NCBI RefSeq assembly: GCF_988243305.1
Contig: NZ_OZ547136.1
DNA: 64,000 nucleotides
Direction: 5' to 3' (one strand)
In this document: in pieces, positions 1 to 64,000 of the stretch
Position numbering within the stretch: the first letter of the stretch is position 1
Layout: the number at the start of each line of letters is the position of its first letter
Notes under the pieces: generated by a model
What the model saw: only the letters and a program-made list of their open reading frames with translations
Told to the model about the DNA's origin: nothing
Databases searched by the model: none
Program-made: the position numbers and the translations under genes

Positions 1-81
1 ATCCGCACCGGCAAAAAAAGCGTGCTGGATTATCTGTTGAAACCCTTTAATAAAGCACAGGAGGCGTTGCGCGAACGATGA
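1..81 (+). CDS. 3' end of upstream CDS, truncated by window start (26 codons plus stop)
   Basis: Open frame from position 1 to TGA at 79-81; the stop overlaps the cueR ATG (ATGA at 78-81). By synteny possibly ybaT, not verified. Confidence 0.4.
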
Positions 82-485
82 ACATTAGCGATGTAGCAAA
101 AATTACCGGCCTGACCAGCAAAGCCATTCGCTTCTATGAAGAGAAGGGGCTGGTGACGCCGCCGATGCGCAGCGAAAATGGTTATCGAACCTACACGCAG
201 CAGCATCTCAACGAACTGACCTTACTGCGCCAGGCGCGCCAGGTGGGCTTTAACCTGGAAGAGAGCGGCGAACTGGTGAATCTGTTTAACGACCCACAGC
301 GTCACAGCGCCGATGTAAAACGGCGCACGCTGGAGAAGGTAGCGGAGATCGAACGGCACATTGAGGAGCTGCAATCCATGCGCGACCAGCTACTGGCGCT
401 GGCGAATGCCTGCCCTGGTGATGACAGCGCCGACTGCCCGATTATCGAAAATCTCTCCGGCTGCTGTCATCATCGGGCGGGGTGA
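78..485 (+). CDS. cueR: MerR-family copper-responsive regulator CueR
   Basis: 135-aa ORF; N-terminal MerR HTH ([25 protein letters not shown]) and C-terminal Cys motif ([10 protein letters not shown]) recognised. Confidence 0.9.
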
Positions 486-488
486 AAA

Positions 489-692
489 TCAGTTAATCCC
501 CGTTTGCACCGAAAGAATATGCTGCAAACTTTCTACCATAATGCGCCCCGACTGAAATAAGCCTTCCTGGATTTCGTTGTTAACATTCACAGCGTGAACC
601 AGGGAGGCTAATAACACCACTTGCAAGAAGGCAAAAATAAACGCACCGATAATCATAATATGCGTCAGGGGGATTTTCCTTTGCTCCTTCAT
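489..692 (-). CDS. hypothetical small membrane protein (67 aa)
   Basis: ORF with one hydrophobic helix (IMIIGAFIFAFLQVVLLASLV); its ATG overlaps the stop of the upstream lipoprotein gene (ATGA at 689-692). Confidence 0.4.
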   Translation of the reverse strand: MKEQRKIPLTHIMIIGAFIFAFLQVVLLASLVHAVNVNNEIQEGLFQSGRIMVESLQHILSVQTGIN

Positions 693-1111
693 TTTAAATA
701 ACCCACAAACTGACCTTCTTTCATTAAGGCGACTTTTCCTGTGTGATGATAAACAATGACGTTATACAGACCTGACTGATAAACAGTGGCATCTTTATTG
801 TCTTCATCAATTGCACATAATGAATCATTGAGATAAGCAAAGTTTTTACTGCTCATTCTAAAGGTCATGCCAAATCCTTTATAAATGGCTTTCTTTGCCG
901 CCTGGGCATGTTGTGCGGCTTCTGCATTTTTAAATGCCTGCGCTTCGGATGCACTTAAAATAGCCGTCTGACGCTGTTGTTCTGCGAGATAACAGGTGTC
1001 ATGGCTGACGCCCTGCGCCTGGCAATCTGCGATGCGGGAAGTGGGTGAACTACAGCCAGCCAGTAATATAACCGCCAGCAGGGAAAACGATTTAATGGAG
1101 CTATTCATCAT
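689..1111 (-). CDS. putative lipoprotein (140 aa), co-transcribed downstream of the trimeric autotransporter
   Basis: Signal peptide with lipobox LLAGC; 53-bp gap to the upstream adhesin gene, same strand. Confidence 0.55.
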   Translation of the reverse strand: MMNSSIKSFSLLAVILLAGCSSPTSRIADCQAQGVSHDTCYLAEQQRQTAILSASEAQAFKNAEAAQHAQAAKKAIYKGFGMTFRMSSKNFAYLNDSLCAIDEDNKDATVYQSGLYNVIVYHHTGKVALMKEGQFVGYLK

Positions 1112-1164
1112 TGTTAACCTTAAATAATGTACGGAAAATTGCGAATAAGAAATTGCTGTTAAAA

Positions 1165-2181
1165 TTAGAACGAATATCCCACGCCGACACCCGCACCGAA
1201 ATCAGATTGTGTATCCGCAGAAATACCTGCTTTAAGTACCGTATGCGTTCCGGCATTAAAAGATGTTCCTACAGACACCGCAGATTCACCGTTGAACGTT
1301 CCCGCTCCCGCTGACACCATCATCAAGTCACCGGTTTTCACCTGTGGTTGTGAGGCGATAGCGATGGCAGATGCAGTTCCCGCATTGGCTTCTTTACGAT
1401 TGTCCTCAACTTCGTTTTTCAGAGAATCGAAATGGTTATTGAGCGTGTTAATTTGTTGGCTGTTATCTGCGACCCGTTTTTGCGTGTTGGTTAACTGTTG
1501 CTGCGTTTGTGCGGAATCTTGTCTCAGACTTTCAATTTGCTCATGTGCCTGGACAGACTTCTGCGCCAGACTTTGCATTTGTTTATCGTATTGAGCCCTT
1601 TCTTTTTGCTGTTGTGCTGCCACATCGGTTGTCAGTGCATTCATTTTCTGCCCTTGTTCCGTGGTAGTGCGCTGATTAGCCTCATTTTGAGCCGCCAGCC
1701 TGGCATTAATCATCTCCTGATAATGCGCGGTATTTTGCGTATCTCCAGTCGCGGCGAGCGTTTTTTGTGTGGCTACGATCTGCGCCTGTTGCTCTGTAAT
1801 TTGCGTTTGCTGGGCATCAGTTACCGCAGACTGTCGGGCGTTGATCATGCTCTGATAACGGGCGGTTGTCTGTACATCACCTGTAGCGGCAACGGTTTTT
1901 TGTCCTGCGTCAGGATCTGTCTGGACAGGGGGAGTCTGAGTGGTATCAGGTGTTTCAGAAGGGATGTAGTGATGTTCAGTCAAATAGGTATACGCAGCGG
2001 GGCTGTTGTCTGTGCGTTCTAAAAAGCGGGTAATCTTCTGCTCAATCTCCGATTGCGACATGCCAGAGTTAATGGCTGAAAGCTCTGTTGCCGCCGCTTC
2101 AATGGTATCACCAGCTAAAACAACAGGGCTGGATGTTGCTGAAATTATGAGTGCCAGTAAAGCTACGTTTACAGTTTTCAT
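1165..2181 (-). CDS. short trimeric autotransporter adhesin-like protein (YadA-type C-terminal anchor, coiled-coil stalk)
   Basis: 338-aa ORF; N-terminal signal peptide; C-terminus ...GESAVSVGTSF...FGAGVGVGYSF resembles the YadA membrane anchor; two tandem 45-aa stalk repeats. Confidence 0.7.
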   Translation of the reverse strand: MKTVNVALLALIISATSSPVVLAGDTIEAAATELSAINSGMSQSEIEQKITRFLERTDNSPAAYTYLTEHHYIPSETPDTTQTPPVQTDPDAGQKTVAATGDVQTTARYQSMINARQSAVTDAQQTQITEQQAQIVATQKTLAATGDTQNTAHYQEMINARLAAQNEANQRTTTEQGQKMNALTTDVAAQQQKERAQYDKQMQSLAQKSVQAHEQIESLRQDSAQTQQQLTNTQKRVADNSQQINTLNNHFDSLKNEVEDNRKEANAGTASAIAIASQPQVKTGDLMMVSAGAGTFNGESAVSVGTSFNAGTHTVLKAGISADTQSDFGAGVGVGYSF

Positions 2182-2214
2182 TCATTTTCTCTTGTTCAAA
2201 ATAAGTCGCATTAA

Positions 2215-2231
2215 TGTTTCTATAAGAAACA
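2215..2231. promoter_or_regulatory. inverted repeat TGTTTCT-ATA-AGAAACA in the adhesin/HTH divergent intergenic region
   Basis: Read directly; 7-bp arms; same half-site recurs at 2344-2362. Confidence 0.35.
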
Positions 2232-2343
2232 AATAATATTGTTTTAAGAAATAAACTGCGTTGCAATTTAATCGAAATCTACGCCGCCATTTGTGTGATG
2301 TAAAGCGCATTTTTGTCTGGTGTAAGCGTGAACACCACCAATA

Positions 2344-2362
2344 AGAAACAAAAAATGTTTCT
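2344..2362. promoter_or_regulatory. everted repeat AGAAACA-AAAAA-TGTTTCT in the same intergenic region
   Basis: Read directly; the 10-mer ATAAGAAACA occurs at both 2222-2231 and 2341-2350. Confidence 0.35.
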
Positions 2363-2547
2363 TATATAAATAAAATCGAAAATCATTTTGTGCTCTTTCA
2401 ATGTAAAAAAGAGTAAAGACTTGTTTTGATAAGCGAAATAAATTCTGTTTCTGGACTAAACGTGAAGCGGTTCCTGATGTGTGCTAAAATGCGTTTCTTT
2501 GATAAATCTCAATTTTTAAGAGGTTTACGCCAGGCAGGAAAATTTAA

Positions 2548-2910
2548 ATGAATGAATTTGAGAAGATTTTTAATGAAATGAATCTGGACCGGGCATTGCT
2601 ACCGATCCTTTTTCGTTCGAACCGGTCAACAGTGTGGAAATATTTAAGTGGCGATAGTACGGCTCCTGCCTCAGCTATGTCACTGATTATGCTGTTGCAG
2701 TTAATCCAGAAACGAAACCCCGATCTGTTAGCCGAATGGTTAACGCTTTCTGATTTCACCATTCCGCCAGAAGTTTACCTGGACCAGCCTGATTACTGGA
2801 AAGGGTGGGTGTATACGCAACACAAGGTCAATAAAAACGTCCTGGAATATCTAAAAAAACATTATCCGGATGAAGACCAAAAAAACATGAATAAAGGTAG
2901 TGACGAGTAA
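2548..2910 (+). CDS. hypothetical small protein (120 aa), possible HTH DNA-binding protein
   Basis: ORF divergent from the adhesin gene across a 366-bp AT-rich spacer; helix-turn-helix-like segment RALLPILFRSNRSTVWKYLSG. Confidence 0.45.
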   Translation: MNEFEKIFNEMNLDRALLPILFRSNRSTVWKYLSGDSTAPASAMSLIMLLQLIQKRNPDLLAEWLTLSDFTIPPEVYLDQPDYWKGWVYTQHKVNKNVLEYLKKHYPDEDQKNMNKGSDE

Positions 2911-2929
2911 TTTGCCAATGCCAGTTAAT

Positions 2930-3094
<165 letters not shown>

Positions 3095-3100
<6 letters not shown>

Positions 3101-3553
3101 AATGACCGCACGGATGATCAGCGTTATCCCTTCTATCGCAATGACTTCAACATGCGTACCTGCACCGAGATCCTCGCTGGCGCTGACAGGCCATGAACTG
3201 TCACCGACGCGCATATGACCGCGCCCGTTGACCAGTGGAGATTCCAGCACAAAACGTCGGCCAATCAGCTGCTGCCCGCGCTGGTTTAAATGACTGTCGC
3301 TGTGCTTTTGTTCGCGCACCCGCCGCGACAACCATTTCCACCACAGCCAGGCGGCGAGCAGCGTCAGGACGGCAAACATCACCCCTTGCCACTCCCAACC
3401 CAGCGGCACCAGCCAGACCACCAGGCCGGTAATCACCGCTGCCACGCCGCTCCAAAGCAGATAACCATTGCCGCCCAACATCTCGGCTGCCAGCAGCAAC
3501 CCGCCGAGACTGAGCCAGAAAATATGTGGATGAACGACCATTAACTCCATCAT
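3095..3553 (-). CDS. ybbJ: NfeD-like inner membrane protein YbbJ
   Basis: 152-aa ORF with N-terminal TM helices; stop-start overlap with qmcA. Confidence 0.85.
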
Positions 3554-4467
3554 GGCTGAGTCCGCTTGTTGGCGCTGTCTTTCACCAGCTCGGCAATCCC
3601 GGCAATCGACCCCATCAGGCTGCTGGCCTCTAATGGCATCATCACTACTTTGCTGTTACTGGACGAACCGATCTGCTGTAACGCTTCGGTGTATTTCTGT
3701 GCGACGAAGTAGTTCACCGCCTGAATATCACCGGAGGCAATGGCTTCAGATACCATTTTGGTGGCGCGGGCTTCTGCTTCGGCAGAACGTTCACGCGCTT
3801 CGGCCTGTAAGAATGCCGATTGACGTTCACCTTCCGCTTTCAGGATTTGCGACTGTTTTTCACCTTCAGCTTTGAGGATTTCCGCCTGACGGATCCCTTC
3901 CGCTTCAAGGATGTAAGCGCGTTTGGTACGTTCCGCTTTCATCTGCGCGTTCATTGAAGAGATAAGCTCTGCCGGTGGGCGCACGTCGCGAATTTCAATA
4001 CGGGTGACTTTAATCCCCCACGGGTTGGTGGCTTCATCGACAATACGCAGCAGGCGTGAGTTGATGCTGTCGCGCTGAGAGAGCATTTCGTCAAGTTCCA
4101 TTGAACCCAGCACGGTACGGATGTTAGTCATGGTCAGGTTGATGATCGCCAGCTCCAGATTGCTGACTTCATAAGCCGCGCGCGGCGCGTCAATCACCTG
4201 AATAAAACAGACTGCGTCGATGGTAACGTTGGCGTTATCTTTCGAGATAACTTCCTGGGAAGGGATATCGAGCACTTGCTCCATCATATTGATCTTGCGA
4301 CCAATGCGATCCATAAACGGCACCACCAGGCTTAGACCTGGCTGTAACGTTTTGGTATAGCGACCAAAGCGTTCTACCGTCCATTGATAGCCCTGCGGCA
4401 CGATTTTGACGCCCGCGCCGACAATGACCAGTGCGACAAAAATGAGAATCGGGATAAAGATAAGCAT
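3550..4467 (-). CDS. qmcA: SPFH/stomatin-family membrane protein QmcA
   Basis: 305-aa ORF; SPFH domain and C-terminal coiled-coil repeats ([29 protein letters not shown]). Confidence 0.9.
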
Positions 4468-4612
4468 CGGAAAAACCTCCTGTTGTACCGTCCATAATCA
4501 GCAAAATTGCTGCTTGATTAAACAAATTATACCTGATTACTGAAAGAGAGTTCCCCCTTATTCCTGGGAAGGATAAACTGTTTTTAGTAAAAATCAGAAA
4601 AAGGGAACAGCG

Positions 4613-5290
4613 ATGCAGGAAAATAGTCCTTTGCTTCAGCTACAAAACGTAGGATATCTGGCGGGTGATGCGAAGATTCTTAATAACATCAATTTTTCGC
4701 TGCGTGCTGGCGAATTTAAGTTAATTACCGGTCCTTCTGGTTGTGGCAAAAGTACGCTGCTAAAAATAGTTGCTTCATTGATCAGCCCAACCAGCGGAAC
4801 GTTACTGTTTGAAGGTGAGGATGTCAGGACACTAAAGCCAGAAATCTACCGCCAGCAAGTGTCTTACTGCGCCCAGACGCCGACGCTGTTTGGCGATACG
4901 GTATACGATAATCTGATCTTTCCCTGGCAGATCCGTAACCAGCAGCCTGACCCGGCCATTTTTCTCGATTTTCTTGAACGCTTCGCTTTGCCGGACAGCA
5001 TTTTGACGAAGAATATCGCCGAGCTATCTGGTGGTGAAAAACAACGCATCTCATTGATTCGTAACCTGCAATTTATGCCGAAGGTTTTATTGCTGGATGA
5101 AATCACCAGTGCGCTGGATGAAAGTAATAAACATAACGTTAATGAGATGATCCATCGTTATGTGCGCGAGCAAAATATTGCTGTGCTGTGGGTGACACAC
5201 GATAAAGACGAAATTAATCATGCGGATAAGGTGATTACACTGCAACCGCATGCCGGAGAAATGCAGGAAGCACGCTATGAACTCGCATAA
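4613..5290 (+). CDS. fetA: ABC transporter ATP-binding protein FetA (YbbL)
   Basis: Walker A GPSGCGKST, ABC signature LSGGEKQR, Walker B LLLDE. Confidence 0.9.
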   Translation: MQENSPLLQLQNVGYLAGDAKILNNINFSLRAGEFKLITGPSGCGKSTLLKIVASLISPTSGTLLFEGEDVRTLKPEIYRQQVSYCAQTPTLFGDTVYDNLIFPWQIRNQQPDPAIFLDFLERFALPDSILTKNIAELSGGEKQRISLIRNLQFMPKVLLLDEITSALDESNKHNVNEMIHRYVREQNIAVLWVTHDKDEINHADKVITLQPHAGEMQEARYELA

Positions 5291-6056
5291 TATTACTAAC
5301 GAATCATTGGCACTGGCATTAATGCTGGTGGTGGTGGCAATCTTAATTAGCCATAAAGAAAAACTGGCGCTGGAGAAAGATATTCTCTGGAGCGTCGGGC
5401 GCGCGATAATTCAGCTGATTATTGTCGGCTATGTGCTGAAGTATATTTTCAGCGTGGATGATGCCAGCCTGACATTATTGATGGTGTTATTTATCTGCTT
5501 TAATGCGGCGTGGAACGCGCAAAAACGCAGTAAATATATTGCTAAAGCTTTTATCTCATCGTTTATTGCCATTACGGTTGGTGCGGGAATTACCCTGGCG
5601 GTGCTGATTCTCTCCGGGTCGATTGAATTTATCCCGATGCAGGTGATCCCTATCGCCGGGATGATAGCCGGTAACGCCATGGTAGCGGTGGGGTTGTGTT
5701 ACAACAATTTAGGGCAACGGGTGATTAGCGAACAGCAACAGATTCAGGAGAAACTGAGTCTTGGCGCTACGCCGAAACAGGCTTCAGCGATATTGATTCG
5801 CGACAGTATTCGCGCGGCTTTAATTCCGACGGTCGATTCAGCAAAAACGGTTGGCTTAGTGAGTTTACCAGGAATGATGTCCGGGCTGATATTTGCCGGG
5901 ATTGATCCGGTGAAGGCGATTAAATATCAGATTATGGTGACCTTTATGCTGCTCTCAACCGCCAGCCTGTCGACCATTATTGCCTGCTATTTGACCTATC
6001 GTAAGTTTTACAATTCGCGCCACCAGTTGGTGGTGACGCAATTGAAGAAGAAATAA
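5277..6056 (+). CDS. fetB: ABC transporter permease FetB (YbbM)
   Basis: Polytopic membrane ORF; start chosen at MNSHNITNE (259 aa) rather than the upstream ATG at 5250. Confidence 0.85.
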   Translation: MNSHNITNESLALALMLVVVAILISHKEKLALEKDILWSVGRAIIQLIIVGYVLKYIFSVDDASLTLLMVLFICFNAAWNAQKRSKYIAKAFISSFIAITVGAGITLAVLILSGSIEFIPMQVIPIAGMIAGNAMVAVGLCYNNLGQRVISEQQQIQEKLSLGATPKQASAILIRDSIRAALIPTVDSAKTVGLVSLPGMMSGLIFAGIDPVKAIKYQIMVTFMLLSTASLSTIIACYLTYRKFYNSRHQLVVTQLKKK

Positions 6057-6062
6057 TGCAAT

Positions 6063-6090
6063 GCCGGATGCGCAGCATCGCATCCGGCGT
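6063..6090. terminator. hairpin between convergent fetB and ybbN (REP-like stem GCCGGATGCG...CGCATCCGGC)
   Basis: Inverted repeat read directly. Confidence 0.4.
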
Positions 6091-6118
6091 TGTGGTTCAT
6101 GTGCCGATCAACGGAAAC

Positions 6119-7015
<897 letters not shown>

Positions 7016-7033
7016 TTAAGTGCGCGCTTCAAC

Positions 7034-7843
7034 TCACCCCTGCAATATTTTGTCCATCACGCGCCCCGGCAGCAGGCGCTTAAGCACCATTACTGCCCAG
7101 GTCACCAGCGTTACCGGATAGCGCATCTTCGGTTTCTCGCTAATAAAAGCATGGCGTACTTTGTCGACCACCGCTTCCGGTCCCAACGTAAAGCGGGCGG
7201 CGATGCCAGGATTTTCGACTGGTTTATCACTTTGCGTCTGGTTGACGTTGTCGGTGAAGCGAGTACGAATGGGACCGGGTTCGATCAGGCTAACTTTAAC
7301 TCCGCTGTGGCGCAGCTCCATGCGCAGCGCATCCGACCACGCCTCCAGCGCATATTTACTGGCCGCGTAAGCGCCACGACCCGGCGTGGAGATTAATCCC
7401 ATCACCGATGAGGTCATCACAATACGTCCTTCACCGTGCGGTAACATCGCGGGTAACAGGCGCATGGTGAGCTGGTGTGCGCCGAAAAAGTTGGCGGAAA
7501 ACTGCTGTTCCATCTGCGCACGGCTGATGGTGGAAAGGGGGCCATACATGCCGAATCCGGCATTGTTAAAGATCCCATACAGACAATTATCGGTCAGGGC
7601 GATCACTTCGTCGGCTGCGCGATCAACACTTTCTGGCGAATCCAGATCGATCAACACGCCGGTAAATCCCATGCTGTTCATGCGCTCAACATCATCCGCT
7701 TTCCGGCAACCTGCCAGCACATGAAAACCCTGGCGTTTTAATTCGAGCGCGCTTTCCAGGCCAATTCCACTGGAACATCCGGTAATTAAGACCGATTTTT
7801 GCATAACTTTACCTGTCAGGATCTCCGTTGCTTTATGAGTCAT
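7034..7843 (-). CDS. ybbO: short-chain dehydrogenase/reductase YbbO
   Basis: SDR motifs TGCSSGIG and YAASKYAL. Confidence 0.9.
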   Translation of the reverse strand: MTHKATEILTGKVMQKSVLITGCSSGIGLESALELKRQGFHVLAGCRKADDVERMNSMGFTGVLIDLDSPESVDRAADEVIALTDNCLYGIFNNAGFGMYGPLSTISRAQMEQQFSANFFGAHQLTMRLLPAMLPHGEGRIVMTSSVMGLISTPGRGAYAASKYALEAWSDALRMELRHSGVKVSLIEPGPIRTRFTDNVNQTQSDKPVENPGIAARFTLGPEAVVDKVRHAFISEKPKMRYPVTLVTWAVMVLKRLLPGRVMDKILQG

Positions 7844-8459
7844 GATTTACTAAAGGCTGCAACTGCTTCGCCATCCAGTCGGCAATAAACGGCTGGGCGT
7901 CGCGGTTGGGATGAATACCGTCATCCTGCATCCATTGTGGTTTGAGGTAGACCTCTTCCATAAAAAAGGGCAGCAGCGGAACATCAAACTCTTTGGCGAG
8001 TTTGGGGTAAATGGCGCTAAAGGCTTCATTATAACGGCGACCATAGTTTGCAGGCAGACGTATTTGCATTAACAATGGTTCAGCGTTGGCGGCTTTGACA
8101 TCCTGCAAAATCTGGCGCAGCGTTTGCTCGGTTTGTTGTGGCTGAAAACCACGCAAACCGTCATTGCCGCCCAGTTCTACCAGCACCCAGCGCGGCTGAT
8201 GCTGTTTCAGCAGAGCCGGAAGGCGCGCCAGCCCTTGTTGCGAGGTGTCGCCGCTGATGCTGGCATTGACTACCGACGTTTTATTCTGCCACTTATCATT
8301 CAACAAGGCAGGCCAGGCCGCGCTGGCAGACATTCGATACCCGGCGCTCAGGCTATCACCCAGAATCAATAACGTGTCCGCTGCGGCGGCACGGAAGGTT
8401 AACAGGACCAGGAACAGGAAGGGCAAATGCCAGCGGAAAACATTGTTGAAGTTCATCAT
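7833..8459 (-). CDS. tesA: acyl-CoA thioesterase I / lysophospholipase L1 (SGNH hydrolase) TesA
   Basis: GDSLSAGY catalytic motif; start at MMNFNNVF (208 aa). Confidence 0.9.
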   Translation of the reverse strand: MMNFNNVFRWHLPFLFLVLLTFRAAAADTLLILGDSLSAGYRMSASAAWPALLNDKWQNKTSVVNASISGDTSQQGLARLPALLKQHQPRWVLVELGGNDGLRGFQPQQTEQTLRQILQDVKAANAEPLLMQIRLPANYGRRYNEAFSAIYPKLAKEFDVPLLPFFMEEVYLKPQWMQDDGIHPNRDAQPFIADWMAKQLQPLVNHDS

Positions 8460-9113
8460 CTTAAGAAGTCCGTCGGTCAGGGGGAGCATGAACTCTCCAT
8501 CCTCACCGGAGTTGAGCTGGTTGTCAAACGTGGCGAGACCATCGCACTGGTGGGCGAGTCGGGATCGGGTAAGTCAACCTTGCTGGCGATCCTCGCCGGG
8601 CTGGATGACGGCAGCAGTGGCGAAGTGAGTCTGGTGGGACAACCGCTACATAATATGGACGAAGAAGCGCGGGCAAAGTTGCGCGCGAAGCACGTCGGCT
8701 TTGTTTTTCAGTCATTTATGTTAATTCCTACCCTTAACGCGCTGGAAAACGTCGAGCTTCCGGCGCTGCTGCGCGGTGAGAGTAGCGCGGAAAGTCGTAA
8801 CGGAGCGAAAGCGTTGCTCGAACAGTTAGGGCTGGGTAAACGTCTTGATCATCTTCCGGCACAGCTTTCCGGCGGCGAACAGCAACGAGTGGCGCTGGCG
8901 CGAGCTTTTAATGGTCGACCTGATGTGCTGTTTGCCGACGAACCCACCGGCAACCTTGACCGCCAGACGGGCGATAAAATTGCCGACCTGCTGTTTTCCC
9001 TCAACCGTGAACATGGCACCACGTTGATTATGGTGACCCACGACCTGCAACTGGCGGCACGCTGCGACCGCTGCTTACGGCTGATGAACGGGCAATTGCA
9101 GGAGGAAGCATGA
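8427..9113 (+). CDS. ybbA: ABC transporter ATP-binding protein YbbA
   Basis: Walker A GESGSGKST, signature LSGGEQQR. Confidence 0.9.
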   Translation: MPAENIVEVHHLKKSVGQGEHELSILTGVELVVKRGETIALVGESGSGKSTLLAILAGLDDGSSGEVSLVGQPLHNMDEEARAKLRAKHVGFVFQSFMLIPTLNALENVELPALLRGESSAESRNGAKALLEQLGLGKRLDHLPAQLSGGEQQRVALARAFNGRPDVLFADEPTGNLDRQTGDKIADLLFSLNREHGTTLIMVTHDLQLAARCDRCLRLMNGQLQEEA

Positions 9114-11524
9114 TTGCACGTTGGTTCTGGCGCGAATGGCGTTCGCCGTCGCTATTAATTGTCTGGCTGGCGCTAAGCCTGGCGGTGGCCTGCGTGCTGG
9201 CGCTGGGCAATATCAGCGATCGCATGGAGAAGGGCTTAAGCCAACAAAGCCGGGAGTTTATGGCGGGCGATCGGGCGTTGCGCAGTTCGCGCGAAGTGCC
9301 GCAAGCGTGGCTGGAGGAAGCGCAAAAGCGCGGCCTGAAAGTCGGCAAGCAGCTGACTTTCGCCACCATGACATTTGCAGGCGACACACCGCAGCTGGCG
9401 AACGTCAAAGCGGTGGATGATATCTACCCGATGTATGGCGATCTGCAAACTAATCCCCCTGGCCTGAAACCGCAGGCGGGCAGCGTATTGCTGGCCCCAC
9501 GCCTGATGGCACTGCTTAACCTGAAAACAGGCGACACCATCGACGTGGGCGATGCCACCTTGCGGATTGCCGGAGAAGTGATTCAGGAACCGGATTCCGG
9601 TTTTAACCCCTTCCAGATGGCTCCGCGTCTGATGATGAATCTGGCGGATGTCGATAAAACCGGAGCCGTGCAGCCGGGGAGTCGGGTCACCTGGCGCTAT
9701 AAATTCGGCGGCAACGAGAACCAGCTCGACAGCTATGAGAAATGGTTGTTACCTCAGCTTAAACCCGAACAACGCTGGTACGGTCTGGAACAGGACGAAG
9801 GCGCGCTGGGGCGCTCGATGGAACGCTCGCAACAGTTCCTGCTGCTTTCGGCGCTTCTGACCTTGCTGCTGGCAGTGGCAGCGGTGGCGGTGGCGATGAA
9901 TCATTACTGTCGCAGTCGCTACGATCTGGTGGCGATCCTCAAAACGCTGGGGGCAGGGCGAGCGCAACTGCGTAAGCTAATCGTCGGTCAGTGGTTGATG
10001 GTGCTGGCGCTTTCAGCCGTTACCGGCGGGGCGATAGGCCTGTTGTTCGAAAACGTGTTGATGGTGCTGCTCAAGCCCGTTCTGCCTGCTGCACTACCGC
10101 CAGCCAGCCTCTGGCCGTGGCTGTGGGCGCTGGGCACCATGACAGTCATCTCGCTGCTGGTGGGGCTACGACCGTACCGCTTGTTGCTGGCAACGCAGCC
10201 TTTACGCGTATTGCGTAATGATGTGGTCGCGAACGTCTGGCCGCTGAAGTTTTATCTGCCGATTGTCAGTGTGGTGGTTGTGCTGCTGCTCGCCGGATTA
10301 ATGGGTGGCAGTATGCTGCTCTGGGCGGTGCTGGCGGGCGCGGTAGTGCTGGCTTTGCTGTGCGGTGTGCTGGGCTGGATGCTGCTGAATGTACTTCGCC
10401 GCATGACGCTGAAATCGCTACCTCTGCGCCTGGCGGTTAGCCGCCTGTTACGTCAGCCGTGGTCAACGTTAAGCCAGCTTTCGGCATTTTCGCTCTCCTT
10501 TATGCTGCTGGCGCTATTGCTGGTATTGCGTGGCGATCTGCTCGACCGCTGGCAACAGCAGCTACCGCCAGAAAGCCCGAACTACTTTTTAATCAACATC
10601 GCCACAGAACAGGTTACGCCGCTAAAAACGTTCCTCGCGGAACATCAGATAGTCCCGGAATCATTTTATCCGGTGGTGCGGGCGCGACTGACGGCGATTA
10701 ACGACAAGCCGACAGAAGGCAATGAAGATGAGGCGCTTAACCGCGAACTCAATCTTACCTGGCAAAATACGCGGCCCGATCATAATCCGATTGTCGCCGG
10801 TAACTGGCCGCCAAAAGCCGATGAAGTGTCGATGGAAGAGGGGCTGGCGAAACGCTTAAACGTTGCCCTCGGCGATACCGTGACTTTTATGGGCGATACC
10901 CAGGAGTTCCGCGCTAAAGTGACCAGCCTGCGCAAAGTGGACTGGGAAAGTCTGCGGCCTAATTTCTATTTTATTTTCCCGGAAGGGGCATTAGACGGGC
11001 AACCGCAGAGCAGGCTTACCAGTTTCCGCTGGGAGAATGGCAACGGCATGTTGACGCAACTCAACCGCCAGTTCCCGACCATTAGCCTGTTAGACATTGG
11101 CGCGATTTTAAAACAGGTCGGCCAGGTGCTGGAGCAGGTAAGTCGGGCGCTGGAGGTGATGGTGGTGCTGGTCACCGCCTGCGGTATGTTGCTGTTGCTG
11201 GCACAGGTGCAGGTGGGAATGCGTCAGCGCCATCAGGAGCTGGTGGTGTGGCGCACACTCGGTGCGGGGAAAAAACTGCTGCGCACCACGTTGTGGTGTG
11301 AGTTCGCCATGCTCGGGTTTGTTTCTGGCCTGGTGGCCGCAATTGGTGCGGAAACGGCGCTGGCAGTGTTGCAGGCGAAAGTGTTTGATTTCCCGTGGGA
11401 GCCAGACTGGCGATTGTGGATTGTGCTGCCGTGCAGCGGTGCACTGCTGCTGTCGCTTTTCGGCGGCTGGCTGGGCGCGCGGCTGGTTAAGGGTAAGGCG
11501 CTGTTCAGGCAGTTTGCGGGGTGA
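9110..11524 (+). CDS. ybbP: FtsX-like ABC transporter permease YbbP
   Basis: 804-aa polytopic membrane ORF, stop-start overlap with ybbA. Confidence 0.9.
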   Translation: MIARWFWREWRSPSLLIVWLALSLAVACVLALGNISDRMEKGLSQQSREFMAGDRALRSSREVPQAWLEEAQKRGLKVGKQLTFATMTFAGDTPQLANVKAVDDIYPMYGDLQTNPPGLKPQAGSVLLAPRLMALLNLKTGDTIDVGDATLRIAGEVIQEPDSGFNPFQMAPRLMMNLADVDKTGAVQPGSRVTWRYKFGGNENQLDSYEKWLLPQLKPEQRWYGLEQDEGALGRSMERSQQFLLLSALLTLLLAVAAVAVAMNHYCRSRYDLVAILKTLGAGRAQLRKLIVGQWLMVLALSAVTGGAIGLLFENVLMVLLKPVLPAALPPASLWPWLWALGTMTVISLLVGLRPYRLLLATQPLRVLRNDVVANVWPLKFYLPIVSVVVVLLLAGLMGGSMLLWAVLAGAVVLALLCGVLGWMLLNVLRRMTLKSLPLRLAVSRLLRQPWSTLSQLSAFSLSFMLLALLLVLRGDLLDRWQQQLPPESPNYFLINIATEQVTPLKTFLAEHQIVPESFYPVVRARLTAINDKPTEGNEDEALNRELNLTWQNTRPDHNPIVAGNWPPKADEVSMEEGLAKRLNVALGDTVTFMGDTQEFRAKVTSLRKVDWESLRPNFYFIFPEGALDGQPQSRLTSFRWENGNGMLTQLNRQFPTISLLDIGAILKQVGQVLEQVSRALEVMVVLVTACGMLLLLAQVQVGMRQRHQELVVWRTLGAGKKLLRTTLWCEFAMLGFVSGLVAAIGAETALAVLQAKVFDFPWEPDWRLWIVLPCSGALLLSLFGGWLGARLVKGKALFRQFAG

Positions 11525-11531
11525 TGTGATA

Positions 11532-11566
11532 AAGCCGTTTATTTCTACCTGGTAGATAAACGGCTT
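11532..11566 (+). terminator. hairpin downstream of ybbP (AAGCCGTTTAT...ATAAACGGCTT), left edge of the AT-rich island
   Basis: Inverted repeat read directly; weak T tract. Confidence 0.4.
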
Positions 11567-11692
11567 CATTATTAGTGCATCACGTAATTAAAAAATTGTT
11601 ATGCCCAAACATATAATTAATATACATTGCCAAATGAGTTGTTTATTAAGTTTATATTATATAATTAAAATCTATGGAATGGGTATAATCAT

Positions 11693-13696
11693 ATGGGTGA
11701 CATTATATATTTACGCATTACAGGGGAGCAACAAGGGGATATTTCTGCAGGATGCGGGACGCAAGCCTCTGTCGGGAATCGGTATCAACAGGGACATGAG
11801 GATGAAATATTTGTTTTTAGTTTTCATGGAGGAGTAAGTAACACAGGATTTGGCATTAATCATCAAACGATACAATTTTGTAAAATTCTCGATAAAAGCT
11901 CACCGCTGCTGATGAATTGCATTAATAATAACGAACGATGCCGTTTTGAGTTTTATTTTTATCGTATTAATAAATATGGAAAATGGGAAAGGTATTATTA
12001 TATTGAAGTCCGTGGTGCCACGTTAACTCAGAATCAGATTATAATAAAAGAAAATGAACTTGACTATCAATATATAACAATACACTACGAATATATCTAC
12101 TGTAAGCATCTTACAGCCAATACAGAATTTAGTTATTTACTCACACCTGAAAATTATAATCGCCTTTTCCCACCGACGCTCTTACCTGTTGAGGAAAAAC
12201 CAGAAATACCGCCTGAACGAGAAATTATCCTCACCATTGGTGTATTCTTTGATGGCACAGGAAACAATTTAACCAATACGAATTTACGTATGAGTTTTTT
12301 CCAACCAGAAACCTATGGTCTGGATGTCCAGGATTTGGCCTCGTTTAATAAACAATGTATGAGCAAGCAGGGTAAAACGGGATCCGGAGTACAGAGCTAT
12401 TTGAATTACTATACGAATATTCATTGGTTGAATGAGTTGTATCATAAAGATTCAGAAATAAATGCGGGGTCAGTAAAAATTCAACGTGAAATTTATATTG
12501 AAGGAATAGGGACTGAAAATAATAAAGCAGACTCTCTGATAGGAATGGGGTTAGGAAATAATGATACAGGGGTAATTGCCAAAACTGACCGTGCGATATC
12601 ACTGCTCCGTGAAAAACTGACGGAGATTGTTATTTCTTTAAAAGAGAATAAATTAGTAATTAAGTGTCTACAGTTTGACGTATTTGGCTTTAGTCGTGGG
12701 GCAGCAGCCGCACGGCACTTTACTAATCGCGTATTTGAGTGTGATCCCGTACTGATTAAAACCATTACGACGGCATTTCAGTCAGTTGAATATTTAGGTA
12801 AACCTTCCGGGGAAGTGCAATTTTTAGGTATTTTTGACACAGTTGCAGCCATCGGAGGGCTGATGGATGGTTTTGACCCTCATGATGGTAATAACTTTCC
12901 GGTAAAAGTGAAGTTACCGCCAGGTGTGGCCAAACATGTATTCCAGCTCACAGCAATGAACGAATGTCGCTATAACTTTTGCCTCAACAGCATAAAGGAA
13001 AGCTGGCCAGAATTAAGTTTCCCTGGATCTCATGCTGATATTGGTGGCGGCTATGACCCACTGGAAGATGAGTACCTGTTTTTAAGTCGCCCGGCGATTG
13101 CAACGGTACTGGGAAATGTGCCGGTGGAAGCGACAAGCGCTTACCAAAAAGCAGCACAGCAGGCAGAGTTATTGTGGCGCTATTCGACGCTGGCTCCGAT
13201 TCTGCCTTCTGGTGTCCTAAAAATTGAATCCAATATTGATGAAATAGCGTCGCCTGACCACTTAGGTAATGTGAGAAAACGGGTCGCTGCAGCGGTGACA
13301 TTTCGCAGAACGATCACCAATGACTGGTCAAAGATTGCGTTAAGAGTAATGTATGAAGTCGCTAAAGAGGCAGGGGTAGTATTTGATGCCATTTCTGTTG
13401 CTGATAAGGAATTAAAAGTTCCCAGTCATTTAAAGGTAATATGTGAAAAAGCAATTTCTCAGGGTAAAGCCGTTCTCTTGTGTACAGCGCCGATACCTTT
13501 TTCTGATGATGAGCTTAAAACCATTGGAAAATATATACACTGCTCTTCCAACTGGAATACCGTCGATTATCGATTAAAAAATAAGGTGTCTGCTGAAGTA
13601 TCAGCGTTTAAGACGTTTAGTTTTGTTAATCGGCCGGATGAAAATTGGACCAGAACTATATACGATATGCAAGGGAATAAACAAAATGGAATTTAA
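11693..13696 (+). CDS. Hcp-domain / DUF2235 (Tle1-like phospholipase) fusion protein, putative T6SS-delivered effector
   Basis: 667-aa ORF. Residues 1-~150 align with Hcp (IYLRITGEQQGDISAGCG...GHEDE...SPLLMNCI); FFDGTGN at residues 185-191; GFSRG (GxSxG) with Ser334; FDTVAAIG and HADIGGGY motifs; AT-rich relative to flanks. Confidence 0.8.
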   Translation: MGDIIYLRITGEQQGDISAGCGTQASVGNRYQQGHEDEIFVFSFHGGVSNTGFGINHQTIQFCKILDKSSPLLMNCINNNERCRFEFYFYRINKYGKWERYYYIEVRGATLTQNQIIIKENELDYQYITIHYEYIYCKHLTANTEFSYLLTPENYNRLFPPTLLPVEEKPEIPPEREIILTIGVFFDGTGNNLTNTNLRMSFFQPETYGLDVQDLASFNKQCMSKQGKTGSGVQSYLNYYTNIHWLNELYHKDSEINAGSVKIQREIYIEGIGTENNKADSLIGMGLGNNDTGVIAKTDRAISLLREKLTEIVISLKENKLVIKCLQFDVFGFSRGAAAARHFTNRVFECDPVLIKTITTAFQSVEYLGKPSGEVQFLGIFDTVAAIGGLMDGFDPHDGNNFPVKVKLPPGVAKHVFQLTAMNECRYNFCLNSIKESWPELSFPGSHADIGGGYDPLEDEYLFLSRPAIATVLGNVPVEATSAYQKAAQQAELLWRYSTLAPILPSGVLKIESNIDEIASPDHLGNVRKRVAAAVTFRRTITNDWSKIALRVMYEVAKEAGVVFDAISVADKELKVPSHLKVICEKAISQGKAVLLCTAPIPFSDDELKTIGKYIHCSSNWNTVDYRLKNKVSAEVSAFKTFSFVNRPDENWTRTIYDMQGNKQNGI

Positions 13697-14345
13697 TATA
13701 AAATTACTGTTTGTTATTACGTCTATGGTTCTTAACTTTAACGCAGCAGCGAAAGAAAAAATATCGTTGCTTGCACCCTATGATGAGTGGTATTTCAATT
13801 TTTTCTACCCTGATTCCCTACCAGCAAAAGTTACCTATGTGGAATTATTAGATACCGATGGCATCTATTATCAGTTCAGAACGCTGGCCAGTACTAATGC
13901 CAGTCCAGGAAGTGTTGGACAATGGAGCGAGAAAGTATCAGGGATGTCGTCAGTTTTTAATAAAGCCAAAAACCCACCAATGTCTATCCATTTTTGCTGG
14001 GATTCAGTGATTGATAAAAAAGTGTATGAAACCTGGATAACGCTGGCGGGAGACGTCTGGAAATTGATGCTCACACCTTATTCACCACCAGGCGATGGCA
14101 GTGAAAAATATTATCTACAGTATCTGTTAATCGGACTGGCTCCGGAAGGAAAAGTACGGGTATGGCTTGATAAACGTGACAAACCCAATATTCGCCTGAC
14201 GGATAAGCAGATTCTGATAGAAACGTTTTCAGGTGAAAAAATGGAAATGTGTAAAGGAATTTCCCGGCATGATTTTTCTCTTGGAGACGATGAATATGTT
14301 CTTGAGTTTATCAAAGATAAAAAATATCCCTATGGTAACTGGTAA
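13686..14345 (+). CDS. putative periplasmic immunity protein, copy 1 (219 aa, signal peptide)
   Basis: Start overlaps effector stop by 11 bp; cleavable signal peptide without lipobox; paralogue of next gene. Confidence 0.6.
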   Translation: MEFNIKLLFVITSMVLNFNAAAKEKISLLAPYDEWYFNFFYPDSLPAKVTYVELLDTDGIYYQFRTLASTNASPGSVGQWSEKVSGMSSVFNKAKNPPMSIHFCWDSVIDKKVYETWITLAGDVWKLMLTPYSPPGDGSEKYYLQYLLIGLAPEGKVRVWLDKRDKPNIRLTDKQILIETFSGEKMEMCKGISRHDFSLGDDEYVLEFIKDKKYPYGNW

Positions 14346-14351
14346 GTAACA

Positions 14352-15020
14352 ATGAAAATAATAGCTAAAATAATTTATAGATTAACCATTGCGTTAATGA
14401 TAGCCGGATCAGTCCAGACAGCAGCGAAAGAAAAAATATCGTTGCTTGCACCCTATGATGAGTGGTATTTCCTTTTTTTCTACCCTAATGCGCTACCGGC
14501 ACGAGTTACCTATGTAGAACTATTGGACACTGATGGTATCTATTATCAGTTCAGAACGCTGGATGCTACCGCTCCGAGTTCCACAACTATTGATCAATGG
14601 AGAGATAATCTTCGGGTTGGGGTGTTATCATTCAATAAAGCTAAAAATCCCCCTATGTCTATCCATTTCTGCTGGGATTCAGTGATTGATAAAAAAGTGT
14701 ATGAAACCTGGATCACGCTGGCGGGAAAAGTCTGGAAATTGATGCTAACACCTTATTCACCACCAGGTGGTGGCAGTGAAAAGTATTATCTGCGGTATCT
14801 GTTAATCGGGCTGGCTCCGGAAGGGAAAATAGGAGTGTGGCTGGAGAAACCTGATAAACCCAATATTCGCCTGACCGATAAGCAGATTCTGATAGAAACG
14901 GTTTCAGGTGAAAAAATGGAAATGTGTAAAGGCCGAAGTGTCTATAAAAATGGGTATTCTTACCCGGAAAGTACAAAAAACTTTATCAAAGATAAAAAAT
15001 ATCCCTATGGCAACTGGTAG
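14352..15020 (+). CDS. putative periplasmic immunity protein, copy 2 (222 aa, signal peptide)
   Basis: Tandem paralogue of 13686-14345 with long identical peptide blocks (KEKISLLAPYDEWYF; KAKNPPMSIHFCWDSVIDKKVYETWITLAG) and divergent middle and C-terminus. Confidence 0.6.
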   Translation: MKIIAKIIYRLTIALMIAGSVQTAAKEKISLLAPYDEWYFLFFYPNALPARVTYVELLDTDGIYYQFRTLDATAPSSTTIDQWRDNLRVGVLSFNKAKNPPMSIHFCWDSVIDKKVYETWITLAGKVWKLMLTPYSPPGGGSEKYYLRYLLIGLAPEGKIGVWLEKPDKPNIRLTDKQILIETVSGEKMEMCKGRSVYKNGYSYPESTKNFIKDKKYPYGNW

Positions 15021-15071
15021 TTAACCAGTTGCACAATTTCTTAAAGAGGCACGGAAAAGCATTTTTGTGGG

Positions 15072-16193
<1,122 letters not shown>

Positions 16194-16246
16194 TCAAATC
16201 AGCTTGCGCGCTATTTTACGCGCCAACGCGCAAGGAAACTTGATTT

Positions 16247-17173
16247 TTAACTGCGTGGGTTGCCGAAAATTTCTAAAAATCCGCTGATTTCCGGCCTGCG
16301 CTGGGTAAACAAGGTCACAATATCTTCTACCGCTTTGCCGCTGCCAAATTTGCGCCATGCCAGACTCAATGGCGAAGGGGGGCGCATCGTTGGGATTACC
16401 CGGCTGACCAGTTGTTGATTATCGATCATTGACTGGCAAAGTGATTTTGGCAAAAAACCAATGCCAACGCCCGCCAGATGGGCGGCGATTTTCGTTTCCA
16501 TATCGGGAACAATAATCTCTTTTTGCCCCGGCAATCGCCAGGCGACGCGTTTGGTTAGTGTGCGGGCGCTGTCTTCAATATTAACCGCCGGAAAGCGCCG
16601 CAACTGCGCTTCTGTTAGCGGCTCTTCAACGTTCGCCAGCGGATGATCCGCCGCCATGACAAAGCGCCATTGCACCGATCCTAAGGGATCAAGACTAAAG
16701 GTATTTGCCAGCGCCTCGGTTCCCGTGACGCCGATAGCCAGTGAAAAACCTTCGTATAATAGCGAATCCCAGACGCCCATATAGATTTGTCGGGAGATGT
16801 GAAACTGGGTAAAGGGGTAACGTTCATTCAGCCACGCCAGCAACTGGGCGACGGCCTGGGGGTTGTAGAGCAGGTTGTTGATGACAATATTCACCTGGCG
16901 TTCCACGCCATCATTCACCTGTTGCAGCTCGCTGGGCATACTTTCCAGCCAGCTCAGCCAGTCTCTGGCCTGGGAAAGTAGATGCTCGCCAGCCGCTGTC
17001 AATGTCACGCTGCGAGTCGTGCGGAAAAACAGCGCTACTCCGGTATTCTCTTCCAGAAGTTTAATGCGATAACTGATTGTCGCCGTGGTTTTACATAATC
17101 GTTCTGCCGCTTTTGAAAAACTTCCTGTTTCAGCAACCGCAATGAAAGTCCGCAAGGTTTCTGGATCGAACAT
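16247..17173 (-). CDS. allS: LysR-family activator of the allantoin regulon AllS
   Basis: LysR HTH N-terminus; divergent from allA. Confidence 0.85.
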
Positions 17174-17280
17174 CTTCAGGTATCCCCTTTTAAATCCGCA
17201 AGTTGCGTGATTTTCTTATCCTCTGATTTATCAGTATTTTTACATGATAACCCTGTTCAATTTGTGGACTAAATCTAGTT

Positions 17281-17297
17281 TTGGAAAAATATTCCAA
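17281..17297. promoter_or_regulatory. AllR-type operator TTGGAA-AAATA-TTCCAA (allS-allA intergenic)
   Basis: Inverted repeat read directly; same architecture as the site upstream of gcl. Confidence 0.55.
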
Positions 17298-17402
17298 CTT
17301 TTGTATTGATGTTGTTCTCTTAAGGTTTTAGATTGCCTGTTATTGAAACCAAGCTGACCGGTCGGCAGTGGTTGAACGGAATTATGTTACAAGGATAAAA
17401 AG

Positions 17403-17885
17403 ATGAAACTTCAGGTATTACCGTTAAGTCAGGAAGCCTTTAGTGCTTATGGCGATGTAATCGAAACGCAGCAACGGGATTTTTTCCATATTAACAATGG
17501 CCTGGTGGAGCGTTACCACGATTTGGCGCTGGTTGAGATTCTTGAGCAAGACCGTACGCTCATCAGCATTAACCGCGCGCAACCGGCGAATCTGCCGCTG
17601 ACCATTCACGAACTCGAACGTCATCCGCTGGGCACTCAGGCCTTTATCCCGATGAAAGGTGAAGTGTTTGTGGTGGTCGTGGCGTTAGGTGACGACAAAC
17701 CAGACCTGTCAACGCTGCGGGCGTTTATCACCAACGGTGAACAGGGGGTGAATTACCATCGTAACGTCTGGCATCACCCACTTTTCGCCTGGCAGCGCGT
17801 CACCGATTTTCTGACCATCGATCGCGGCGGCAGTGACAACTGTGATGTTGAAAGTATTCCTGAACAGGAACTCTGTTTTGCGTGA
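17403..17885 (+). CDS. allA: ureidoglycolate lyase AllA
   Basis: 160-aa ORF, synteny. Confidence 0.85.
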
Positions 17886-17962
17886 CGCCTGCAACCGACT
17901 TGCATAAGATAAACTAATTGTTCATTGTTTATGCTCACTTGTAGGTCGGAGTTAACGTAGGT

Positions 17963-18778
17963 ATGACGGAAGTTAGACGGCGCGGCAGGCCAGGACAGGC
18001 GGAGCCTGTGGCACAGAAGGGCGCACAGGCGTTAGAGCGGGGAATTGCGATTCTGCAATATCTGGAAAAAAGTGGGGGAAGTTCGTCGGTTAGCGATATT
18101 TCTCTCAATCTGGATTTGCCGCTCTCCACGACCTTTCGCTTGCTGAAGGTTTTACAGGCAGCGGATTTTGTCTATCAGGACAGTCAGTTAGGCTGGTGGC
18201 ATATAGGATTAGGTGTCTTTAACGTCGGTGCGGCGTACATCCATAACCGCGATGTCCTCTCCGTCGCCGGGCCGTTTATGCGCCGCCTGATGTTACTTTC
18301 CGGCGAAACGGTCAATGTCGCTATTCGTAACGGCAATGAAGCAGTATTAATTGGTCAGTTAGAGTGTAAATCGATGGTCAGGATGTGTGCGCCGCTGGGC
18401 AGTCGTCTGCCGCTGCATGCTTCCGGTGCGGGCAAGGCGCTGCTTTATCCGCTGGCGGAAGAAGAGTTGATGAGCATCATTCTGCAAACCGGTTTGCAGC
18501 AGTTTACGCCAACGACGCTTGTGGATATGCCCACCTTGCTGAAGGACCTGGAACAAGCGCGTGAACTGGGCTATACCGTAGATAAAGAAGAGCATGTTGT
18601 CGGCCTGAATTGCATAGCTTCAGCAATTTACGATGATGTAGGTAGTGTTGTTGCCGCTATCTCCATCTCCGGGCCTTCATCAAGACTGACAGAAGATCGT
18701 TTTGTCAGTCAGGGTGAGCTGGTCAGAGACACCGCCCGCGATATCAGCACGGCGTTGGGACTGAAAGCACATCCATAG
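17963..18778 (+). CDS. allR: IclR-family repressor AllR
   Basis: IclR HTH N-terminus plus effector domain; synteny. Confidence 0.9.
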
Positions 18779-18790
18779 TGTCTGTCGCAT

Positions 18791-18817
18791 CCCGCTCTGC
18801 GGAGCGGGTTTTTTTGA
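18791..18817 (+). terminator. rho-independent terminator after allR (CCCGCTCTGCGGAGCGGG + T7)
   Basis: GC stem followed by T tract. Confidence 0.7.
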
Positions 18818-18830
18818 CAAAATTTGAAAG

Positions 18831-18847
18831 TTGGAAAATTTTTCCAA
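18831..18847. promoter_or_regulatory. AllR-type operator TTGGAA-AATTT-TTCCAA upstream of gcl
   Basis: Inverted repeat read directly, ~20 bp upstream of the gcl start. Confidence 0.6.
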
Positions 18848-18867
18848 TTTATAGAGGTAGGAATAAA

Positions 18868-20649
18868 ATGGCAAAAATGAGAGCCGTTGACGCGGCAATG
18901 TATGTGCTGGAGAAAGAAGGTATCACCACCGCCTTCGGCGTTCCGGGAGCAGCAATCAATCCGTTCTATTCAGCGATGCGTAAGCACGGCGGTATTCGTC
19001 ACATTCTGGCGCGTCATGTGGAAGGTGCTTCGCACATGGCGGAAGGTTATACCCGCGCAACGGCAGGGAATATCGGCGTATGTCTGGGGACTTCCGGTCC
19101 TGCGGGCACGGACATGATCACCGCGCTCTATTCCGCTTCTGCTGATTCCATTCCTATTCTGTGTATTACCGGCCAGGCTCCGCGCGCCCGTCTGCATAAA
19201 GAAGATTTCCAGGCCGTTGATATTGAAGCAATTGCTAAACCGGTCAGCAAAATGGCGGTTACAGTTCGTGAAGCGGCGCTGGTGCCTCGTGTGCTGCAAC
19301 AGGCGTTTCACCTGATGCGTTCTGGTCGCCCGGGTCCGGTACTGGTGGATTTACCGTTCGACGTTCAGGTTGCGGAAATCGAGTTTGATCCTGACATGTA
19401 CGAACCGCTGCCGGTCTACAAACCTGCTGCCAGCCGTATGCAGATCGAAAAAGCGGTAGAAATGTTAATTCAGGCCGAACGTCCGGTGATTGTTGCCGGG
19501 GGCGGGGTAATCAATGCTGACGCTGCTGCACTGTTACAACAGTTTGCTGAACTGACCAGCGTTCCGGTGATCCCAACGCTGATGGGCTGGGGCTGTATTC
19601 CCGACGATCATGAACTGATGGCCGGGATGGTGGGTCTGCAAACCGCGCATCGTTACGGTAACGCAACGCTACTGGCGTCCGACATGGTGTTTGGTATCGG
19701 TAACCGTTTTGCGAACCGTCATACCGGTTCGGTAGAGAAATACACCGAAGGGCGCAAAATCGTTCATATCGATATTGAGCCGACGCAAATTGGCCGCGTG
19801 CTGTGTCCGGATCTCGGCATTGTCTCTGATGCTAAAGCGGCGCTGACGCTGCTGGTTGAAGTGGCGCAGGAGATGCAAAAAGCGGGTCGTCTGCCGTGTC
19901 GTAAAGAATGGGTCGCCGACTGCCAGCAGCGCAAACGCACTTTGCTGCGCAAAACCCACTTCGACAACGTGCCGGTGAAACCGCAGCGCGTGTATGAAGA
20001 GATGAACAAAGCCTTTGGTCGCGATGTTTGTTATGTCACCACCATTGGCCTGTCACAAATCGCTGCGGCACAAATGCTGCATGTCTTTAAAGACCGCCAC
20101 TGGATCAACTGTGGGCAGGCAGGCCCGCTGGGCTGGACCATTCCGGCGGCGCTGGGGGTTTGTGCCGCTGATCCAGAGCGCAAAGTGGTGGCGATTTCCG
20201 GTGACTTCGACTTCCAGTTTCTGATTGAAGAATTAGCCGTTGGCGCACAGTTCAACATTCCGTACATCCATGTACTGGTCAATAACGCCTATCTGGGTCT
20301 GATTCGCCAGTCGCAGCGCGCGTTTGATATGGATTACTGCGTACAGCTCGCGTTCGAAAATATTAACTCCAGTGAAGTGAACGGGTACGGCGTCGACCAC
20401 GTAAAAGTAGCGGAAGGTTTAGGTTGTAAAGCGATTCGGGTCTTCAAACCGGAAGATATTGCACCAGCCTTTGAACAGGCGAAAGCCTTAATGGCGCAAT
20501 ATCGGGTACCGGTAGTCGTGGAAGTTATTCTCGAGCGTGTGACCAATATTTCGATGGGCAGCGAACTGGATAACGTCATGGAATTTGAAGATATCGCCGA
20601 TAACGCAGTGGACGCACCGACTGAAACCTGCTTCATGCACTATGAATAA
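18868..20649 (+). CDS. gcl: glyoxylate carboligase (ThDP-dependent)
   Basis: Start at [13 protein letters not shown] (593 aa); ThDP-enzyme motifs. Confidence 0.9.
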
Positions 20650-20661
20650 GGGAGATAAATA

Positions 20662-21438
20662 ATGTTACGTTTCTCTGCTAATTTATCGATGTTATTTGGT
20701 GAATATGATTTTCTCGCCCGTTTTGAGAAAGCTGCGCAGTGTGGTTTTCGCGGCGTTGAATTTATGTTCCCTTATGACTATGACATTGAAGAATTAAAAC
20801 AGGTGCTGGCGAGTAATAAACTCGAACATACGTTGCACAATTTACCGGCAGGTGACTGGGCGGCGGGCGAGCGGGGTATTGCTTGTATTCCTGGTCGTGA
20901 AGAAGAGTTTCGGGATGGCGTAGCAGCAGCGATTCGTTATGCTCGTGCGCTGGGTAATAAAAAAATTAACTGTCTGGTCGGTAAAACGCCGGCTGGTTTC
21001 AGCAGTGAACAGATTCACACAACGCTTGTAGAAAACCTGCGTTATGCCGCGAATATGCTGATGAAAGAAGATATTTTATTACTGATTGAACCTATCAACC
21101 ATTTTGATATTCCTGGTTTCCATCTCACCGGAACTCGCCAGGCACTGAAACTGATTGACGATGTTGGTTGCTGCAATTTGAAAATTCAGTATGACATTTA
21201 TCACATGCAGCGGATGGAAGGTGAATTAACTAATACCATGACTCAGTGGGCCGATAAAATTGGTCACCTGCAAATTGCTGATAATCCGCATCGCGGCGAA
21301 CCGGGAACCGGAGAAATTAATTATGATTATCTCTTTACGGTAATCGAAAATTCTGACTACAACGGTTGGGTTGGGTGTGAATATAAACCCCAAACCACCA
21401 CGGAAGCCGGTTTACGCTGGATGGATCCGTACCGTTAA
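20662..21438 (+). CDS. hyi: hydroxypyruvate isomerase
   Basis: 258-aa ORF; synteny. Confidence 0.9.
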   Translation: MLRFSANLSMLFGEYDFLARFEKAAQCGFRGVEFMFPYDYDIEELKQVLASNKLEHTLHNLPAGDWAAGERGIACIPGREEEFRDGVAAAIRYARALGNKKINCLVGKTPAGFSSEQIHTTLVENLRYAANMLMKEDILLLIEPINHFDIPGFHLTGTRQALKLIDDVGCCNLKIQYDIYHMQRMEGELTNTMTQWADKIGHLQIADNPHRGEPGTGEINYDYLFTVIENSDYNGWVGCEYKPQTTTEAGLRWMDPYR

Positions 21439-21537
21439 AACGTAACGCTATTCAGACAATGCTTTTTTAGGCCGCTAAGTTGGCAGGGGATCGTGTTGTC
21501 TGAATTCAGGAAAAGCGAAATTTAAAAGAGGTTAATT

Positions 21538-22416
21538 ATGAAACTGGGATTTATTGGCTTAGGCATTATGGGTACACCGATGGCCATTAATCTGGCGCGA
21601 GCCGGTCATCAACTGCATGTCACAACCATTGGTCCGGTTGCTGATGAATTACTGTCACTGGGTGCCGTCAGTGTTGAAACTGCGCGCCAGGTAACGGAAG
21701 CAGCGGACATCATTTTTATTATGGTGCCGGACACACCACAGGTTGAAGAAGTTCTGTTTGGTGAAAATGGTTGTACCAAAGCCTCGCTGAAGGGCAAAAC
21801 CATTGTTGATATGAGCTCCATTTCCCCGATTGAAACTAAGCGTTTCGCTCGTCAGGTGAATGAACTGGGCGGCGATTATCTCGATGCGCCAGTCTCCGGC
21901 GGTGAAATCGGTGCGCGTGAAGGGACGTTGTCGATTATGGTTGGCGGTGATGAAGCGGTATTTGAACGTGTTAAACCGCTGTTTGAACTGCTCGGTAAAA
22001 ATATCACCCTCGTCGGCGGTAACGGCGACGGTCAAACCTGCAAAGTGGCAAATCAGATTATTGTGGCGCTCAATATTGAAGCGGTTTCTGAAGCCCTGCT
22101 ATTTGCTTCAAAAGCCGGTGCGGACCCGGTACGTGTGCGCCAGGCGCTGATGGGCGGCTTTGCTTCCTCACGTATTCTGGAAGTTCATGGCGAGCGTATG
22201 ATTAAACGCACCTTTAATCCAGGTTTCAAAATTGCGCTGCACCAGAAAGATCTCAACCTGGCACTGCAAAGTGCGAAAGCACTGGCGCTGAACCTGCCAA
22301 ACACTGCGACCTGCCAGGAGTTATTTAATACCTGTGCGGCAAACGGTGGCAGCCAGTTGGATCACTCTGCGTTAGTGCAGGCGCTGGAATTAATGGCTAA
22401 CCATAAACTGGCCTGA
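21538..22416 (+). CDS. glxR: tartronate semialdehyde reductase
   Basis: NAD-binding GxGxxG (GFIGLGIMG). Confidence 0.9.
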   Translation: MKLGFIGLGIMGTPMAINLARAGHQLHVTTIGPVADELLSLGAVSVETARQVTEAADIIFIMVPDTPQVEEVLFGENGCTKASLKGKTIVDMSSISPIETKRFARQVNELGGDYLDAPVSGGEIGAREGTLSIMVGGDEAVFERVKPLFELLGKNITLVGGNGDGQTCKVANQIIVALNIEAVSEALLFASKAGADPVRVRQALMGGFASSRILEVHGERMIKRTFNPGFKIALHQKDLNLALQSAKALALNLPNTATCQELFNTCAANGGSQLDHSALVQALELMANHKLA

Positions 22417-22585
22417 TACCCGCAATAAAAATGGCCGATATCAGAAAATGAATCGGCCAGCAATATTAAAAAAAGAAAGCAGCCAAAGATGTTGCTTCAG
22501 TATTAAAAATAATATTTTTATTTTATTTGTTCCTCATAGCTAGATTAAAACAACGTTATTCGATACGTGAAATTAAGAGGGATTT

Positions 22586-24040
22586 ATGGAACATCAGAGA
22601 AAACTATTCCAGCAACGCGGCTATAGCGAAGATCTATTGCCGAAAACGCAAAGCCAGCGGACCTGGAAAACATTTAACTATTTTACCTTATGGATGGGTT
22701 CGGTTCATAACGTTCCCAATTATGTGATGGTCGGCGGCTTTTTTATTCTCGGCTTGTCTACCTTTAGTATTATGCTGGCAATTATCCTCAGCGCCTTTTT
22801 CATTGCCGCGGTAATGGTATTAAACGGCGCTGCGGGCAGTAAATACGGCGTACCGTTTGCCATGATCCTGCGTGCTTCTTACGGCGTACGTGGCGCACTG
22901 TTTCCCGGATTATTAAGAGGCGGTATTGCTGCCATTATGTGGTTTGGCCTGCAATGTTACGCGGGGTCACTGGCCTGCTTGATTCTGATTGGCAAAATCT
23001 GGCCGGGATTTTTAACTCTCGGTGGTGATTTTACCCTGTTAGGGCTTTCTCTACCGGGCTTAATTACTTTCTTACTCTTCTGGCTGGTTAACGTTGGTAT
23101 TGGTTTTGGCGGCGGCAAAGTTTTAAATAAATTCACTGCCATTCTTAACCCGTGCATCTATATCGTTTTCGGCGGTATGGCGATTTGGGCGATTTCGCTG
23201 GTCGGGATCGGTCCAATCTTTGACTACATCCCGAGCGGTATTCAGAAAGCAGAAAACGGTGGCTTCCTGTTCCTGGTGGTGATTAACGCAGTGGTTGCGG
23301 TCTGGGCAGCACCGGCGGTTAGCGCATCCGACTTTACGCAAAATGCTCACTCGTTTCGTGAGCAGGCACTTGGGCAAACGCTGGGTTTGGTCGTAGCTTA
23401 TATTCTGTTTGCGGTCGCCGGGGTATGTATTATTGCCGGAGCCAGTATTCACTACGGCGCTGATACCTGGAACGTGCTGGATATTGTTCAGCGTTGGGAC
23501 AGCCTGTTTGCCTCGTTCTTTGCGGTACTGGTTATTCTGATGACGACCATTTCCACTAACGCCACCGGTAATATTATTCCGGCTGGTTATCAGATTGCCG
23601 CCATTGCACCGACAAAACTGACCTATAAAAACGGCGTACTGATTGCCAGTATTATCAGTTTGCTGATCTGCCCGTGGAAATTAATGGAAAATCAGGACAG
23701 TATTTATCTGTTCCTCGATATCATCGGTGGGATGCTGGGTCCGGTAATTGGTGTCATGATGGCGCATTATTTTGTGGTGATGCGTGGACAAATTAATCTT
23801 GACGAACTGTATACCGCAGCAGGTGATTTCAAATATTACGATAACGGCTTTAACCTCACCGCGTTTTCAGTAACTCTGGTGGCCGTTATTTTATCTCTCG
23901 GTGGTAAATTTATTCCGTTCATGGAGCCTTTATCACGCGTTTCATGGTTTGTCGGCGTTATTGTCGCATTCGCTGCCTACGCGTTATTAAAAAAACGTAC
24001 AGCAGCAGAAAAAACAGGAGAACAAAAAGTCACAGGTTAA
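22586..24040 (+). CDS. ybbW: NCS1-family allantoin permease (YbbW)
   Basis: 484-aa polytopic membrane ORF; synteny. Confidence 0.85.
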   Translation: MEHQRKLFQQRGYSEDLLPKTQSQRTWKTFNYFTLWMGSVHNVPNYVMVGGFFILGLSTFSIMLAIILSAFFIAAVMVLNGAAGSKYGVPFAMILRASYGVRGALFPGLLRGGIAAIMWFGLQCYAGSLACLILIGKIWPGFLTLGGDFTLLGLSLPGLITFLLFWLVNVGIGFGGGKVLNKFTAILNPCIYIVFGGMAIWAISLVGIGPIFDYIPSGIQKAENGGFLFLVVINAVVAVWAAPAVSASDFTQNAHSFREQALGQTLGLVVAYILFAVAGVCIIAGASIHYGADTWNVLDIVQRWDSLFASFFAVLVILMTTISTNATGNIIPAGYQIAAIAPTKLTYKNGVLIASIISLLICPWKLMENQDSIYLFLDIIGGMLGPVIGVMMAHYFVVMRGQINLDELYTAAGDFKYYDNGFNLTAFSVTLVAVILSLGGKFIPFMEPLSRVSWFVGVIVAFAAYALLKKRTAAEKTGEQKVTG

Positions 24041-24099
24041 TTAATCCCGATATTGAACATTGAGTTAAAAACCAATCTGTATTTTACAAGGAGTTTGTT

Positions 24100-25461
24100 A
24101 TGTCTTTTGATTTAATCATTAAAAACGGCACCGTTATTTTAGAAAACGAAGCTCGCGTTGTAGATATCGCCGTTAAAGGCGGAAAAATTGCTGCTATCGG
24201 TCAGGATCTGGGTGATGCAAAAGAAGTTATGGATGCGTCTGGTCTGGTGGTTTCGCCGGGCATGGTTGATGCGCACACCCATATTTCTGAACCGGGTCGT
24301 AGCCACTGGGAAGGTTATGAAACCGGTACTCGCGCAGCGGCAAAAGGTGGTATCACCACCATGATCGAAATGCCGCTCAACCAGCTGCCTGCAACGGTTG
24401 ACCGCGCTTCAATTGAACTGAAGTTCGATGCCGCTAAAGGCAAGCTGACTATCGATGCGGCACAACTCGGTGGCCTGGTGTCTTACAACATCGACCGTCT
24501 GCATGAGCTGGATGAAGTGGGCGTTGTCGGCTTCAAATGCTTCGTTGCGACCTGTGGCGATCGCGGTATCGACAACGACTTCCGTGATGTAAACGACTGG
24601 CAGTTCTTCAAAGGTGCGCAGAAGCTGGGCGAACTGGGTCAGCCGGTGCTGGTGCACTGCGAAAACGCGCTGATCTGTGACGAACTGGGCGAAGAAGCGA
24701 AGCGTGAAGGTCGCGTAACCGCACATGACTATGTGGCTTCGCGTCCGGTATTTACCGAAGTGGAAGCGATTCGCCGCGTGCTGTACCTGGCGAAAGTTGC
24801 TGGTTGCCGTCTGCACGTTTGCCATATCAGCAGCCCGGAAGGTGTTGAGGAAGTGACTCGTGCACGTCAGGAAGGCCAGGATGTTACCTGTGAATCCTGC
24901 CCGCATTACTTTGTACTGGATACCGATCAGTTCGAAGAAATCGGTACTCTGGCGAAGTGTTCACCGCCGATCCGCGATCTGGAAAACCAGAAAGGCATGT
25001 GGGAAAAACTGTTTAACGGTGAAATCGACTGCCTGGTTTCCGACCACTCTCCATGCCCGCCGGAAATGAAAGCCGGTAACATCATGAAAGCATGGGGCGG
25101 TATCGCCGGTCTGCAAAGCTGCATGGACGTGATGTTCGATGAAGCGGTACAGAAACGCGGAATGTCTCTGCCAATGTTCGGCAAATTAATGGCGACTAAC
25201 GCAGCAGATATTTTCGGTCTGCAGCAAAAAGGCCGTATCGCCCCAGGAAAAGATGCCGACTTCGTCTTCATTCAGCCGAATAGCAGCTATGTTCTTACCA
25301 ATGACGATCTGGAATATCGCCACAAAGTCAGCCCGTATGTTGGCCGTACCATTGGCGCGCGTATCACGAAAACCATCTTACGTGGTGATGTGATTTACGA
25401 CATTGAACAGGGCTTCCCTGTTGCGCCGAAAGGTCAATTTATCCTTAAACATCAGCAGTAA
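24100..25461 (+). CDS. allB: allantoinase
   Basis: Amidohydrolase metal-binding DAHTH motif. Confidence 0.9.
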
Positions 25462-25517
25462 TCTGGCCCCTGCAATGCCCGTCCTTGCGGCGGGCATTCT
25501 CCGGTTAAGGTGTGTTT

Positions 25518-26819
25518 ATGTTCAATTTTGCAGTCAGCCGCGAAAGCCTGTTATCAGGATTTCAGTGGTTTTTCTTTATTTTTTGCAACACGGTTGTGGT
25601 TCCTCCTACGCTACTTTCTGCTTTTCAGTTGCCGCAAAGTAGCCTGCTTACGCTCACGCAATATGCTTTTCTTGCTACTGCACTGGCCTGCTTCGCTCAG
25701 GCGTTCTGCGGTCATCGTCGCGCTATTATGGAAGGGCCGGGTGGCCTGTGGTGGGGAACCATCCTTACTATCACCCTTGGCGAAGCATCGCGCGGGACAC
25801 CGATCAACGATATCGCTACCAGCCTGGCGGTGGGAATTGCGCTCTCTGGCGTGCTGACGATGTTGATTGGTTTTAGCGGATTAGGTCATCGTCTGGCGCG
25901 GTTATTTACGCCGTCGGTGATGGTCTTGTTTATGTTGATGCTGGGCGCGCAGCTGACCACTATCTTTTTCAAAGGTATGCTCGGGCTGCCGTTTGGCATA
26001 GCCGACCCGAATTTTAAAATTCAGTTACCGCCGTTCGCGCTTTCGGTCGCGGTGATGTGTCTGGTACTGGCGATGATTATCTTTCTGCCGCAACGTTTTG
26101 CCCGTTATGGCCTGCTGGTCGGTACGATAACCGGCTGGTTGTTGTGGTACTTTTGCTTTCCTTCTTCGCATTCGCTCTCCGGTGAGTTGCACTGGCAGTG
26201 GTTCCCGCTCGGCAGTGGCGGTGCTTTGTCGCCGGGGATTATTCTGACGGCGGTGATTACAGGTCTGGTTAATATCAGCAATACCTACGGTGCGATTCGG
26301 GGCACGGATGTTTTTTATCCGCAGCAGGGCGCGGGGAATACGCGTTATCGTCGTAGCTTTGTGGCGACCGGATTTATGACGCTGATAACCGTACCGCTGG
26401 CGGTAATTCCATTTTCACCGTTTGTTTCATCCATTGGTTTATTAACCCAGACTGGCGATTACACGCGGCGTTCGTTTATTTATGGCAGCGTTATTTGCCT
26501 GCTGGTGGCGCTGGTTCCGGCACTCACGCGTCTGTTTTGCAGTATCCCCTTACCAGTGAGTAGCGCGGTCATGCTGGTTTCTTATCTGCCTTTACTCTTT
26601 TCGGCGCTGGTGTTTAGCCAGCAAATAACCTTTACCGCTCGCAATATTTATCGACTCGCATTGCCGTTATTTGTCGGCATATTTTTAATGGCATTACCGC
26701 CTGTGTATCTGCAAGACCTTCCATTAACGCTGCGTCCTCTGCTCAGTAACGGCTTACTGGTCGGGATTTTACTGGCTGTTCTTATGGATAATCTTATTCC
26801 GTGGGAACGCATCGAATAA
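25518..26819 (+). CDS. ybbY: putative purine/uracil permease YbbY
   Basis: Polytopic membrane ORF; start set to second ATG (433 aa), ORF begins at 25512. Confidence 0.8.
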   Translation: MFNFAVSRESLLSGFQWFFFIFCNTVVVPPTLLSAFQLPQSSLLTLTQYAFLATALACFAQAFCGHRRAIMEGPGGLWWGTILTITLGEASRGTPINDIATSLAVGIALSGVLTMLIGFSGLGHRLARLFTPSVMVLFMLMLGAQLTTIFFKGMLGLPFGIADPNFKIQLPPFALSVAVMCLVLAMIIFLPQRFARYGLLVGTITGWLLWYFCFPSSHSLSGELHWQWFPLGSGGALSPGIILTAVITGLVNISNTYGAIRGTDVFYPQQGAGNTRYRRSFVATGFMTLITVPLAVIPFSPFVSSIGLLTQTGDYTRRSFIYGSVICLLVALVPALTRLFCSIPLPVSSAVMLVSYLPLLFSALVFSQQITFTARNIYRLALPLFVGIFLMALPPVYLQDLPLTLRPLLSNGLLVGILLAVLMDNLIPWERIE

Positions 26820-26840
26820 TTTGTTGAAAAAGGATTGATA

Positions 26841-27986
26841 ATGAAGATTGTCATTGCGCCAGACTCGTTTAAAGAGAGCTTAAGTGCAGAAAAATGTTGT
26901 CAGGCAATTAAAGCCGGGTTTTCGACCCTCTTTCCCGATGCGCACTATATCTGTTTGCCGATAGCGGATGGCGGCGAAGGGACGGTGGATGCGATGGTCG
27001 CCGCGACGGGCGGCAACATCGTGACGCTTGAAGTCTGCGGGCCGATGGGCGAAACAGTGAATGCTTTTTATGGCCTTACCGGCGACGGGAAAACAGCGGT
27101 GATTGAGATGGCTGCGGCAAGCGGCCTGATGCTGGTCGCGCCTGAAAAGCGTAATCCGTTGCTGGCCTCCAGTTTTGGTACGGGGGAGTTAATTCGTCAT
27201 GCGCTGGATAACGGTATTCGCCATATTATTCTCGGCATTGGCGGCAGTGCGACGGTCGACGGCGGTATGGGCATGGCGCAGGCGCTTGGTGTGCGTTTCC
27301 TTGATGCCGACGGCCAGGTGCTGGCGGCTAACGGCGGCAATTTAGCGTGCGTGGCAAGCATTGAGATGGAGGAATGCGATCCGCGTCTGGCGAACTGCCA
27401 TATTGAAGTAGCATGTGACGTTGATAACCCGCTGGTAGGGGCACGCGGCGCGGCGGCGGTGTTTGGCCCGCAAAAAGGGGCAACACCGGAAATGGTCGAA
27501 GAGCTGGAACAGGGGCTGCAAAATTACGCCCGTGTTTTACAACAGCAAACTGAAATTAATGTCTGCCAGATGGCGGGCGGCGGCGCGGCGGGCGGGATGG
27601 GTATTGCGGCGGCGGTATTCCTCAATGCGGATATTAAACCGGGTATTGAGATTGTACTGCGGGCGGTCAACCTGGAGCAGGCGGTGCAGGGCGCAGCGCT
27701 GGTGATCACCGGGGAAGGGCGCATCGACTCGCAAACGGCAGGTGGTAAAGCGCCGCTGGGCGTGGCGTCGGTGGCGAAGCAGTTTAATGTCCCGGTGATT
27801 GGGATTGCTGGCGTATTGGGTGATGGCGTGGAAGTGGTGCACCAGTACGGCATTGACGCGGTGTTCAGCATTTTGCCACGTCTGGCACCTTTAGCCGAAG
27901 TGCTCGCCAGCGGTGAAACCAATCTCTTCAACAGCGCACGAAATATTGCCTGCGCCATTAAAATAGGTCAGGGAATTAAAAACTGA
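26841..27986 (+). CDS. glxK: glycerate kinase II
   Basis: Glycerate kinase family; start at [14 protein letters not shown]. Confidence 0.9.
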
Positions 27987-28000
27987 CTCTTGCCATTAGA

Positions 28001-28031
28001 GCGGATGCATTTTATCCCGCATCCGTTTTTT
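28001..28031 (+). terminator. putative terminator after glxK (stem CGGATGC...GCATCCG + T tract)
   Basis: Hairpin and T run read directly. Confidence 0.55.
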
Positions 28032-28046
28032 ACCTGAATTTACCGC

Positions 28047-28073
28047 AAAAAAAGCCACGGTATAAACCGTGGC
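28047..28073 (-). terminator. putative terminator after allE (stem GCCACGG...CCGTGGC, T tract on minus strand)
   Basis: Hairpin and A run on plus strand. Confidence 0.55.
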
Positions 28074-28115
28074 AAAATCCAACATAGCTAAAAATAATCA
28101 GGCGAGTGGTATGAC

Positions 28116-28901
28116 TTAAATCTCTACGTCGCGGTTGCAATCTTTTGAGTAAATATAACTAAACGCTTCACCACGCCCTACGCCATAACCGGCCTGTAAG
28201 GAATAAGCGCCCATAAAGATGTAATCGCCTTTTTTCACCGGGATCCAGTTATTGTCGAGGTTATAAACCCCCTGACCGGAAAGAATATAGGCACCGTGTT
28301 CCTGGACGTGAGTTTCGATATAACCGTGGCTGGCACCTGGCGCAAAAGAGAGGATATGCATGTTCATATCAAAACCTAACTCTTTGGGCAGAAAATCCAG
28401 CAGAATAACATCGTCCATGCCTTCATAATGAATGCGTTCGAGTTCGCTGGCATTGCCAGAAACCAGCCACGGCGCATGACCTTCTACCGGAACATAGCGA
28501 CGCTTATATAAAAAGATTTGGCTGTCTTCGGCCTGGGCGTTAACAAACGTCATTAAGGAGCCTGGTGGGCAATAAAGATAGCCACCTTCGCTTAAGGCAA
28601 ATGTTTTACCTTCGGCTTTGGCAGTGATATTTCCAGAGATCACATACAGGAACGTTTCAATGCCTTCGCCCCCGAAGCCCTGTTGGTTGCCACCGTTTTG
28701 ATGCAGTGTGACCAGATAATCAACAAAAGAGGCACCCAGCTTTGGCGTGGAGAGGATTGTCGCGTCACAATTTTCAAAGCCCGGAATAATATTTTTTACC
28801 AGACCGTCCGGGGTTAGCAGCGCGAAATTACCGTGTTTCACAATCGCACGGTTAGCCAGTAAATCATCGCGGTAACCGGTGACGTTATTTAAATATCCCA
28901 T
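28116..28901 (-). CDS. allE: (S)-ureidoglycine aminohydrolase (cupin) AllE/YlbA
   Basis: 261-aa ORF; synteny. Confidence 0.85.
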   Translation of the reverse strand: MGYLNNVTGYRDDLLANRAIVKHGNFALLTPDGLVKNIIPGFENCDATILSTPKLGASFVDYLVTLHQNGGNQQGFGGEGIETFLYVISGNITAKAEGKTFALSEGGYLYCPPGSLMTFVNAQAEDSQIFLYKRRYVPVEGHAPWLVSGNASELERIHYEGMDDVILLDFLPKELGFDMNMHILSFAPGASHGYIETHVQEHGAYILSGQGVYNLDNNWIPVKKGDYIFMGAYSLQAGYGVGRGEAFSYIYSKDCNRDVEI

Positions 28902-28911
28902 TTATAACTCC

Positions 28912-30147
28912 TTATTTCTGCCAGGCAAGTTGATAAAGCATGAGTGCCAACGTTTTGACCCCTTCGGCAAGGTCGGTAATATTGGTGCGTTCCGCCGGGT
29001 TATGACTGATCCCGTTGATGCTGGGAATGAAAATCATGCAGGTTGGTACGCGAGGCGCGAAAATTTGCGCGTCGTGCCCGGCACCACTGTGCATCACCCG
29101 GTAATTCAGTTTTTCGCTTTCACACATTTCTGTCAGGGTGGCGACCAGTTCCTTGTTCATCGGCACGGGTTCTTCGTCCATCCATAAATCGATATCAATA
29201 CCAATGTCCATTTCATCGCAAATCGCCCGCATGTCGTTTTCTAACTGTTGGGTGAAATCGCGCAGCACGGCAGCATCGGTATGACGACAATCAATGGTGA
29301 ACGTGGTTTTACCCGGCACCACATTCACCGTATTCGGGCGCGGCTCCACCTTGCCAAAGGTCAGCACCAGCGGGTCGCCCATCTTTTTCGCTTTTTCGAT
29401 CGACTGATGGCAAATGCGACTGAAAGCGTAAACCGTATCACGACGATAACCCATCGGCGTGGTGCCTGCATGGTTTGATTCGCCGTTCAGCGTCACCGTA
29501 TAGCGACGTTGCCCGACAATTGCATTCACCACGCCAATTGACTGCCCATTACTTTCCAGCACACAGCCCTGTTCAATATGCAGTTCAACAAAGGCTTTAA
29601 TATCCTGACGCGGAGTTAGTGGGGCGTTCGGCAGAGTAAATCCGCAAGCCTTCATCGCATCGACAAAACTATTTCCTTTGGCATCACAGATATTCCGCAC
29701 GTCGTCAGGATTCGCCAGCCCAAAGATATTTTTACTGCCCCAGAAGACATACGGGAAGCGACTGCCTTCTTCTTCTGCCATCGCCACCACTTCGACCGTA
29801 CGTAACGGCGCGCCGTATTGCGTTTTCAACCAGTCAATTGCCAGCCACGCCGCCAGCGCGCCGAATTGCCCGTCGAGGTTACCGCCGTTAACCACGGTAT
29901 CGATATGCGAACCGCTCAGAACCACTTCCTGTGGATATTCGGTCCCACTCAGGCGACCGTATAAATTGCCCACTTCATCGAAACGTGTTTCCAACCCGCT
30001 TGCTGCCATTCTTTTTTTAAATTGCTGCTGGGTTTCCAGCCATTCCGGCGAATAAAGTAAACGGGTCATACCACCCGTTGGGTCAGCGCCAAAAGAGGAA
30101 AGCCAGGGCAGCGTTTCTTCTATGGCTTGACGAAAATGTGTAATCAT
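28912..30147 (-). CDS. allC: allantoate amidohydrolase
   Basis: M20 peptidase family; start at MITHFRQAIE (411 aa), ORF extends to 30165. Confidence 0.85.
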   Translation of the reverse strand: MITHFRQAIEETLPWLSSFGADPTGGMTRLLYSPEWLETQQQFKKRMAASGLETRFDEVGNLYGRLSGTEYPQEVVLSGSHIDTVVNGGNLDGQFGALAAWLAIDWLKTQYGAPLRTVEVVAMAEEEGSRFPYVFWGSKNIFGLANPDDVRNICDAKGNSFVDAMKACGFTLPNAPLTPRQDIKAFVELHIEQGCVLESNGQSIGVVNAIVGQRRYTVTLNGESNHAGTTPMGYRRDTVYAFSRICHQSIEKAKKMGDPLVLTFGKVEPRPNTVNVVPGKTTFTIDCRHTDAAVLRDFTQQLENDMRAICDEMDIGIDIDLWMDEEPVPMNKELVATLTEMCESEKLNYRVMHSGAGHDAQIFAPRVPTCMIFIPSINGISHNPAERTNITDLAEGVKTLALMLYQLAWQK

Positions 30148-30168
30148 AAGAAAGTCCTGTCTCAATAA

Positions 30169-31218
30169 TTATTGCGCAAAGGGATTTTTCGTTTCGTATG
30201 ACGTGTTATAAAGCGCGTCGGAAATTAAATACTGGTAAATATCATCAACAATTTCGATGCCTTCGACGGCGGCTTTGCGTTGTTTAATATCCTGATCCTG
30301 TCCGGGATAATAAACCTGGTTAAAACCGGGCGCGGGGGTTATGGCATTTAATTCGCGCATGGTCTGGCTAAGATGTTGACGGAATAGTTCGCTGGAGGAG
30401 AAAAAGTTCGGGTTAATAACGATATGTAATTGCCCCAAATTACGCCCGGCGTGTAAATCGTCATACATCGAACTAACCTGTCGCCCGAACGGTAAGCCGA
30501 GTAAGACGCCTGAGAGGACGTCAATCATCATCATCAGGCCATACCCTTTCGGTCCGGCGGCAGGGAGCAGGGCGTTAACTGCAAATGGATCGGTTGTTGG
30601 TGCTCCGTTTTTATCGACCGCCCAGGTATCCGGGATAGACATATTACGCGAGCGGGCGTCGAGCACTTTTCCCCATGCCTGTACGGTAGTCGCCATATCA
30701 AAGGTAAGGATCTCGTCGCCTTCTCCCGGCGCGGCAAAGGCCAGTGGGTTAGTACCGTAGTAAATTTCCGCGCCGCCAAACGGCACCACCATTGGATCGG
30801 ACTGGCACATCGAAATGCCAATTAATCCGGCGCGGGCTGCCTGCTGCACAAAATAAGAGATTGCGCCGCTGTGACCCATCCGGCTGATACCGACCACCGC
30901 AACGCCATTTTGCTGGGCGGTTTTGATGGCATGTTCCATACCCATTTTCGCCGCGACCTGTCCGGCAGCATTGTCGGCATGTAAAATTGCCGAACACGGC
31001 CCGGTTTCTTCAAGACGAAATTCCGGTTCACGGTTGGTGCCGCCTTTTGAAATGCGTTCCGCGTAGTATTCCACGCGCACCGCGCCATGAGAGTGGATCC
31101 CTCTGGCATCGGCGTAAACCAATACTTCAGCCACGGTTGCAGCGTGCTCACGTTTTAACCCAGCCTGGCAGAGTTTATTCTCGATTAGCTGGTGGAGTGT
31201 TTCCCGACTGATTTTCAT
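30169..31218 (-). CDS. allD: ureidoglycolate dehydrogenase
   Basis: 349-aa ORF; synteny. Confidence 0.9.
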   Translation of the reverse strand: MKISRETLHQLIENKLCQAGLKREHAATVAEVLVYADARGIHSHGAVRVEYYAERISKGGTNREPEFRLEETGPCSAILHADNAAGQVAAKMGMEHAIKTAQQNGVAVVGISRMGHSGAISYFVQQAARAGLIGISMCQSDPMVVPFGGAEIYYGTNPLAFAAPGEGDEILTFDMATTVQAWGKVLDARSRNMSIPDTWAVDKNGAPTTDPFAVNALLPAAGPKGYGLMMMIDVLSGVLLGLPFGRQVSSMYDDLHAGRNLGQLHIVINPNFFSSSELFRQHLSQTMRELNAITPAPGFNQVYYPGQDQDIKQRKAAVEGIEIVDDIYQYLISDALYNTSYETKNPFAQ

Positions 31219-31534
31219 CTGTCTTCCTTTTTAACGACGGTGTGAAGCATGACTGCTATTAACATACAGGGAAAATATCTGGATTATGTGATCCAGACAG
31301 GCAAAAAAATATAGTTAGAATTTATTTGATAATCCGCTCGCTTTTAACCTGGTTTTTAAAACAACCACGCTTATTAAAAAATAACACGTAATAGCATGGC
31401 GGTTATTTGAATTCTTTTGTTAATAATCCCTGTGTGATATTCATCACCTTATTTTCCCGTTCTCATCGATACCGTAATCGCCACATTAACACTGCTCGTG
31501 CAATTGCCATGGGTGCAATTTTTAAGGAGTTGTT

Positions 31535-33202
31535 ATGATCCACGCCTTTATTAAAAAAGGGTGTTTTCAGGATTCTGTCAGTTTAATGATTATTTCACGA
31601 AAACTCAGCGAATCAGAAAATGTTGATGATGTTTCCGTAATGATGGGTACGCCCGCCAATAAAGCGTTATTAGATACCACAGGTTTCTGGCATGACGATT
31701 TTAATAACGCCACGCCGAACGATATTTGCGTGGCAATTCGTAGCGAAGCGGCGGATGCGGGGATCGCGCAGGCGATTATGCAACAGCTTGAAGAGGCGCT
31801 AAAACAACTGGCGCAGGGTTCAGGCAGCAGCCAGGCGTTGACGCAGGTGCGTCGCTGGGACAGTGCCTGTCAGAAATTACCCGATGCCAGTCTGGCGCTG
31901 ATTTCAGTGGCTGGCGAGTATGCGGCGGAGCTGGCTAATCAGGCGCTGGATCGCAACCTCAACGTGATGATGTTCTCCGATAACGTCACGCTGGAAGATG
32001 AAATCCAGCTCAAAACCCGCGCACGCGATAAAGGCTTGCTGGTGATGGGGCCGGACTGCGGTACGTCGATGATTGCCGCCACGCCGCTGGCTTTTGCTAA
32101 CGTGATGCCGGAAGGCAATATTGGCGTCATTGGCGCTTCCGGTACCGGGATTCAGGAGCTGTGTTCGCAGATTGCGCTGGCAGGTGAGGGAATTACCCAC
32201 GCGATTGGTCTTGGCGGGCGCGACCTCAGCCGTGAAGTGGGCGGCATCAGTGCGCTAACGGCGCTGGAAATGTTAAGCGCCGACGCGAAAAGCGAAGTGC
32301 TGGCATTTGTTTCAAAACCACCTGCCGAAGCTGTGCGTCTGAAAATTGTTAATTCCATGAAAGCAACCGGCAAACCGACGGTGGCGCTGTTTTTAGGTTA
32401 TACCCCGGCGGTGGCCCGCGACGAGAATGTCTGGTTTGCCTCCTCGCTTGATGAGGCCGCACGCCTGGCTTGCCTGCTTTCACGCGTCACGGCGCGACGT
32501 AACGCAATAGCACCTGTCAGCAGCGGATTTATTTGCGGTTTGTATACCGGCGGTACGCTGGCCGCCGAAGCGGCGGGATTACTTGCCGGACAGCTTGGCG
32601 TGGAAGCCGATGATGCCCATCATCACGGCATGATGCTCGACGCCGATGGTCACCAGATTATTGACCTCGGCGATGATTTCTACACCGTCGGGCGTCCCCA
32701 TCCGATGATCGACCCGACCTTACGCAACCTGTTAATTGCCGATCTCGGCGCTAAACCGCAAGTGCGCGTGTTGCTGCTTGATGTCGTGATTGGCTTCGGT
32801 GCGACCGCCGATCCTGCCGCCTCGCTGGTGAGCGCCTGGCAAAAAGCCTGTGCCGCGCGTTCTGACAGCCAACCGCTGTACGCCATTGCCACGGTGACAG
32901 GCACTGAACGTGACCCGCAATGCCGCTCGCAGCAAATCGCCACGCTGGAAGATGCGGGGATTGCGGTAGTGAGTTCGCTGCCGGAAGCCACCTTGCTGGC
33001 GGCGGCGCTGATTCATCCGCTCTCGTCTGCCACACAGCCACATACACCGTCATTACTGGAAAACGTCGCCGTGATTAACATTGGATTACGCAGCTTTGCG
33101 CTGGAGCTACAAAGCGCCAGCAAACCGGTTGTGCATTACCAATGGTCGCCAGTCGCCGGCGGCAATAAAAAACTGGCTCGTTTATTAGAACGTTTGCAAT
33201 AA
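31535..33202 (+). CDS. fdrA: FdrA (acyl-CoA synthetase-like)
   Basis: 555-aa ORF; synteny. Confidence 0.85.
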   Translation: MIHAFIKKGCFQDSVSLMIISRKLSESENVDDVSVMMGTPANKALLDTTGFWHDDFNNATPNDICVAIRSEAADAGIAQAIMQQLEEALKQLAQGSGSSQALTQVRRWDSACQKLPDASLALISVAGEYAAELANQALDRNLNVMMFSDNVTLEDEIQLKTRARDKGLLVMGPDCGTSMIAATPLAFANVMPEGNIGVIGASGTGIQELCSQIALAGEGITHAIGLGGRDLSREVGGISALTALEMLSADAKSEVLAFVSKPPAEAVRLKIVNSMKATGKPTVALFLGYTPAVARDENVWFASSLDEAARLACLLSRVTARRNAIAPVSSGFICGLYTGGTLAAEAAGLLAGQLGVEADDAHHHGMMLDADGHQIIDLGDDFYTVGRPHPMIDPTLRNLLIADLGAKPQVRVLLLDVVIGFGATADPAASLVSAWQKACAARSDSQPLYAIATVTGTERDPQCRSQQIATLEDAGIAVVSSLPEATLLAAALIHPLSSATQPHTPSLLENVAVINIGLRSFALELQSASKPVVHYQWSPVAGGNKKLARLLERLQ

Positions 33203-33211
33203 GGGGTTCCC

Positions 33212-34471
33212 ATGTTTACATCAGTGGCGCAAGCCAATGCTGCGGTTATCGAACAAATTCGTCGCGCTCGTCCACACTGGCTGGATGTGCAACCGGCTTC
33301 TTCACTTATCAGCGAACTAAACGAGGGCAAAACACTGCTTCACGCCGGGCCGCCAATGCGCTGGCAGGAGATGACCGGACCCATGAAAGGGGCATGTGTG
33401 GGCGCATGTCTGTTTGAAGGCTGGGCGAAAGATGAAGCGCAGGCGCTGGCAATACTGGAGCAGGGGGAAGTGAACTTCATTCCTTGTCACCATGTGAATG
33501 CCGTCGGGCCAATGGGCGGCATTACTTCTGCCAGTATGCCGATGCTGGTGGTCGAGAACGTGACCGACGGCAACCGGGCGTACTGCAACCTCAACGAAGG
33601 TATCGGCAAAGTGATGCGTTTTGGCGCTTACGGCGAAGATGTCCTGACTCGCCATCGCTGGATGCGCGATGTGTTAATGCCGGTATTAAGCGCGGCGCTG
33701 GGGCGCATGGAGCACGGTATCGATCTCACGGCAATGATGGCGCAGGGCATTACCATGGGCGATGAGTTCCATCAACGCAATATTGCTTCCTCAGCACTGT
33801 TAATGCGTACGCTGGCCCCACAAATTGCTCGCCTCGATCATGATAAACAGCACATTGCGGAAGTGATGGATTTCCTCAGCGTGACCGATCAGTTCTTCCT
33901 CAACCTCGCGATGGCTTACTGCAAGGCGGCGATGGATGCTGGCGCGATGATCCGCGCAGGCAGCATCGTCACGGCAATGACCCGCAACGGCAATATGTTC
34001 GGGATTCGGGTAAGCGGGCTGGGCGAACGCTGGTTTACTGCGCCTGTAAACACTCCGCAAGGTCTGTTTTTCACCGGCTTCTCGCAGGATCTGGCGAACC
34101 CGGATATGGGCGATAGCGCGATTACCGAAACCTTTGGTATTGGCGGAGCCGCAATGATCGCAGCGCCTGGCGTAACGCGCTTTGTCGGTGCGGGTGGCAT
34201 GGAAGCGGCCAGAACCGTTTCTGAAGAGATGGCGGAAATTTACCTTGAGCGCAATATGCAGTTGCAGATCCCAAGCTGGGATTTTCAGGGCGCGTGCCTG
34301 GGGCTGGATATTCGTCGCGTGGTAGAAACCGGCATTACGCCACTCATCAATACCGGTATCGCCCATAAAGAGGCGGGGATCGGGCAGATTGGCGCAGGCA
34401 CTGTGCGGGCACCGCTGGCGTGCTTTGAACAGGCGCTGGAAGCACTGGCTGAAAGCATGGGGATTGGTTGA
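33212..34471 (+). CDS. ylbE: DUF1116-family protein YlbE
   Basis: 419-aa ORF; synteny. Confidence 0.8.
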
Positions 34472-34481
34472 GGAACGCACA

Positions 34482-35297
34482 ATGACGATCATCCATCCTC
34501 TGCTTGCCAGCCGTAGTGCACCGAATTATCGCCAGTCCTGGCGGTTAGCGGGCGTGTGGCGGCGGGCGATTAACCTGATGACGGAAAGCTGTGAATTGTT
34601 AACACTACATCGTCAGGGTAGTGGTTTCGGCCCCGGAGGATGGGTGCTTCGCCGCGCGCAATTCGATGCGTTATGCGGTGGATTATGCGGCAATGAACAA
34701 CCGCAGGTTGTGGCACAAGGGATTCGCCTCGGGCGTTTCACGGTTAAACAGCCACAGCGTTATTGTTTGCTGCGTATTACGCCGCCTGCGCATCCTCAAC
34801 CGCTTGCAGCTGCATGGATGCAACGCGCGGAGGAAACCGGGCTTTTCGGGCCACTGGCGTTGGCGGCAGGCGATCCGCTTCCTGCTGAATTACGCCAGTT
34901 TCGCCACTGTTTTCAGGCCGCGCTCAATGGCGTGAAGACTGACTGGCGGCACTGGCTGGGTAAAGGTCCGGGATTAACGCCAAGTCATGATGACACGCTG
35001 AGCGGAATGCTGCTGGCGGCCTGGTATTATGGCGCTTTAGATGCGCGCTCCGGTCGCCCGTTTTTTGCCTGTTCCGACAATCTTCAACTCGTTACCACAG
35101 CGGTGAGCGTCAGTTATTTACGTTATGCCGCGCAAGGATATTTCGCCTCGCCACTCCTGCACTTTGTCCATGCTCTGAGTTGCCCGAAACGTACCGCTGT
35201 TGCGATTGATTCGCTGCTGGCGCTGGGGCATACGTCAGGGGCAGATACGCTGCTGGGGTTCTGGCTTGGTCAACAATTATTACAAGGAAAACCATGA
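34482..35297 (+). CDS. ylbF: YlbF
   Basis: Start at [10 protein letters not shown] (271 aa); stop-start overlap with next gene. Confidence 0.75.
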
Positions 35298-36187
35298 AAA
35301 CACTGGTTGTAGCTCTTGGGGGCAATGCCTTGCTTCAGCGCGGTGAGGCGCTGACGGCAGAAAATCAATATCGCAATATCGCCAGCGCTGTACCCGCACT
35401 GGCGCGCCTGGCCCGTTCTTATCGGCTGGCGATTGTTCACGGCAACGGGCCACAGGTGGGGCTGTTGGCGTTACAGAATCTGGCGTGGAAAGAGGTAGAA
35501 CCGTATCCGCTGGATGTGCTGGTGGCGGAAAGCCAGGGGATGATTGGCTATATGCTGGCGCAGAGCTTGAGCGCACAGCCGCAGATGCCGCCTGTCACGA
35601 CGGTGCTGACGCGCATTGAGGTTTCGCCTGATGATCCGGCGTTTTTGCAGCCAGAGAAGTTTATCGGTCCGGTTTATCAGCCAGAAGAACAAGAGGCACT
35701 GGAAGCGGCTTACGGCTGGCAGATGAAACGTGATGGTAAATATTTGCGCCGGGTGGTGGCGTCTCCGCAACCGCGTAAAATTCTCGACAGCGAAGCCATC
35801 GAGTTGTTGCTCAAAGAGGGGCATGTGGTGATTTGCAGTGGCGGCGGCGGTGTGCCTGTGACGGATGACGGAGCAGGGAGTGAAGCAGTGATTGATAAAG
35901 ATCTCGCCGCTGCGTTGCTCGCCGAGCAGATTAATGCCGATGGGCTGGTGATCCTCACCGATGCTGATGCGGTATATGAAAACTGGGGAACGCCGCAGCA
36001 ACGTGCCATTCGCCATGCCACACCGGATGAGTTAGCGCCATTTGCCAAAGTCGATGGTTCGATGGGGCCGAAGGTAACGGCGGTGAGTGGCTATGTCAGA
36101 AGCCGTGGTAAACCCGCGTGGATTGGGGCGTTATCGCGGATTGAAGAGACGCTAGCGGGCGAAGCGGGGACCTGTATTTCGCTGTAG
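35294..36187 (+). CDS. ybcF: carbamate kinase-like protein (YbcF/ArcC family)
   Basis: Amino-acid kinase family N-terminus [14 protein letters not shown]. Confidence 0.85.
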
Positions 36188-36204
36188 TGATGAGAGCATC
36201 CGGC

Positions 36205-36310
36205 AATCGGCGCACCATGCCTGATGCGACGCTTGACGCGTCTTATCAGGCCTACAATGGGTACCGGAGCGGTAAGCCGGATAAGGCGTTCACGCCGAAT
36301 CCGGCAAGAA
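36205..36310. repeat. REP element cluster between ybcF and purK
   Basis: GCCTGATGCGACGCTTGACGCGTCTTATCAGGCCTAC and GCCGGATAAGGCGTTCACGCCGAATCCGGC. Confidence 0.8.
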
Positions 36311-36323
36311 TATGAGCACCAGG

Positions 36324-37391
36324 TTAATTGAACTTACTCTGCGCCCAAATCACGCCGCTGGCATACTCCGGCGGCAGAAGCGGGATTAAGGCTTCCAGCG
36401 TTGCGGTCAGACGCGATGTGTCGCTGTCGGTCAAATTCAGATGCCCCACTTTACGGCCCGGACGGACTTCTTTGTCGTACCAGTGCAGATGCACCAGCGG
36501 CAGTTTCAGCCAGTCATAATTCACATCGCTACCAATCAGGTTGATCATCACCGACGGACTATTCACTACCGGTTGCGGTAACGGCAGATCGGTAATCGCC
36601 CGCAGATGCAGCTCAAACTGGCTGATGCTGGCACCGTTTTGTGTCCAGTGACCGCTGTTATGCACACGAGGAGCCAGTTCGTTGATCAACAGACCTTGCG
36701 GGGTGACAAAACACTCCATTGCCATCACGCCTACATAGCCCAGCTCCTGCATAATCGCCGACAACATCTCTTCGGCTTGTGTTTGTTGCTGTGCGTTGGC
36801 CTGCGGAAAAGCGACGCTGGTGCGCAAAATGCCTTCCTGATGCAGGTTATGCGTCAGCGGATAAAACACGGTGCTGCCATCAAAACCGCGCGCGCCAACC
36901 AGCGACACTTCACCAGAGAAGTTAATGCCCTGCTCGACAATACATTCGCCGTAACACTCTGCCGGTAACTGTTCGGTTTCATCGGCGCGTAAACGCCATT
37001 GACCGCGTCCGTCATAGCCACCAGTGCGACGCTTAACAATCGCCAGCTCACCTAAACGATCAAACACCGCAGGCCACTCGCTGCGATCGGCAAGTAACTG
37101 CCACGGTGCGGTCGGCAGGTGAAGCTTGTCGAAAAGCAGCTTCTGAGTCAGACGGTCAGCAATAATCGGGAATACATCGCGGTTCACAAAGGCCGGATGG
37201 CGCGCCAGCTCGCGGGTTAATGCGGTTTCCGGCCAGCGTTCGATCTCAGCGGTAATCACGCTTTGTTGAAAAGGCACCGCCGCCGGTTCAGCGTCCAGTC
37301 CGACCGGCCAGACAGCAATGCCTAACGGTTCGCCTGCCTGACGCAGCATACGGCCTAACTGCCCGTTACCGAGGACGCAAACCTGTTTCAT
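36324..37391 (-). CDS. purK: N5-carboxyaminoimidazole ribonucleotide synthase
   Basis: ATP-grasp fold; synteny. Confidence 0.95.
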
Positions 37392-37897
37392 GCCGCACCT
37401 CGCGGGTCCGGGTTTTCCAGCACTTCATCAGTTTGTGCTTTGCGCCAGTCATTCAGACGCTGGTGCAGTTCTTTATCATGAGTCGCAAGAATTTGTGCTG
37501 CCAGTAATGCCGCGTTTGCCGCGCCAGCTTTACCAATCGCCAGCGTACCCACCGGAATGCCGCGTGGCATTTGTACGATGGAGTAGAGGCTATCGACACC
37601 GCTCAGTGCGGCGCTCTGTACTGGCACGCCCAGCACCGGCACCAGCGTTTTGGCGGCAATCATACCTGGCAGGTGCGCTGCGCCGCCTGCGCCCGCAATA
37701 ATCACCTGATAACCGTTCTCTTCGGCACTTTCGGCGAAGCTGAACAGTTTATCGGGGGTGCGGTGAGCAGAAACCACTTCAACGTGGTGTGGGACATTCA
37801 GGATTTCGAAGATTTCGGCGGCGAACTGCATGGTAGCCCAGTCGCTTTTGGACCCCATCACGATGGCGACACGCGCCGGATTATTGCGGGAAGACAT
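37388..37897 (-). CDS. purE: N5-CAIR mutase
   Basis: Start at [20 protein letters not shown] (169 aa); overlaps purK start. Confidence 0.95.
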
Positions 37898-37965
37898 GCG
37901 TCTTAAAACTCCTGTGGTGCACAACTCTCGGCTTTAGAGGGCACAGAGAATAGCACGGAAAGAGA

Positions 37966-37985
37966 GCAAGGAAAACGGTTGCGTG
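37966..37985 (-). promoter_or_regulatory. putative PurR box upstream of purEK (minus strand ACGCAACCGTTTTCCTTGC)
   Basis: One mismatch to the PurR consensus ACGCAAACGTTTTC as I recall it. Confidence 0.4.
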
Positions 37986-38014
37986 GCTGTGAAATCAGCA
38001 AAGTTGCGGGTTTT

Positions 38015-38737
38015 TTAAAACGGGAAATGAATTAGCTCAACGTCATCCGCCGTGACTTTCACCATTGAACCTTCCGTATGCCAGGCACCCAGCACGACGC
38101 GGAAAGCAGGTTGCTGATTGGCGATAAGTTCATGTACTGCCGGGCGATGGGTATGCCCGTGAATCAGCCATTGCACCTGATGTTTTTCCATCGCACTGAC
38201 CACCGCGTTTTGGTTAACGTCCATGATCGCCAGCGATTTACTGCTGTTGGCTTCTTTGCTGTTCGCTCGCATTCGCGCGGCAATGCGTTTGCGCACAAAC
38301 AACGGCAGGGCGAGGAATAGCGTCTGCAGCCACGGCTTGTGGACTTTGGCGCGAAAAGCCTGATAACCCGCGTCATCGGTGCACAGCGTGTCGCCATGCA
38401 TAATCAACACCCGACGACCATACAGTTCGAGCACCTTTTCTTCCGGCAATAACGTCATGCCGCTTTCACGGGCAAAGCGTTTGCCGAGCAGAAAATCACG
38501 GTTGCCATGAATGAAATAACAGGGAACGCCGGAATCGGACACCGCTTTGATCGCTGCCGCCATCTGGCGATGGAGTGGGTTGGGATCGTCGTCGCCAATC
38601 CACGCTTCAAACAGATCGCCAAGAATATACAGCGCGTCGGCCTTGCGGGCTTCCCCCGCTAAAAAACGCAGAAAACCGGCGGTGATCGCCGGTTCTTCCG
38701 CGCAGAGATGAAGATCTGCAATAAAGAGTGTCGCCAC
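38015..38737 (-). CDS. lpxH: UDP-2,3-diacylglucosamine hydrolase
   Basis: Calcineurin-like metallophosphatase motifs (GDLFEAW, GNRD). Confidence 0.95.
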
Positions 38738-38739
38738 GA

Positions 38740-39234
38740 TTACTCGCTAACGGTCACGCTTTCAATGATAACGTCTTCTTTTGGCACGTCCTGGTGCATA
38801 CCGCTACGACCGGTTGCAACACCTTTGATTTTGTCTACCACGTCCATGCCTTCAACCACTTCAGCAAACACGCAGTAACCCCAACCTTGCAGGCTTTCGC
38901 CAGAGAAGTTCAGGAAGTCGTTATCAACCACGTTGATGAAGAACTGTGCAGTTGCAGAGTGCGGTGCCTGAGTACGGGCCATTGCCAGCGTACCACGGGT
39001 ATTTTTCAGACCGTTGTTGGCTTCGTTTTTGATCGGGTCTTTGGTGGTTTTTTGCTTCATGCCCGGTTCAAAACCGCCGCCCTGAATCATAAAGCCGTTG
39101 ATTACACGGTGGAAAATGGTGTTGTTGTAAAAACCTTCGCGGCAGTAGTCCAGGAAGTTTTTAACTGTTTCAGGTGCTTTATCGTCAAAAGTTTTGATGA
39201 CAATATCGCCGTGATTGGTGTGGAAAGTAACCAT
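38740..39234 (-). CDS. ppiB: peptidyl-prolyl cis-trans isomerase B (cyclophilin)
   Basis: Cyclophilin fold; [16 protein letters not shown]. Confidence 0.95.
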
Positions 39235-39407
39235 TTTTGCATCCTGTTCCGTTTGATTGGTGCTTCAACCCGGTTCGGGTCATATATAGGGTGGTGTTAT
39301 AGCATAACCGCACGATCGGATCATCACGCAATGTATGCTGATTCGCGCGGGAAATATGGGTATTATACGCAACTCAATTACCCACACATGTCTAAACGGA
39401 ATCTTCG

Positions 39408-40793
39408 ATGCTAAAAATCTTCAATACTCTGACACGCCAAAAAGAGGAATTTAAGCCTATTCACGCCGGGGAAGTCGGCATGTACGTGTGTGGAATCACC
39501 GTTTACGATCTCTGTCATATCGGACACGGGCGTACCTTTGTTGCCTTTGACGTGGTTGCGCGTTACCTGCGTTTCCTCGGCTATAAGCTGAAGTATGTGC
39601 GTAACATTACCGATATCGATGACAAAATCATCAAACGCGCCAATGAAAATGGCGAAAGCTTTGTGGCGCTGGTGGATCGCATGATCGCCGAAATGCACAA
39701 AGATTTTGATGCTTTGAACATTCTGCGCCCGGATATGGAGCCGCGCGCGACGCACCATATCGCAGAAATTATTGAACTCACTGAACAACTGATCGCCAAA
39801 GGTCACGCTTATGTGGCGGACAACGGCGACGTGATGTTTGACGTACCGACCGATCCGACATATGGCGTGCTGTCGCGTCAGGATCTCGACCAGCTGCAGG
39901 CAGGCGCGCGCGTTGACGTGGTCGACGACAAACGCAACCCGATGGACTTCGTTCTGTGGAAGATGTCGAAAGAGGGCGAACCGAGCTGGCCGTCTCCGTG
40001 GGGCGCGGGCCGTCCAGGCTGGCACATTGAATGTTCGGCAATGAACTGCAAGCAGCTGGGTAACCACTTTGATATCCACGGCGGCGGTTCTGACCTGATG
40101 TTCCCGCACCACGAGAATGAAATCGCGCAGTCCACCTGTGCCCATGATGGTCAGTATGTAAACTACTGGATGCACTCCGGGATGGTGATGGTTGACCGCG
40201 AGAAGATGTCCAAATCGCTGGGTAACTTCTTTACCGTGCGCGATGTGCTGAAATACTACGACGCGGAAACCGTGCGTTACTTCCTGATGTCAGGCCACTA
40301 TCGCAGCCAGCTGAACTACAGCGAAGAGAACCTGAAGCAGGCACGCGCGGCGCTGGAGCGTCTCTACACTGCGCTGCGCGGCACAGATAAAACCGTTGCG
40401 CCTGCGGGTGGCGAAGCGTTTGAAGCGCGCTTTATTGAAGCGATGGATGACGATTTCAACACCCCGGAAGCCTATTCCGTGCTGTTTGATATGGCCCGTG
40501 AAGTGAACCGTCTGAAAGCAGAAGATATGGCAGCGGCGAACGCGATGGCGTCTCATCTGCGTAAACTTTCCGCCGTATTGGGCCTGCTGGAGCAAGAACC
40601 GGAAGCGTTCCTGCAAAGCGGCGCGCAGGCAGACGACAGCGAAGTGGCTGAGATTGAAGCGTTAATTCAACAGCGTCTGGATGCCCGTAAAGCGAAAGAC
40701 TGGGCGGCGGCAGATGCGGCGCGTGACCGTCTTAACGAGATGGGGATCGTGCTGGAAGATGGCCCGCAAGGGACCACCTGGCGTCGTAAGTAA
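39408..40793 (+). CDS. cysS: cysteinyl-tRNA synthetase
   Basis: Class I HIGH (HIGH) and KMSKS motifs present. Confidence 0.97.
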
Positions 40794-40803
40794 TTGCGCA
40801 ATT

Positions 40804-40829
40804 GCCGGATGCGAGTTTTCGCATCCGGT
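40804..40829. terminator. hairpin after cysS (CCGGATGCG...CGCATCCGG)
   Basis: Inverted repeat read directly. Confidence 0.45.
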
Positions 40830-41350
40830 TATCGTCTGCGCCACCACAACATTCCCATCAGTAGCATCCCCGGCAACCACACCCACATCAATTCGGAAAT
40901 AATCACCTGATGCCCGTACGCTGTGGTGTAACGAGACAATGCAAACGGCGCGACTTTAATCACCTGCCAGGGAGCGAAAAAGCGTTCATCTGACCACGGC
41001 CATAGCCAGCCAACGCCTTTACCACCAGTGGTTACCGAATCCAGCAAGCTGTGCGATAGCAATGAGACGGTTAAAAACAGCCAGCAGCGAATCAGCCCAG
41101 CCCTGAACCATCGACGCCCAATCAGCACACATAACAGCGGGACAACAAACGCAAACACCAGCGAATGGGTAAACCCGCGATGACCAAAAACATTGCCGTA
41201 AGCAACGCCAAATTTAAACGACAACACGTCGGCATCGGGCAGCATCGCCAGGATGATTCCGGCAAATAACAGACGCGGAGGGATGACTTTCGAACCCAAC
41301 CCTAAACCAATGCAAAGGGGAACGGCGGCGTGCGTAATAACGGTTGGCAT
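40829..41350 (-). CDS. ybcI: DUF457 membrane-bound hydrolase YbcI
   Basis: Polytopic membrane ORF; synteny. Confidence 0.8.
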   Translation of the reverse strand: MPTVITHAAVPLCIGLGLGSKVIPPRLLFAGIILAMLPDADVLSFKFGVAYGNVFGHRGFTHSLVFAFVVPLLCVLIGRRWFRAGLIRCWLFLTVSLLSHSLLDSVTTGGKGVGWLWPWSDERFFAPWQVIKVAPFALSRYTTAYGHQVIISELMWVWLPGMLLMGMLWWRRR

Positions 41351-41457
41351 GATGGTCGCTTCGGCAAAATGTCGATGCTATCAGCATGGATGAACGGGGC
41401 GTAGAGGGCAAAAGTCTGAAAAGAGAACCGGCCTGTTGATACAGGCCGGGAAAGGGA

Positions 41458-41670
41458 TCAGGCAACAACCTGTACGCTGTGACCTGCAAAACTCACTGTC
41501 TGACCGGCGACGATTTTGCAGCGTTTGCGCGTTTCAACCGCGCCGTCGACTTTCACCTGGCCTTCGGCAATCGCGATTTTCGCCTGCGCGCCGCTTTCGC
41601 TCCAGCCTTCCAGTTTCAGCAAGTCGCACAGCTCAACGTGCGGATGTTTACCTAAAGAAAATGTCGCCAT
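41458..41670 (-). CDS. ybcJ: S4-domain RNA-binding protein YbcJ
   Basis: Start at MATFSLGKHPHVEL (70 aa); ORF extends to 41724. Confidence 0.8.
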   Translation of the reverse strand: MATFSLGKHPHVELCDLLKLEGWSESGAQAKIAIAEGQVKVDGAVETRKRCKIVAGQTVSFAGHSVQVVA

Positions 41671-41671
41671 G

Positions 41672-42538
41672 TTACTCACCCTGTGGATCATGATATTCAA
41701 CGCACGCCTGTAGCGTGTTTTCAATCAGCGTGGCAACCGTCATTGGGCCAACGCCGCCGGGAACAGGCGTAATGTATGAGGCGCGTTTAGCCGCGTCTTC
41801 AAACACGACGTCGCCCACAACTTTGCCATTTTCCAGACGGTTGATGCCAACATCAATCACAATTGCGCCTTCTTTGATCCAGTCACCAGGAATAAAGCCC
41901 GGCTTGCCGACGGCAACGATCAACAGATCGGCATTTTCTACGTGGTGACGCAGATTTTTAGTGAAACGGTGAGTCACGGTGGTGGTGCAACCTGCCAGCA
42001 GCAGTTCCATGCTCATTGGGCGACCGACGATATTCGATGCGCCAATCACCACGGCGTTAAGGCCGAAGGTATCAATGTTGTAACGCTCAAGCAGCGTGAC
42101 GATACCGCGCGGGGTGCAGGGACGCAGACGTGGCGCGCGCTGGCACAGACGACCGACGTTGTAAGGATGGAAACCGTCCACGTCTTTGTCCGGATGAATA
42201 CGTTCCAGCACTTTGACGTTATCAATACCCGCCGGTAACGGCAGTTGAACCAGAATGCCATCGATGGTGTTGTCGGCATTCAGCGCATCGATAAGCTCCA
42301 ACAGCTCCGCTTCGCTGGTGGTTTCCGGGAGGTCATAAGAGCGGGAGACGAACCCGACTTCTTCACAAGCCTTGCGTTTGCTTGCGACATAAATTTGCGA
42401 TGCAGGGTTACTACCCACCAGCACAACGGCCAGTCCTGGTGCCCGCAGTCCGGCTGCAATACGCGCCTGAACTTTTTGAGCAACTTCAGAGCGCACCTGC
42501 TGCGCAATCGTTTTACCGTCAATAATCTTTGCTGCCAT
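41672..42538 (-). CDS. folD: bifunctional methylenetetrahydrofolate dehydrogenase/cyclohydrolase
   Basis: 288-aa ORF; FolD family. Confidence 0.95.
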
Positions 42539-43017
42539 CAGAGAGAGGATTCCATCTGTTACGTAGGTCGAAGGGGATGCGCCTATTTTGTCAGAAGCGG
42601 GGCGCGCTGTCAGGTTTCGTTTCAGATTTATCGCGTGAAGCGACCTCTTGCGAAGGTTAGGCGCACCGTCGCTGAGGTCGCTGAGATTGAAAGCTTCATT
42701 TTTCGTCCATGATGGCGTTGTAAATCTGGAACTGACTTATTTCCTTGTCAAAGGATTAAGATAATTTAAGAAATACCTGACAATATAAAAAGAATTTTCA
42801 GCCTGGTAATTTACCGCTTCAGGTCTATATTTGTGTTGAATATATTTTGCGCGGAAGTATTCATCTAACGGGGCTCTCTATTTTTTAGAATAGAGTGCAT
42901 ATTTTCAATTAAGACATTCTTAGAGGATAAAAAGGAATTTACTACTATCAGTGTCTTAAATAAAGTAATCGGTTATATACGGATGTGGAGTCGATAAATG
43001 AGATTGAAGGAATATAT

Positions 43018-43560
43018 ATGAAATTAAGATTTATTTCGTCTGCGCTGGCCGCCGCACTATTCGCCGCTACGGGTAGTTATGCTGCCGTTGTAGATGGCGG
43101 TACAATTCACTTTGAAGGCGAACTGGTGAATGCTGCCTGTTCAGTGAATACTGACTCGGCAGACCAGGTTGTCACACTCGGTCAATATCGTACCGATATT
43201 TTCAATGCTGTTGGTAATACCTCTGCATTAATTCCATTCACTATACAGTTGAACGACTGCGATCCTGTCGTTGCCGCTAATGCTGCCGTTGCATTTTCTG
43301 GTCAGGCGGATGCAATCAATGATAATTTATTGGCCATTGCATCCAGTACTAATACAACAACAGCAACGGGTGTCGGTATTGAAATACTTGATAATACATC
43401 CGCAATTCTCAAACCTGATGGGAATAGCTTCTCAACCAACCAGAACTTGATCCCCGGGACCAACGTTCTTCATTTTTCTGCACGTTATAAAGGCACCGGT
43501 ACAAGTGCATCAGCAGGGCAAGCAAATGCTGACGCGACTTTTATTATGAGATACGAATAA
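43018..43560 (+). CDS. sfmA: type 1-like fimbrial major subunit
   Basis: Start at [12 protein letters not shown]; FimA-like; heads the chaperone-usher operon. Confidence 0.85.
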
Positions 43561-43778
43561 TCAAAACCACGTTGTTTTGAATTATATATCACGTCTTATA
43601 ACAAAGTAATGTACCGGTTGTCTGAAGCGGTATGGTGGCAATGTAAATCGAAATCACGTTCACTTTGTATCATGCCGCTTTATTAAATGAAAAGGGAATG
43701 ATGTGTGTAAGAAACCAAAGCAATCATTTCTTTATACTCCTTATTTTTGCCGTCAGGAATACACAAGGCGTATTAACT

Positions 43779-44471
43779 ATGATGACTAAAATAAAGTTAT
43801 TGATGCTCATTATATTTTATTTAATCATTTCGACCAGCGCCCATGCTGGCGGAGGGATCGCATTAGGTGCCACGCGTATTATTTATCCCGCTGATGCTAA
43901 ACAGACTGCGGTATGGATTAGAAATAGCCATACCAATGAGCGCTTTCTGGTCAATTCGTGGATTGAAAACAGCAGCGGTGTAAAAGAAAAGTCATTCATC
44001 ATTACACCGCCACTGTTTGTTAGTGAACCCAAAAGCGAAAATACTTTGCGTATTATTTACACCGGTCCACCGCTGGCGGCAGATCGTGAGTCTCTGTTCT
44101 GGATGAATGTTAAGACGATCCCTTCGGTAGATAAAAATGCATTGAACGGCAGGAATGTTTTGCAACTGGCGATTTTATCGCGCATGAAATTATTTCTCCG
44201 TCCAATTCAATTACAAGAATTACCCGCAGAAGCGCCGGACACACTCAAGTTTTCGCGATCCGGTAACTATATCAATGTTCATAATCCATCACCTTTTTAT
44301 GTCACCCTGGTTAACCTGCAAGTGGGCAGCCAAAAACTGGGGAATGCTATGGCTGCACCCAGAGTTAATTCACAAATTCCCTTACCCTCCGGAGTGCAGG
44401 GAAAGCTGAAATTTCAGACCGTTAATGATTATGGTTCAGTAACCCCGGTCAGAGAAGTGAACTTAAACTAA
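43779..44471 (+). CDS. sfmC: fimbrial periplasmic chaperone
   Basis: PapD/FimC-like; start at MMTKIKLL (230 aa). Confidence 0.85.
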
Positions 44472-44501
44472 CCGAATCATCTGACAATATCAGAGCTAAT
44501 T

Positions 44502-47111
44502 ATGAAAATACCCACTACTACGGATATTCCGCAGAGGTATACCTGGTGTCTGGCCGGAATTTGTTATTCATCTCTTGCCATTTTACCCTCCTTTTTAAGC
44601 TATGCGGAAAGTTATTTCAACCCGGCATTTTTATTAGAGAATGGCACATCCGTTGCTGATTTATCGCGCTTTGAGAGAGGTAATCATCAACCTGCGGGCG
44701 TGTATCGGGTGGATCTCTGGCGTAATGATGAGTTCATTGGTTCACAGGATATCGTATTTGAATCGACGACAGTAAATACAGGTGATAAATCAGGTGGGTT
44801 AATGCCTTGTTTTAACCAGGCACTCCTTGAACGAATTGGCCTTAATAGCAGTGCATTCCCCGAGTTAGCCCAGCAGCAAAATAATAAATGCATTAATTTA
44901 CTGAAAGCTGTACCTGATGCCACAATTAACTTTGATTTTGCAGCGATGCGCCTGAACATCACTATTCCTCAGATAGCGTTGTTGAGTAGCGCTCACGGTT
45001 ATATTCCGCCTGAAGAGTGGGATGAAGGTATTCCTGCTTTACTCCTGAATTATAATTTCACCGGTAACAGAGGTAATGGTAACGATAGCTATTTTTTTAG
45101 TGAACTCAGCGGGATTAATATTGGCCCGTGGCGTTTACGCAACAATGGTTCCTGGAATTATTTTCGCGGAAATGGATATCATTCAGAACAGTGGAATAAT
45201 ATTGGCACCTGGGTACAGCGCGCCATTATTCCGCTGAAAAGTGAACTGGTAATGGGAGACGGTAATACAGGGAGTGATATTTTCGATGGCGTTGGATTTC
45301 GTGGTGTACGGCTTTATTCTTCCGATAATATGTATCCTGATAGCCAGCAGGGGTTTGCTCCAACGGTACGTGGGATTGCCCGTACGGCGGCCCAGCTAAC
45401 GATTCGGCAAAATGGTTTTATTATCTATCAAAGCTATGTTTCCCCCGGCGCTTTTGAAATTACAGATTTACACCCGACATCTTCAAATGGCGATCTGGAC
45501 GTCACCATCGACGAGCGCGATGGTAATCAGCAGAATTACACTATTCCGTATTCAACAGTGCCAATTTTACAACGCGAAGGGCGTTTCAAATTTGACCTGA
45601 CGGCGGGTGATTTTCGTAGCGGTAATAGTCAGCAATCGTCGCCTTTCTTTTTTCAGGGCACGGCACTCGGCGGTTTACCACAGGAATTTACTGCCTACGG
45701 CGGGACGCAATTATCTGCAAATTACACCGCCTTTTTGTTAGGGTTGGGGCGCAACCTCGGGAACTGGGGCGCAGTGTCGCTGGATGTAACGCATGCGCGC
45801 AGTCAGTTAGCCGACGACAGTCGTCATGAGGGGGATTCCATTCGCTTCCTCTATGCGAAATCAATGAACACTTTCGGCACCAATTTTCAGTTAATGGGTT
45901 ACCGCTATTCGACACAAGGTTTTTATACCCTTGATGATGTTGCGTATCGTCGAATGGAGGGGTACGAATATGATTACGATTATGACGGTGAGCATCGCGA
46001 TGAACCGATAATCGTGAATTACCACAATTTACGCTTTAGCCGTAAAGACCGTTTGCAGTTAAATATTTCACAATCACTTAATGACTTTGGCTCGCTTTAT
46101 ATCTCTGGTACCCATCAAAAATACTGGAATACTTCGGATTCAGATACCTGGTATCAGGTGGGGTATACCAGCAGCTGGGTTGGCATCAGTTATTCACTCT
46201 CATTTTCGTGGAATGAATCTGTAGGGATCCCCGATAACGAACGTATTGTCGGACTTAATGTTTCAGTGCCTTTCAATGTTCTGACCAAACGTCGCTACAC
46301 CCGGGAAAATGCGCTCGACCGCGCTTATGCCTCCTTTAACGCCAACCGTAACAGCAACGGGCAAAATAGCTGGCTGGCAGGCGTTGGTGGGACCTTACTG
46401 GAAGGCCACAACCTGAGTTATCACGTAAGCCAGGGCGATACCTCGAATAATGGGTATACGGGCAGCGCCACGGCAAACTGGCAGGCCGCTTACGGTACGC
46501 TGGGGGTCGGGTATAACTACGACCGCGATCAACATGACGTTAACTGGCAGCTGTCTGGCGGTGTGGTCGGGCATGAAAATGGTATAACGCTGAGCCAGCC
46601 TTTAGGGGATACCAATGTTTTGATTAAAGCGCCTGGCGCAGGCGGTGTACGCATTGAAAATCAAACTGGCATTTTAACCGACTGGCGCGGCTATGCGGTG
46701 ATGCCGTATGCCACGGTTTATCGGTATAACCGTATCGCGCTTGATACCAATACGATGGGGAATTCCATCGATGTTGAAAAAAATATTAGCAGCGTTGTGC
46801 CGACGCAAGGCGCGTTGGTTCGTGCCAATTTTGATACCCGCATAGGCGTGCGGGCGCTCATTACCGTTACCCAGGGCGGAAAACCGGTGCCGTTTGGATC
46901 ACTGGTACGGGAAAACAGTACCGGAATAACCAGTATGGTGGGTGATGACGGGCAAGTTTATTTAAGCGGTGCGCCATTGTCTGGTGAATTACTGGTTCAG
47001 TGGGGAGACGGCGCGAACTCACGCTGCATTGCGCACTATGTATTGCCGAAGCAAAGCTTACAGCAAGCCGTCACTGTTATTTCGGCAGTTTGCACACATT
47101 CTGGCTCATAA
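44502..47111 (+). CDS. sfmD: fimbrial outer membrane usher
   Basis: 869-aa usher-family ORF. Confidence 0.9.
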
Positions 47112-47123
47112 AGGAAATTATCA

Positions 47124-48131
47124 ATGAAGATAATCTGCAGATTATTATTGGCAATGGCATGTTTGTGTCTGGCAAACATATCCTGGGCTACTGTTTGTGC
47201 AAATAGTACTGGCGTAGCAGAAGATGAACACTATGATCTCTCAAATGTCTTTAATAGCACCAATAACCAGCCAGGGCAGATTGTTGTTTTACCGGAAAAA
47301 TCCGGCTGGGTAGGTGTGTCAGCAATTTGTCCACCCGGCACGCTGGTGAATTATACATACCGTAGTTATGTCACCAACTTTATTGTTCAGGAAACTATCG
47401 ATAATTATAAATATATGCAATTAAATGATTATCTATTAGGTGCGATGAGTCTGGTTGATAGCGTGATGGATATTCAATTCCCTCCGCAAAATTATATTCG
47501 TATGGGAACAGATCCTAACGTTTCGCAAAACCTTCCGTTCGGGGTGATGGATTCTCGTTTGATATTTCGTTTAAAGGTTATTCGTCCCTTTATTAACATG
47601 GTGGAGATCCCCAGACAGGTGATGTTTACCGTGTATGTGACATCAACGCCTAACGATCCGTTGGTTACACCTGTTTATACCATTAGTTTTGGTGGCCGGG
47701 TTGAAGTACCGCAAAACTGCGAATTAAATGCCGGGCAAATTGTTGAATTTGATTTTGGTGATATCGGCGCATCGTTATTTAGTGCGGCAGGGCCGGGGAA
47801 TCGACCAGCTGGTGTCATGCCGCAAACCAAGAGCATTGCGATCAAATGTACGAATGTTGCTGCGCAGGCTTATTTAACAATGCGTCTGGAAGCCAGTGCC
47901 GTTTCTGGTCAGGCGATGGTGTCGGACAATCAGGATTTAGGTTTTATTGTGGCCGATCAGAACGATACGCCGATCACGCCTAACGATCTCAATAGCGTTA
48001 TTCCTTTCCGTCTGGATGCAGCTGCGGCAGCCAATGTCACACTTCGCGCCTGGCCTATCAGTATTACCGGTCAAAAACCGACCGAAGGGCCGTTTAGCGC
48101 GCTGGGGTATTTACGCGTCGATTATCAATGA
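47124..48131 (+). CDS. sfmH: fimbrial adhesin-like subunit
   Basis: 335-aa ORF; synteny. Confidence 0.8.
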   Translation: MKIICRLLLAMACLCLANISWATVCANSTGVAEDEHYDLSNVFNSTNNQPGQIVVLPEKSGWVGVSAICPPGTLVNYTYRSYVTNFIVQETIDNYKYMQLNDYLLGAMSLVDSVMDIQFPPQNYIRMGTDPNVSQNLPFGVMDSRLIFRLKVIRPFINMVEIPRQVMFTVYVTSTPNDPLVTPVYTISFGGRVEVPQNCELNAGQIVEFDFGDIGASLFSAAGPGNRPAGVMPQTKSIAIKCTNVAAQAYLTMRLEASAVSGQAMVSDNQDLGFIVADQNDTPITPNDLNSVIPFRLDAAAAANVTLRAWPISITGQKPTEGPFSALGYLRVDYQ

Positions 48132-48141
48132 GGTACGGAGA

Positions 48142-48657
48142 ATGAGAAGAGTACTCTTTAGCTGTTTCTGCGGGCTACTGTGGAGTTCCAGTGGATGGGC
48201 AGTTGACCCTTTAGGAACGATTAATATCAATTTGCACGGTAACGTTGTTGATTTCTCCTGTACCGTAAACACAGCGGATAAGGATAAGACGGTAGATTTA
48301 GGCAGATGGCCTACGACACAATTACTGAGCGCTGGCGATACCACGGCACTCGTCCCTTTTAGCCTGCGGCTGGAGGGATGTCCTCCGGGTTCAGTTGCGA
48401 TTTTATTTACGGGAACGCCGGCATCTGATGCCAACCTGCTGGCTCTGGATGATCCCGCAATGGCACAAACCGTCGCCATCGAATTACGTAATAGCGATCG
48501 CTCCCGGCTCGCACTGGGGGAGGCGAGCCCGACTGAGGAAGTAGATGCAAATGGCAATGTCACACTAAACTTTTTTGCCAATTATCGAGCGTTAGCCAGC
48601 GGTGTTCAGCCAGGTGTGGCGAAAGCGGATGCGATATTTATGATCAATTATAATTAA
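48142..48657 (+). CDS. sfmF: fimbrial minor subunit
   Basis: Start at MRRVLFSCFCGLL (171 aa). Confidence 0.8.
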   Translation: MRRVLFSCFCGLLWSSSGWAVDPLGTININLHGNVVDFSCTVNTADKDKTVDLGRWPTTQLLSAGDTTALVPFSLRLEGCPPGSVAILFTGTPASDANLLALDDPAMAQTVAIELRNSDRSRLALGEASPTEEVDANGNVTLNFFANYRALASGVQPGVAKADAIFMINYN

Positions 48658-48659
48658 TA

Positions 48660-49292
48660 TTATATTAATTCATATAATTTGGCATAGTCGATAAGCTCTA
48701 CAATTGAATGCAAACCTAGCTTGCCATAAATATTAGATTTATGCGCACTAACTGTTTTATTGCTAAGTAATAACTTATCGGCAATTTCTTTATTAGATAA
48801 TCCGCTAACCAGATAACGTAATATGGTTACTTCACGATTAGATAGCACAGTGACCGTTGAACTATTCGTACTACATTTATTGCTTTTTATATAGTTGAGC
48901 GTTTCGCTGGGAAAAAAAGTGTATCCGGAGAGGATCATCTGAACGGCATGAAAAATATCATTCTGATCATTGCATTTACTGACAAAACCGTTAGCACCAG
49001 CTTGTATCGCTCTGCCAGCATAAAAGCATTCTGATTTCGATGATAAAAATAATACTTTCACTGTACTCTGAATTTGTTTGATCCTTTTCAGGAAGGTAAA
49101 ACCGTCTGTACCGGGCAAGTCTATATCCATAATGATTAAATCAACAGGACGGGTTCGGAGATAATCGATGGTTATGCGGTAATCATCCGTTTTCAGGACA
49201 ATCTGCAATTCACTGTTTTTTTGCAACAGAACTTCAATAGACATTCTGATGATAGGATGAGTATCCATAATGATCACCGACGTTGGTTTCAT
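48660..49292 (-). CDS. fimZ: LuxR-family response regulator FimZ
   Basis: Receiver domain plus LuxR HTH; start at MKPTSVIIMD (210 aa). Confidence 0.85.
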   Translation of the reverse strand: MKPTSVIIMDTHPIIRMSIEVLLQKNSELQIVLKTDDYRITIDYLRTRPVDLIIMDIDLPGTDGFTFLKRIKQIQSTVKVLFLSSKSECFYAGRAIQAGANGFVSKCNDQNDIFHAVQMILSGYTFFPSETLNYIKSNKCSTNSSTVTVLSNREVTILRYLVSGLSNKEIADKLLLSNKTVSAHKSNIYGKLGLHSIVELIDYAKLYELI

Positions 49293-49533
49293 AGTTACCA
49301 GTCTCATTGGATCGGACAATTTTCCGTTAGGGCGGTAAATTGTACTTGATACATGAAAATACGGGTTTTCTTGATTCAGACGCGCAGCGGTGTGCGTTTG
49401 TTTGCCGCTATAACGAAATAAATCAGAAAATCAGACGCGGTCGTTCACTTGTTCAGCAACCAGATCAAAAGCCATTGACTCAGCAAGGGTTGACCGTATA
49501 ATTCACGCGATTACACCGCATTGCGGTATCAAC

Positions 49534-49610
49534 GCGCCCTTAGCTCAGTTGGATAGAGCAACGACCTTCTAAGTCGTGGGCCGCAGGTTCGAATCCTGCA
49601 GGGCGCGCCA
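49534..49610 (+). tRNA. argU: tRNA-Arg (anticodon UCU)
   Basis: 77-nt cloverleaf GCGCCCTTAGCTCAGTTGGATAGAGC...GGTTCGAATCCTGCAGGGCGCGCCA with CU-UCU-AA anticodon loop. Confidence 0.95.
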
Positions 49611-49655
49611 TTTCTTCTTCATTTATCCCCGTCTTATCCGTTTCCGCTTTGCCCT

Positions 49656-50417
49656 TCACCACATCACTTTTTGTCGCTGTTTGGCGAGATAATTCAACGG
49701 TGTCAGGCCGTAAAACGCCTTAAAAACAGAGATAAAGTACGACGTGCTGCTATAGCCACATAATTGCGCTACCTGAGTGATATTTTTGTTATCCATCAAT
49801 AACATCTGTACGGCGTAACGCATACGACACTCTGTGACAATCTGGCTATAGCTGGTATTTTCGTTTTTTAATTTCTTTTTGAGCAGGCTGGGGCTTAAGC
49901 ATAGCGAACTGGCGACAATTCGCAGATTCCAGTAATGCTGAATATCGCTTTGAATAATGCGGCAGACGCTGTCGCGGACGCTGCTGCGTAAGATATACAT
50001 CAGTAGGGCAATAAACCGCGATTGCTCAAGAAAGTTAGACAATACGGTAAAAAGCAATGCGCGCGTCAACTCCGCTTCGCAGGGTTTGCTGGGTTGCTGC
50101 TTGCTGTGGTTGGCGGCTAGCCGGAACACTTCCGGTGTACGGCTATGACAAGCGATAACCGGGGTAGCCAGCCGCGACCAGGGCTTTACGCAGGTTAAGT
50201 TCTTATTTAAAAACAACAGATAATCGTTGATGATGTTGCGGTTGATGTGGGTGATTAATACGTGATTTAACGTTGAGAGTTCAATGACGTTATTGTTGCA
50301 CGCGAAGGCGGCCAGGTAATTTTTCGGAAGGGTAAACGTGGCATGGTTATTGACGCTTACCTCTACCTCTTTTTCGGTCAGGATCACCACGCAAGGTTCA
50401 CTGCTGCTCAATTGCAT
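49656..50417 (-). CDS. envY: AraC-family transcriptional regulator EnvY
   Basis: 253-aa ORF with C-terminal AraC HTH. Confidence 0.8.
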   Translation of the reverse strand: MQLSSSEPCVVILTEKEVEVSVNNHATFTLPKNYLAAFACNNNVIELSTLNHVLITHINRNIINDYLLFLNKNLTCVKPWSRLATPVIACHSRTPEVFRLAANHSKQQPSKPCEAELTRALLFTVLSNFLEQSRFIALLMYILRSSVRDSVCRIIQSDIQHYWNLRIVASSLCLSPSLLKKKLKNENTSYSQIVTECRMRYAVQMLLMDNKNITQVAQLCGYSSTSYFISVFKAFYGLTPLNYLAKQRQKVMW

Positions 50418-50599
50418 TTCGCACTCCTCAGATATCAGAAACTCCGCTCAAAGGATCTATGCTTCCTGCATGAGTGATCGGCCCGTTCGCCGATAACGAT
50501 CTTCTTTCTTTAGCACACTTTTTAGCAATTAATCTTGATGGAATTCTGACGAGAGCGAAAGAGGTAAGCCAGGTCGTACCCGACTTACCTGGAGGAGAT

Positions 50600-51490
50600 T
50601 TAATACTCGAGAATGCCGTGCGCGACGGGCAAATAGCGCAGAGAGAAATAGAGCGTGTCTTTACCGCAAGAGGAACGTTTCGCTAACAGCGAGGCAATTT
50701 CTGCGTCCGGTTTCGGTTTCGCTGTAAAGGTTTTGCCTTTGCCGGCGACAAACAGTTCATAAACAATGCCGCTTGCTGGGGCGGAGCTTTGGCAATCGGC
50801 GCTGGCCTGTAGATAACGTTCACGCTGTTCAGCGGTCAGTTTATCCACGCCGCTGCCATCCTGTACCCAGACATTAACGCCGGTTGCTTTAACGTGTTCC
50901 AGCAGTTGGCGATAGCCATCGGGCGACATGTTTCCGGCGAAAAAACTACTGATATAAACCGGTTTTGCTGAAACATCGCTAATCAACCGCTGCGCGTTGT
51001 TTAACCATGTTAGCAAAGGCTGACGGGCGGCTTCGCTGCGCCAGTTCAGGTCGTCAATTTCCGCGCTGATGTACCAGCCATCCGGCGTTACGCCAGGTAC
51101 GGCGCTCCATAATCTGGCTTGCTGGAGATCGGCAGCCAGCAGGCGGTTAAGATAGCTTTCCAGCGCTGCAGACGACTGTTTCTGGTGCATAAAAAATTCC
51201 GGATCGGCATTCAGCCCGACAATCAGCTTCAGGCCAGCCTGTTGCGCAGCTGCTGCACGCTTAAACAATAACGCGCGCTGTTCTGGCTGGGTGAATGCAT
51301 CGCCGTAACGAGTCCATTGCAAAACCAGGGTATCGAAGCCTTGCAAACGTAACTGACTCATCAGCCCCTGCCACTGGGTATCGGTAACCTGACTATCACG
51401 GTTTTGTGGTTGCCAGATAATACCTTTCATCGCAAAGGAAAAAGGGCTGACCAAAAGCAGTGTCAGCAATACGAAAATGAACTTACGCAT
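50600..51490 (-). CDS. ybcH: YbcH (secreted protein of unknown function)
   Basis: 296-aa ORF with signal peptide; 1-bp gap to nfrA start. Confidence 0.8.
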   Translation of the reverse strand: MRKFIFVLLTLLLVSPFSFAMKGIIWQPQNRDSQVTDTQWQGLMSQLRLQGFDTLVLQWTRYGDAFTQPEQRALLFKRAAAAQQAGLKLIVGLNADPEFFMHQKQSSAALESYLNRLLAADLQQARLWSAVPGVTPDGWYISAEIDDLNWRSEAARQPLLTWLNNAQRLISDVSAKPVYISSFFAGNMSPDGYRQLLEHVKATGVNVWVQDGSGVDKLTAEQRERYLQASADCQSSAPASGIVYELFVAGKGKTFTAKPKPDAEIASLLAKRSSCGKDTLYFSLRYLPVAHGILEY

Positions 51491-54463
51491 TTACCAGTGC
51501 ACTCCAATGGTGAGAAACGCATTGTTGCGCTCTCCGTTACGTTGATTAATCGCCTTAAAGGTATGTTGATACTCGACGCCGAGACTGACTTTGTGCGGCC
51601 AGGCGTCGTAGTGCGTCTCGCCGGTCCAGATATTCCAGCGGACCCCGACACCGCCAAGCTGCGCGCCCTGAGTGCCTTTATCACGATAGCCGTTGTCCTG
51701 AACGTGAGCGTAAGGCTCAATAGTCTGTCCGTTAGCTACCTTCTGATGCCAGCTGACGCGATAATCTGCCGTCCACGCCTGAATATCCTGGCGGATATAT
51801 TGCGCTGCATCGAGGTACAGGTTTTGGGCAAACCAGCCTGAACCGTTCGGGTGCCATTCGTCGCTGTATTTGCCGCCATTAAAGAATGAGGCGCTGGCGC
51901 GCAGCATGGTATCGGATGCGCCATTTTGCCCGTTCAGCGGCAACTGCTGTTCGACGGCGAGGAAAAAGATCTGATCGCGCAGCGGCTTCCAGCGCAGACC
52001 GGTGCCGGACATCGGATTTTTCACCGGCATCATCACCCCGTTTTCTCCAGTATCGGCAAATACACGGCTGTAAACCGAGAGCAGGTCGCCTTCCAGCAGC
52101 ATATTGCGTCCGATGCGGTACTCGGCTTCCAGTTGCCCGTAGCTACGATAGCTTTTCCCTGGCGCTGCGCCGCCGACATTATTGTTAGCGGTACTCATTG
52201 CGCCGGAACGCAAGCCGATAGAAGAATCGAAACTGAACGTCCAGCGGCGACCGACCTCCTCATGCAGACGGCGGAAATTGAAGCGTTGCTGATTTTGCTC
52301 TGGGGTCAGTGGGGTTATCAGCGCCTGATTATCAATGTCATCAATCACCAGCCGGGCGTAGTGCTGCGTCGCAGGCATGTCATCCAGACGCTGGTTCACG
52401 TAGGCCAGTTGTCGGATAAGTGCCGGATCGTCCGGTAGCCCTTTATGCGCCTGTTCGAGCATTTCCCGCGACTGTGCGATATCACCGCTATCCCACAAGG
52501 CGTAACCGAGCGCTGCCTGGGTGTTGCTATTATTCGGTTCCAGTTCCAGCGCGGCGCGCAAATCACTCACCGCCGCCGGGACATTATGACGTTGGCGATA
52601 AATTGTCGCCCGCGCAACGTAAGCGTTGGCAGAAGGCGCAATATTGATTGAGCGCGTGAGATCGTTCAGTGCGAGTTCCGGCTGACCAGGAATGTAACGT
52701 TGCGCATGCAGCCACCAGTAGAGGGCATTGTTTCCCAGCCCACGTTGTTCTGCCTGCTGAAGCCAGCGATCGCGAGCCGCACCATTTCCTGCCGCCTGGG
52801 CGGTATTGGCAGCAGCAAGCAGATCCTCATTGCTCATGTCGTGAAGACTGATTTTCTGCCAGGCCGCCAGTGCGGTGGCGTAGTCCTCAACCTGATACGC
52901 CTGATAGGCTACCGCACGATGTTGCCAGGCGTTCGGTTGTCGTTGTTCGGCCTGAAGCCATGCATACAACGCCACACCGGGTAGCGTGTCCCGATAACAC
53001 TTTGCCAGACGGTTCCAGGCGGCGGCATCGTAGGAAGGCGACATATCGCCCAGCAAGCGAACTATAGCCGGGCAATTATCTGCAATACCCGGCAACTGAC
53101 TTTGCCACTGACGTTGCTCCGCCAGCGGTAAGGGTTTCGATAAAATCGCCACCTTCGCCGGCGTTGCCAGGTAAGGATGACTTTCCAGCAGAGACGCCAG
53201 TCGCGCCATTAACGTCTGGCTGACACGCGCATCGCCCTGGAAAGGATAGCGTTGCAGCAATAAATCGGCAGCTTCGCGTGACTGCTCGTTCTGCATCAGT
53301 TGCCAGGTCAGTTGATCCAGGCGGGTAAGATTTGCCGGTTCTTGCTGATACAGCAATCGTGCCAGACGCAGAGCTTCAGCCTTGTTATGGGTCGCTACGC
53401 TAACGGTATAACGCTCCTCAAGCATTTCATTGGCGGGGAGGGTGGCGAGCAGTTTTTGCGCTGCGTCGTACTGACCTTCTTTTAACAGCACCGGTAGCGT
53501 CGCGCCAACAACATACTGGCGGTTATCGGCAAACTGTACCGTATAATTCGCCAACGCCTGAACGGGGTTGGCGCTGTATTTAGATATCAGATAGAGCCAA
53601 CTTTTCTCTTGTGCGTCCGTGGTAAACAGCGGCTTATTTTCAATGAGATAATGCTGGAGGCGCGCTTTTTCGCCACGATAAGCCAGCGCGGTCGCGTAAG
53701 TAATATATGACTGAGGATCGGTGAAGATCCCCTGTGATTGCAGCGCCAGGATCCGATCGTCCAGCTGCCCGGCAAGAAGCACATCAAACCACTGGCGGCG
53801 TTCTGCCGCGCTTAATGTGTTCTGCTGGCGTGCTTCATTGTATAGCGTATCTGCCTGGGACCATTGCTTCAGGTAGATTGCCCGTTGCAGCAGATCGGTT
53901 CGCAGCGTTTTTCCTTCCGGCGATGCAGCAAACGTCGCATCGTTCAGTTGCGCTCTGGCGACAGGTAATTGTGCCAGCCGCAGGGCATTCTGCCCAACTT
54001 CACTGCGACAACGCAGGGTCGGCGCAGCATCGCACGCTTTTTGCTGGGCCAGCAGTTCTTCAACAGTCGTAACGCTTTTCACTTCAACTGGAATAGCCGC
54101 CAGACTGCGCTCAAGTCGGGCATCTCCTGGGTGACGTTTCAGTTGATCCTCAAGCAACAGCCGCGCCCGGTCATCATGACCAAAATGGCGATAGGCTTCC
54201 GCAAGGTATAAAGTCAGCGGAATATTATCCGGCACCTGTTGGTGTATATATTCAAATTCGCGGATGGCGGTTGCTTCGTCGTTATTTTTCTGTGCCTTCA
54301 GCGCCTTGTCGAGACGGGGATAAATAACAAAATGGCGATAATCGCTCAGCCCCAGCTCTTCTGCGCTGGTGCCGATATTGTCTGCGAGTGCGCTGGTACT
54401 CAATAAAGACGTCAGCAGTAAACCAGACCATCCGATGACGCGATTAAGGTTATTCTCCTTCAT
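51491..54463 (-). CDS. nfrA: TPR-containing outer membrane protein NfrA (phage N4 adsorption)
   Basis: Start at MKENNLNRVIGWSG (990 aa), ORF extends to 54484; signal peptide, TPR repeats. Confidence 0.85.
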   Translation of the reverse strand: MKENNLNRVIGWSGLLLTSLLSTSALADNIGTSAEELGLSDYRHFVIYPRLDKALKAQKNNDEATAIREFEYIHQQVPDNIPLTLYLAEAYRHFGHDDRARLLLEDQLKRHPGDARLERSLAAIPVEVKSVTTVEELLAQQKACDAAPTLRCRSEVGQNALRLAQLPVARAQLNDATFAASPEGKTLRTDLLQRAIYLKQWSQADTLYNEARQQNTLSAAERRQWFDVLLAGQLDDRILALQSQGIFTDPQSYITYATALAYRGEKARLQHYLIENKPLFTTDAQEKSWLYLISKYSANPVQALANYTVQFADNRQYVVGATLPVLLKEGQYDAAQKLLATLPANEMLEERYTVSVATHNKAEALRLARLLYQQEPANLTRLDQLTWQLMQNEQSREAADLLLQRYPFQGDARVSQTLMARLASLLESHPYLATPAKVAILSKPLPLAEQRQWQSQLPGIADNCPAIVRLLGDMSPSYDAAAWNRLAKCYRDTLPGVALYAWLQAEQRQPNAWQHRAVAYQAYQVEDYATALAAWQKISLHDMSNEDLLAAANTAQAAGNGAARDRWLQQAEQRGLGNNALYWWLHAQRYIPGQPELALNDLTRSINIAPSANAYVARATIYRQRHNVPAAVSDLRAALELEPNNSNTQAALGYALWDSGDIAQSREMLEQAHKGLPDDPALIRQLAYVNQRLDDMPATQHYARLVIDDIDNQALITPLTPEQNQQRFNFRRLHEEVGRRWTFSFDSSIGLRSGAMSTANNNVGGAAPGKSYRSYGQLEAEYRIGRNMLLEGDLLSVYSRVFADTGENGVMMPVKNPMSGTGLRWKPLRDQIFFLAVEQQLPLNGQNGASDTMLRASASFFNGGKYSDEWHPNGSGWFAQNLYLDAAQYIRQDIQAWTADYRVSWHQKVANGQTIEPYAHVQDNGYRDKGTQGAQLGGVGVRWNIWTGETHYDAWPHKVSLGVEYQHTFKAINQRNGERNNAFLTIGVHW

Positions 54464-56687
54464 TTTCGGACTCCAGTTGCGCAACCTTTTCTGTGTTTAA
54501 ACCTGCTTTGAGTAATAGTGATTGCATCGAAACTTGTAATTCGCGTTGAATTGTCAGGACGCGATCCAACGTTTCCTGGCTGATAACGCCTTCGGTGACC
54601 AAAAACTTGCCGAGCGGCAGAGAACTGCGTTCATGGCGCAATAACAACACGTTAATTGCTGAACGATTAATATGACCGAGCGTAGTCAGTATTTCGGCGA
54701 ACAGGAACTGATGCGGCACATATTGCCGCCAGATTTCACCGGCCTGCTGTTCCGTGAGCCACTGATGCTGAACTGCATTGTACAACATTGCCCGCGGATC
54801 GTGACCGCGTCGGCGTGCATACCAGTGGCGTAATCCGGTGACAATTTGTCCCCGCAGAACAATGACGTAACGCACTTTGCGTCCGACTTTACGCGTCAGG
54901 GCCGCCAGCGAAACCGGGTCAATACCATCTTCACTGCCGACAATTAACTCATCATTGTCCAGACGCAGCGGCAGTACCGCATAATGCAGCGCCACGGAGG
55001 CCGGCATTTCGGCAATCAGCGAGGAAGGGATCTGCCAGGCATCGATGGATTCCCACGCCACGCCGTTTTGCTCTGCCAGCGCCTGTGCCAGTTGCTCGGC
55101 GCTAATCAGCCCCTGCATCAGCATTGAACCGCCCAGGCGTAGACCTTCGACGCGATTACGCAGTGCTGTATCGAGTTGTTCTTCAGTGATGACCTGATTT
55201 TCCAGCAGGATTTGACCTAACGGGCGCAACGAGCGGGTATCGCCAGTCACGCTGGGGAAGTCATGCGTTGTTTTATCCCACGCCACTCGACGCGGATCGC
55301 CGTGTTGAAGTACCTGTTTTAACGCGCGCCAGTTGGCCATGAAGTTAATCAGGTTACCCCAGAAAAGACGCAGGACAGATAGCAGCCCCTGCGTCAGACC
55401 GTAGTAGCCAGTGACAAAAATCACCCGCTGCACGATGCGGTTAACCATCAAACCAAAGTTTAGCCACAGCAGGGTCATTAACCATGCGCTGCCGCTGAAA
55501 ATAGAAAGGAAATGCCAGGCATCGGGCCACAAACTTTCATACGCCAGTAACAGCAAAAGCTGGATCATCACCAGCATCGCGAGGAAGCTGACAAAGTTAC
55601 TGATTGCCCCTTTGCGGTCGCGCCAGAGAAAGTAGTTCAGCGTCAGGCTGGAGGTCCATTTGTGGGTTTTAAAGCCCTGGAAAACAATGCCGATGATCCA
55701 CCGAGATTTTTGTCGAACCGCAGTCGAAAAGGTATCGGGGAAATATTCGCGCACGCAGATCATGTTTGACGTCCGCGCATGCTGTAAAAATTTACGCTGC
55801 TCGCGTTCTTTGGCTTCGTCCACCACCGGAAAACGGACAAAAATTTCCGTCATACCTTTCTCTTTCAGGCGGAAGCCAATGTCGTAATCTTCAGTCAGAC
55901 TCTGCACGTCGAAAGCAATACCGTCACCGTCAGCTAACAGTGCGGTCACGGCGCGACGGCTGAAACAGGTACCGACGCCTGCGCTGGGCACCTGTCCGGC
56001 GAGGGCTTCACGCACCGGAACATCTTTGCCATGCAGTTCTGAAAACTCATCAATGTAGGTCATGCTGGTGAAGTGAGTCCATTCGCGTTCGAACGGATAC
56101 ACTGGGATCTGAATCAGATCTTTACGCTCGACCAGATAGTTGAACAGACGCAATTCCATCGGTGAAATCACATCTTCGGCGTCATGCAGAATAAAACCAG
56201 CAAAAGCGAAATTGGCGCTACGTTCAAATTGGGTGATGGCGTCCAGCACGTTGTTCAGACAGTCGGCTTTGCTGGTGGGGCCAGGACGCGCGCAGACTAC
56301 CTTATGCACGTTCGGGAAGCGAGCGCACACTTCGTCAACATCACGCTGAGTATCGGGGTCGTTGGGGTAGGTGCCAACAAAGATATGATAGTTTTCGTAG
56401 TCGAGCGTGGTCGCCGCCAGCTCGGCCATATTGCCGATGACGCCCGTTTCATTCCACGCCGGAACCATAATCGCTAACGGTTTTTCATCTGGTTTATACA
56501 GTTCGCGGTAACTCATTCGCGGGTAGCGGCGATAAACACTCAACTTGCGTTTAATGCGGCGTACCCAGTAGAAGACATCAATAAAAAAATCGTCCAGCCC
56601 GCTGATGAACATGATGACCGCTAACGTTATCGCGATTACTTTTAAGCCGTAGAGCCAGGTAGCAAAAACATCAAGAAGCCAGTCCAC
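54450..56687 (-). CDS. nfrB: family-2 glycosyltransferase NfrB (phage N4 adsorption)
   Basis: 745-aa ORF with N-terminal TM region and GT2 domain; overlaps nfrA start. Confidence 0.9.
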   Translation of the reverse strand: MDWLLDVFATWLYGLKVIAITLAVIMFISGLDDFFIDVFYWVRRIKRKLSVYRRYPRMSYRELYKPDEKPLAIMVPAWNETGVIGNMAELAATTLDYENYHIFVGTYPNDPDTQRDVDEVCARFPNVHKVVCARPGPTSKADCLNNVLDAITQFERSANFAFAGFILHDAEDVISPMELRLFNYLVERKDLIQIPVYPFEREWTHFTSMTYIDEFSELHGKDVPVREALAGQVPSAGVGTCFSRRAVTALLADGDGIAFDVQSLTEDYDIGFRLKEKGMTEIFVRFPVVDEAKEREQRKFLQHARTSNMICVREYFPDTFSTAVRQKSRWIIGIVFQGFKTHKWTSSLTLNYFLWRDRKGAISNFVSFLAMLVMIQLLLLLAYESLWPDAWHFLSIFSGSAWLMTLLWLNFGLMVNRIVQRVIFVTGYYGLTQGLLSVLRLFWGNLINFMANWRALKQVLQHGDPRRVAWDKTTHDFPSVTGDTRSLRPLGQILLENQVITEEQLDTALRNRVEGLRLGGSMLMQGLISAEQLAQALAEQNGVAWESIDAWQIPSSLIAEMPASVALHYAVLPLRLDNDELIVGSEDGIDPVSLAALTRKVGRKVRYVIVLRGQIVTGLRHWYARRRGHDPRAMLYNAVQHQWLTEQQAGEIWRQYVPHQFLFAEILTTLGHINRSAINVLLLRHERSSLPLGKFLVTEGVISQETLDRVLTIQRELQVSMQSLLLKAGLNTEKVAQLESENEGE

Positions 56688-56836
56688 ACAAAAACCTTAC
56701 ATTAACGCTGGTTATGTTTAGGGTGGCGTATATTAAGGTTTTTTATGAATTGTGACAGCTTTTTACCATTAATAGGTATGACTATTGCGGCACGTTATTT
56801 TTACACTGGTTATAAAAGTTGCCGTTTGCTGAATAA

Positions 56837-58279
56837 TTAAGCGGGTAATGTGATAACAAACCTTGTCCCCCGAGCATCTGACGTTACTGCAACCGTGCCT
56901 TTATGCGCGACAACAATCGATTTCACTATCGCCAGACCAATGCCGCTACCTTCGCCTTTTCGCTGGCGGGAGGGGTCAACGCGGTAGAAACGGTCAAACA
57001 ATCGCGGTAAGTGTTCGGGCGCAATGGGCGTACCGGGGTTTTCGACGGAAACTTGCACCTGGTGATCGACCGTCTGGCAGCGCACAACAATTGTCTCTCC
57101 GGTTGGCGTATAACGCAGGGCATTAGAAAGTAGGTTGCTTAACGCCCGACGCAGCATCAGCGGATCACCCGCAACCTGACACTCGTCGCCAACAAACCGC
57201 AGCTCCACGCCGCGATCTTCTGCTAACGCCTCGAAAAAATCGAACACTTTGCCGACTTCATCCGCCAGGTTGAGCATTTTCTTTTCGGGGATTAGCTGGT
57301 TGTTATCGGCCTGAGCGAGAAACAGCATATCGCTGACCATTTTCGCCATTCGCGTCAGCTCTTCGAGATTAGAGTAGAGCACATCTTCCAGCTCCTTCTG
57401 GCTGCGCGACTGGCTGAGGGCGATTTCCGTTTGCGTTATGAGATTCGTAATTGGTGTGCGAATTTCGTGGGCGATATCCGCTGAGAAATTGGACTGGCGG
57501 GTAAAGACATCCTCAATACGCTCGATCATATGGTTGAACGACAGCACCAGTTGTTCGAGTTCAATGGGCACGGTCTGTGGATCGAGGCGAACGTCGAGAT
57601 CTTTCGAGGTGATATTCTGGATTTGACGGCTGACGCTGCGGATCGGCGCGTGACCTTTATGTACCGCCAACAGCACGATAAAGACGATCAGGATGCTGAT
57701 TACCGATGCGGTCATAATAAGTTTATTCATCAAATCATTTATGTAATGAAGATGAAAATCGATCGACAGCGCGATGTAGAGCGTATAAATCGGTTTGCCG
57801 TCAACCAGCGGGCCAACCGGCAAGTTAATCATCCGCCAGTTGCTGTGTTCCATATGCCCGTGACCGTGCCCTGGCATCATCATCGTCGGGCCGGAAAGGA
57901 GATACACCTCGCCGCCCCGAGCGTCTTTATCGGGTATGGCATCACGTGCAAACTCGCGGATATCGGGCGCGTCGGGGGAGTGATACACCGTTTTACCCTG
58001 GCTATCTGCCAGGGAAATCAACACGTTGGAATAACCACTGACGATATCTTCCAGCGTCATTAAGCGTCGGGCTTGTGTCTCTTCGGGATGATTAAGAACG
58101 CGCTTGAGTGTGGCGCTAATCTCTTTTAAATCATTAATATCCTGCTCGGCAAAATGCACTTTTACTGAGTGGATCATGATCCATGCAAAGGCGAAAAACG
58201 CCGCGATGGTGGCCAGGCTGATAAAAAAGGTCAGGCGGGTTGCCAGCGAAAACGGGCGCTGAAATGGCTTATTGACCAT
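56837..58279 (-). CDS. cusS: copper/silver sensor histidine kinase
   Basis: Two TM helices flanking a periplasmic domain; H-box IAHEIRTP; start at MVNKPFQRP (480 aa). Confidence 0.9.
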
Positions 58280-58952
58280 CCGGCACCTCAAGCATGTAAC
58301 CCACGCCGCGCACGGTTTGAATCAGCTTCGGCTCAAAGTCGTTGTCGATTTTGCCGCGTAGCCGCTTCACCGCCACATCAATGGCGTTAGTGTCGCTGTC
58401 GAAATTCATGTCCCATACCTGCGAGGCGATAAGCGAGCGGGGCAGCACTTCGCCCTGATGGCGAAGGAAAAACTCCAGCAGAGTAAATTCTTTACTGGTC
58501 AGAGTGATGCGCGTGCCGCTGCGGGTGACTTTGCGGCTGACGAGATCGACCATCAGATCGGCAACCTGAAACTGACTTTCGATAATCACCGCCGCCCCGC
58601 GCCGCAGGAGAGTGCGCACCCGCGCCAGCAGTTCAGCAAAAGCGAACGGCTTCACCAGATAGTCATCGGCCCCCAACTCCAGCCCCTTGACGCGATGTTC
58701 AATGGTGCCAAGCGCGGTAAGCAACAGAATCGGCATCCCTTTATTGGCGGAGCGCAACATGCGCACGATATCCCAGCCGTTCACGTCCGGCAGCATAATA
58801 TCGAGGATTATCAGGTCATAATCACCGGTCATCGCCAGATGGTAGCCATTCAGCCCATTGTCGGCCAAATCGACCACAAAACCGGCTTCGGTTAACCCTT
58901 TGGTCAAGTATTCTCCGGTTTTCTTTTCATCTTCGACAATCAACAGTTTCAT
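58269..58952 (-). CDS. cusR: OmpR-family response regulator
   Basis: MKLLIVEDE receiver plus winged helix; overlaps cusS start. Confidence 0.95.
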
Positions 58953-59017
58953 ATTTCCTCCGCATGTTGCCCGGGCAATTCTAGAGTAGCGGGATCAGAT
59001 GGCAATCGCTTATTGGC

Positions 59018-59039
59018 AAAATGACAATTTTGTCATTTT
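59018..59039. promoter_or_regulatory. CusR box AAAATGACAA-TT-TTGTCATTTT in the cusR-cusC divergent promoter
   Basis: Palindrome with 10-bp arms read directly; matches the CusR/copper-box consensus as I recall it. Confidence 0.7.
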
Positions 59040-59108
59040 CCTGTCACCGGAAAATCAGAGCCTGGCGAGTAAAGTTGGCGGCATAAAATCACCAGAAATT
59101 ATGAGCCT

Positions 59109-60491
59109 ATGTCTCCTTGTAAACTTCTGCCATTTTGTGTGGCCCTTGCGCTAACCGGTTGTTCACTGGCACCGGATTATCAGCGCCCGGCAATGCCCGT
59201 GCCGCAGCAGTTCTCACTCAGCCAGAACGGCCTCGTTAACGCAGCAGATAACTATCAGAACGCGGGCTGGCGCACCTTTTTTGTTGATAATCAGGTGAAG
59301 ACGCTGATTAGCGAGGCGCTGGTGAATAACCGGGATTTGCGCATGGCGACGCTGAAAGTGCAGGAAGCGCGGGCGCAATATCGTCTGACCGATGCCGACC
59401 GCTACCCACAGCTCAATGGCGAGGGCAGCGGCAGCTGGAGCGGCAATCTTAAAGGCGATTCAGCCACGACGCGGGAGTTCTCGACTGGCCTTAACGCCAG
59501 CTTTGATCTCGATTTTTTCGGTCGCTTAAAGAACATGAGCGAAGCCGAGCGCCAAAATTATTTAGCCACTGAGGAAGCCCAGCGCGCGGTGCATATTCTG
59601 CTGGTTTCTAATGTCGCGCAAAGCTATTTCAATCAGCAGCTGGTGTATGCGCAATTGCAAATCGCCGAAGAAACGCTGCGTAATTATCAGCAGTCATATG
59701 CGTTTGTCGAAAAACAACTGTTGACCGGTAGCAGCAATGTTCTGGCGCTGGAACAGGCTCGCGGGGTGATTGAAAGTACCCGCAGCGACATCGCTAAACG
59801 TCAGGGGGAACTGGCGCAGGCGAATAATGCATTGCAACTGTTATTGGGAAGCTACGGCAAGCTGCCGCAAGCGCAGACAGTAAACAGCGACAGCCTGCAA
59901 AGCGTTAAATTACCGGCGGGCTTGTCGTCGCAAATCTTATTGCAGCGCCCGGATATTATGGAAGCTGAACATGCGTTAATAGCGGCTAATGCCAATATTG
60001 GTGCTGCACGCGCGGCATTTTTCCCGTCTATCAGCCTGACCAGCGGAATATCAACCGCCAGCAGCGATCTGTCGTCATTATTTAACGCCAGCAGCGGGAT
60101 GTGGAATTTTATACCCAAAATTGAGCTCCCCATTTTTAATGCCGGACGTAACCAGGCCAATCTGGATATCGCCGAAATTCGCCAGCAGCAGTCGGTGGTG
60201 AATTATGAACAGAAAATCCAGAACGCCTTTAAAGAAGTGGCAGATGCGCTGGCATTACGTCAAAGCCTGAACGATCAAATTAGCGCCCAGCAGCGTTATC
60301 TGGCGTCGCTGCAAATTACTTTGCAACGGGCGCGGGCATTATATCAGCACGGCGCGGTAAGTTATCTGGAAGTGCTGGATGCTGAGCGTTCTTTATTTGC
60401 AACCCGACAAACTTTACTTGACCTGAATTATGCCCGTCAGGTTAATGAAATTTCTTTATATACCGCCTTAGGCGGCGGTTGGCAGCAATAA
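59109..60491 (+). CDS. cusC: outer membrane efflux lipoprotein (OMF family)
   Basis: Lipobox LTGC; TolC-like repeats. Confidence 0.9.
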   Translation: MSPCKLLPFCVALALTGCSLAPDYQRPAMPVPQQFSLSQNGLVNAADNYQNAGWRTFFVDNQVKTLISEALVNNRDLRMATLKVQEARAQYRLTDADRYPQLNGEGSGSWSGNLKGDSATTREFSTGLNASFDLDFFGRLKNMSEAERQNYLATEEAQRAVHILLVSNVAQSYFNQQLVYAQLQIAEETLRNYQQSYAFVEKQLLTGSSNVLALEQARGVIESTRSDIAKRQGELAQANNALQLLLGSYGKLPQAQTVNSDSLQSVKLPAGLSSQILLQRPDIMEAEHALIAANANIGAARAAFFPSISLTSGISTASSDLSSLFNASSGMWNFIPKIELPIFNAGRNQANLDIAEIRQQQSVVNYEQKIQNAFKEVADALALRQSLNDQISAQQRYLASLQITLQRARALYQHGAVSYLEVLDAERSLFATRQTLLDLNYARQVNEISLYTALGGGWQQ

Positions 60492-60514
60492 TTTTTAACT
60501 CCAGGAGAGAATAA

Positions 60515-60847
60515 ATGAAAAAAGCACTGCAAGTCGCAATGTTTAGTCTGTTTACCGTTATTGGCTTTAATGCCCAGGCTAACGAACATCATCATGAAAC
60601 CATGAGCGAAGTACAACCGCAGGTTATTAGCGCCACTGGCGTGGTAAAAGGTATTGATCTGGAAAGCAAAAAAATCACCATCCATCACGATCCGATTGCA
60701 GCCGTGAACTGGCCGGAGATGACCATGCGCTTTACCATCACCCCGCAGACGAAAATGAGTGAAATTAAAACCGGCGACAAAGTGGCGTTTAATTTTGTCC
60801 AGCAGGGCAACCTTTCTTTATTACAGGATATTAAAGTCAGCCAGTAA
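60515..60847 (+). CDS. cusF: periplasmic copper/silver chaperone
   Basis: 110 aa, signal peptide, His/Met-rich. Confidence 0.9.
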   Translation: MKKALQVAMFSLFTVIGFNAQANEHHHETMSEVQPQVISATGVVKGIDLESKKITIHHDPIAAVNWPEMTMRFTITPQTKMSEIKTGDKVAFNFVQQGNLSLLQDIKVSQ

Positions 60848-60862
60848 CCCAGGTTTAATGAG

Positions 60863-62086
60863 ATGAAAAAAATCGCGCTTATTATCGGCAGCATGATCGC
60901 GGGCGGTATTATTTCTGCGGCAGGTATTACCTGGTTTGCAAAGGCTGAACCGCCCGCAGAAAAAACGCCGACCGCAGAACGTAAAATCTTATTCTGGTAC
61001 GACCCGATGTATCCCAATACGCGGTTCGATAAACCAGGTAAATCGCCGTTTATGGATATGGATCTGGTGCCGAAATATGCCGATGAAGAGAGTTCTGCGT
61101 CTGGTGTACGCATTGACCCGACCCAGACGCAGAATCTGGGGGTGAAAACGGCTACCGTTACGCGCGGGCCGCTGACTTTTGCCCAGAGTTTCCCGGCGAA
61201 TGTCAGTTACAACGAGTATCAGTATGCCATTGTGCAGGCTCGCGCTGCCGGGTTTATCGATAAGGTGTATCCGCTTACCGTGGGCGATAAAGTACAAAAG
61301 GGCACACCGCTTCTCGACCTGACCATTCCCGACTGGGTGGAAGCGCAGAGTGAGTATTTACTGCTGCGCGAAACCGGCGGTACGGCGACCCAGACTGAAG
61401 GCATTCTTGAGCGACTGCGACTGGCGGGAATGCCGGAGGCTGATATTCGCCGCCTGATCGCCACGCAAAAAATCCAGACTCGCTTTACGCTCAAATCGCC
61501 CATTGATGGCGTTATCACCGCGTTTGATCTGCGCGCGGGAATGAATATCGCCAAAGATAACGTGGTCGCGAAAATTCAGGGTATGGACCCGGTGTGGGTC
61601 ACTGCTGCGATCCCGGAGTCCATCGCCTGGCTGGTGAAAGATGCCTCGCAGTTTACGCTCACCGTTCCGGCGCGACCGGATAAAACACTCACCATCCGCA
61701 AATGGACGCTGCTACCCGGCGTGGATGCCGCGACCCGCACCTTGCAACTGCGTCTGGAAGTCGACAACGCCGACGAGGCGCTAAAACCGGGAATGAACGC
61801 CTGGTTGCAACTCAACACCGCCAGCGAACCGATGCTGCTCATTCCGTCACAGGCGCTGATTGATACCGGCAACGAACAGCGGGTGATTACCGTTGATGCC
61901 GACGGGCGCTTTGTACCGAAACGCGTTGCCGTTTTCCAGGCATCGCAAGGCGTCACCGCGTTACGCTCTGGTCTGGCGGAAGGTGAAAAGGTGGTTTCCA
62001 GCGGCCTGTTCCTGATTGATTCCGAAGCCAATATTTCTGGCGCACTGGAGCGGATGCGCTCTGAAAGTGCTACCCATGCGCATTGA
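60863..62086 (+). CDS. cusB: membrane fusion protein of the Cus efflux system
   Basis: 407-aa RND adaptor family. Confidence 0.9.
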   Translation: MKKIALIIGSMIAGGIISAAGITWFAKAEPPAEKTPTAERKILFWYDPMYPNTRFDKPGKSPFMDMDLVPKYADEESSASGVRIDPTQTQNLGVKTATVTRGPLTFAQSFPANVSYNEYQYAIVQARAAGFIDKVYPLTVGDKVQKGTPLLDLTIPDWVEAQSEYLLLRETGGTATQTEGILERLRLAGMPEADIRRLIATQKIQTRFTLKSPIDGVITAFDLRAGMNIAKDNVVAKIQGMDPVWVTAAIPESIAWLVKDASQFTLTVPARPDKTLTIRKWTLLPGVDAATRTLQLRLEVDNADEALKPGMNAWLQLNTASEPMLLIPSQALIDTGNEQRVITVDADGRFVPKRVAVFQASQGVTALRSGLAEGEKVVSSGLFLIDSEANISGALERMRSESATHAH

Positions 62087-62097
62087 GGGAATAACCA

Positions 62098-64000
62098 ATG
62101 ATTGAATGGATTATTCGTCGCTCGGTGGCGAACCGTTTTCTGGTGCTGATGGGCGCGTTGTTTCTGAGTATCTGGGGCACCTGGACCATCATTAACACGC
62201 CAGTGGATGCGCTGCCGGATCTCTCCGATGTGCAGGTGATTATTAAAACCAGCTATCCCGGTCAGGCACCGCAAATCGTTGAAAATCAGGTGACTTATCC
62301 GCTAACTACCACCATGTTGTCGGTGCCTGGCGCGAAGACTGTGCGCGGTTTCTCGCAGTTTGGCGACTCTTATGTGTATGTCATTTTCGAAGATGGCACC
62401 GATCCATACTGGGCGCGCTCGCGGGTGCTGGAGTACCTCAACCAGGTACAGGGTAAGCTGCCTGCGGGAGTCAGCGCCGAGCTGGGGCCAGATGCCACGG
62501 GTGTTGGCTGGATCTATGAATATGCACTGGTGGATCGCAGCGGTAAGCACGATCTTGCCGATTTACGCTCATTGCAGGACTGGTTTCTCAAATATGAGCT
62601 GAAAACCATTCCTGACGTTGCGGAAGTGGCGTCGGTAGGCGGTGTGGTGAAAGAGTATCAGGTGGTTATCGATCCTCAGCGCCTGGCGCAATATGGCATC
62701 AGTCTCGCCGAAGTAAAAAGCGCGCTGGATGCTTCAAACCAGGAAGCGGGCGGTTCGTCGATCGAACTGGCGGAAGCGGAATATATGGTGCGCGCCAGCG
62801 GCTATCTGCAAACGCTCGACGACTTTAATCACATCGTTTTAAAAGCCAGTGAAAATGGCGTGCCCGTTTATCTGCGTGATGTTGCGAAGGTCCAGATTGG
62901 CCCGGAGATGCGCCGGGGCATTGCCGAACTGAACGGCGAAGGCGAAGTGGCGGGCGGAGTGGTGATCCTGCGCTCCGGCAAAAACGCCCGTGAAGTGATC
63001 GCCGCCGTGAAGGACAAACTGGAAACGCTGAAAAGCAGTCTGCCGGAAGGCGTGGAGATAGTTACAACATACGATCGCAGCCAGCTCATTGACCGCGCCA
63101 TCGACAACCTCAGCGGCAAGTTGCTGGAAGAGTTTATTGTGGTGGCGGTAGTCTGTGCGCTGTTTCTCTGGCATGTGCGCTCGGCGCTGGTGGCGATTAT
63201 TTCGTTGCCGCTGGGGTTGTGTATTGCTTTTATTGTCATGCACTTTCAGGGACTGAACGCCAATATTATGTCGCTGGGCGGCATTGCGATTGCCGTCGGG
63301 GCGATGGTCGATGCCGCTATCGTCATGATCGAGAATGCGCATAAACGGCTGGAAGAGTGGCAGCACCAGCATCCTGACGCCACGCTGGATAATAAAACGC
63401 GCTGGCAGGTGATTACCGATGCGTCTGTTGAAGTGGGGCCGGCGCTGTTTATCAGTCTGCTGATTATCACGTTGTCGTTTATCCCAATCTTCACCCTGGA
63501 AGGGCAGGAAGGGCGTCTGTTTGGCCCGCTGGCGTTCACCAAAACGTATGCGATGGCGGGTGCGGCGCTGCTGGCGATCGTAGTGATCCCTATCCTGATG
63601 GGCTACTGGATCCGTGGCAAAATTCCGCCGGAAAGCAGTAACCCGCTCAATCGCTTTTTGATTCGTGTTTATCATCCGCTGTTGCTGAAAGTACTGCACT
63701 GGCCGAAAACCACGCTGCTGGTGGCGGCGCTTTCGGTGCTGACGGTTCTCTGGCCGCTCAATAAAGTTGGCGGGGAATTTTTACCGCAGATCAATGAAGG
63801 CGACTTGTTGTATATGCCATCGACGCTGCCGGGGATTTCCGCAGCAGAGGCGGCGAGTATGCTGCAAAAAACCGACAAGCTGATTATGAGCGTACCTGAA
63901 GTGGCGCGGGTATTTGGCAAAACCGGGAAAGCGGAAACCGCCACCGATTCTGCTCCGCTGGAGATGGTAGAAACGACCATCCAGCTTAAGCCGCAGGATC
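62098..64000 (+). CDS. cusA: RND heavy-metal efflux pump CusA, 5' portion (runs off window end)
   Basis: Open frame from ATG 62098 ([27 protein letters not shown]) to the window end; not in ORF track because no stop is present. Confidence 0.9.

Follow-up and report, generated by a model that had tools for sequence, protein, structure and literature searches.

A small lipoprotein and an overlapping membrane protein encoded beside a headless trimeric autotransporter in O-island OI-29: a possible new type of autotransporter partner

Small proteins encoded next to trimeric autotransporters (TAAs) have been described as helpers in two systems. SadB, from the sadBA operon of Salmonella and Escherichia coli (PDB 4C47), improves the display of its TAA without being essential, and it has a paralogue, YajI. 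TpgA, from the Acinetobacter ataA-tpgA operon, is described as binding the TAA anchor and aiding passenger display while not being required for insertion. A 2026 global survey of TAA neighborhoods found only SadB and TpgA as dedicated helpers and judged further helpers to be unlikely; that survey took in only TAAs with a YadA head domain and would thus miss headless TAAs such as the one discussed here. A further layout of interest is the radD operon of Fusobacterium, in which the lipoprotein FAD-I, encoded together with RapA and RapB, influences adhesin output. Here, we compare these systems with a locus in a 64,000-nucleotide stretch of DNA, referred to as the window, in which the following features are relevant.

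78-485, plus strand: cueR, the convergent neighbor, whose stop lies 3 nt from the stop of the small open reading frame (ORF)
486-3125, no strand: approximate extent of O-island OI-29, from comparison with K-12, between the convergent cueR and ybbJ stops
489-692, minus strand: gene for a 67-aa small membrane protein (WP_000664216.1), annotated only as hypothetical
689-692, minus strand: ATGA start/stop overlap of the small ORF ATG with the lipoprotein TGA (the plus strand reads tcat)
689-1111, minus strand: lipoprotein gene z0638 of EHEC OI-29 (WP_001305512.1), 140 aa, placed by the ORF, PGAP, and deletion primer mapping
1112-1164, minus strand: spacer of 53 nt between the TAA and lipoprotein genes, with a conserved AAGG ribosome-binding site
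1165-2181, minus strand: z0639, published as 'gmrA', a short headless TAA of 338 aa (PGAP, 'YadA family autotransporter adhesin')
2276-2304, minus strand: promoter-like site TTTACA-17-TAGATT upstream of the TAA gene, from a consensus scan only; a candidate operon promoter
2548-2910, plus strand: z0640, divergent, 120 aa, with an N-terminal XRE/HigA2/MqsA-like helix-turn-helix (HTH), from homologues, AlphaFold, and Foldseek

The lipoprotein starts with MMNSSIKSFSLLAVILLAG followed by CSS and has cysteines at positions 20 (lipobox), 30, 40, and 99, in agreement with the original prediction of a 140-aa lipoprotein with a lipobox and three further cysteines. The lipobox, LLAG followed by C20, fits the pattern [LVI][ASTVI][GAS]C and was found in 27/27 homologues examined. 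The residue at position +2 is Ser in the window protein and S, T, or Q, never D, in the 27 homologues; with Ser at this position, the lipidated protein is predicted to be Lol sorted to the outer membrane. The signal peptide is followed by an N-domain that contains C30 and C40 and a long helix (residues 37 to 66), a short linker, and a C-terminal 8-stranded β-barrel (residues 75 to 140), with the AlphaFold model reaching a pLDDT of >90 over residues 81 to 140. The helix of about 30 residues shows poor heptad hydrophobicity by eye and scored 14.8 bits against the NCBIfam Ala-zipper model, for which the cutoff is 43. Alignments showed that the C30/C40 pair, which probably forms a disulfide, is kept across the family and that residues E103, Y111, G114, Y121, and G125 are near invariant. 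The gene is called by PGAP in many E. coli genomes (WP_001305512.1, named 'hypothetical' or 'lipoprotein'), its dN/dS values of 0.03 to 0.06 across Escherichia alleles indicate purifying selection, and the published deletion primers for z0638 map onto this ORF.

The 67-aa protein has a basic N terminus (MKEQRK), one transmembrane (TM) helix at about residues 12 to 34, and a tail of about 33 aa; by the positive-inside rule, an N-in/C-out topology with a periplasmic tail is predicted. Its ATG overlaps the lipoprotein stop as had been described, and this 4-nt overlap (-4), which is retained in 4/4 Escherichia/Pseudocitrobacter species examined (loci L002, L005, L006, and L007), suggests translational coupling to the lipoprotein. 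It is extremely unlikely that the small ORF arose by chance within the 3' untranslated region of the mRNA for the lipoprotein and is not translated. Although no database family covers this short ORF, only a weak Shine-Dalgarno sequence precedes its ATG, and it is missing from the original EDL933 record, which gives OI-29 three genes, E. coli and Pseudocitrobacter share its frame, length (64 to 68 aa), TM helix, and ATGA overlap, the same-position ORF of Pseudocitrobacter faecalis being 43% identical over 46 aa. Synonymous changes outnumber nonsynonymous ones (e.g., 7:0), with a dN/dS of about 0 to 0.4, and PGAP calls the ORF in many E. coli genomes as WP_000664216.1. The PGAP calls, the purifying selection, and the conserved overlap speak for the two being real envelope genes, as proposed. 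The idea of a conserved pair did not hold: the 67-aa protein is limited to Escherichia/Shigella and Pseudocitrobacter, and the third gene varies by genus, coding for a TM protein or a soluble protein of about 75 aa or being replaced by other, unrelated genes or by none. We read the 67-aa protein as a lineage-specific add-on.

The autotransporter z0639 consists of a Sec signal peptide (N terminus MKTVNVALLALIISATSSPVVLAG, which is signal peptide-like), a stalk formed by a Gln-rich coiled coil, and a YadA anchor, the last being matched by Pfam YadA_anchor at residues 279 to 338 (model positions 1 to 60 of 60; E value, 1.6e-11). Its ORF lies 53 nt upstream of the lipoprotein ORF on the same strand, so that the placement of the two small genes directly behind a TAA, in an operon-like order, is correct. 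No head domain was detected, so that an adhesive function of this TAA is itself only putative. Published gmrA primers match the first and last codons of the TAA ORF, and judging from its sequence, with which the published designation conflicts, the 'transcription factor/transcriptional activator GmrA' is this TAA. With its signal peptide and membrane anchor, the protein would hardly be expected to act as a cytoplasmic DNA-binding factor; reduced fliA-dependent flagellar expression has been reported upon deletion of gmrA. Within E. coli, the stalk is variable, with the protein ranging from 338 to 703 aa, while the lipoprotein and the small gene are nearly invariant. The promoter-like site upstream of the TAA gene is also present in the O157 allele. 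The divergent z0640 is likely the regulator of the module: at least 11 related loci have a homologue of it upstream in divergent orientation, its AlphaFold model has a pLDDT of 83, and all top Foldseek matches are HTH DNA-binding proteins, although weakly (best E value, 0.18; probability, 0.99). Against Pfam MqsA_antitoxin, the E value was 0.12.

OI-29, for which a size of 2,643 bp has been published, takes the place of approximately the last 10 ybbJ codons and has REP elements at its right end (Rfam naRNA4/REP matches at 2968-3134); Rfam gave no match within 489-1111. The GC content of the island is 32 to 48%, compared with about 55% in the flanks. This O-island of pathogenic E. coli is carried by EHEC, ExPEC, NMEC, and APEC lineages, and the region was found in about 1,400 of 5,426 complete genomes. 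At its left end, cueR ends at 485 and the stop codon of the small ORF occupies 489-491, and since the spacer between them (486-488) is just 3 nt long, no terminator is possible there, in line with the convergent, terminator-free junction originally noted. The tight convergence is not a property of OI-29: in K-12, the stops of cueR and ybbJ are immediately adjacent (0 nt), and cueR-ybbJ has already been listed as a convergent 'excludon' (PMC12288877). It was at this junction that the island inserted. The TAA, lipoprotein, and small genes have an operon-like arrangement with no convincing terminator between genes. Gaps are mostly 50 to 200 nt. In the window, the spacer at 1112-1164 contains no significant hairpin, and an attenuator or terminator between these two genes was rejected, as the sequence folds no better than shuffled sequence. 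Published EHEC data show that z0638 and the TAA gene are coregulated: upon HeLa cell contact, they dropped from 20 and 96 RPKM, respectively, to 0 in transcriptome sequencing, and the changes were -10.6-fold and -8.5-fold by quantitative reverse transcription-PCR. Expression of the genes occurs during growth in DMEM. The best explanation for the locus is a small, horizontally moving module made up of a divergent HTH gene, a headless TAA, a lipoprotein, and a small membrane protein.

By its sequence, the lipoprotein is a member of an undescribed Enterobacterales family that has no Pfam, NCBIfam, or PDB match. Pfam matched neither the lipoprotein nor the conserved domains found in 80 relatives, the PDB contained no match to it by sequence or by profile (phmmer and hmmsearch), and PHROGs and PADLOC gave none for it or the 67-aa ORF. 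In NCBIfam, just subthreshold TraV, XAC1346, and Lpp-like matches were obtained, all to the lipoprotein signal peptide and N terminus; a literature mention of XAC1346 was sought, and none was found. That neither protein fits a named family was therefore confirmed across all searches. The likeness to TraV, an outer membrane lipoprotein of F-type conjugation, is confined to the signal peptide, the lipobox, and the Cys-containing N terminus, and TraV (TIGR02747) was rejected: the window protein scored 19.5 bits and no homologue exceeded 26 bits, against a cutoff of 44.75, and the alignment took in only the first ~60 of 145 profile positions. No type IV secretion system genes were found near the lipoprotein gene. 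One source labels a homologue of the lipoprotein TraV. Kinship with the NfeD protein YbbJ, suggested by the name of one AFDB match, was also rejected, and a 1,212-aa protein (P0181) with 8 matched stretches proved to be a Cys-rich repeat protein that is unrelated. Origin from a phage or plasmid is unsupported, as homologues are absent from phage records and rare on plasmids, with the few plasmid matches including mislabeled chromosomes. Some family members fuse the C-domain to the periplasmic domains TolA_C and DUF4156. Furthermore, N-domain-only or C-domain-only proteins exist in unrelated contexts, one of them a prophage region, and the N-domain-only lipoproteins of Aeromonas, Pseudomonas, and Buttiauxella have no consistent neighbor gene.

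Adjacency to a TAA was counted in 23 species-representative genomes with a full-length lipoprotein homologue. An ORF with a YadA anchor is located immediately upstream on the same strand in 12/23 loci (L005-L009, L012, L016, L017, L019, L023, L025, and L026) and probably in two more (L010 and L022), giving 12 to 14 of 23 in all, while the chance expectation, with few TAAs among ~4,500 genes, is <0.1. The TAA link was also seen in P. faecalis, which has two TAAs, in E. asburiae, and in Lelliottia, whose lipoprotein has a different C-domain. TAA-linked lipoproteins fall in at least 5 clades of the lipoprotein tree, are just 40 to 50% identical, and are encoded at different chromosomal sites (cueR/ybbJ, wrbA-yccJ, thiMD, icd, and others). 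Such recurrence, with order and strand conserved, is hard to explain without functional coupling. On the other side, no TAA was found within 7 kb of the lipoprotein gene in 9/23 species loci, plus L004 and L061, and some of these TAA-less loci share chromosomal sites (thiMD and wrbA) with TAA-linked relatives. About 40% of family members are thus without a nearby TAA, and it follows from such loci that the lipoprotein works without one.

How does this family compare with the described helpers? Like SadB, the protein is a small enterobacterial lipoprotein encoded beside a TAA, with a lipid anchor, a helix, and a β-rich C-domain, and the stand-alone SadB paralogue YajI parallels the TAA-less members of the family. 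However, there is no sequence or fold homology between them. SadB has an Asp at position +2 and resides in the inner membrane, whereas the Ser, Thr, or Gln of the present family predicts an outer membrane location; SadB combines a nine-heptad trimeric coiled coil with a MATH/Ig sandwich, whereas the lipoprotein has a helix of ~30 residues and an 8-stranded barrel; and sadB lies upstream of sadA, which codes for a very long TAA with heads, whereas z0638-type genes lie downstream of genes for short headless TAAs. The suggested comparison with SadB thus stands as an analogy, while relatedness, sorting, and gene order speak against more. The general resemblance in domain order and TAA neighbor is all that favors a divergent SadB/YajI member, a reading with next to no probability, and membership was rejected on the grounds of fold, +2 residue, helix length, the empty PDB sequence and profile searches, and an hhalign comparison of the 80-sequence family profile with E. 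coli YajI that aligned the lipobox only, with a probability of 1%. With TpgA, the locus shares a periplasmic partner gene downstream of the TAA gene, in the same operon in the case of TpgA and operon-like here; a BamE-like domain, with or without an OmpA_C peptidoglycan-binding domain, was looked for in the lipoprotein and is absent, and TpgA-type kinship was rejected. The radD operon likewise combines an autotransporter-type adhesin gene with one small lipoprotein gene and small uncharacterized ORFs, but this is a resemblance in layout only, since RadD is monomeric (type Va), the phylum is distant, FAD-I acts on radD transcript levels, and no homology of FAD-I to the lipoprotein was found. 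Small 8-stranded β-barrels also occur in the MliC/PliC lysozyme inhibitors and Neisseria ACP, which are ~10% identical to the lipoprotein. Membership in MliC/PliC was rejected, as Pfam MliC (PF09864) was not matched, and no genomic context of the family contains a lysozyme link. The near-invariant residues of this family probably differ from those of the MliC motifs.

Tentatively, and with a probability that we place somewhat short of even, we propose that the lipoprotein is a periplasmic accessory of headless TAAs, and we infer that it interacts physically with the TAA and may affect its biogenesis. After Sec export and lipidation at Cys20, the Lol system would move it to the inner leaflet of the outer membrane, where the N-domain, with its probable C30-C40 disulfide, and a flexible linker would hold out the small barrel into the periplasm. 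During or after BAM-dependent insertion, the barrel could bind either the periplasmic face of the 12-stranded TAA anchor or the unfolded passenger or stalk, and surface display of the TAA would be improved, stabilized, or modulated as a result, a role analogous to that of SadB or TpgA but played by an unrelated protein. The 67-aa protein would be made in a fixed ratio with the lipoprotein via the ATGA overlap and, with its periplasmic tail of ~33 residues, could act from the inner membrane as a lineage-specific cofactor or tether rather than as a conserved part of the machine. We count against this accessory role the TAA-less loci, the single-domain proteins elsewhere, the variable third gene, and the published deletions. 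In EHEC, deletion of z0638 left motility and fliC/motA expression, the only readouts, unchanged, whereas deletion of the TAA gene altered them; the z0638 deletion also removed the start of the small ORF, because the primer arm ends at window position 688. Mutants lacking the whole of OI-29 showed unaltered adherence to HeLa and Caco-2 cells. The original proposal of a dedicated TAA partner therefore gains from an adjacency that recurs across genera and sites and is weakened by the TAA-less share of the family and the lack of a motility phenotype.

A different reading, which we regard as somewhat unlikely, is that the lipoprotein is a TAA-independent envelope protein whose barrel, like those of MliC, PliC, or ACP, binds or inhibits another target, for example, a periplasmic ligand or an enzyme of a host or competitor; the island and the transcript would then merely be common to both genes, with the 67-aa protein as its membrane partner. 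It would account for the common stand-alone members, some at the same sites as TAA-linked ones, for a C-domain that recombines with other N-terminal modules, and for the z0638 deletion without a TAA-like phenotype, and the best structural neighbors are indeed lysozyme inhibitor, adhesin complex protein, and other binding barrels. The conserved TAA adjacency, in order and strand and across clades, argues against it, as does the failure of Pfam MliC to match even among 80 members. It is improbable that the lipoprotein, with or without the 67-aa protein, regulates the adhesin instead of assembling it, through operon feedback or by relaying envelope or surface status as FAD-I does for radD. The layout of adhesin, small lipoprotein, and small proteins parallels radD/fad-I/rapA/rapB, where FAD-I loss raises radD transcription, the module has its own divergent HTH gene, and the island reacts strongly to host cell contact and is linked to flagellar expression. 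However, neither FAD-I nor known sensor lipoproteins are homologous to the lipoprotein, no signaling domain is evident in view of the ~11 cytoplasmic residues of the 67-aa protein, and fliC/motA expression was the same after z0638 deletion. More improbable still is a trans-envelope contact-sensing relay made up of the TAA, the lipoprotein, the 67-aa protein, and the HTH protein, rather than an adhesin with a chaperone, in which engagement of the stalk would be passed by the lipoprotein at the periplasmic face of the barrel to the inner membrane and on to gene expression. Such a relay would explain the lower fliA-dependent flagellar expression upon 'gmrA' deletion, even though GmrA is unlikely to be a cytoplasmic DNA binder.

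If the lipoprotein turns out to be independent of the TAA, z0638 and its overlapping neighbor would be an ordinary pair of accessory-island genes. Under the accessory reading that we prefer, the lipoprotein and the 67-aa protein may represent a new type of TAA partner: a true partner would be a third, structurally unrelated helper solution for TAAs and would provide, with a 338-aa TAA and a 140-aa lipoprotein, a tractable E. coli system for studying periplasmic partners in type Vc secretion. The lipoprotein family pairs with short headless TAAs in many Enterobacterales, and the biology of OI-29 probably needs to be reexamined with the lipoprotein, the microprotein, and the real HTH gene, z0640, included.

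The following gene order between cueR and ybbJ was obtained from the ORF list and the sequence.

Genes between cueR and ybbJ in the window
78-485, plus strand: cueR
489-692, minus strand: 67-aa ORF (small ORF)
689-1111, minus strand: 140-aa ORF, the lipoprotein (z0638)
1165-2181, minus strand: 338-aa ORF, a YadA-anchor trimeric autotransporter (TAA; z0639)
2548-2910, plus strand: divergent 120-aa ORF (z0640)
from 3095, strand not given: ybbJ/qmcA

The factual statements of the original prediction were all correct, since the ORF list, the sequence, the YadA_anchor match and the calls by NCBI's PGAP agree. Both ORFs lie downstream of the adhesin gene on the same strand, and the 338-aa ORF contains a complete YadA_anchor (Pfam E value of 1.6e-11). 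The lipoprotein has the N terminus MMNSSIKSFSLLAVILLAG followed by CSS and three more cysteines (C30, C40, and C99), and positions 689 to 692 read tcat, i.e., ATGA on the minus strand, so that the small-ORF ATG overlaps the lipoprotein TGA. The small ORF converges with cueR without a terminator, with 3 nt between the two stop codons. At the TAA-lipoprotein junction, no significant hairpin or terminator was found in either allele type. All four genes were called by PGAP, as "hypothetical protein" or "lipoprotein" plus "YadA family autotransporter adhesin," and the lipoprotein and small-ORF genes are thus annotated, though uncharacterized. The window is from E. coli; positions 1 to 3600 were matched over at least 80% of their length by 1,378 of 5,426 complete genomes.

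On the strand read when transcription continues past the small ORF, the 3' end of cueR contains a very stable hairpin (~410-480, minus strand; -47 kcal/mol; z score of -3.4; 0 of 200 shuffles equally stable) containing a perfect inverted repeat of 9 bp (GATGACAGC/GCTGTCATC). It is not followed by a U-tract and is therefore no terminator of the classical kind; its 3' arm, at least, is identical in the K-12 stretch compared. On the 5' side of cueR (window 1-81 and upstream; 1-3081 of L001, the region that includes this upstream DNA), there are genes for a type I secretion ABC permease/ATPase and an HlyD-family adaptor, the stop of the latter overlapping the cueR start. In K-12, cueR is preceded by ybaT, and the type I secretion and HlyD-family genes are absent from that position.

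The segment ~486-3125 is absent from K-12, where the cueR and ybbJ stops abut with 0 nt between them, and has a lower GC content than its flanks (32 to 48% versus ~55%). It is O-island OI-29 of EHEC O157:H7, which measures 2,643 bp and contains z0638, z0639, and z0640 (PMC5826968). The deletion and cloning primers in the supplement of that paper place unambiguously on the window and identify z0638 as the lipoprotein ORF, z0639 ("gmrA") as the whole YadA-anchor ORF (ATGAAAACTGTAAAC... to ...GGCGTGGGATATTCGTTC), and z0640 as the 120-aa ORF; the 67-aa ORF is unannotated in EDL933. The cueR-ybbJ pair is already a listed convergent excludon in K-12 (PMC12288877), and the site of insertion is the source of the terminator-free convergence with cueR. 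The insertion lies exactly between the abutting convergent stops (window 486-488 and ~3095-3125; 1399-1440 of the K-12 locus, L056) and swaps roughly the last ten ybbJ codons for different sequence. The right end of the island (2968-3134) consists of REP/BIME-type repeats, which explain the many scattered megablast matches per genome; Rfam naRNA4 (RF02564) scored 71.9 bits at 2968-3045 (minus strand), and a weaker copy lies at 3068-3134. A version of the module without a TAA (HTH gene, lipoprotein, and third gene) is located beside qmcA-ybbJ-cueR-copA in Serratia silvae (L021), and this neighborhood may therefore be an old or preferred insertion site.

The two ORFs are almost certainly real, coexpressed envelope genes. 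The lipoprotein has a dN/dS of 0.03 to 0.06 across Escherichia alleles, and in E. whittamii, Escherichia sp. E1V33, and two Pseudocitrobacter genomes the lipoprotein gene is followed by a 64- to 68-aa ORF with the same single TM helix and 4-nt overlap. In EHEC RNA-seq, z0638 reached 20 RPKM in DMEM versus 96 for the TAA gene, and both fell to 0 RPKM in HeLa-attached bacteria, as confirmed by qRT-PCR (PMC5826968).

The original prediction could not match the lipoprotein to a named family, and this held: Pfam gave no match for it or for the conserved domains of 80 relatives, NCBIfam, PHROGs, and PADLOC gave nothing above threshold, and the PDB gave no match by sequence or profile. Only 147 relatives were found among 1.84 billion cluster representatives, and named homologues found elsewhere are almost all from Enterobacterales. 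Alignments and an AlphaFold model (mean pLDDT of 79; >90 for residues 81 to 140) show two modules. The N-module comprises the lipobox, a helix, the conserved C30/C40 pair, and a ~30-residue helix with the motif ...CYLAEQNRQ..., and the C-module is a predicted C-terminal 8-stranded β-barrel with near-invariant E103, Y111, G114, Y121, and G125; the linker between them varies in length and in some members is rich in His. Each module also occurs singly, the N-module in lipoproteins of ~65 to 75 aa from Aeromonas, Pseudomonas, Buttiauxella, and others, and the C-module is also fused to TolA_C or DUF4156. Each of the 27 homologues inspected has Ser, Thr, or Gln at +2 and none has Asp, so that under the Lol sorting rule of E. 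coli an outer membrane lipoprotein facing the periplasm is expected. The N-module-only lipoproteins (L030 to L047 and L050 to L053; also Atlantibacter and Silvania) carry the lipobox, a C-x9-C pair, and the CYLAEQNRQ helix, are widespread in Gammaproteobacteria, are not TAA linked, have heterogeneous neighbors, and appear to form an undescribed small family. A record titled Chryseobacterium sp. 18061 (L015) has enterobacterial-type genes and a lipoprotein homologue close to that of Enterobacter sp. JUb54 (L014); this assembly is probably mislabeled or contaminated.

When the family alignment was scanned against one genome per GTDB species, 51 loci were obtained, whose ORFs were then searched with the window proteins and with an HMM of the anchor derived from the initial matches. 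Full-length homologues are present at 23 of these loci, and in 12 of the 23 a YadA-anchor ORF lies immediately upstream on the same strand. One further locus (L010) has a coiled-coil protein that shares 52% identity at its C terminus with the divergent anchor of L009, but Pfam does not support a YadA anchor there (E value of 0.9); another (L022) has a TAA 1.9 kb upstream, and nine have no TAA within 7 kb. Homologues found via the protein database are accompanied by two tandem TAAs in P. faecalis, one in E. asburiae, and none in an Enterobacter sp. The lipoprotein tree has TAA-linked members in five clades or more, and these members occupy different chromosomal sites, with TAAs of 242 to 728 aa. 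Gene order has thus been conserved over the long term at 40 to 50% protein identity, the signature that functional coupling would normally leave. Stand-alone lipoproteins sit at thiMD and wrbA-yccJ sites where relatives have a TAA, and the coupling is not obligatory. Neither this family nor its link to headless TAAs is described in the literature searched.

The proposal that the lipoprotein and the small protein act as a pair stood only in part: the ATGA coupling is recurrent, but homologues of the 67-aa protein are limited to Escherichia/Shigella and a few relatives. The gene after the lipoprotein encodes an unrelated ~75-aa soluble protein in Rahnella, Serratia, and an Enterobacterales MAG, with the ATGA overlap in four of these five loci; in Pantoea conspicua it encodes a protein of 69 aa whose TM helix is C-terminal, and many loci have no third gene. 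As the third gene varies while the overlap recurs, translational coupling to the lipoprotein is recurrent and the partner interchangeable, and the 67-aa protein is most reasonably regarded as a cofactor specific to its lineage. From charge distribution only, we infer that it would be N-in/C-out, with a ~33-residue amphipathic tail in the periplasm. The soluble proteins form a second family of small proteins (MKKHHTDQFKHLPPEQQY...; ~70 to 80 aa; no signal peptide; no PHROGs or PADLOC match), whose ORF in Serratia starts 5 nt after the lipoprotein stop.

Second family of small proteins, conserved, strand not given
L012, 7408-7653
L016, 7408-7650
L017, 7408-7629
L021, 7492-7707
L023, 1317-1529

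The published "transcriptional activator GmrA" (z0639) is ORF 1165-2181 (minus strand), as the primers used to clone and tag it cover both its first and its last codon. The evidence for its function is EMSA and ChIP on the fliA promoter (PMC5826968). Its product combines a signal peptide of the Sec type with a coiled-coil stalk and a complete YadA outer membrane anchor, without a head domain according to Pfam; the other Pfam hits are chance-level coiled-coil matches, e.g., TMF_DNA_bd (E value of 0.079), possibly the match that was read as a DNA-binding domain. The published function conflicts with these sequence features. A more plausible DNA-binding regulator of the island would be z0640, which has an XRE/HigA2/MqsA-like helix-turn-helix in its first ~63 residues, a dN/dS of 0.08 to 0.18, and an AlphaFold pLDDT of 83; its top Foldseek PDB matches are all HTH proteins, the best E value being only 0.18. 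Its homologues accompany the autotransporter-lipoprotein module, divergently upstream, in at least 11 loci. The TAA stalk is length polymorphic in E. coli and other Escherichia (338, 415, 579, 594 to 600, and 703 to 709 aa) through tandem modules of ~110 aa (alleles L058 1880-3682, L060 3212-5341, L005, and L007), while the anchor, lipoprotein, and small gene are nearly constant. In some strains, the PGAP annotation covers no more than a 3' part of 349 aa ("YadA-like family protein") despite an intact long ORF.

With regard to function, we lean toward a role of the lipoprotein that is tied to the TAA and, more tentatively, suggest that it would act as a periplasmic assembly, stabilizing, or anchoring partner. 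The main rival, a TAA-independent binding or inhibitor lipoprotein, is favored by the modular C-domain and by the number of members that stand alone, and seems somewhat less likely; a regulatory role is possible but improbable. Primer mapping places the end of the z0638 deletion arm at window position 688, and the mutant therefore also lacks the small-ORF start codon. This deletion left motility and fliC/motA expression in EHEC unchanged, unlike that of the TAA gene, and deletion of the whole island did not change adherence to HeLa or Caco-2 cells (PMC5826968). The z0638 and island deletions argue against an essential helper, their readouts being motility, fliC/motA expression, and adherence, not surface display. 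SadB and TpgA are themselves nonessential enhancers.

SadB, cited in the original prediction, is a trimeric lipoprotein whose gene lies upstream of sadA; it has Asp at +2, resides in the inner membrane, and combines a coiled coil of nine heptads with a MATH-like sandwich. The analogy extends to layout and possibly role but not to homology; membership in the SadB/YajI family was rejected, as the family profile aligns with YajI, the SadB paralogue, only at the lipobox and the folds differ. TpgA has BamE-like and OmpA_C domains, neither of which is present in the lipoprotein, and the Fusobacterium radD/fad-I operon, in which the lipoprotein controls adhesin output, offers a second comparison. A 2026 preprint that clustered TAA neighbors across 1,383 genomes recovered only SadB and TpgA, along with cytoplasmic DUF2827, and deemed further helpers unlikely; it required a YadA head domain, which the TAAs of this module lack. 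If the helper role is true, the lipoprotein would be a nonhomologous, new solution to a known kind of TAA-helper system.

Follow-up and report, generated by a model that had tools for sequence, protein, structure and literature searches.

Among the closest described counterparts of the locus analysed here is the E. coli gene pair whose products act in the YbbAP-TesA machine, a type VII ABC transporter-lipid hydrolase complex in which TesA is periplasmic (PLoS Biol 2025, PMC12646458; PDB 9GE6-9GE8). That paper notes the partial overlap of the two operons. The proteins are the same as those encoded here; the passages of the paper that we matched do not analyse start codons, frame register, constraint or promoters, and its searchable main text does not contain the terms 'promoter', 'start codon' or 'signal peptide' (0 occurrences of each). 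At the level of transcripts, the ExcludonFinder survey (NAR 2025, PMC12288877) lists tesA-ybbA among 16 divergent excludons detected in half or more of 58 RNA-seq data sets of MG1655. The geometry of facing promoters suggested below fits this class; excludons are, however, defined by overlap of transcripts, which mostly spans an intergenic region (in E. coli 95 nt on average), whereas here the coding sequences themselves overlap. Among overlaps of coding sequences the divergent orientation is the rarest, accounting for about 1% of the well-characterised cases (457 of 42,055), and the long (>60 bp) divergent overlaps examined in the same survey were all 5' misannotations (Palleja et al. 2008, PMC2478687). 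The tesA-ybbA overlap differs from these in being short (30 nt) and in surviving a comparison with orthologues from 80 species. The overlap itself is already known: it can be found in the K-12 reference annotation, in the 2025 structure paper and in the ExcludonFinder list. What we add is the identity of the conserved start codon, an estimate of how strongly the dual coding constrains the sequence, and a candidate promoter of tesA within ybbA.

The window is a stretch of 64,000 nucleotides from contig NZ_OZ547136.1 (assembly GCF_988243305.1), and all positions refer to it. The species is E. coli, a strain other than K-12: a 501-nt query (8200-8700) was 100% identical to strain 118UI, and matches of at least 95% identity, invariably annotated as tesA and ybbA, were present in 5,418 of 5,426 complete E. 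coli genomes. The ybbA reading frame (228 codons, N-terminal translation MPAENIVEVHHLKKSVGQGEHELSILTGVELVVKRGETIALVGESGSGKST) opens at ATG 8427-8429 on the plus strand, the earliest start codon past the in-frame stop upstream of the gene. The tesA reading frame on the minus strand (8489..7833, 218 codons, N-terminal translation MLPLTDGLLKMMNFNNVFRWHLPFLFLVLLTFRAAAADTLLILGDSLSAG) offers four in-frame candidate starts, ATG 8489, ATG 8459, ATG 8456 and TTG 8426, and the annotations differ in their choice. In K-12 MG1655 (NC_000913.3) tesA (b0494) occupies 519139..519765 and ybbA (b0495) 519733..520419, which gives a 33-nt overlap identical to that in the window; the locus and the start codons (the equivalents of 8459 and 8427) are the same, and there is no biological difference between the two. 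PGAP starts tesA of strain 118UI from the second ATG (207 aa, 30-nt overlap), and in O157 Sakai (NC_002695.2) the gene starts from TTG (197 aa), so that tesA and ybbA abut without any overlap. The lengths of TesA in protein databases (194-197, 204-209 and 218 aa) mirror these differing choices. An earlier note, made from the letters of this DNA, had named the two genes tesA and ybbA, in agreement with the annotations and with the solved structures of YbbA and mature TesA. It had also pointed out that the overlap depends on the choice of start codon and that the tesA frame extends to 8489, as is seen in the ORF translation. The coordinates of the features discussed below are collected in the table.

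Table. Features of the tesA-ybbA locus, in positions of the window
Feature	Position	Strand	Remarks
tesA CDS (thioesterase I / protease I / lysophospholipase L1)	7833..8459	-	ATG 8459 according to the K-12 annotation; ATG 8456 conserved in all species
ybbA CDS (ATPase of the type VII ABC transporter YbbAP)	8427..9113	+	ATG 8427 appears to be the only feasible start
Head-to-head coding overlap	8427..8456 (30 nt)	both	extends to 8459 (33 nt) under the K-12 annotation
Upstream in-frame ATG, 218-aa TesA	8487..8489	-	not conserved as a start
ybbA Shine-Dalgarno sequence AGGAAGGG	8416..8423	+	in the tesA signal-peptide codons LPFLF; -7.0 kcal/mol
tesA translation-initiation region / proximal 5' UTR (putative)	8457..8482	-	ybbA codons 11-18; weak SD GACGGA at 8474-8469
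Candidate sigma-70 promoter of tesA	8499..8527	-	ybbA codons 24-34; frozen wobble sites
Nearest published plus-strand TSS, weak	~8085	+	Cappable-seq; ~342 nt upstream of the ybbA ATG, antisense to tesA; approximate

The start of ybbA leaves little room for choice. All 79 loci with an intact ybbA frame have the ATG (MPAEN...), which is in most of them the earliest start past an in-frame stop, and bases 8427-8429 do not vary in any of the 81 aligned sequences. The stretch from 8427 up to the Walker A motif contains no other canonical start. We rejected ATT (Ile6) and other downstream codons as starts, none of them lying at a workable distance from the Shine-Dalgarno sequence and the homology of YbbA to the nucleotide-binding domains of LolD, MacB and MJ0796 beginning at residues 6-9. 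These observations argue that ybbA initiates at ATG 8427, its only feasible start. The N-terminus of the protein is then (M)PAENIVEVHHLK, and the YbbA structures 9GE6-8 carry MPAENIVEV behind a tag. The overlap covers residues 1-10 of YbbA, and its N-terminus, MPAENIVEVHH, leads into the first beta-strand of the ATPase. Both reading frames encode real proteins, as structures are available for YbbA (9GE6-8) and for TesA (1IVN, 9GE8_T).

For tesA we compared the locus from 80 other Enterobacteriaceae species (TesA identity 86-100%), which together with the window gave 81 sequences; the start candidates were read in both frames and then column by column in the alignment. ATG 8456 showed no variation in the 81 sequences and is the only tesA start codon common to all species, despite occupying a wobble site of ybbA. 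The adjacent codon 8459 reads ACG in 16 of the 81 sequences (Enterobacter, C. koseri, Kosakonia and Silvania), and Salmonella TesA proteins begin with MNFNT. As no other tesA start codon is common to all species, the overlap that is conserved runs from 8427 to 8456 (30 nt). The comparison thus points to ATG 8456 as the initiation codon of tesA, to which E. coli may add the neighbouring ATG 8459. The 33-nt overlap that the earlier note had counted from 8459 matches the K-12 annotation, but only 30 nt of it are conserved; the expectation that the overlap is probably conserved was borne out in the 80 species, in which the ybbA ATG and tesA ATG 8456 are invariant. The supplements of TRAINSPOTTER contained no entry for tesA or ybbA initiation sites.

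The two frames are codon-aligned in antisense, codon position 1 of tesA being opposite position 3 of ybbA, so that the wobble base of each gene faces the first codon base of the other. The ybbA ATG is the complement of the His11 codon of TesA (CAT), and the ATG-ATG of tesA is the complement of the codons for His10-His11 of YbbA. In the 80-sequence alignment third positions had a mean entropy of 0.96 bit in tesA and 0.94 bit in ybbA, whereas in the ten codons that each gene contributes to the overlap it was 0.14 bit. Third positions of low entropy made up 8 of 10 in the overlapping part of tesA as opposed to 19 of 188 in the rest of the gene (Fisher p = 1.6e-6), and 15 of 18 between 8427 and 8482 in ybbA as opposed to 9 of 194 elsewhere in the gene (Fisher p = 2.6e-14). 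Synonymous variation is therefore suppressed in both overlapping frames, as expected under dual coding constraint. Where changes do occur they can be coupled: in the Klebsiella/Raoultella group paired changes at 8445/8444 alter TesA from NN to KY together with YbbA from IV to IL. Frozen wobble positions and coupled substitutions of this kind fit the earlier claim that the overlap constrains both N-termini. In our view the comparative data settle that an overlap of at least 30 nt is genuine.

Signal peptides of the Sec pathway have a charged n-region, a hydrophobic core and an A-X-A cleavage site. By inspection, TesA has all of these as well as a known mature N-terminus: its translation reads MNFNNVFRWH (with Arg8), LPFLFLVLLTF and RAAAA, followed by ADTLL. 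Mature TesA begins with ADTLLILG, codons 1-26 of the 208-aa form corresponding to the Sec signal peptide; the PDB chains 1IVN and 9GE8_T begin with ADTLL, that is with residue 37 of the 218-aa reading frame or residue 27 of the 208-aa form. The shared bases encode, on the tesA strand, MMNFNNVFRWH, the n-region of the signal peptide. As mature TesA starts with ADTLL, the codons shared with ybbA fall in the part that is cleaved off. It must be noted that the N-terminus of the mature protein is uninformative on the initiator codon.

There is no intergenic DNA between the two genes, thus both promoters must lie within coding sequence. On the tesA side, the wobble sites of ybbA between 8457 and 8482 are frozen at 6 of 8 positions (vs. 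9 of 194 in the rest of the gene), the frozen run reaching 8480; this is consistent with a tesA translation-initiation region in this segment, with a Shine-Dalgarno pairing predicted to be weak (-3.2 kcal/mol). Between this segment and a second frozen block lie five wobble sites that vary (8483-8497). The second block is found at 8498-8528, and in it 8 of 11 sites are frozen as compared to the same 9 of 194 (Fisher p = 5e-8). It contains what may be a sigma-70 promoter for tesA: a TTGACA -35 element (8527-8522) matching the consensus at 6 of 6 positions, a 17-nt spacer, and a GAGGAT -10 element (8504-8499), which matches at only 3 of 6 positions, including the A at position 2 and the T at position 6, and reads AAGGAT in most species. 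The TSS predicted from this arrangement lies at ~8493-8489. TTGACA and the -10 motif are found as a pair also in the 70%-identity homologue (L084). A generic scan of 7600-9200 for sigma-70 promoters and terminators returned no promoter-like site, and we ascribe its missing the candidate to the 3/6 match of the -10 element, which falls short of the threshold of the scan. The Rfam search of 7600-9300 returned no RNA family, and the predicted fold of the tesA 5' region (-11.7 kcal/mol for 93 nt) is unremarkable. With the candidate located in ybbA codons 24-34, the earlier proposal that each promoter sits within the partner gene agrees with the lack of intergenic DNA and, for tesA, gains a candidate site.

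The published record contains a trace of the same element. Table S1 of the RegulonDB TSS study (Mendoza-Vargas et al. 2009, PMC2760140) names gccaCGTTTGACAacca, a 17-mer, as the -35 box belonging to a tesA TSS for which there is one 454 read, and this 17-mer is unique in the window, at 8518-8534. The tesA row of that table is internally inconsistent: it prints '-315', which does not agree with its own -35 box, and we used only the box assignment. The TF-site table of the same paper back-calculates to window position 7518, inside ybbO, which equals the left end of tesA minus 315. We therefore treat '-315' as an error of strand handling and have not taken it for a mapped TSS.

On the ybbA side the Shine-Dalgarno sequence is embedded in tesA, and the tesA wobble sites around it (8403-8424) are partly frozen (4 of 9). 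Judged by wobble conservation, there was nothing conspicuous inside tesA beyond the 24 nt proximal to the ribosome-binding site that would look like the footprint of a ybbA promoter. To place published start sites we used an offset between versions 2 and 3 of U00096 that we take to be 776. The nearest plus-strand TSS then falls at ~8085 of the window. A pair of elements, TTTGCA-18-AACAAT, upstream of this TSS was considered as a ybbA promoter and rejected; the match exists but is not conserved. The TSS in question is U00096.2 518615 (score 2.45) of the Cappable-seq GFF (PMC4782308), which in the part of the plus strand covered also has weak TSSs at 518168 and 518388, none of them closer to ybbA, and no further plus-strand TSS up to 523635. 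A published 5' RACE with a dedicated ybbA primer gave no ybbA product, the supplements of SMRT-Cappable-seq had no tesA or ybb entries, and the supplement of Romero 2014 yielded no match for this locus. An inhibitor of LolCDE was reported to induce ybbA about 4-fold, and tesA was not listed among the induced genes (PMC5105897). In view of this induction it is possible that ybbA relies on a stress-dependent promoter of non-consensus sequence.

It is instructive to look at the arrangement outside Enterobacteriaceae. Seven distant relatives of TesA (41-70% identity) were sampled from an exhaustive HMMER search, and their contigs were fetched. In all seven, gammaproteobacteria like E. coli, tesA is divergent from a ybbA-ybbP pair, with spacings between an overlap of 33 nt and a gap of 55 nt. 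The 33-nt overlap was found in the relative with 70% identity (L084), an overlap of 2 nt (CATG) in a cluster of Vibrio astriarenae/agarivorans (L085), and one of 8 nt, as called, in Wenzhouxiangella (L089). In one relative the spacing between the start codons is 0 nt (L091), in two others the genes are separated by 21 nt (L092) and 25 nt (L090), and in the two Kangiellaceae (L087 and L088) by 52-55 nt. Since the divergent order of tesA and ybbA-ybbP occurs in every distant relative sampled, the tight linkage must be old, and the 30-nt coding overlap appears to be the enterobacterial extreme of this old and very tight linkage.

The reading that in our opinion very probably applies is that of an evolutionarily fixed head-to-head overlap of two real coding genes, in which the ribosome-binding site and promoter of each gene are embedded in the partner. 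The first 10-11 codons of tesA and ybbA would be encoded by one segment of 30-33 bp, each gene using a different strand, with the codons aligned in antisense. The ybbA Shine-Dalgarno sequence would lie in the signal-peptide codons of tesA, and the tesA 5' UTR with the candidate TTGACA-17-GAGGAT promoter in codons 11-34 of ybbA, so that the two transcription units would overlap at their 5' ends, as the analysis of RNA-seq data has reported. The arrangement would represent the extreme of an old and very tight linkage, in divergent orientation, of tesA with ybbAP; the proteins of the two units assemble into one complex. This reading has to be weighed against two others, which place the start of tesA elsewhere. 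If tesA truly started at TTG 8426, its precursor would have 197 residues, the coding sequences would abut, and the overlap would be an artefact of annotation. This start is annotated in NC_002695.2, many database entries of 194-197 aa follow the same choice, and the misannotated divergent overlaps in the survey of Palleja et al. are a general warning; those, however, exceeded 60 bp, whereas the overlap here is 30 nt. Unlike the start codons that create the overlap, TTG 8426 is not conserved in the 81 sequences: about 14 of them have TGG, CTG or GTG instead, and about 10 are left without a start codon at this place. The Shine-Dalgarno pairing of TTG 8426 is merely -1.5 kcal/mol, the signal peptide, MPFLFLVLLTFRAAAA, would by inspection lack a charged n-region, and the invariance of the upstream ATG 8456, located on a ybbA wobble site, also speaks against it. 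We regard an artefact of this sort as extremely improbable. The overlap would conversely be longer (63 nt) if tesA started at ATG 8489 and encoded 218 residues, with the conserved GAGGATGGAG serving as Shine-Dalgarno sequence and not as -10 element. The pairing of this sequence (-8.4 kcal/mol) is the strongest of all candidates, a canonical start (ATG, GTG or TTG) occupies the codon in 72 of the 81 sequences, and TesA forms of 218 aa are present in some databases. Yet base 8489 (A42/G27/C9/T3, 1.55 bit) is among the most variable sites of the region, and the next three codons vary freely. The codon is CTG in 9 of the 81 sequences, and at least six of those nine loci lack any start codon in the in-frame extension upstream: four (L012, L038, L060 and L063) have an in-frame stop directly upstream, and two (L052 and L082) have one further upstream with no start in between. 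An n-region of 21 residues with an Asp among them would not be typical, this reading leaves the invariant TTGACA, located 17 nt before the GAGGAT block, without an explanation, and if the predicted TSS is correct, ATG 8489 would be leaderless or outside the mRNA. A start at 8489 thus seems very unlikely to us. It must be noted that the candidate -10 block overlaps the strong Shine-Dalgarno-like sequence of ATG 8489. In many species the tesA frame stays open for hundreds of nucleotides antisense to ybbA; we did not accept this as evidence of a longer TesA, the starts in this extension being unconserved. Stop codons in a codon-aligned antisense frame are complements of rare Leu and Ser codons, and the long open frame is therefore uninformative.

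Given the fixed overlap of two real genes, the question arises whether the overlap is itself a regulatory device. Our working view is that it is a locked-in by-product of the loss of spacer between functionally linked units, and that mutual transcriptional or antisense interference is a possible secondary consequence. Alternatively, the overlap could have been selected as a divergent excludon, with face-to-face promoters and complementary 5' mRNA ends, which would set tesA-ybbO against ybbAP or tune the TesA:YbbAP ratio by interference and RNase III. The listing of tesA-ybbA among the divergent excludons of E. coli (PMC12288877) is in line with this, the listing being a call from RNA-seq coverage. 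The candidate tesA promoter lies ~70-100 bp past the ybbA start codon, so that the tesA and ybbA transcripts must cross if it is used. The response to the LolCDE inhibitor, in which ybbA and not tesA was found among the induced genes, suggests that the two units are not simply co-regulated. Near-zero spacing is kept across distant gammaproteobacteria, but as the values range between -33 and +55 nt, it is not the overlap of coding sequences as such that is conserved. Both genes appear to be weakly transcribed, the TSS calls being weak or absent, and the cooperation of TesA and YbbAP in one complex argues against mutually exclusive expression. Taken together we find selection for such a device rather doubtful. 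A broader form of the idea, which we consider unlikely, is that the near-zero or negative distance of tesA from ybbAP, seen from Enterobacteriaceae through Vibrio and Kangiellaceae to Wenzhouxiangella, was selected as a reciprocal switch, working through embedded face-to-face promoters by interference and by pairing of the antisense 5' ends. If this were true, the switch would set the ratio of TesA to YbbAP, for instance in envelope stress with ybbA induced, and the enterobacterial 30-nt coding overlap would be its most compact version.

Taking tesA and ybbA as two real genes with a fixed overlap has practical consequences. Three differing choices of the tesA start are in circulation in RefSeq; the annotation should place it at the ATGATG, with 8456 as the conserved codon, and use neither the overlap-free TTG nor the ATG further upstream. 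Deleting or recoding either gene touches its partner, with which it shares the first 10-11 codons. A clean deletion of tesA can remove the ribosome-binding site of ybbA, a point that affects the widely used leaderless 'tesA constructs and Keio-type deletions, and changes in codons 11-34 of ybbA can silence tesA, whose candidate promoter is probably located there. As YbbAP-TesA is one machine, these embedded elements bear on how phenotypes are interpreted. In a class of gene arrangements that surveys found to consist mostly of annotation errors, tesA-ybbA stands as a well-supported case of a real and conserved head-to-head overlap of coding sequences.

The minus-strand genes tesA and ybbO, of which ybbO lies downstream, share a short stretch of coding sequence (Table), and the ATG of ybbO, at 7843, falls within the final codons of tesA, the stop codon of which (TAA) occupies 7835-7833. 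The 11-nt overlap fits a translationally coupled tesA-ybbO operon. On the other strand, ybbA and ybbP are joined by a stop/start overlap of the classic type. The choice of the cnoX (ybbN) start is a further start-codon ambiguity within the tesA-ybbA gene cluster: the open reading frame reaches an ATG at 7009, whereas RefSeq gives a 284-aa product starting at 6973.

Table. Features in the neighbourhood of tesA and ybbA. Window positions of the Cappable-seq start sites (PMC4782308) are approximate, as the conversion from U00096.2 takes the 776-nt version offset as given.
Feature	Window position	Strand	Remark
cnoX (ybbN) ORF, 296 aa	6119-7009	-	reaches ATG at 7009
Weak TSS, U00096.2 518168	~7638	+	antisense to tesA/ybbO region
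tesA/ybbO co-directional overlap, 11 nt	7833-7843	-	ybbO downstream of tesA
Weak TSS, U00096.2 518388	~7858	+	antisense to tesA/ybbO region
Weak TSS, U00096.2 518615	~8085	+	antisense to tesA/ybbO region
ybbA/ybbP overlap, 4 nt, ATGA	9110-9113	+	ybbP start 9110, ybbA end 9113
667-aa ORF	11693-13696	+	just downstream of ybbP

The three weak plus-strand start sites might be the source of long ybbA leaders or of antisense RNAs. In the tesA row of the earlier TSS study ('tesA -315', PMC2760140, Tables S1 and S4) a -35 box that maps to 8518-8534 is paired with the position -315, and the region from which the transcription factor sites were predicted is centred on 7518, within ybbO. Such a combination suggests that the data set mishandles the strand or the coordinates of this minus-strand gene.

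Among the records compared with the window, that of L060 (CACSKA010000001.1), titled 'Chryseobacterium sp. 18061', contains an enterobacterial tesA-ybbA locus, whose TesA is 88% identical to that of E. coli. L063 from the same project (CACSJR010000006.1, 'Citrobacter sp. 18056') has exactly the same N-terminal translations of TesA and YbbA, and the DNA compared at the two start codons and around them does not differ either. The L060 assembly is probably mislabelled or contaminated. In L044 (Citrobacter amalonaticus JARDVN010000001.1), and in this assembly only, the ybbA frame is broken close to the 5' end; its tesA upstream frame is unlike that of all relatives. Most likely the cause is a sequencing error (an indel) and not a biological difference.

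Beyond ybbP, the 667-aa ORF carries a T6SS Hcp domain at its N-terminus (PF05638, residues 6-138) and, at residues 369-459, the catalytic domain of a Tle1-like phospholipase (PF09994). By its domain make-up it looks like an Hcp-effector fusion. In K-12 the equivalent position is occupied by rhsD.

Follow-up and report, generated by a model that had tools for sequence, protein, structure and literature searches.

A putative stand-alone Hcp-ET2 effector-immunity cassette between ybbP and mnmH in Escherichia coli

Genes and features of the ybbP-mnmH interval

The stretch of DNA analysed here, referred to as the window, comprises 64,000 nucleotides of contig NZ_OZ547136.1 (assembly GCF_988243305.1). 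On the gene map, ybbP and mnmH are separated by 3,547 bp (11525-15071), in which three credible genes are found: one encoding a fusion of Hcp with a Tle1/DUF2235 domain and, after it, two tandem DUF2931 genes (Table 1). The initial annotation had described this interval as an AT-rich segment carrying an Hcp-lipase fusion and two immunity-like genes, free of Rhs, integrase and IS sequences, and these points were all borne out. The GC content of the interval is 39.2%; the 5 kb on its left have 56.6% and the 5 kb on its right 52.2%. This is the lowest value of all 3,547-nt sliding windows across the 64 kb (median 51.3%, 5th percentile 44.6%). The codon positions follow the same trend, with a GC3 of 0.29-0.39 for the cassette against 0.56-0.69 for the flanks.

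Table 1. Coordinates of the genes and candidate signals at the ybbP-mnmH junction
Feature	Position	Strand	Description
ybbP	9110-11524	+	left core flank; ABC transporter permease, 804-aa ORF, named ybbP in colinear genomes
terminator-like hairpin	11529-11569	+	just 3' of the ybbP stop; inverted repeat I6, 14-nt arms, 93% complementary
candidate sigma-70 promoter	11588-11617	+	TTAAAA-18-TATAAT, 10/12 consensus matches
hcp-ET2	11693-13696	+	667 aa, 75 kDa; Hcp domain, Pro-rich linker, Tle1 phospholipase domain
eti2a	13686-14345	+	219 aa, DUF2931 (Tli1-family) immunity gene; RefSeq: DUF2931 family protein
eti2b	14352-15020	+	222 aa, second DUF2931 immunity paralog; Pfam DUF2931 (PF11153), E = 1.5e-26
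terminator-like hairpin	15010-15032	+	across the eti2b stop codon; scan match GCAACTGGTAGTTAACCAGTTGC then ACAATTTCTT
mnmH	15072-16178	-	right core flank; tRNA 2-selenouridine synthase

When compared by blastn with the K-12 rhsD locus, only the flanks were aligned and no rhs homology was detected in the interval. Homology to K-12 ends at 11533 on the left and resumes at 15091 on the right, and the last codons of mnmH (15072-15090) are part of the variable segment. The C-terminus of MnmH reads KAYACGY in the window and KTYACGY in ST131, both of which carry the cassette; in K-12 the protein ends in KAR, and in the HS and SCU-122 alleles it ends in KAQ. There is no Rhs core ORF with YD repeats, and all three ORFs fall in other families. 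Additionally, the ORF map contains no integrase or IS/transposase ORF in the interval, and the map together with a repeat search gave no tRNA at the interval and no direct repeats bounding it. An Rfam search (E <= 1) of 11300-15300 returned no RNA family. A defence-system reading was dropped because PADLOC assigned none of the three proteins to an anti-phage defence family. A 78-aa ORF at 11601-11837 and antisense ORFs within the cassette were taken as non-coding by-products of AT-rich sequence.

The promoter and terminators of the cassette are consensus matches only, and the promoter is listed as a candidate because such matches were not enriched over shuffles. The hairpin behind ybbP has a predicted RNA fold of -19.1 kcal/mol (z = -4.2). 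Its left arm is common to the 'empty' allele and its right arm is particular to the cassette allele; the SCU-122 empty allele is the same for 31 nt past the ybbP stop and diverges thereafter. E. whittamii also has this hairpin after ybbP, with a T-run behind it. The putative terminator at the eti2b stop folds at -15 kcal/mol (z = -2.9).

The Hcp-Tle1 fusion and its putative immunity proteins

The start and length of hcp-ET2 agree with the RefSeq annotation of NZ_CP148331.1. The product is composed of an Hcp domain (about aa 1-150), a proline-rich linker (about aa 160-175) and a Tle1 domain (aa 173-667, 55.6 kDa). The N-terminal part matches Pfam T6SS_HCP (PF05638) at aa 6-138 (E = 2e-12), Hcp structures in the PDB (up to E = 7.6e-16) and TIGR03344 TssD (125 bits; cutoff 58.9), and is predicted to be able to join a T6SS tube. 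The extension past Hcp amounts to 500 aa of Tle1-homologous sequence, where a toxin extension of more than 60 aa marks a specialised Hcp. It contains the Pfam Tle1-like catalytic domain (PF09994, DUF2235), and residues 173-661 of the fusion match the EAEC Tle1 structure (PDB 6sjl_D) with E = 6e-123. The predicted catalytic residues Ser334, Asp382 and His447 are intact, lying in the motifs GFSRG (from aa 332), FDTV (from aa 381) and SHADIGGGY (from aa 446). They align with Ser197, Asp245 and His310 of EAEC Tle1, reported to form its catalytic triad (Flaugnatti et al. 2016).

The N-terminal ~29 residues of EAEC Tle1 (~45 aa in the nearest non-fused homologues) are replaced in the fusion by Hcp and the linker. 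The nearest non-fused homologues of Tle1 are found in Rahnella, inside canonical TssM-TssA-VgrG-Tle1-DUF2931 clusters, and in Tatumella and Xenorhabdus, with one to four DUF2931 genes directly after them. Its domain architecture places the fusion in the Hcp-ET2 class. The lumen of an Hcp ring measures 40 Å (PMC10433429), and a lipase domain of 55.6 kDa cannot fit inside it.

The last 11 nt of hcp-ET2 are shared with the start of eti2a, which suggests coupled expression. Both immunity genes belong to the DUF2931/Tli1 family, and their products share 71% identity. They form a tandem duplication with a 675-nt period (direct repeats D1-D3, 83-93% identity). Relative to the ST131 copies, eti2b is a mosaic with a swapped C-terminal module, and the DUF2931 copy number among the cassettes compared is 2 or 3. 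Both proteins begin with hydrophobic, signal-peptide-like N-termini ending AAA/TAA-KEK. Neither has a lipobox cysteine, as no cysteine occurs before residue 104 or 107; the eti2a product has cysteines at 104 and 189 only. Both are predicted to be exported, non-lipidated and soluble in the periplasm. A PDB sequence search with a DUF2931 protein gave no match, and no NCBIfam model matched the immunity proteins.

Junction alleles and T6SS context

The alleles at the ybbP-mnmH junction were surveyed in 5,426 complete E. coli genomes. An rhsD-type locus occupies the junction in about 51% of them (2,766), and the Hcp-Tle1 cassette is found in ~10.5% (569-573 genomes), chromosomal in every case. The remaining genomes have short alleles of 55-900 bp; one of these encodes a DinQ-like type I toxin and another, of 58 bp, is truly empty. 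In K-12, rhsD-ybbC-ylbH-ybbD-ylbI-ylbG lies between ybbP and selU/mnmH. These comparisons upheld the initial annotation in placing rhsD at this site in K-12, in proposing that alternative toxin cassettes are hosted here and in treating the junction as a variable accessory site. The allele of the window is rare, with only one of the 5,426 genomes matching at 99% identity or more. The common, ST131-type Hcp-ET2 allele differs from it at 34 residues, with the catalytic motifs unchanged.

As had been proposed, no T6SS core gene, vgrG included, lies within the 64 kb according to the annotation of the colinear genome NZ_CP148331.1, which lists housekeeping, allantoin, purine, fimbrial, nfr and cus genes only. 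The T6SS context was inspected in three carriers, namely NZ_CP148331.1, A21 and the ST131 genome NZ_CP063774.1. The closest genome, NZ_CP148331.1, has a complete T6SS with all 13 core genes at aspV, ~350 kb from the cassette, and A21 likewise has all 13 at aspV. The complete T6SS of this nearest relative is circumstantial evidence for T6SS-dependent delivery, and firing by the source strain would likewise depend on a distal cluster. The Hcp domain of the fusion is 35% identical to the 159-aa Hcp of the aspV cluster over its full length (96 bits), the highest identity among the canonical Hcps examined, and 25% identical to the T6SS-1 Hcp (38 bits). The label 'T6SS-2' was not adopted for the aspV cluster, because T6SS types are not defined by locus in the review consulted. 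Distant blastn matches with lipase-domain DNA were unusable for locating T6SS clusters because they comprised orthologous cassettes only and did not reach diverged, cluster-encoded tle1 genes. In NZ_CP063774.1, the aspV site is empty and the tssM gene of the metV T6SS-1, the sole T6SS detected there, is split by ISEc12. This genome keeps an intact toxin gene and three DUF2931 copies without a functional T6SS at aspV or metV. The description 'orphan but fireable' is thus not universal among carriers.

Function, age and relation to known systems

The interval is very probably a stand-alone ('orphan') T6SS effector-immunity cassette of the Hcp-ET2 class. In the proposed mechanism, an Hcp tube subunit would be joined by the proline-rich linker to a nearly full-length phospholipase A of Tle1 type. 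Hcp would take the place of the N-terminal segment of free Tle1, a segment with a possible part in VgrG binding. A few fusion subunits would be built into the tube of a T6SS encoded elsewhere in the genome, and on firing the lipase would reach the periplasm of a nearby Gram-negative cell and hydrolyse membrane phospholipids there. The DUF2931 proteins would be exported and would neutralise the toxin of sister cells in the periplasm of the producer.

A different emphasis is that the cassette serves mainly as a defensive immunity island against the Tle1-type lipases of competitors, its toxin being undeployable where a compatible T6SS is missing. The ST131 carrier NZ_CP063774.1, with its disrupted tssM (PMC10711316) and three DUF2931 copies, is in favour of such a role, together with the shuffled modules and variable copy number of the immunity genes and the poor relationship of the Hcp domain to the T6SS-1 Hcp. 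However, the tle1-domain DNA is at least 80% covered in all 573 matching genomes. Moreover, the alleles compared (window, NZ_CP148331.1 and ST131) are all full-length at 667 aa, the catalytic motifs are the same in the window and in ST131, and dN/dS is below 1 in both fusion domains. The complete aspV T6SS of the nearest relative and of A21 also speaks against it, and the loss of tssM in ST131 clade C is only recent (PMC10711316). A mainly defensive role is considered unlikely.

Far less probable still is the recent arrival of a foreign genomic island in an ancestrally empty or rhsD-bearing junction. The low GC and GC3 of the interval and its presence in just ~10% of genomes would suit such an origin, but the expected integrase, IS, tRNA and flanking direct repeat are all missing. 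Furthermore, this junction in E. whittamii is occupied by an orthologous cassette with identical boundaries, and dS is similar in the cassette genes (0.13-0.36) and the flanks (0.25-0.28). Between E. coli lineages, the dS of the cassette (0.03-0.07) does not exceed that of the flanks (0.04-0.16), and a diverged copy is located near ybbP in Pseudocitrobacter. The cassette is no recent insertion or AT-rich import: the shared junction and flank-like dS of the E. whittamii orthologue mark it as long established at this site, and it probably predates the split of E. coli and E. whittamii. Site-specific insertion was also considered, as a 7-nt CTGGTAG occurs at the left junction and at the end of eti2b, and was rejected, as deletion between the copies does not give the empty allele. 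A phospholipase that works independently of a T6SS or against host cells, for instance one freed by lysis and attacking eukaryotic membranes, is likewise a most improbable identity for the fusion: EAEC Tle1 lysed ~50% of macrophages in vitro (PMC9860674) and no T6SS genes adjoin the cassette, but an intact Hcp domain above the TssD cutoff has no known role outside the T6SS tube, the paired, predicted periplasmic immunity genes point to antibacterial use and the fusion lacks a signal peptide.

The cassette is one state of an old multi-state polymorphism of the junction, the others being the Rhs toxin locus, the DinQ-like toxin gene and the empty site. The window is colinear with NZ_CP148331.1 over its whole length, with flanks ~98.9% identical; the cassette differs at 2 nt and the adjoining ybbP is just 98.1% identical. 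Lineages probably swap the cassette when their core flanks recombine homologously. The dN/dS of the lipase domain is 0.50, against 0.03-0.13 in the flanks, and amino acid replacements in Hcp-ET2 are concentrated at aa 248-266 and 308-319; surface patches of the toxin as well as immunity modules are probably undergoing diversification. A more ambitious reading treats the junction as a trans-species balanced 'weapon slot'; taken jointly, its three parts are a tentative and rather doubtful proposition. The Hcp-Tle1 cassette may be the ancestral Escherichia state, with the Rhs, DinQ-like and empty alleles as later replacements. Incompatibility groups may arise by patch replacement in those two lipase surface loops and by shuffling of immunity modules. 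ST131, the best-sampled of the carrier lineages inspected, may retain the toxin without a T6SS to fire it, which, if true, would imply selection on something besides attack.

The Hcp-ET2/ETI2 class is already described and experimentally characterised, and the RefSeq annotation of hundreds of E. coli genomes already includes the cassette; a literature search found no paper tying ybbP or mnmH to Hcp-ET2. The locus may be useful in that one junction holds three unrelated toxin types (Hcp-lipase, Rhs and DinQ-like) or nothing. This variety, together with the conservation of the cassette across species, offers a clean natural setting in which to follow the maintenance and exchange of toxin and immunity alleles. 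Additionally, toxin retention in the ST131 carrier despite the broken metV T6SS and empty aspV site raises the question of why undeployable weapons persist, and a 56-kDa payload on an Hcp subunit raises that of how such cargo rides the tube.

Several known systems share features with the cassette. The K-12 rhsD element occupies the same site, far from any T6SS core genes, and likewise consists of a polymorphic toxin gene followed by one of immunity type, ybbC (PF15631); it varies among strains at its far end (O157-type alleles, ~94-95% coverage). However, it belongs to an unrelated family without sequence homology, spans 7.3 kb instead of 3.5 kb and differs in composition. The EAEC Tle1-Tli1 pair (T6SS-1 cargo; 6SJL/6SKI) is alike in a toxin domain aligning over nearly its full length, with the triad conserved, and in a DUF2931 immunity gene immediately 3' of the lipase. 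Tle1 is a periplasm-acting PLA1/PLA2 neutralised by Tli1 (PMC9860674), the domain of which in EAEC is DUF2931 (bioRxiv 10.1101/2024.03.05.583533). In contrast to the window protein, EAEC Tle1 is a free protein carried on the C-terminal TTR domain of VgrG1 and encoded beside vgrG in a T6SS cluster; the window cassette, with no vgrG nearby and its lipase fused to Hcp, is not of the cargo type. EAEC Tli1 is an outer-membrane lipoprotein, whereas the immunity proteins of the window, without a lipobox cysteine, are predicted otherwise. Hcp-ET1 (HNH-DNase, delivered by T6SS2) and Hcp-ET3/4 (pyocin S3/colicin DNase) similarly pair a specialised Hcp with tandem immunity genes, three duplicated ones in the case of UTI89 Hcp-ET3-4. 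Their payloads are small, cytoplasm-acting nucleases, while that of the window is a predicted periplasm-acting lipase too big for the Hcp lumen. Hcp-ET2/ETI2 (Ma et al. 2017, Virulence 8:1189; via PMC6730261, PMC6099711) shares with the cassette an N-terminal Hcp, a C-terminal DUF2235/Tle1 domain, adjacent immunity gene(s) and a location away from the T6SS core cluster. The experimentally tested representative, A31K_02346 of strain PE321, is likened to the window protein by domain architecture alone, and Hcp-ET2 (Hcp + DUF2235) mediates T6SS-dependent interbacterial antagonism in E. coli (PMC6730261, PMC6099711).

Composition and gene content of the ybbP-mnmH interval

The gap between ybbP and mnmH (11525-15071; 3,547 bp) has a GC content of 39.2%, against 56.6% in the 5 kb on its left and 52.2% in the 5 kb on its right, and represents the lowest-GC 3.5-kb stretch of the entire 64 kb window. 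The extent and AT-rich character assigned to it in the initial annotation are thus correct. The composition check proposed there, run on GC content and third-position GC, likewise places the cassette genes (GC3 of 0.29-0.39) below ybbP (0.69) and mnmH (0.56). Below-average GC also occurs in the fimbrial sfm/fim operon region (window ~43000-47100; about 44-45% per 3.5-kb windows) and the allS-allA intergenic region (17000-17400; ~40%), neither being as low as the cassette. The interval contains three genes. As had been claimed, Rhs sequence, integrase and IS are absent from it, and the ORF map, comparison with the K-12 locus and repeat scan revealed no bounding repeats either; no Rfam or PADLOC family was matched in the interval.

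Features of the cassette and its flanks (window coordinates)
Feature	Position	Strand	Product or value	Basis or remark
ybbA	8427-9113			ORF map
ybbP	9110-11524			ORF map
Strong hairpin after ybbP	11529-11569		fold -19.1 kcal/mol, z = -4.2	
Promoter-like site	11588-11617			candidate
hcp-ET2 (Hcp-Tle1 phospholipase fusion)	11693-13696		667 aa, 75 kDa	Pfam, NCBIfam, PDB matches
eti2a	13686-14345		219 aa	DUF2931 paralog
eti2b	14352-15020		222 aa	DUF2931 paralog
Hairpin overlapping last stop codon of cassette	15010-15032			
mnmH	15072-16178	minus		ORF map; allS, allA, allR next

Domain matches bear out the reading of these genes as an Hcp-lipase fusion and two immunity-like genes. The fusion comprises a T6SS_HCP domain (aa 6-138) and a Tle1-like catalytic domain (Pfam), and scores 125 bits against TIGR03344 (TssD; NCBIfam), for which the cutoff is 58.9. 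The solved enteroaggregative E. coli (EAEC) Tle1 (6SJL/6SKI) aligns with aa 173-661 (E=6e-123), so that Ser334 (GxSxG), Asp382 (FDTV), and His447 (HxDIGGGY) occupy the columns of the Tle1 catalytic residues 197, 245, and 310. The two domains are joined by a proline-rich linker (…LLPVEEKPEIPPERE…), which stands where free Tle1 proteins have their first ~29-45 residues.

The immunity proteins are members of Pfam DUF2931 (E=1.5e-26), the family domain also found in Tli1, which confers immunity to Tle1 (bioRxiv 10.1101/2024.03.05.583533). They are 71% identical and arose by tandem duplication with a period of 675 nt, and the first 11 nt of eti2a are shared with the 3' end of the toxin gene. Each protein starts with a hydrophobic segment and lacks cysteine before residue 104, and the sequences predict soluble periplasmic proteins. 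In the nearest complete genome, NZ_CP148331.1 (strain Z1323HEC0462), RefSeq starts the second DUF2931 gene (L001, the locus colinear with the window, 14998) 45 nt downstream (window 14397 vs 14352), yielding a 207-aa product deprived of most of the predicted signal peptide. The ST131 orthologues are annotated from the upstream ATG, and the difference is probably an annotation start-site inconsistency.

Alternative states of the junction across E. coli

In K-12, the junction holds rhsD-ybbC-ylbH-ybbD-ylbI-ylbG (7.3 kb) from ybbP to selU/mnmH, as the initial annotation had stated for rhsD. Across 5,426 complete RefSeq E. coli genomes, with states called at ≥80% coverage, this K-12-type rhsD locus, the far ends of which vary, was present in 2,766 (51%). 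The cassette was present in 569-573 (10.5%; 569 by ≥80% interval coverage, 573 by matches to lipase-domain DNA), chromosomal in every matching genome and located between ybbP and mnmH in all cases inspected. The proposed comparison across E. coli thus shows that the interval is not conserved in this form in most genomes. In a sample of 58 evenly spaced genomes, about 36% have a short interval of 55-900 bp. It is of two kinds, a truly empty 58-bp junction (SCU-122) and an allele with a DinQ-like gene (HS, 23CRST027). The latter carries a 51-aa gene, 'damage-inducible type I toxin DinQ' in RefSeq (6049-6204 in the HS locus L003, 6250-6405 in L004, a second such allele), which adjoins a REP-like element in both inspected short alleles longer than the empty junction. 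The DinQ-like gene adds a third toxin type to this site, unrelated to the other two. With rhsD, cassette, empty, and DinQ-like alleles all observed, the junction has at least four states, and the proposal that it hosts alternative toxin cassettes holds.

Homology between the window and K-12 ends at 11533 and restarts at 15091 (blastn). The right break falls within the last mnmH codons (15072-15090), and MnmH therefore ends in …KAYACGY (368 aa) in cassette carriers and in …KAR or …KAQ (364 aa) in K-12, HS, and empty alleles. The empty SCU-122 allele (L005 5832-5889) is a chimera: the 31 nt that follow ybbP are those of the cassette allele and include only the left hairpin arm, and the final ~30 nt are the HS-type right junction. 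This suggests an origin by deletion or recombination between allele types rather than a pristine ancestral site. The left end of the window (~1-3000; L001 1090-3511) also varies: 9-11% of the first 25 kb is missing from many genomes, and the first ~2.1 kb from one of them. The annotation of NZ_CP148331.1 shows a YadA-family autotransporter adhesin and several hypothetical genes there, beside cueR.

Origin, diversification and inheritance of the cassette

Among unfused proteins, the nearest relatives of the lipase domain reach about 46-48% identity. The one in Rahnella laticis lies in a canonical TssM-TssA-VgrG-Tle1-DUF2931 arrangement, and those in Tatumella and Xenorhabdus are followed by one to four DUF2931 genes. 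Owing to this context, the fusion looks like a VgrG-cargo lipase that changed its carrier to Hcp. Compared with the common ST131 allele, it has 34 amino acid differences, 3 of them in the Hcp domain; most of the remainder lie in two patches (aa 248-266 and 308-319) that are hypervariable also in Escherichia whittamii, Pseudocitrobacter, and Rahnella. In the same comparison, dN/dS is 0.50 for the lipase domain, 0.25 for the Hcp domain, and 0.03-0.13 for the flanks. The immunity proteins are mosaic in structure, combining a signal segment with middle and C-terminal segments that both vary. Relative to the window, copies a and b in ST131 have traded C-terminal modules, and copy number varies, with three DUF2931 genes in the ST131 carrier NZ_CP063774.1. 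We infer that toxin and immunity co-diversify.

When prokaryotes were scanned with each species represented by one genome, the full-length fusion was found in only two other species, E. whittamii and Pseudocitrobacter faecalis. The E. whittamii protein is 90% identical and occupies exactly the same junction; the loci are colinear from ybbA to mnmH at 92% nucleotide identity and share the post-ybbP hairpin. As dS against E. whittamii is similar for the cassette genes (0.13-0.36) and for ybbA, ybbP, and mnmH (0.25-0.28), the cassette and its flanks have been diverging for a similar length of time. For the window and ST131 alleles, both from E. coli, the dS of the cassette (0.03-0.07) is no higher than that of the flanks (0.04-0.16). 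Thus, low GC was rejected as a mark of recent import. P. faecalis carries a 60%-identical fusion and two DUF2931 genes 4.4 kb downstream of ybbP, preceded by a porin gene and three further genes that, read from translated ORFs, we take to resemble a MetQNI-type ABC transporter.

The cassette differs from that of NZ_CP148331.1 by 2 nt, beside a ybbP of 98.1% identity and a wider window of about 98.9%, which suggests that lineages exchange the cassette through homologous recombination in the core flanks. As no complete genome is closer than about 98.9% overall, the source is from an E. coli lineage that has been sampled only sparsely.

Secretion and relation to known effectors

The window contains no T6SS core genes, as had been noted, and none are annotated in the corresponding part of NZ_CP148331.1, with which it is colinear over its full length. 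That genome has a complete cluster (tssA, B, C, E, F, G, H, J, K, L, M, two hcp, two vgrG, PAAR, tagH, vasI, vasL) at its aspV tRNA locus, which lies some 350 kb away from the cassette. The same cluster is found in A21, another carrier, and its type in 552 of the 5,426 genomes. The fusion Hcp domain is 35% identical over the full length to the 159-aa Hcp of the aspV cluster (96 bits), compared with 25% for the ST131 metV T6SS-1 Hcp (38 bits) and only E=0.17 for the solved EAEC T6SS-1 Hcp1 (4HKH). Dependence of the cassette on a distal T6SS is therefore plausible in the window strain, for which an aspV-type cluster like that of NZ_CP148331.1 would be expected. The Hcp lumen, of 40 Å (PMC10433429), cannot hold the 55.6-kDa lipase domain; a tube might thus take up no more than a few fused subunits, which may lie at its end or in mixed rings.

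In the ST131 carrier examined, the aspV site is empty and tssM of T6SS-1 is split by ISEc12, as published for ST131 clade C (PMC10711316). In at least this one genome of a heavily sequenced lineage, the toxin is probably undeployable yet its gene is kept, leaving room for a rival reading, that selection on the cassette acts on its immunity genes. Differing 'Tle1 domain-containing' effectors are encoded by the A21 aspV cluster (L019 32942-35035) and ST131 metV T6SS-1 (L021 42248-44116), both of which follow a DUF4123 adaptor and one to three DUF3304 genes, so that a carrier can possess two Tle1-type lipases whose immunity families differ. Beside the aspV T6SS of NZ_CP148331.1, a Flag-2 lateral flagellar cluster (lafA, lafU, flgE-L, flhA) lies between dinB and yafL (L007/L008, 1.96-2.00 Mb); it is also present in ST131 and reduced to an flhA fragment and lafU in A21.

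The same island is annotated by RefSeq in hundreds of genomes; the finding is thus real and correctly read but already known. The four-state junction, the trans-species age of the cassette, and its patchy co-occurrence with a usable T6SS go beyond the initial annotation and are modestly interesting and testable. The cassette differs from cargo-type Tle1 in having no vgrG and a replaced free-Tle1 N-terminus, and its immunity proteins differ from EAEC Tli1, a lipoprotein (PMC9860674), in having no lipobox. Hcp proteins that bear a toxin at the C-terminus (Hcp-ET1 to 5) have been described in Enterobacteriaceae with >350 examples, and T6SS-dependent antagonism in E. coli has been demonstrated for Hcp-ET2, the DUF2235 class (PMC6730261, PMC6099711, PMC8262886, PMC10433429). 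By every sequence-level criterion, the window cassette is an Hcp-ET2.

Follow-up and report, generated by a model that had tools for sequence, protein, structure and literature searches.

A TATAAT hexamer adjoining the start codon of an Hcp-ET2-type effector gene of Escherichia coli is most likely a chance word in an AT-rich spacer

Introduction

Hcp-ET2, as described by Ma et al. 2017 and summarized in two reviews (PMC6730261, PMC6099711), is a T6SS effector in which Hcp carries a C-terminal DUF2235/Tle1 phospholipase toxin; for Hcp-ET2 of ETEC PE321, the account given in PMC6730261 includes T6SS-dependent delivery and phospholipase-mediated bacterial killing. This effector family is already known, with the gene annotated in hundreds of genomes. 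On the transcriptional side, E. coli RNA polymerase most often initiates 7 bp past the -10 element, and only rarely does it start more than 1 bp before or more than 2 bp beyond this modal position (PMC5730371). A/T tracts at positions -17 to -23 activate otherwise cryptic -10 elements in AT-rich DNA (PMC7229825), and initiation suppressed by H-NS is widespread in foreign genes (PMC3923964). The occurrence of -10 hexamers by chance in acquired AT-rich DNA has been well described.

Here we analyze an effector gene of this type from E. coli, located in a stretch of 64,000 nucleotides of contig NZ_OZ547136.1 (RefSeq assembly GCF_988243305.1; hereinafter the window, to which all coordinates refer), in which a perfect TATAAT hexamer lies almost directly before the ATG at 11693. 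In our assessment, it is highly probable that this ATG is the genuine start of an Hcp-ET2-type effector gene and that the hexamer arose by chance within an A/T-only spacer.

Results

The effector module and its genomic context

The effector gene belongs to an AT-rich island inserted between two core genes, ybbP and mnmH (Table 1). The composition profile shows a GC content of 32-48% in the island and ~55% in the flanking DNA; the alignment with the empty site of clone D i2 stops near 11526, and in a K-12-like strain the same site is occupied by rhsD. The island is present in 573 of the 5426 complete E. coli genomes (~10%). Nearly all carriers have one allele, seen in ST131 strains, for example, JJ1886, that is 97.3% identical to the present one over 11534-11830; Z1323HEC0462 is the only genome identical across these 297 bases. 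In strain 21367, an IS1 element is located 15 nt upstream of the effector ATG. In other genera, homologous modules reside at unrelated chromosomal sites, some of them behind divergent genes, and in S. houtenae another gene separates ybbP from the effector. Given the composition of the island and what has been reported on DNA of this kind (PMC3923964, PMC7229825), H-NS probably silences it under many conditions.

The 667-aa product combines an N-terminal Hcp domain with a Tle1-like lipase domain, in which the motif FFDGTGN (at residue 185) and a GxSxG motif in the form GFSRG (residues 332-336, nt 12686-12700) are readily discernible. By its predicted architecture, this protein is an effector of a known type, Hcp fused to a Tle1-like lipase (Hcp-ET2). 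The effector gene is followed by two genes for DUF2931 proteins, the first of which starts so early that it overlaps the effector stop by 11 nt; from this position of its ATG and the AAGGGAA that precedes it, we infer that translation of this gene would be coupled to that of the effector. The first DUF2931 protein is presumed to be a periplasmic immunity protein and the second one an immunity paralogue. The same pairing of the effector with DUF2931 was detected in 8 homologous loci, and the sequence of a ninth (L005) ends just past the effector. The RefSeq label of the effector, "tube protein TssD," understates its C-terminal extension.

Table 1. Features of the effector locus and its surroundings in the window.
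Feature	Coordinates	Strand	Basis or score
ybbP, FtsX-type ABC permease, left core flank	9110..11524	+	Pfam FtsX; RefSeq relatives
AT-rich island, ~3.6 kb, between ybbP and mnmH	11527..15089	.	composition profile; comparison with empty and rhsD-occupied sites
Strong stem-loop after the ybbP stop (ybbP ends at 11524)	11526..11572	+	MFE -19.5 kcal/mol, z -3.9
Best sigma-70-like promoter candidate, TTAAAA-18 nt-TATAAT	11588..11617	+	10/12 matches; promoter scan and own scoring
Candidate hexamers TATATT (11653) and TATAAT (11660)	11653..11665	+	each with an A/T tract at -23..-17
In-frame TAA stop	11666..11668	+	closes the frame 27 nt upstream of the ATG
Weak SD-like element UGGAAUGGG	11675..11683	+	-4.4 kcal/mol with the 16S 3' end; 9 nt gap to the ATG
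Flagged hexamer TATAAT	11684-11689	+	inside the A/T-only spacer between SD-like element and ATG; no homologue conservation
hcp-ET2-type effector gene, 667 aa	11693..13696	+	Pfam, motifs, PDB Hcp matches, homologues
Hcp domain PF05638	residues 6-138, nt 11708-12106	+	E 1.3e-12; profile positions 1-128 of 129
Tle1-like/DUF2235 lipase domain PF09994	C-terminal part of effector	+	E 2.2e-14
First DUF2931 gene, 219 aa, signal peptide	13686..14345	+	PF11153 E 3e-27; RefSeq start; N-terminus
Second DUF2931 gene, 222 aa, signal peptide	14352..15020	+	PF11153 E 1.3e-26; N-terminus
mnmH (selU), right core flank	15072..16178	-	Pfam/RefSeq annotation

The start codon and the N-terminus of the Hcp domain

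The ATG at 11693 opens a 667-codon open reading frame (ORF) ending at 13696 and is also the start in the RefSeq annotation. None of the eight codons between the in-frame TAA at 11666 and this ATG is ATG, GTG or TTG, and downstream, no in-frame start occurs before codon 74 (Met74); initiation there would cost the protein about half of its Hcp domain. Comparison with 107 full-length homologues that show 45-95% identity to the effector (from Salmonella, Enterobacter, Kluyvera, Atlantibacter, Lelliottia, Cedecea and others) reveals a co-linear N-terminal start of the form M-[G/S]-x-x-[I/V/T]-Y-[L/V] in 105; the predicted N-terminus of the effector itself is (M)GDIIYLR. Among the ten loci that were read at the DNA level, eight contain an in-frame stop 3-27 nt before the start. 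In the N-terminal alignment with solved Hcp structures, residue 3 of the query corresponds to residue 3 of 6a2v, and residue 6 corresponds to residue 5 of 5mxn. The Hcp N-terminus is not in doubt given the combination of the upstream stop, the position of the alternative at codon 74, the co-linear homologues, the Hcp structures and the RefSeq start; as far as sequence and structure comparison can tell, the ATG at 11693 is the genuine start, and the Hcp N-terminus is as annotated.

An earlier, sequence-only reading of this locus had allowed for translation beginning elsewhere and, accordingly, had questioned where the Hcp domain starts. The only observation that speaks for another start codon, and hence for an incorrectly annotated N-terminus, is the weakness of the SD (see below); against it stand the stop at -27 with no intervening start, a next start as remote as Met74, and the agreement of homologues and structures from residues 1-6 onwards. 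Thus, such a start is scarcely credible. The alignment to Hcp homologues and structures also dispels the doubt over the domain boundary, the register being in agreement from residue 3-6.

An overlapping ORF in the +1 frame (11601-11837, 78 aa) was rejected as a mechanical ORF in AT-rich DNA, without support.

A weak but ordinary ribosome-binding site

The best pairing with the 3' end of 16S rRNA within 25 nt of the ATG is that of UGGAAUGGG. Ranked among 49 RefSeq-annotated genes located within the corresponding 50 kb of the closest genome (median pairing energy, -5.4 kcal/mol), the effector comes out as the 20th weakest. The weak SD of the effector is therefore ordinary, that is, within the local range. 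Its AAUGG core, at -14 to -10, is kept in homologues of 59-100% identity. In the ST131-type allele, GAAATGGG replaces GGAATGGG, which brings the SD-like pairing down to -3.7 kcal/mol, and more distantly related homologues carry more recognizable SDs (AGGAA, AAGGA or GGAG) at a similar distance. The conservation of AAUGG upstream of the start implies that the mRNA has a leader.

The segment between this core and the start codon shows a different pattern of conservation. Both E. coli alleles keep TGGG-TATAAT-CAT-ATG, which is uninformative because they differ by only 2.7%; in homologues of 45-68% identity, TATAAT is absent. Of the closest homologues from outside E. coli, the one with 68% identity reads AAATGG-CAAATATAT-ATG, the one with 61% identity AAATGG-TAAATATAT-ATG, and the one with 59% identity AAATGG-AATAAATAT-ATG, so that the AAUGG core and a nearly pure A/T spacer of 9 nt persist in all three while TATAAT is lost. 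Hence, TATAAT seems to be one of the many A/T words open to this spacer, given that the homologues vary it and keep AAUGG, and among the ten loci, which come from nine lineages, the hexamer is, by this alignment, specific to E. coli.

We also considered a structured translational element in this region and rejected it, given that the fold of 11663-11722 is no better than that of shuffled sequences (z -0.97; 36 of 200 shuffles as good). The TATAAT is able to pair with ATTATA at 11702-11707. Scanning 11400-11900 against Rfam with a permissive E-value threshold yielded no RNA family, which argues against a known leader or riboswitch there.

Chance expectation and start-site geometry of the hexamer

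Positions 11678-11702 read GAATGGGTATAATCATATGGGTGAC, with CAT (11690-11692) separating TATAAT from the ATG at 11693-11695. A perfect TATAAT occurs three times (at 11612, 11660 and 11684) in the spacer upstream of the start codon (11570-11692, 123 nt, 22% GC). When this spacer was shuffled 5000 times with its dinucleotide composition preserved, the mean TATAAT count was 0.85, with at least one occurrence in 61% of the shuffles and an occurrence ending no more than 12 nt from the ATG in 9.7%. Three hexamers per 123 nt are mildly above chance, only 3.7% of the shuffles reaching at least three, and a single TATAAT next to the ATG represents no excess over composition.

The distances involved are also unfavorable for a promoter function of this hexamer in effector expression. 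Counted from the last base of the hexamer (11689), the A of the ATG is at position 4, and positions 6-9 correspond to 11695-11698. Because the usual starts (11695-11698) fall past the A of the ATG, a transcript initiated from this hexamer would have no AUG, and therefore both the leaderless and the very-short-leader readings are disfavored for the ATG at 11693. A leaderless or nearly leaderless effector mRNA that begins at the A of the ATG could appeal to the proximity of hexamer and ATG and to the lack of a strong SD and to nothing else; it would need a start at position 4 where the mode is position 7 (PMC5730371), the hexamer is missing in homologues that keep the same start, and the conserved AAUGG implies a leader. 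We regard this scenario as extremely improbable.

The elements that usually accompany a -10 hexamer are poorly represented. The 11684 hexamer matches the -10 consensus at 6/6 positions, and the best -35 match at a distance of 16-18 bp, ATAATT, is 2/6; there is no TG extension, the T of TG being missing (GG at -15/-14), and the hexamer is not among the sites reported by the promoter scan. The segment at -23 to -17 is TATGGAA, with 5/7 A/T (6/7 in the ST131-type allele).

Some of these characteristics are nevertheless compatible with an active cryptic ("happenstance") promoter that would be used mostly upon relief of H-NS silencing. The perfect TATAAT, the G at -14 and the A/T content of the -23 to -17 segment (5/7, or 6/7 in the ST131-type allele) are in its favor, and AT-rich acquired DNA does fire from cryptic -10 elements (PMC7229825, PMC3923964). 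Conversely, the GG within the tract and the GGG at -15 to -13 break the A/T tract, the -35 match is only 2/6, and no conservation of the hexamer is seen beyond E. coli. The RNA from such a promoter would begin at about 11696, lack the AUG and be non-productive, with the polymerase possibly interfering with an upstream promoter; this activity, which we consider unlikely but not negligible, is compatible with the ATG at 11693 being the true start.

Altogether, the flagged TATAAT is most likely without function for the effector gene. The two observations that had drawn attention to it, namely, a -10-like hexamer 3 bp before the ATG and the lack of a convincing SD, are both borne out by the sequence (there is no GGAGG-like core). 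Among the explanations offered at the time, coincidence, with the promoter located further upstream, is the one backed by the shuffles, the geometry, the missing -35 and TG elements and the homologues, which lack the hexamer; a very short-leadered transcript is at odds with the geometry, starts 6-9 bp after the hexamer being 11695-11698.

The upstream spacer: hairpin and candidate promoters

The left end of the island is marked by a stem-loop immediately after the ybbP stop. None of 200 shuffles folds as well as this element, which is carried by the island and is likely to be a terminator or an insulator with a U-poor tail; the terminator scan produced no call at 11526-11572. These features bear on the possibility that the effector gene lacks a dedicated promoter and depends on read-through from ybbA-ybbP, in which case all the TATAAT hexamers would be irrelevant. 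The orientation of the effector, which is that of ybbP, the U-poor tail of the hairpin and the lack of an intrinsic-terminator call would fit read-through; the strength of the hairpin (-19.5 kcal/mol, z -3.9) argues against it, as does the fact that in other genera the modules follow unrelated, some of them divergent, genes and that S. houtenae has an intervening gene. Because homologous modules occur behind such genes, the effector module appears to need its own promoter, and we consider expression by read-through alone to be improbable.

Two sets of candidate promoters are discernible between the hairpin and the SD-like element. The best sigma-70-like candidate (11588-11617) has a nominal start at ~11624, which would give a leader of ~69 nt; the site is not significant by itself because the promoter scan found 1 site and 1.9 are expected in shuffles. 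The hexamers at 11653 and 11660 have nominal starts at 11665-11672, corresponding to a leader of 21-28 nt, and TTTATATT, in the 11653-11665 region, is conserved in the five closest homologues. We rejected TTGCCA (11627-11632) as a -35 element for TATATT at 11653: the spacer would be 20 bp, and the ST131-type allele has TTACTA instead. A search of the literature on ST131 or related carrier strains yielded no usable dRNA-seq or 5' RACE start-site data.

Discussion

The following scenario for the expression of the effector appears most plausible. Transcription would start upstream of 11680, within the AT-rich spacer of ~120 nt that follows the ybbP-distal hairpin, either from the TTAAAA-18-TATAAT candidate at 11588-11617 or from TATATT/TATAAT at 11653-11665, resulting in a leader of roughly 20-70 nt. 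Translation would be conventional, from a weak SD (UGGAAUGGG, core AAUGG), the initiation region being rich in A/U and having little structure. Under many conditions, H-NS would probably keep this AT-rich acquired locus silent.

More speculative roles for the 11684 hexamer can be envisaged. Sigma-70-dependent promoter-proximal pause elements of the lambda PR' type are one precedent. If the hexamers at 11653-11665 direct initiation at about 11665-11672, the 11684 TATAAT would occupy a transcript position of about +13 to +25, and a pause at this site would hold RNA polymerase at the start codon, tying translation of the effector to its transcription or gating a toxic gene. Alternatively, the hexamer might act as an H-NS-masked cryptic promoter making an AUG-less RNA, which would open an overlapping +1-frame ORF (GUG at 11697, 46 codons). 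The chance that either of these roles applies seems remote to us.

The practical consequences are modest. Structural or secretion work on Hcp-ET2 can rely on the existing gene model because the Hcp domain is settled to start at the annotated Met. More generally, perfect -10 hexamers in AT-rich acquired islands are to be expected from composition alone, so that a -10 hexamer should not be read as a promoter without an upstream partner element and a workable distance to the start codon.

The relationships of this locus to the known systems can be summarized as follows. With leaderless mRNAs, which start at the A of the AUG, the effector gene shares a -10 hexamer near the start codon and the lack of a strong SD; the difference is in the distance from the hexamer to the AUG, which is 3 nt here, about 6 nt being needed, so that the predicted start falls after the AUG. 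The resemblance to the "happenstance" -10 elements (PMC7229825, PMC3923964) is closer and includes composition-born consensus hexamers, several of them close together, in an island of 22-35% GC, although here the A/T tract at -23 to -17 is interrupted by GG. At the protein level, the first ~110-120 residues align with free-standing Hcp/TssD proteins (PDB 3he1, Hcp3; 6a2v; 5mxn) in the same N-terminal register, with E values from 8e-16 to 7e-11 for a 171-aa query, whereas the present protein has a C-terminal extension of ~500 residues. The full architecture is that of Hcp-ET2, including the N-terminal PF05638 domain, the C-terminal PF09994 domain with its GxSxG motif, the presumed immunity genes downstream and a host from E. 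coli/Enterobacteriaceae. This likeness is one of architecture, set beside the description of the ETEC PE321 protein (A31K_02346), and the lipase activity and delivery of the effector are accordingly predictions; in contrast to Hcp-ET2, the module described here forms an orphan island flanked by ybbP and mnmH.

Sequence immediately upstream of hcp-ET2

A variant of the region upstream of hcp-ET2, the effector gene that joins an Hcp domain to a Tle1-like lipase domain, comes from E. coli strain 21367, where an IS1 element sits 15 nt 5′ of the ATG. This insertion cuts the gene off from every upstream promoter-like site and leaves TGGG-TATAAT-CAT-ATG as the sole remnant; it provides a natural test of the capacity of the proximal 15 nt. 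In the +1 frame, a predicted ORF of 78 codons runs across the effector start, and the same frame has a GUG at position 8 past the TATAAT hexamer.

Directly 3′ of the ybbP stop, there is a strong hairpin (−19.5 kcal/mol, z −3.9) with a U-poor tail. This hairpin is part of the island and not of the core genome, as homology to the empty site stops near 11526.

Coordinates of features in and around the hcp-ET2 island
Feature	Window	Strand	Comparison locus
Island carrying the hcp-ET2 module	11527-15089		
Hairpin 3′ of ybbP	11526-11572		
Predicted +1-frame ORF	11601-11837	+	
IS1 insertion, strain 21367	11677/11678		L004 3286-4016
TATAAT hexamer	11684-11689		
GUG, +1 frame	11697		
Second DUF2931 gene, from ATG 14352	14352-15020		L001 8998-9621
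RefSeq start of second DUF2931 gene in the closest genome (equivalent position)	14397		

Annotation of the module

RefSeq gives the same 667-aa fusion two names, “type VI secretion system tube protein TssD” and “Hcp family type VI secretion system effector,” with the annotation of loci L001 and L003 differing from that of L002; the former name conceals the 500-residue lipase extension. The second of the DUF2931 genes, the presumed immunity genes, encodes a normal signal peptide (MKIIAKIIYRLTIALMIAGSVQTAA, followed by KEK) when read from the upstream ATG. For the closest genome, RefSeq places the start further downstream; this shorter form lacks the signal peptide, and Shine-Dalgarno pairing at its start is nil (0.0 kcal/mol). 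This start is probably mis-called, given that the ST131-type annotation has the longer form.

Genomic sites of hcp-ET2 modules

The modules of hcp-ET2 and DUF2931 genes (1 to 3 of the latter per module) are orphan islands, and their chromosomal site differs in most of the lineages examined (loci L005-L013). The neighbors include kdpA, the katE/cedA region, parC, and genes for an inositol phosphatase (Pfam Inositol_P), the glycyl-tRNA synthetase beta subunit, gamma-glutamyltranspeptidase, and a BOF-domain protein; the Salmonella houtenae module is placed between ybbP and selU, the same as in E. coli. Within E. coli, the ybbP-mnmH intergenic site occurs in three states (window 11527-15089, loci L014 and L015): empty, with a REP-like sequence, in clone D i2; occupied by rhsD, in a K-12-like strain; or occupied by hcp-ET2 with 2–3 DUF2931 genes, in 573 of 5426 genomes. 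The rhsD and hcp-ET2 cargoes alike are T6SS-linked polymorphic toxins.

Follow-up and report, generated by a model that had tools for sequence, protein, structure and literature searches.

The Hcp-ET group, i.e., Hcp proteins that carry a C-terminal toxin, goes back to Ma et al. 2017 (Virulence 8:1189), according to reviews that summarize this work (PMC6730261, PMC6099711, PMC10433429). As described in the same three reviews, Hcp-ET2 of ETEC PE321 (A31K_02346) contains a DUF2235 domain and mediates interbacterial antagonism via Tle1 phospholipase; its antibacterial action is reported to be T6SS-dependent and active in competition assays, ETI2 is the corresponding immunity protein, and the pair is classed as Tle1/Tli1. 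DUF2235-bearing specialised Hcps are also marked by colour in the Hcp tree of Howard et al. 2021.

A second close system is Tle1 of EAEC (EC042_4534; structures 6SJL and 6SKI), a separate cargo, which in the solved complexes is attached to the VgrG spike, TTR domain included. Members of the Tle1 family are toxic in the periplasm only. The triad S235-D279-H377 is needed for toxicity of P. aeruginosa Tle1, and in V. cholerae Tle1, mutation of the GxSxG serine or of the aspartates of FxGxxD or ExxxPGxHxDIG abolishes toxicity (PMC10395195). In EAEC and V. cholerae, the Tli1 proteins that confer immunity to Tle1 lipases have a DUF2931 domain.

The locus described here, found in the window (the whole 64-kb stretch of DNA that was analyzed), very probably encodes a three-gene T6SS effector-immunity module of the Hcp-ET2 class, in which an antibacterial lipase would be delivered with the tube and kin would be protected by DUF2931 proteins. 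Such a module is probably an interbacterial weapon that contributes to gut competition among E. coli strains. The Hcp-ET2 class itself is already known: it was published in 2017, is annotated in RefSeq and is common in E. coli. What we add are the borders of the island, its replacement of rhsD, its prevalence, a rare recombinant allele and the exchange of immunity patches.

Domain architecture of the predicted effector

The effector gene and the parts of its product are as follows.

11693-13696, + strand: hcp-ET2-type gene, 667 aa, named 'tssD' or 'Hcp family type VI secretion system effector' in RefSeq
11693-12139, + strand: Hcp/TssD tube-subunit domain, residues 1-149, 17.5 kDa, short-loop type (TIGR03344, PF05638)
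12140-12208, + strand: Pro/Glu-rich linker, residues 150-172, LTPENYNRLFPPTLLPVEEKPEI, a variable-length segment in the family alignment
12209-13693, + strand: predicted Tle1/DUF2235 alpha/beta-hydrolase phospholipase and C-terminal domains, residues 173-667 (phmmer, Foldseek)
12692-12694, + strand: codon of the predicted nucleophile Ser334 in GFSRG (GxSxG), aligned with S197 of the 6SJL chain
12836-12838, + strand: codon of Asp382 in FLGIFD (FxGxxD), aligned with D245 of the 6SJL chain
13031-13033, + strand: codon of His447 in ELSFPGSHADIG (ExxxPGxHxDIG), aligned with H310 of the 6SJL chain

The open reading frame is intact, begins with ATG and encodes a 75-kDa Hcp-Tle1 fusion, in which no signal peptide was detected. 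Both RefSeq names conceal the lipase part of this protein. The original prediction, made from the sequence alone, had read the gene as a fusion of an Hcp domain of about 150 residues with a DUF2235/Tle1 lipase, and this reading agrees with both profile searches and homology to solved structures. In particular, the two Pfam models that it had proposed as a check, PF05638 and PF09994, both gave significant matches.

At the N-terminus, the NCBIfam model TIGR03344 (TssD) matched residues 1-149 over profile positions 1-163 of 167, with a score of 125.3 bits compared with a curated cutoff of 58.9. This full-length match agrees with the ~150 residues originally proposed for the Hcp domain. PF05638 (T6SS_HCP) aligned with residues 6-138 over profile positions 1-128 of 129 (E=2.2e-12). 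The GHEDE and KSSPLL motifs occupy residues 34-38 and 68-73, respectively. PDB sequences matching the N-terminus included 3HE1 (P. aeruginosa Hcp3), 6A2V and 5MXN (V. cholerae Hcp in a sheath-tube model), and Foldseek returned many Hcp structures with TMt of 0.6-0.77 for a query that was a low-confidence model. These data support the assignment of the N-terminus as an Hcp/TssD domain, for which ring formation and T6SS secretion are predicted. Like canonical Hcp/TssD proteins (3HE1, 6A2V and the 159-aa Hcp encoded at aspV, see below), the domain has the full-length fold and scores above the curated TssD cutoff; unlike them, it is followed by a 518-residue C-terminal extension, and it shows only about 35% identity to cluster-encoded Hcps. 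When the Hcp domain alone served as query in a word-indexed homolog search, mostly partial proteins were returned and no clear canonical Hcp parent was identified.

The linker separates the conserved end of the Hcp domain from an invariant FFDGTGNN motif, and in an alignment of 17 sequences it is Pro-rich and variable in length. The residues PPERE come after the linker stretch, ahead of the first beta-strand of the lipase.

The lipase part comprises 495 aa (54.9 kDa). Phmmer aligned residues 173-661 with residues 30-541 of the EAEC Tle1 chain (6sjl_D) with E=6.1e-123 and without large gaps; 9J3F and 4O5P were further PDB sequence matches. PF09994 (Tle1-like catalytic, Pfam) matched residues 369-459 (E=3.7e-10) and, weakly, a second fragment spanning residues 239-344. 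All four hallmark motifs were located, with FFDGTGN and Ser334 at the residues originally given for them: FFDGTGN at 185-191, GFSRG at 332-336 (with Ser334), FDTVAAIG at 381-388 and HADIGGGY at 447-454. To examine conservation, we used a family alignment of 17 members with 45-95% identity, drawn from E. coli, Salmonella, Atlantibacter, Kluyvera, Enterobacter, Trabulsiella, Lelliottia, Cedecea, Pseudescherichia and Huaxiibacter. The triad Ser334/Asp382/His447, the FFDGTGNN motif and GFSRGAAAARHF were invariant in all 17 members. Together with the register kept against the 6SJL chain, this bears out the view that the Ser, Asp and His motifs and their spacing are intact. The C-terminal part is therefore well supported as a Tle1-family lipase, with predicted phospholipase A activity and a toxicity that would depend on the periplasm.

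Structure prediction, also proposed originally as a check, was carried out with AlphaFold on the 17-sequence alignment, which is shallow, and gave a model of low confidence (pLDDT 59.9, pTM 0.49) that is uninformative on the arrangement of the two domains. Searched with this model, Foldseek still recovered both components, with 6SKI and 6SJL as top matches followed by Hcp structures. Within the linker, pLDDT was below 50 at residues 162-172. The recovery of Tle1 and Hcp from this model adds nothing to the sequence evidence.

Comparison with Hcp-ET2 and EAEC Tle1

Several features that characterize Hcp-ET2 were found at this locus: an N-terminal Hcp and a C-terminal DUF2235 domain in one polypeptide, a host within Enterobacteriaceae and an immunity gene downstream. 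As in Hcp-ET2/ETI2, the immunity genes are directly 3' of the effector gene, the genes are encoded outside the main T6SS cluster, and the system occurs in E. coli and other Enterobacteriaceae. Membership of the effector in the Hcp-ET2 class is thus supported, with orthology resting on architecture, species and family, and the Hcp-ET class that the original prediction had named proved to be a published one in which Hcp-ET2 is the DUF2235/Tle1 fusion (PMC6730261, PMC6099711, PMC10433429, as far as these reviews describe it). No difference in kind from Hcp-ET2 was demonstrated; the window carries a rare allele, as opposed to the common allele of E. coli.

The lipase is homologous to EAEC Tle1 along its full length, with the same triad and with immunity genes of the same DUF2931 family. 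However, EAEC Tle1 is carried on the spike as a separate protein, whereas here the lipase forms one chain with a tube subunit. The Hcp domain and linker take the place of the first ~29 residues of EAEC Tle1, and this suggests delivery through the tube subunit.

Proteins of ~660 aa with the PF05638 and PF09994 architecture were found in E. coli, Salmonella, Enterobacter, Kluyvera, Atlantibacter, Lelliottia, Cedecea, Trabulsiella and others, and more than 100 homolog clusters among the matches listed had Hcp plus DUF2235. Stand-alone DUF2235 proteins showed 52-57% identity to the lipase part, and a 549-aa Salmonella protein with 69-70% identity keeps a remnant of the Hcp C-terminus. It appears, therefore, that the same toxin moves between Hcp-fused and cargo formats. 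A stand-alone tle1 paralog of T6SS-1 was considered and rejected: a DNA-level search gave only the ybbP-mnmH locus, including one IS1-disrupted copy.

An island at the ybbP-mnmH site

The window is part of an E. coli chromosome, in which the genes are arranged as cueR...tesA-ybbA-ybbP-island-mnmH-allS-allA-allR-gcl. The island and the elements detected at its ends or within it are the following.

11534-15090, no strand: effector-immunity island, 3,557 bp, 39% GC, a gap in K-12 homology between ybbP and mnmH
11529-11569, + strand: inverted repeat (hairpin) with 14-nt arms, 93% complementary, just past the ybbP stop and across the junction 11533/11534
11588-11617, + strand: best sigma-70-like promoter match, TTAAAA-18-TATAAT, a consensus match only, upstream of the effector gene
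15010-15032, + strand: terminator-like hairpin where the immunity and mnmH genes converge, overlapping the immunity gene 2 stop

K-12 homology breaks at 11533, 9 bases past the ybbP stop, and restarts at 15091, within the last mnmH codons. In K-12, the space between ybbP and mnmH is occupied by rhsD-ybbC-ylbH-ybbD-ylbI-ylbG. This content is replaced by the island, which suggests that the site is a toxin-island hotspot with alternative occupants. Rhs proteins are polymorphic toxins tied to T6SS delivery, with immunity genes and orphan fragments encoded behind them. The island and the K-12 RhsD element share the same ybbP-mnmH(selU) site, but the scaffold of the latter is an Rhs/YD-repeat cage rather than Hcp, and the two have no sequence relationship.

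The marked AT-richness noted originally for the gene was also seen here: its GC content is 39.8%, compared with 58.0% for ybbA-ybbP on the left and 51.6% for the right flank. The island as a whole has 39.2% GC and the complete window 50.8%. A search of the island for a tRNA, an integrase or direct repeats at its flanks was negative, and a self-mobile element is thus not supported. Sigma-70-like sites in the region were not above shuffled expectation.

A query covering the island and both flanks was recovered to at least 80% in 569 of the 5426 complete E. coli genomes, and a 301-bp internal piece of the effector gene matched 573 of them, always on the chromosome. The island is therefore present, at the same locus, in ~10.5% of complete E. 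coli genomes.

Candidate immunity genes

Two genes follow the effector gene.

13686-14345, + strand: immunity candidate 1, 219-aa DUF2931 protein (PF11153, E=2.9e-27), also annotated as a member of the DUF2931 family
14352-15020, + strand: immunity candidate 2, 222-aa DUF2931 protein (PF11153, E=1.5e-26)

The start of candidate 1 overlaps the effector stop by 11 nt. The two proteins share 71% aa identity and are tandem paralogs that arose from a 675-bp tandem duplication. Both have an N-terminal Sec-type signal peptide, hydrophobic and devoid of a lipobox Cys, candidate 2 solely when translated from Met1. RefSeq places the start of candidate 2 at Met16 in one record, in which the signal peptide is lost, and at Met1 in another; Met1 is the more plausible start. 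In this respect both proteins differ from EAEC Tli1, which is an outer-membrane lipoprotein. Sequence searches with the DUF2931 proteins matched no solved structure and no NCBIfam model. A periplasmic DUF2931 protein adjoining the toxin is characteristic of the Tle1 class, and here two such genes, as predicted from their signal peptides, lie directly downstream. Their assignment to the Tli1-type immunity family, as candidate immunity proteins, is supported by these matches.

Secretion apparatus and proposed mechanism

No T6SS genes were found within the 64-kb window. The genome NZ_CP148331.1, which is 99.8% identical at the island and has one aa change in the effector, contains a complete T6SS at aspV, about 385 kb from the island. 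This cluster includes tssB, C, E, F, G, J, K, L, H, A and M, tagH, vasI and a gene for a VasL-domain protein, and also two hcp, two vgrG and PAAR. Throughout its length, the Hcp domain of the fusion shares 35% identity with the 159-aa cluster Hcp, and it has the same short loop, whereas the 172-aa Hcp can be aligned only by opening an 8-residue gap in the loop. This short-loop match suggests that the aspV cluster is the most likely launcher of the fusion, as judged from the apparatus of this near-identical genome.

We propose that the fusion would enter, or sit on, the Hcp tube of a T6SS encoded at another chromosomal site, probably the one linked to aspV, and that sheath contraction would expel it into the periplasm of a neighboring Gram-negative cell. 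There the lipase may hydrolyze membrane phospholipids, leading to depolarization, permeabilization, lysis and death of the neighbor. In sister cells, any lipase reaching the periplasm would be bound and inhibited there by the exported DUF2931 proteins. A folded 55-kDa lipase exceeds known cargo of the Hcp lumen, which is a steric puzzle for the entire class of Hcp-fused toxins; in P. aeruginosa, 30 kDa added to an Hcp cargo arrested sheath assembly. It is possible that the 55-kDa domain is accommodated by hetero-hexamers with few toxin copies, by placement at the tube end or by partial unfolding.

Selection on the effector gene bears on whether the module is in use. For the complete gene, dN/dS was 0.39-0.46, and in the sub-regions outside the recombination tract described below (Hcp, pre-tract and downstream lipase) it was 0.16-0.38; these ratios, in an intact gene, show purifying selection. 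Ratios well under 1 in both the Hcp and lipase parts, a full-length open reading frame in ~570 genomes, catalytic residues that are invariant in the family alignment and the competition-assay activity that the reviews report for Hcp-ET2 make it quite improbable that the island is a silent orphan remnant, i.e., one that is silenced or whose toxin is not secretable, kept mainly for immunity against Tle1-type attack. Such a remnant would, however, account for the distance of the island from any T6SS cluster, for AT-richness typical of xenogeneic DNA, for promoter-like sites that are not above chance, for differences in immunity gene number among strains and for at least one strain in which the effector gene is split by IS1 while three DUF2931 genes are still present. 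Although numerous carriers come from humans, ST131 isolates among them, a lipase for virulence or against grazing that is aimed mainly at eukaryotic membranes of a host or protist is hardly credible, because two dedicated, predicted periplasmic immunity genes adjoin the toxin, favoring an antibacterial role with protection of siblings, and because the Hcp-ET2 phenotype given in the reviews is interbacterial antagonism.

A rare effector allele and exchange of immunity patches

The effector encoded here and that of the common E. coli allele have 633 of 667 residues (95%) in common, and most differences are located at residues 248-266 and 307-325. They fall within one segment.

~12431-12670, + strand: predicted recombination tract of ~240 bp, codons ~247-326, recognized by the contrast in dS and by clustered aa differences

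Compared with the common allele, dS was 0.24-0.87 within the tract and about 0.02 outside it, and this raised value suggests that the ~240-bp tract was imported. The allele is rare: for the segment 12400-12700, identity among the matching genomes was 100% in 1, 90-95% in 19 and 80-90% in 553.

The immunity paralogs bear one of two C-terminal patches, either GRSxYKxGYSYPESTKN or GISRHDFSLGDDEYVLE, and relative to the common allele, immunity protein 1 of the window has the variant patch. Patch combinations vary among strains, independent of the toxin tract. The sequences indicate that C-terminal patches are exchanged between the tandem immunity copies.

It is conceivable, though in our opinion unlikely, that the rare tract and the variant patch of immunity protein 1 together define a new toxin-immunity specificity which escapes ETI2 of the ~550 genomes with the common allele. 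A new specificity type would, if true, allow killing among Hcp-ET2 carriers. A matched switch of toxin and immunity, suggested by the differences in both the lipase tract and the patch of immunity protein 1, is not supported, since NZ_OZ547043.1 combines the common toxin tract with two immunity genes that both bear the 'variant' patch; for the toxin tract itself, a change of specificity is conceivable. The common allele occurs in ST131 isolates, among others.

A recombinant tract in the lipase domain and possible exchange between immunity copies

The effector gene (hcp-ET2 type, encoding an Hcp-Tle1 lipase fusion) contains one tract that stands out by synonymous divergence:
12431-12670, rare recombinant tract, lipase domain, effector codons ~247-326, delimited by the contrast in dS

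Within this tract dS was 0.24-0.87, whereas it was ~0.02 across the remaining effector gene. An identical copy was detected in only one of the 573 carrier genomes, and the tract sequence was nearer to the Salmonella-like homologs P0041 and P0055 than to the common E. coli allele.

In the two tandem DUF2931 immunity genes, the C-terminus is occupied by one of two alternative patches (~17 aa):
14262-14310, C-terminal patch of immunity gene 1
14934-14985, C-terminal patch of immunity gene 2

The combination in the window was B/A (immunity 1/immunity 2), and A/A and B/B were also found (loci L003 and L004). The occurrence of three combinations in three strains points to gene conversion within the tandem pair, which would be independent of the toxin tract.

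Variants of the module and its annotation

At the equivalent locus of NZ_CM190131.1 (L009, 5374-10153), an IS1 insertion splits the hcp-ET2 gene, and three DUF2931 genes are present versus two in the window. This is a locus with an inactivated toxin and an immunity array that was kept or enlarged. P0055 (Salmonella enterica, 549 aa) is annotated as a "DUF2235 domain-containing protein"; in alignment A1, of 17 effector family members, its start falls within the Hcp domain, of which only the last ~35 residues are left. P0055 is probably an Hcp-ET2 that is either truncated at the N-terminus or annotated from the wrong start, rather than a genuine stand-alone Tle1.

RefSeq places the start of immunity gene 2 in NZ_CP148331.1, the collinear genome, at Met16 (window position 14397 versus 14352; L001, 5998-6621), which removes the predicted signal peptide; in NZ_CP107117.1 the gene begins at Met1. 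The Met16 start is probably a start-codon misannotation.

The island ends on the right within mnmH:
15072-15090, minus strand, right island junction, within the final codons at the mnmH 3' end

MnmH has 368 aa in the window versus 364 aa in K-12, and the C-terminal tails differ.

T6SS cluster of the near-identical strain

NZ_CP148331.1, 2,009,000-2,043,700 (L006), T6SS cluster at aspV

This cluster contains two different Hcp genes, with products of 172 aa and 159 aa. Its further effector candidates are a DUF2169-containing PAAR-like protein, a DUF4123 adaptor together with two hypothetical proteins, and a protein with a C39 peptidase domain.

Other features of the window

A second AT-rich patch (40-44% GC, ~480-3000) lies between cueR and ybbJ and contains the following ORF and its neighbours:
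1165-2181, minus strand, ORF

In NZ_CP148331.1 the products of this patch are a YadA-family autotransporter adhesin of 338 aa and small hypothetical proteins; K-12 is not known to carry such an insert in the cueR-ybbJ interval.

Three further genes are directly adjacent, with no prophage at argU:
48660-49319, fimZ
49534-49610, argU, tRNA-Arg (UCU)
49656-50417, envY

In K-12, argU is the integration site of the DLP12 prophage.
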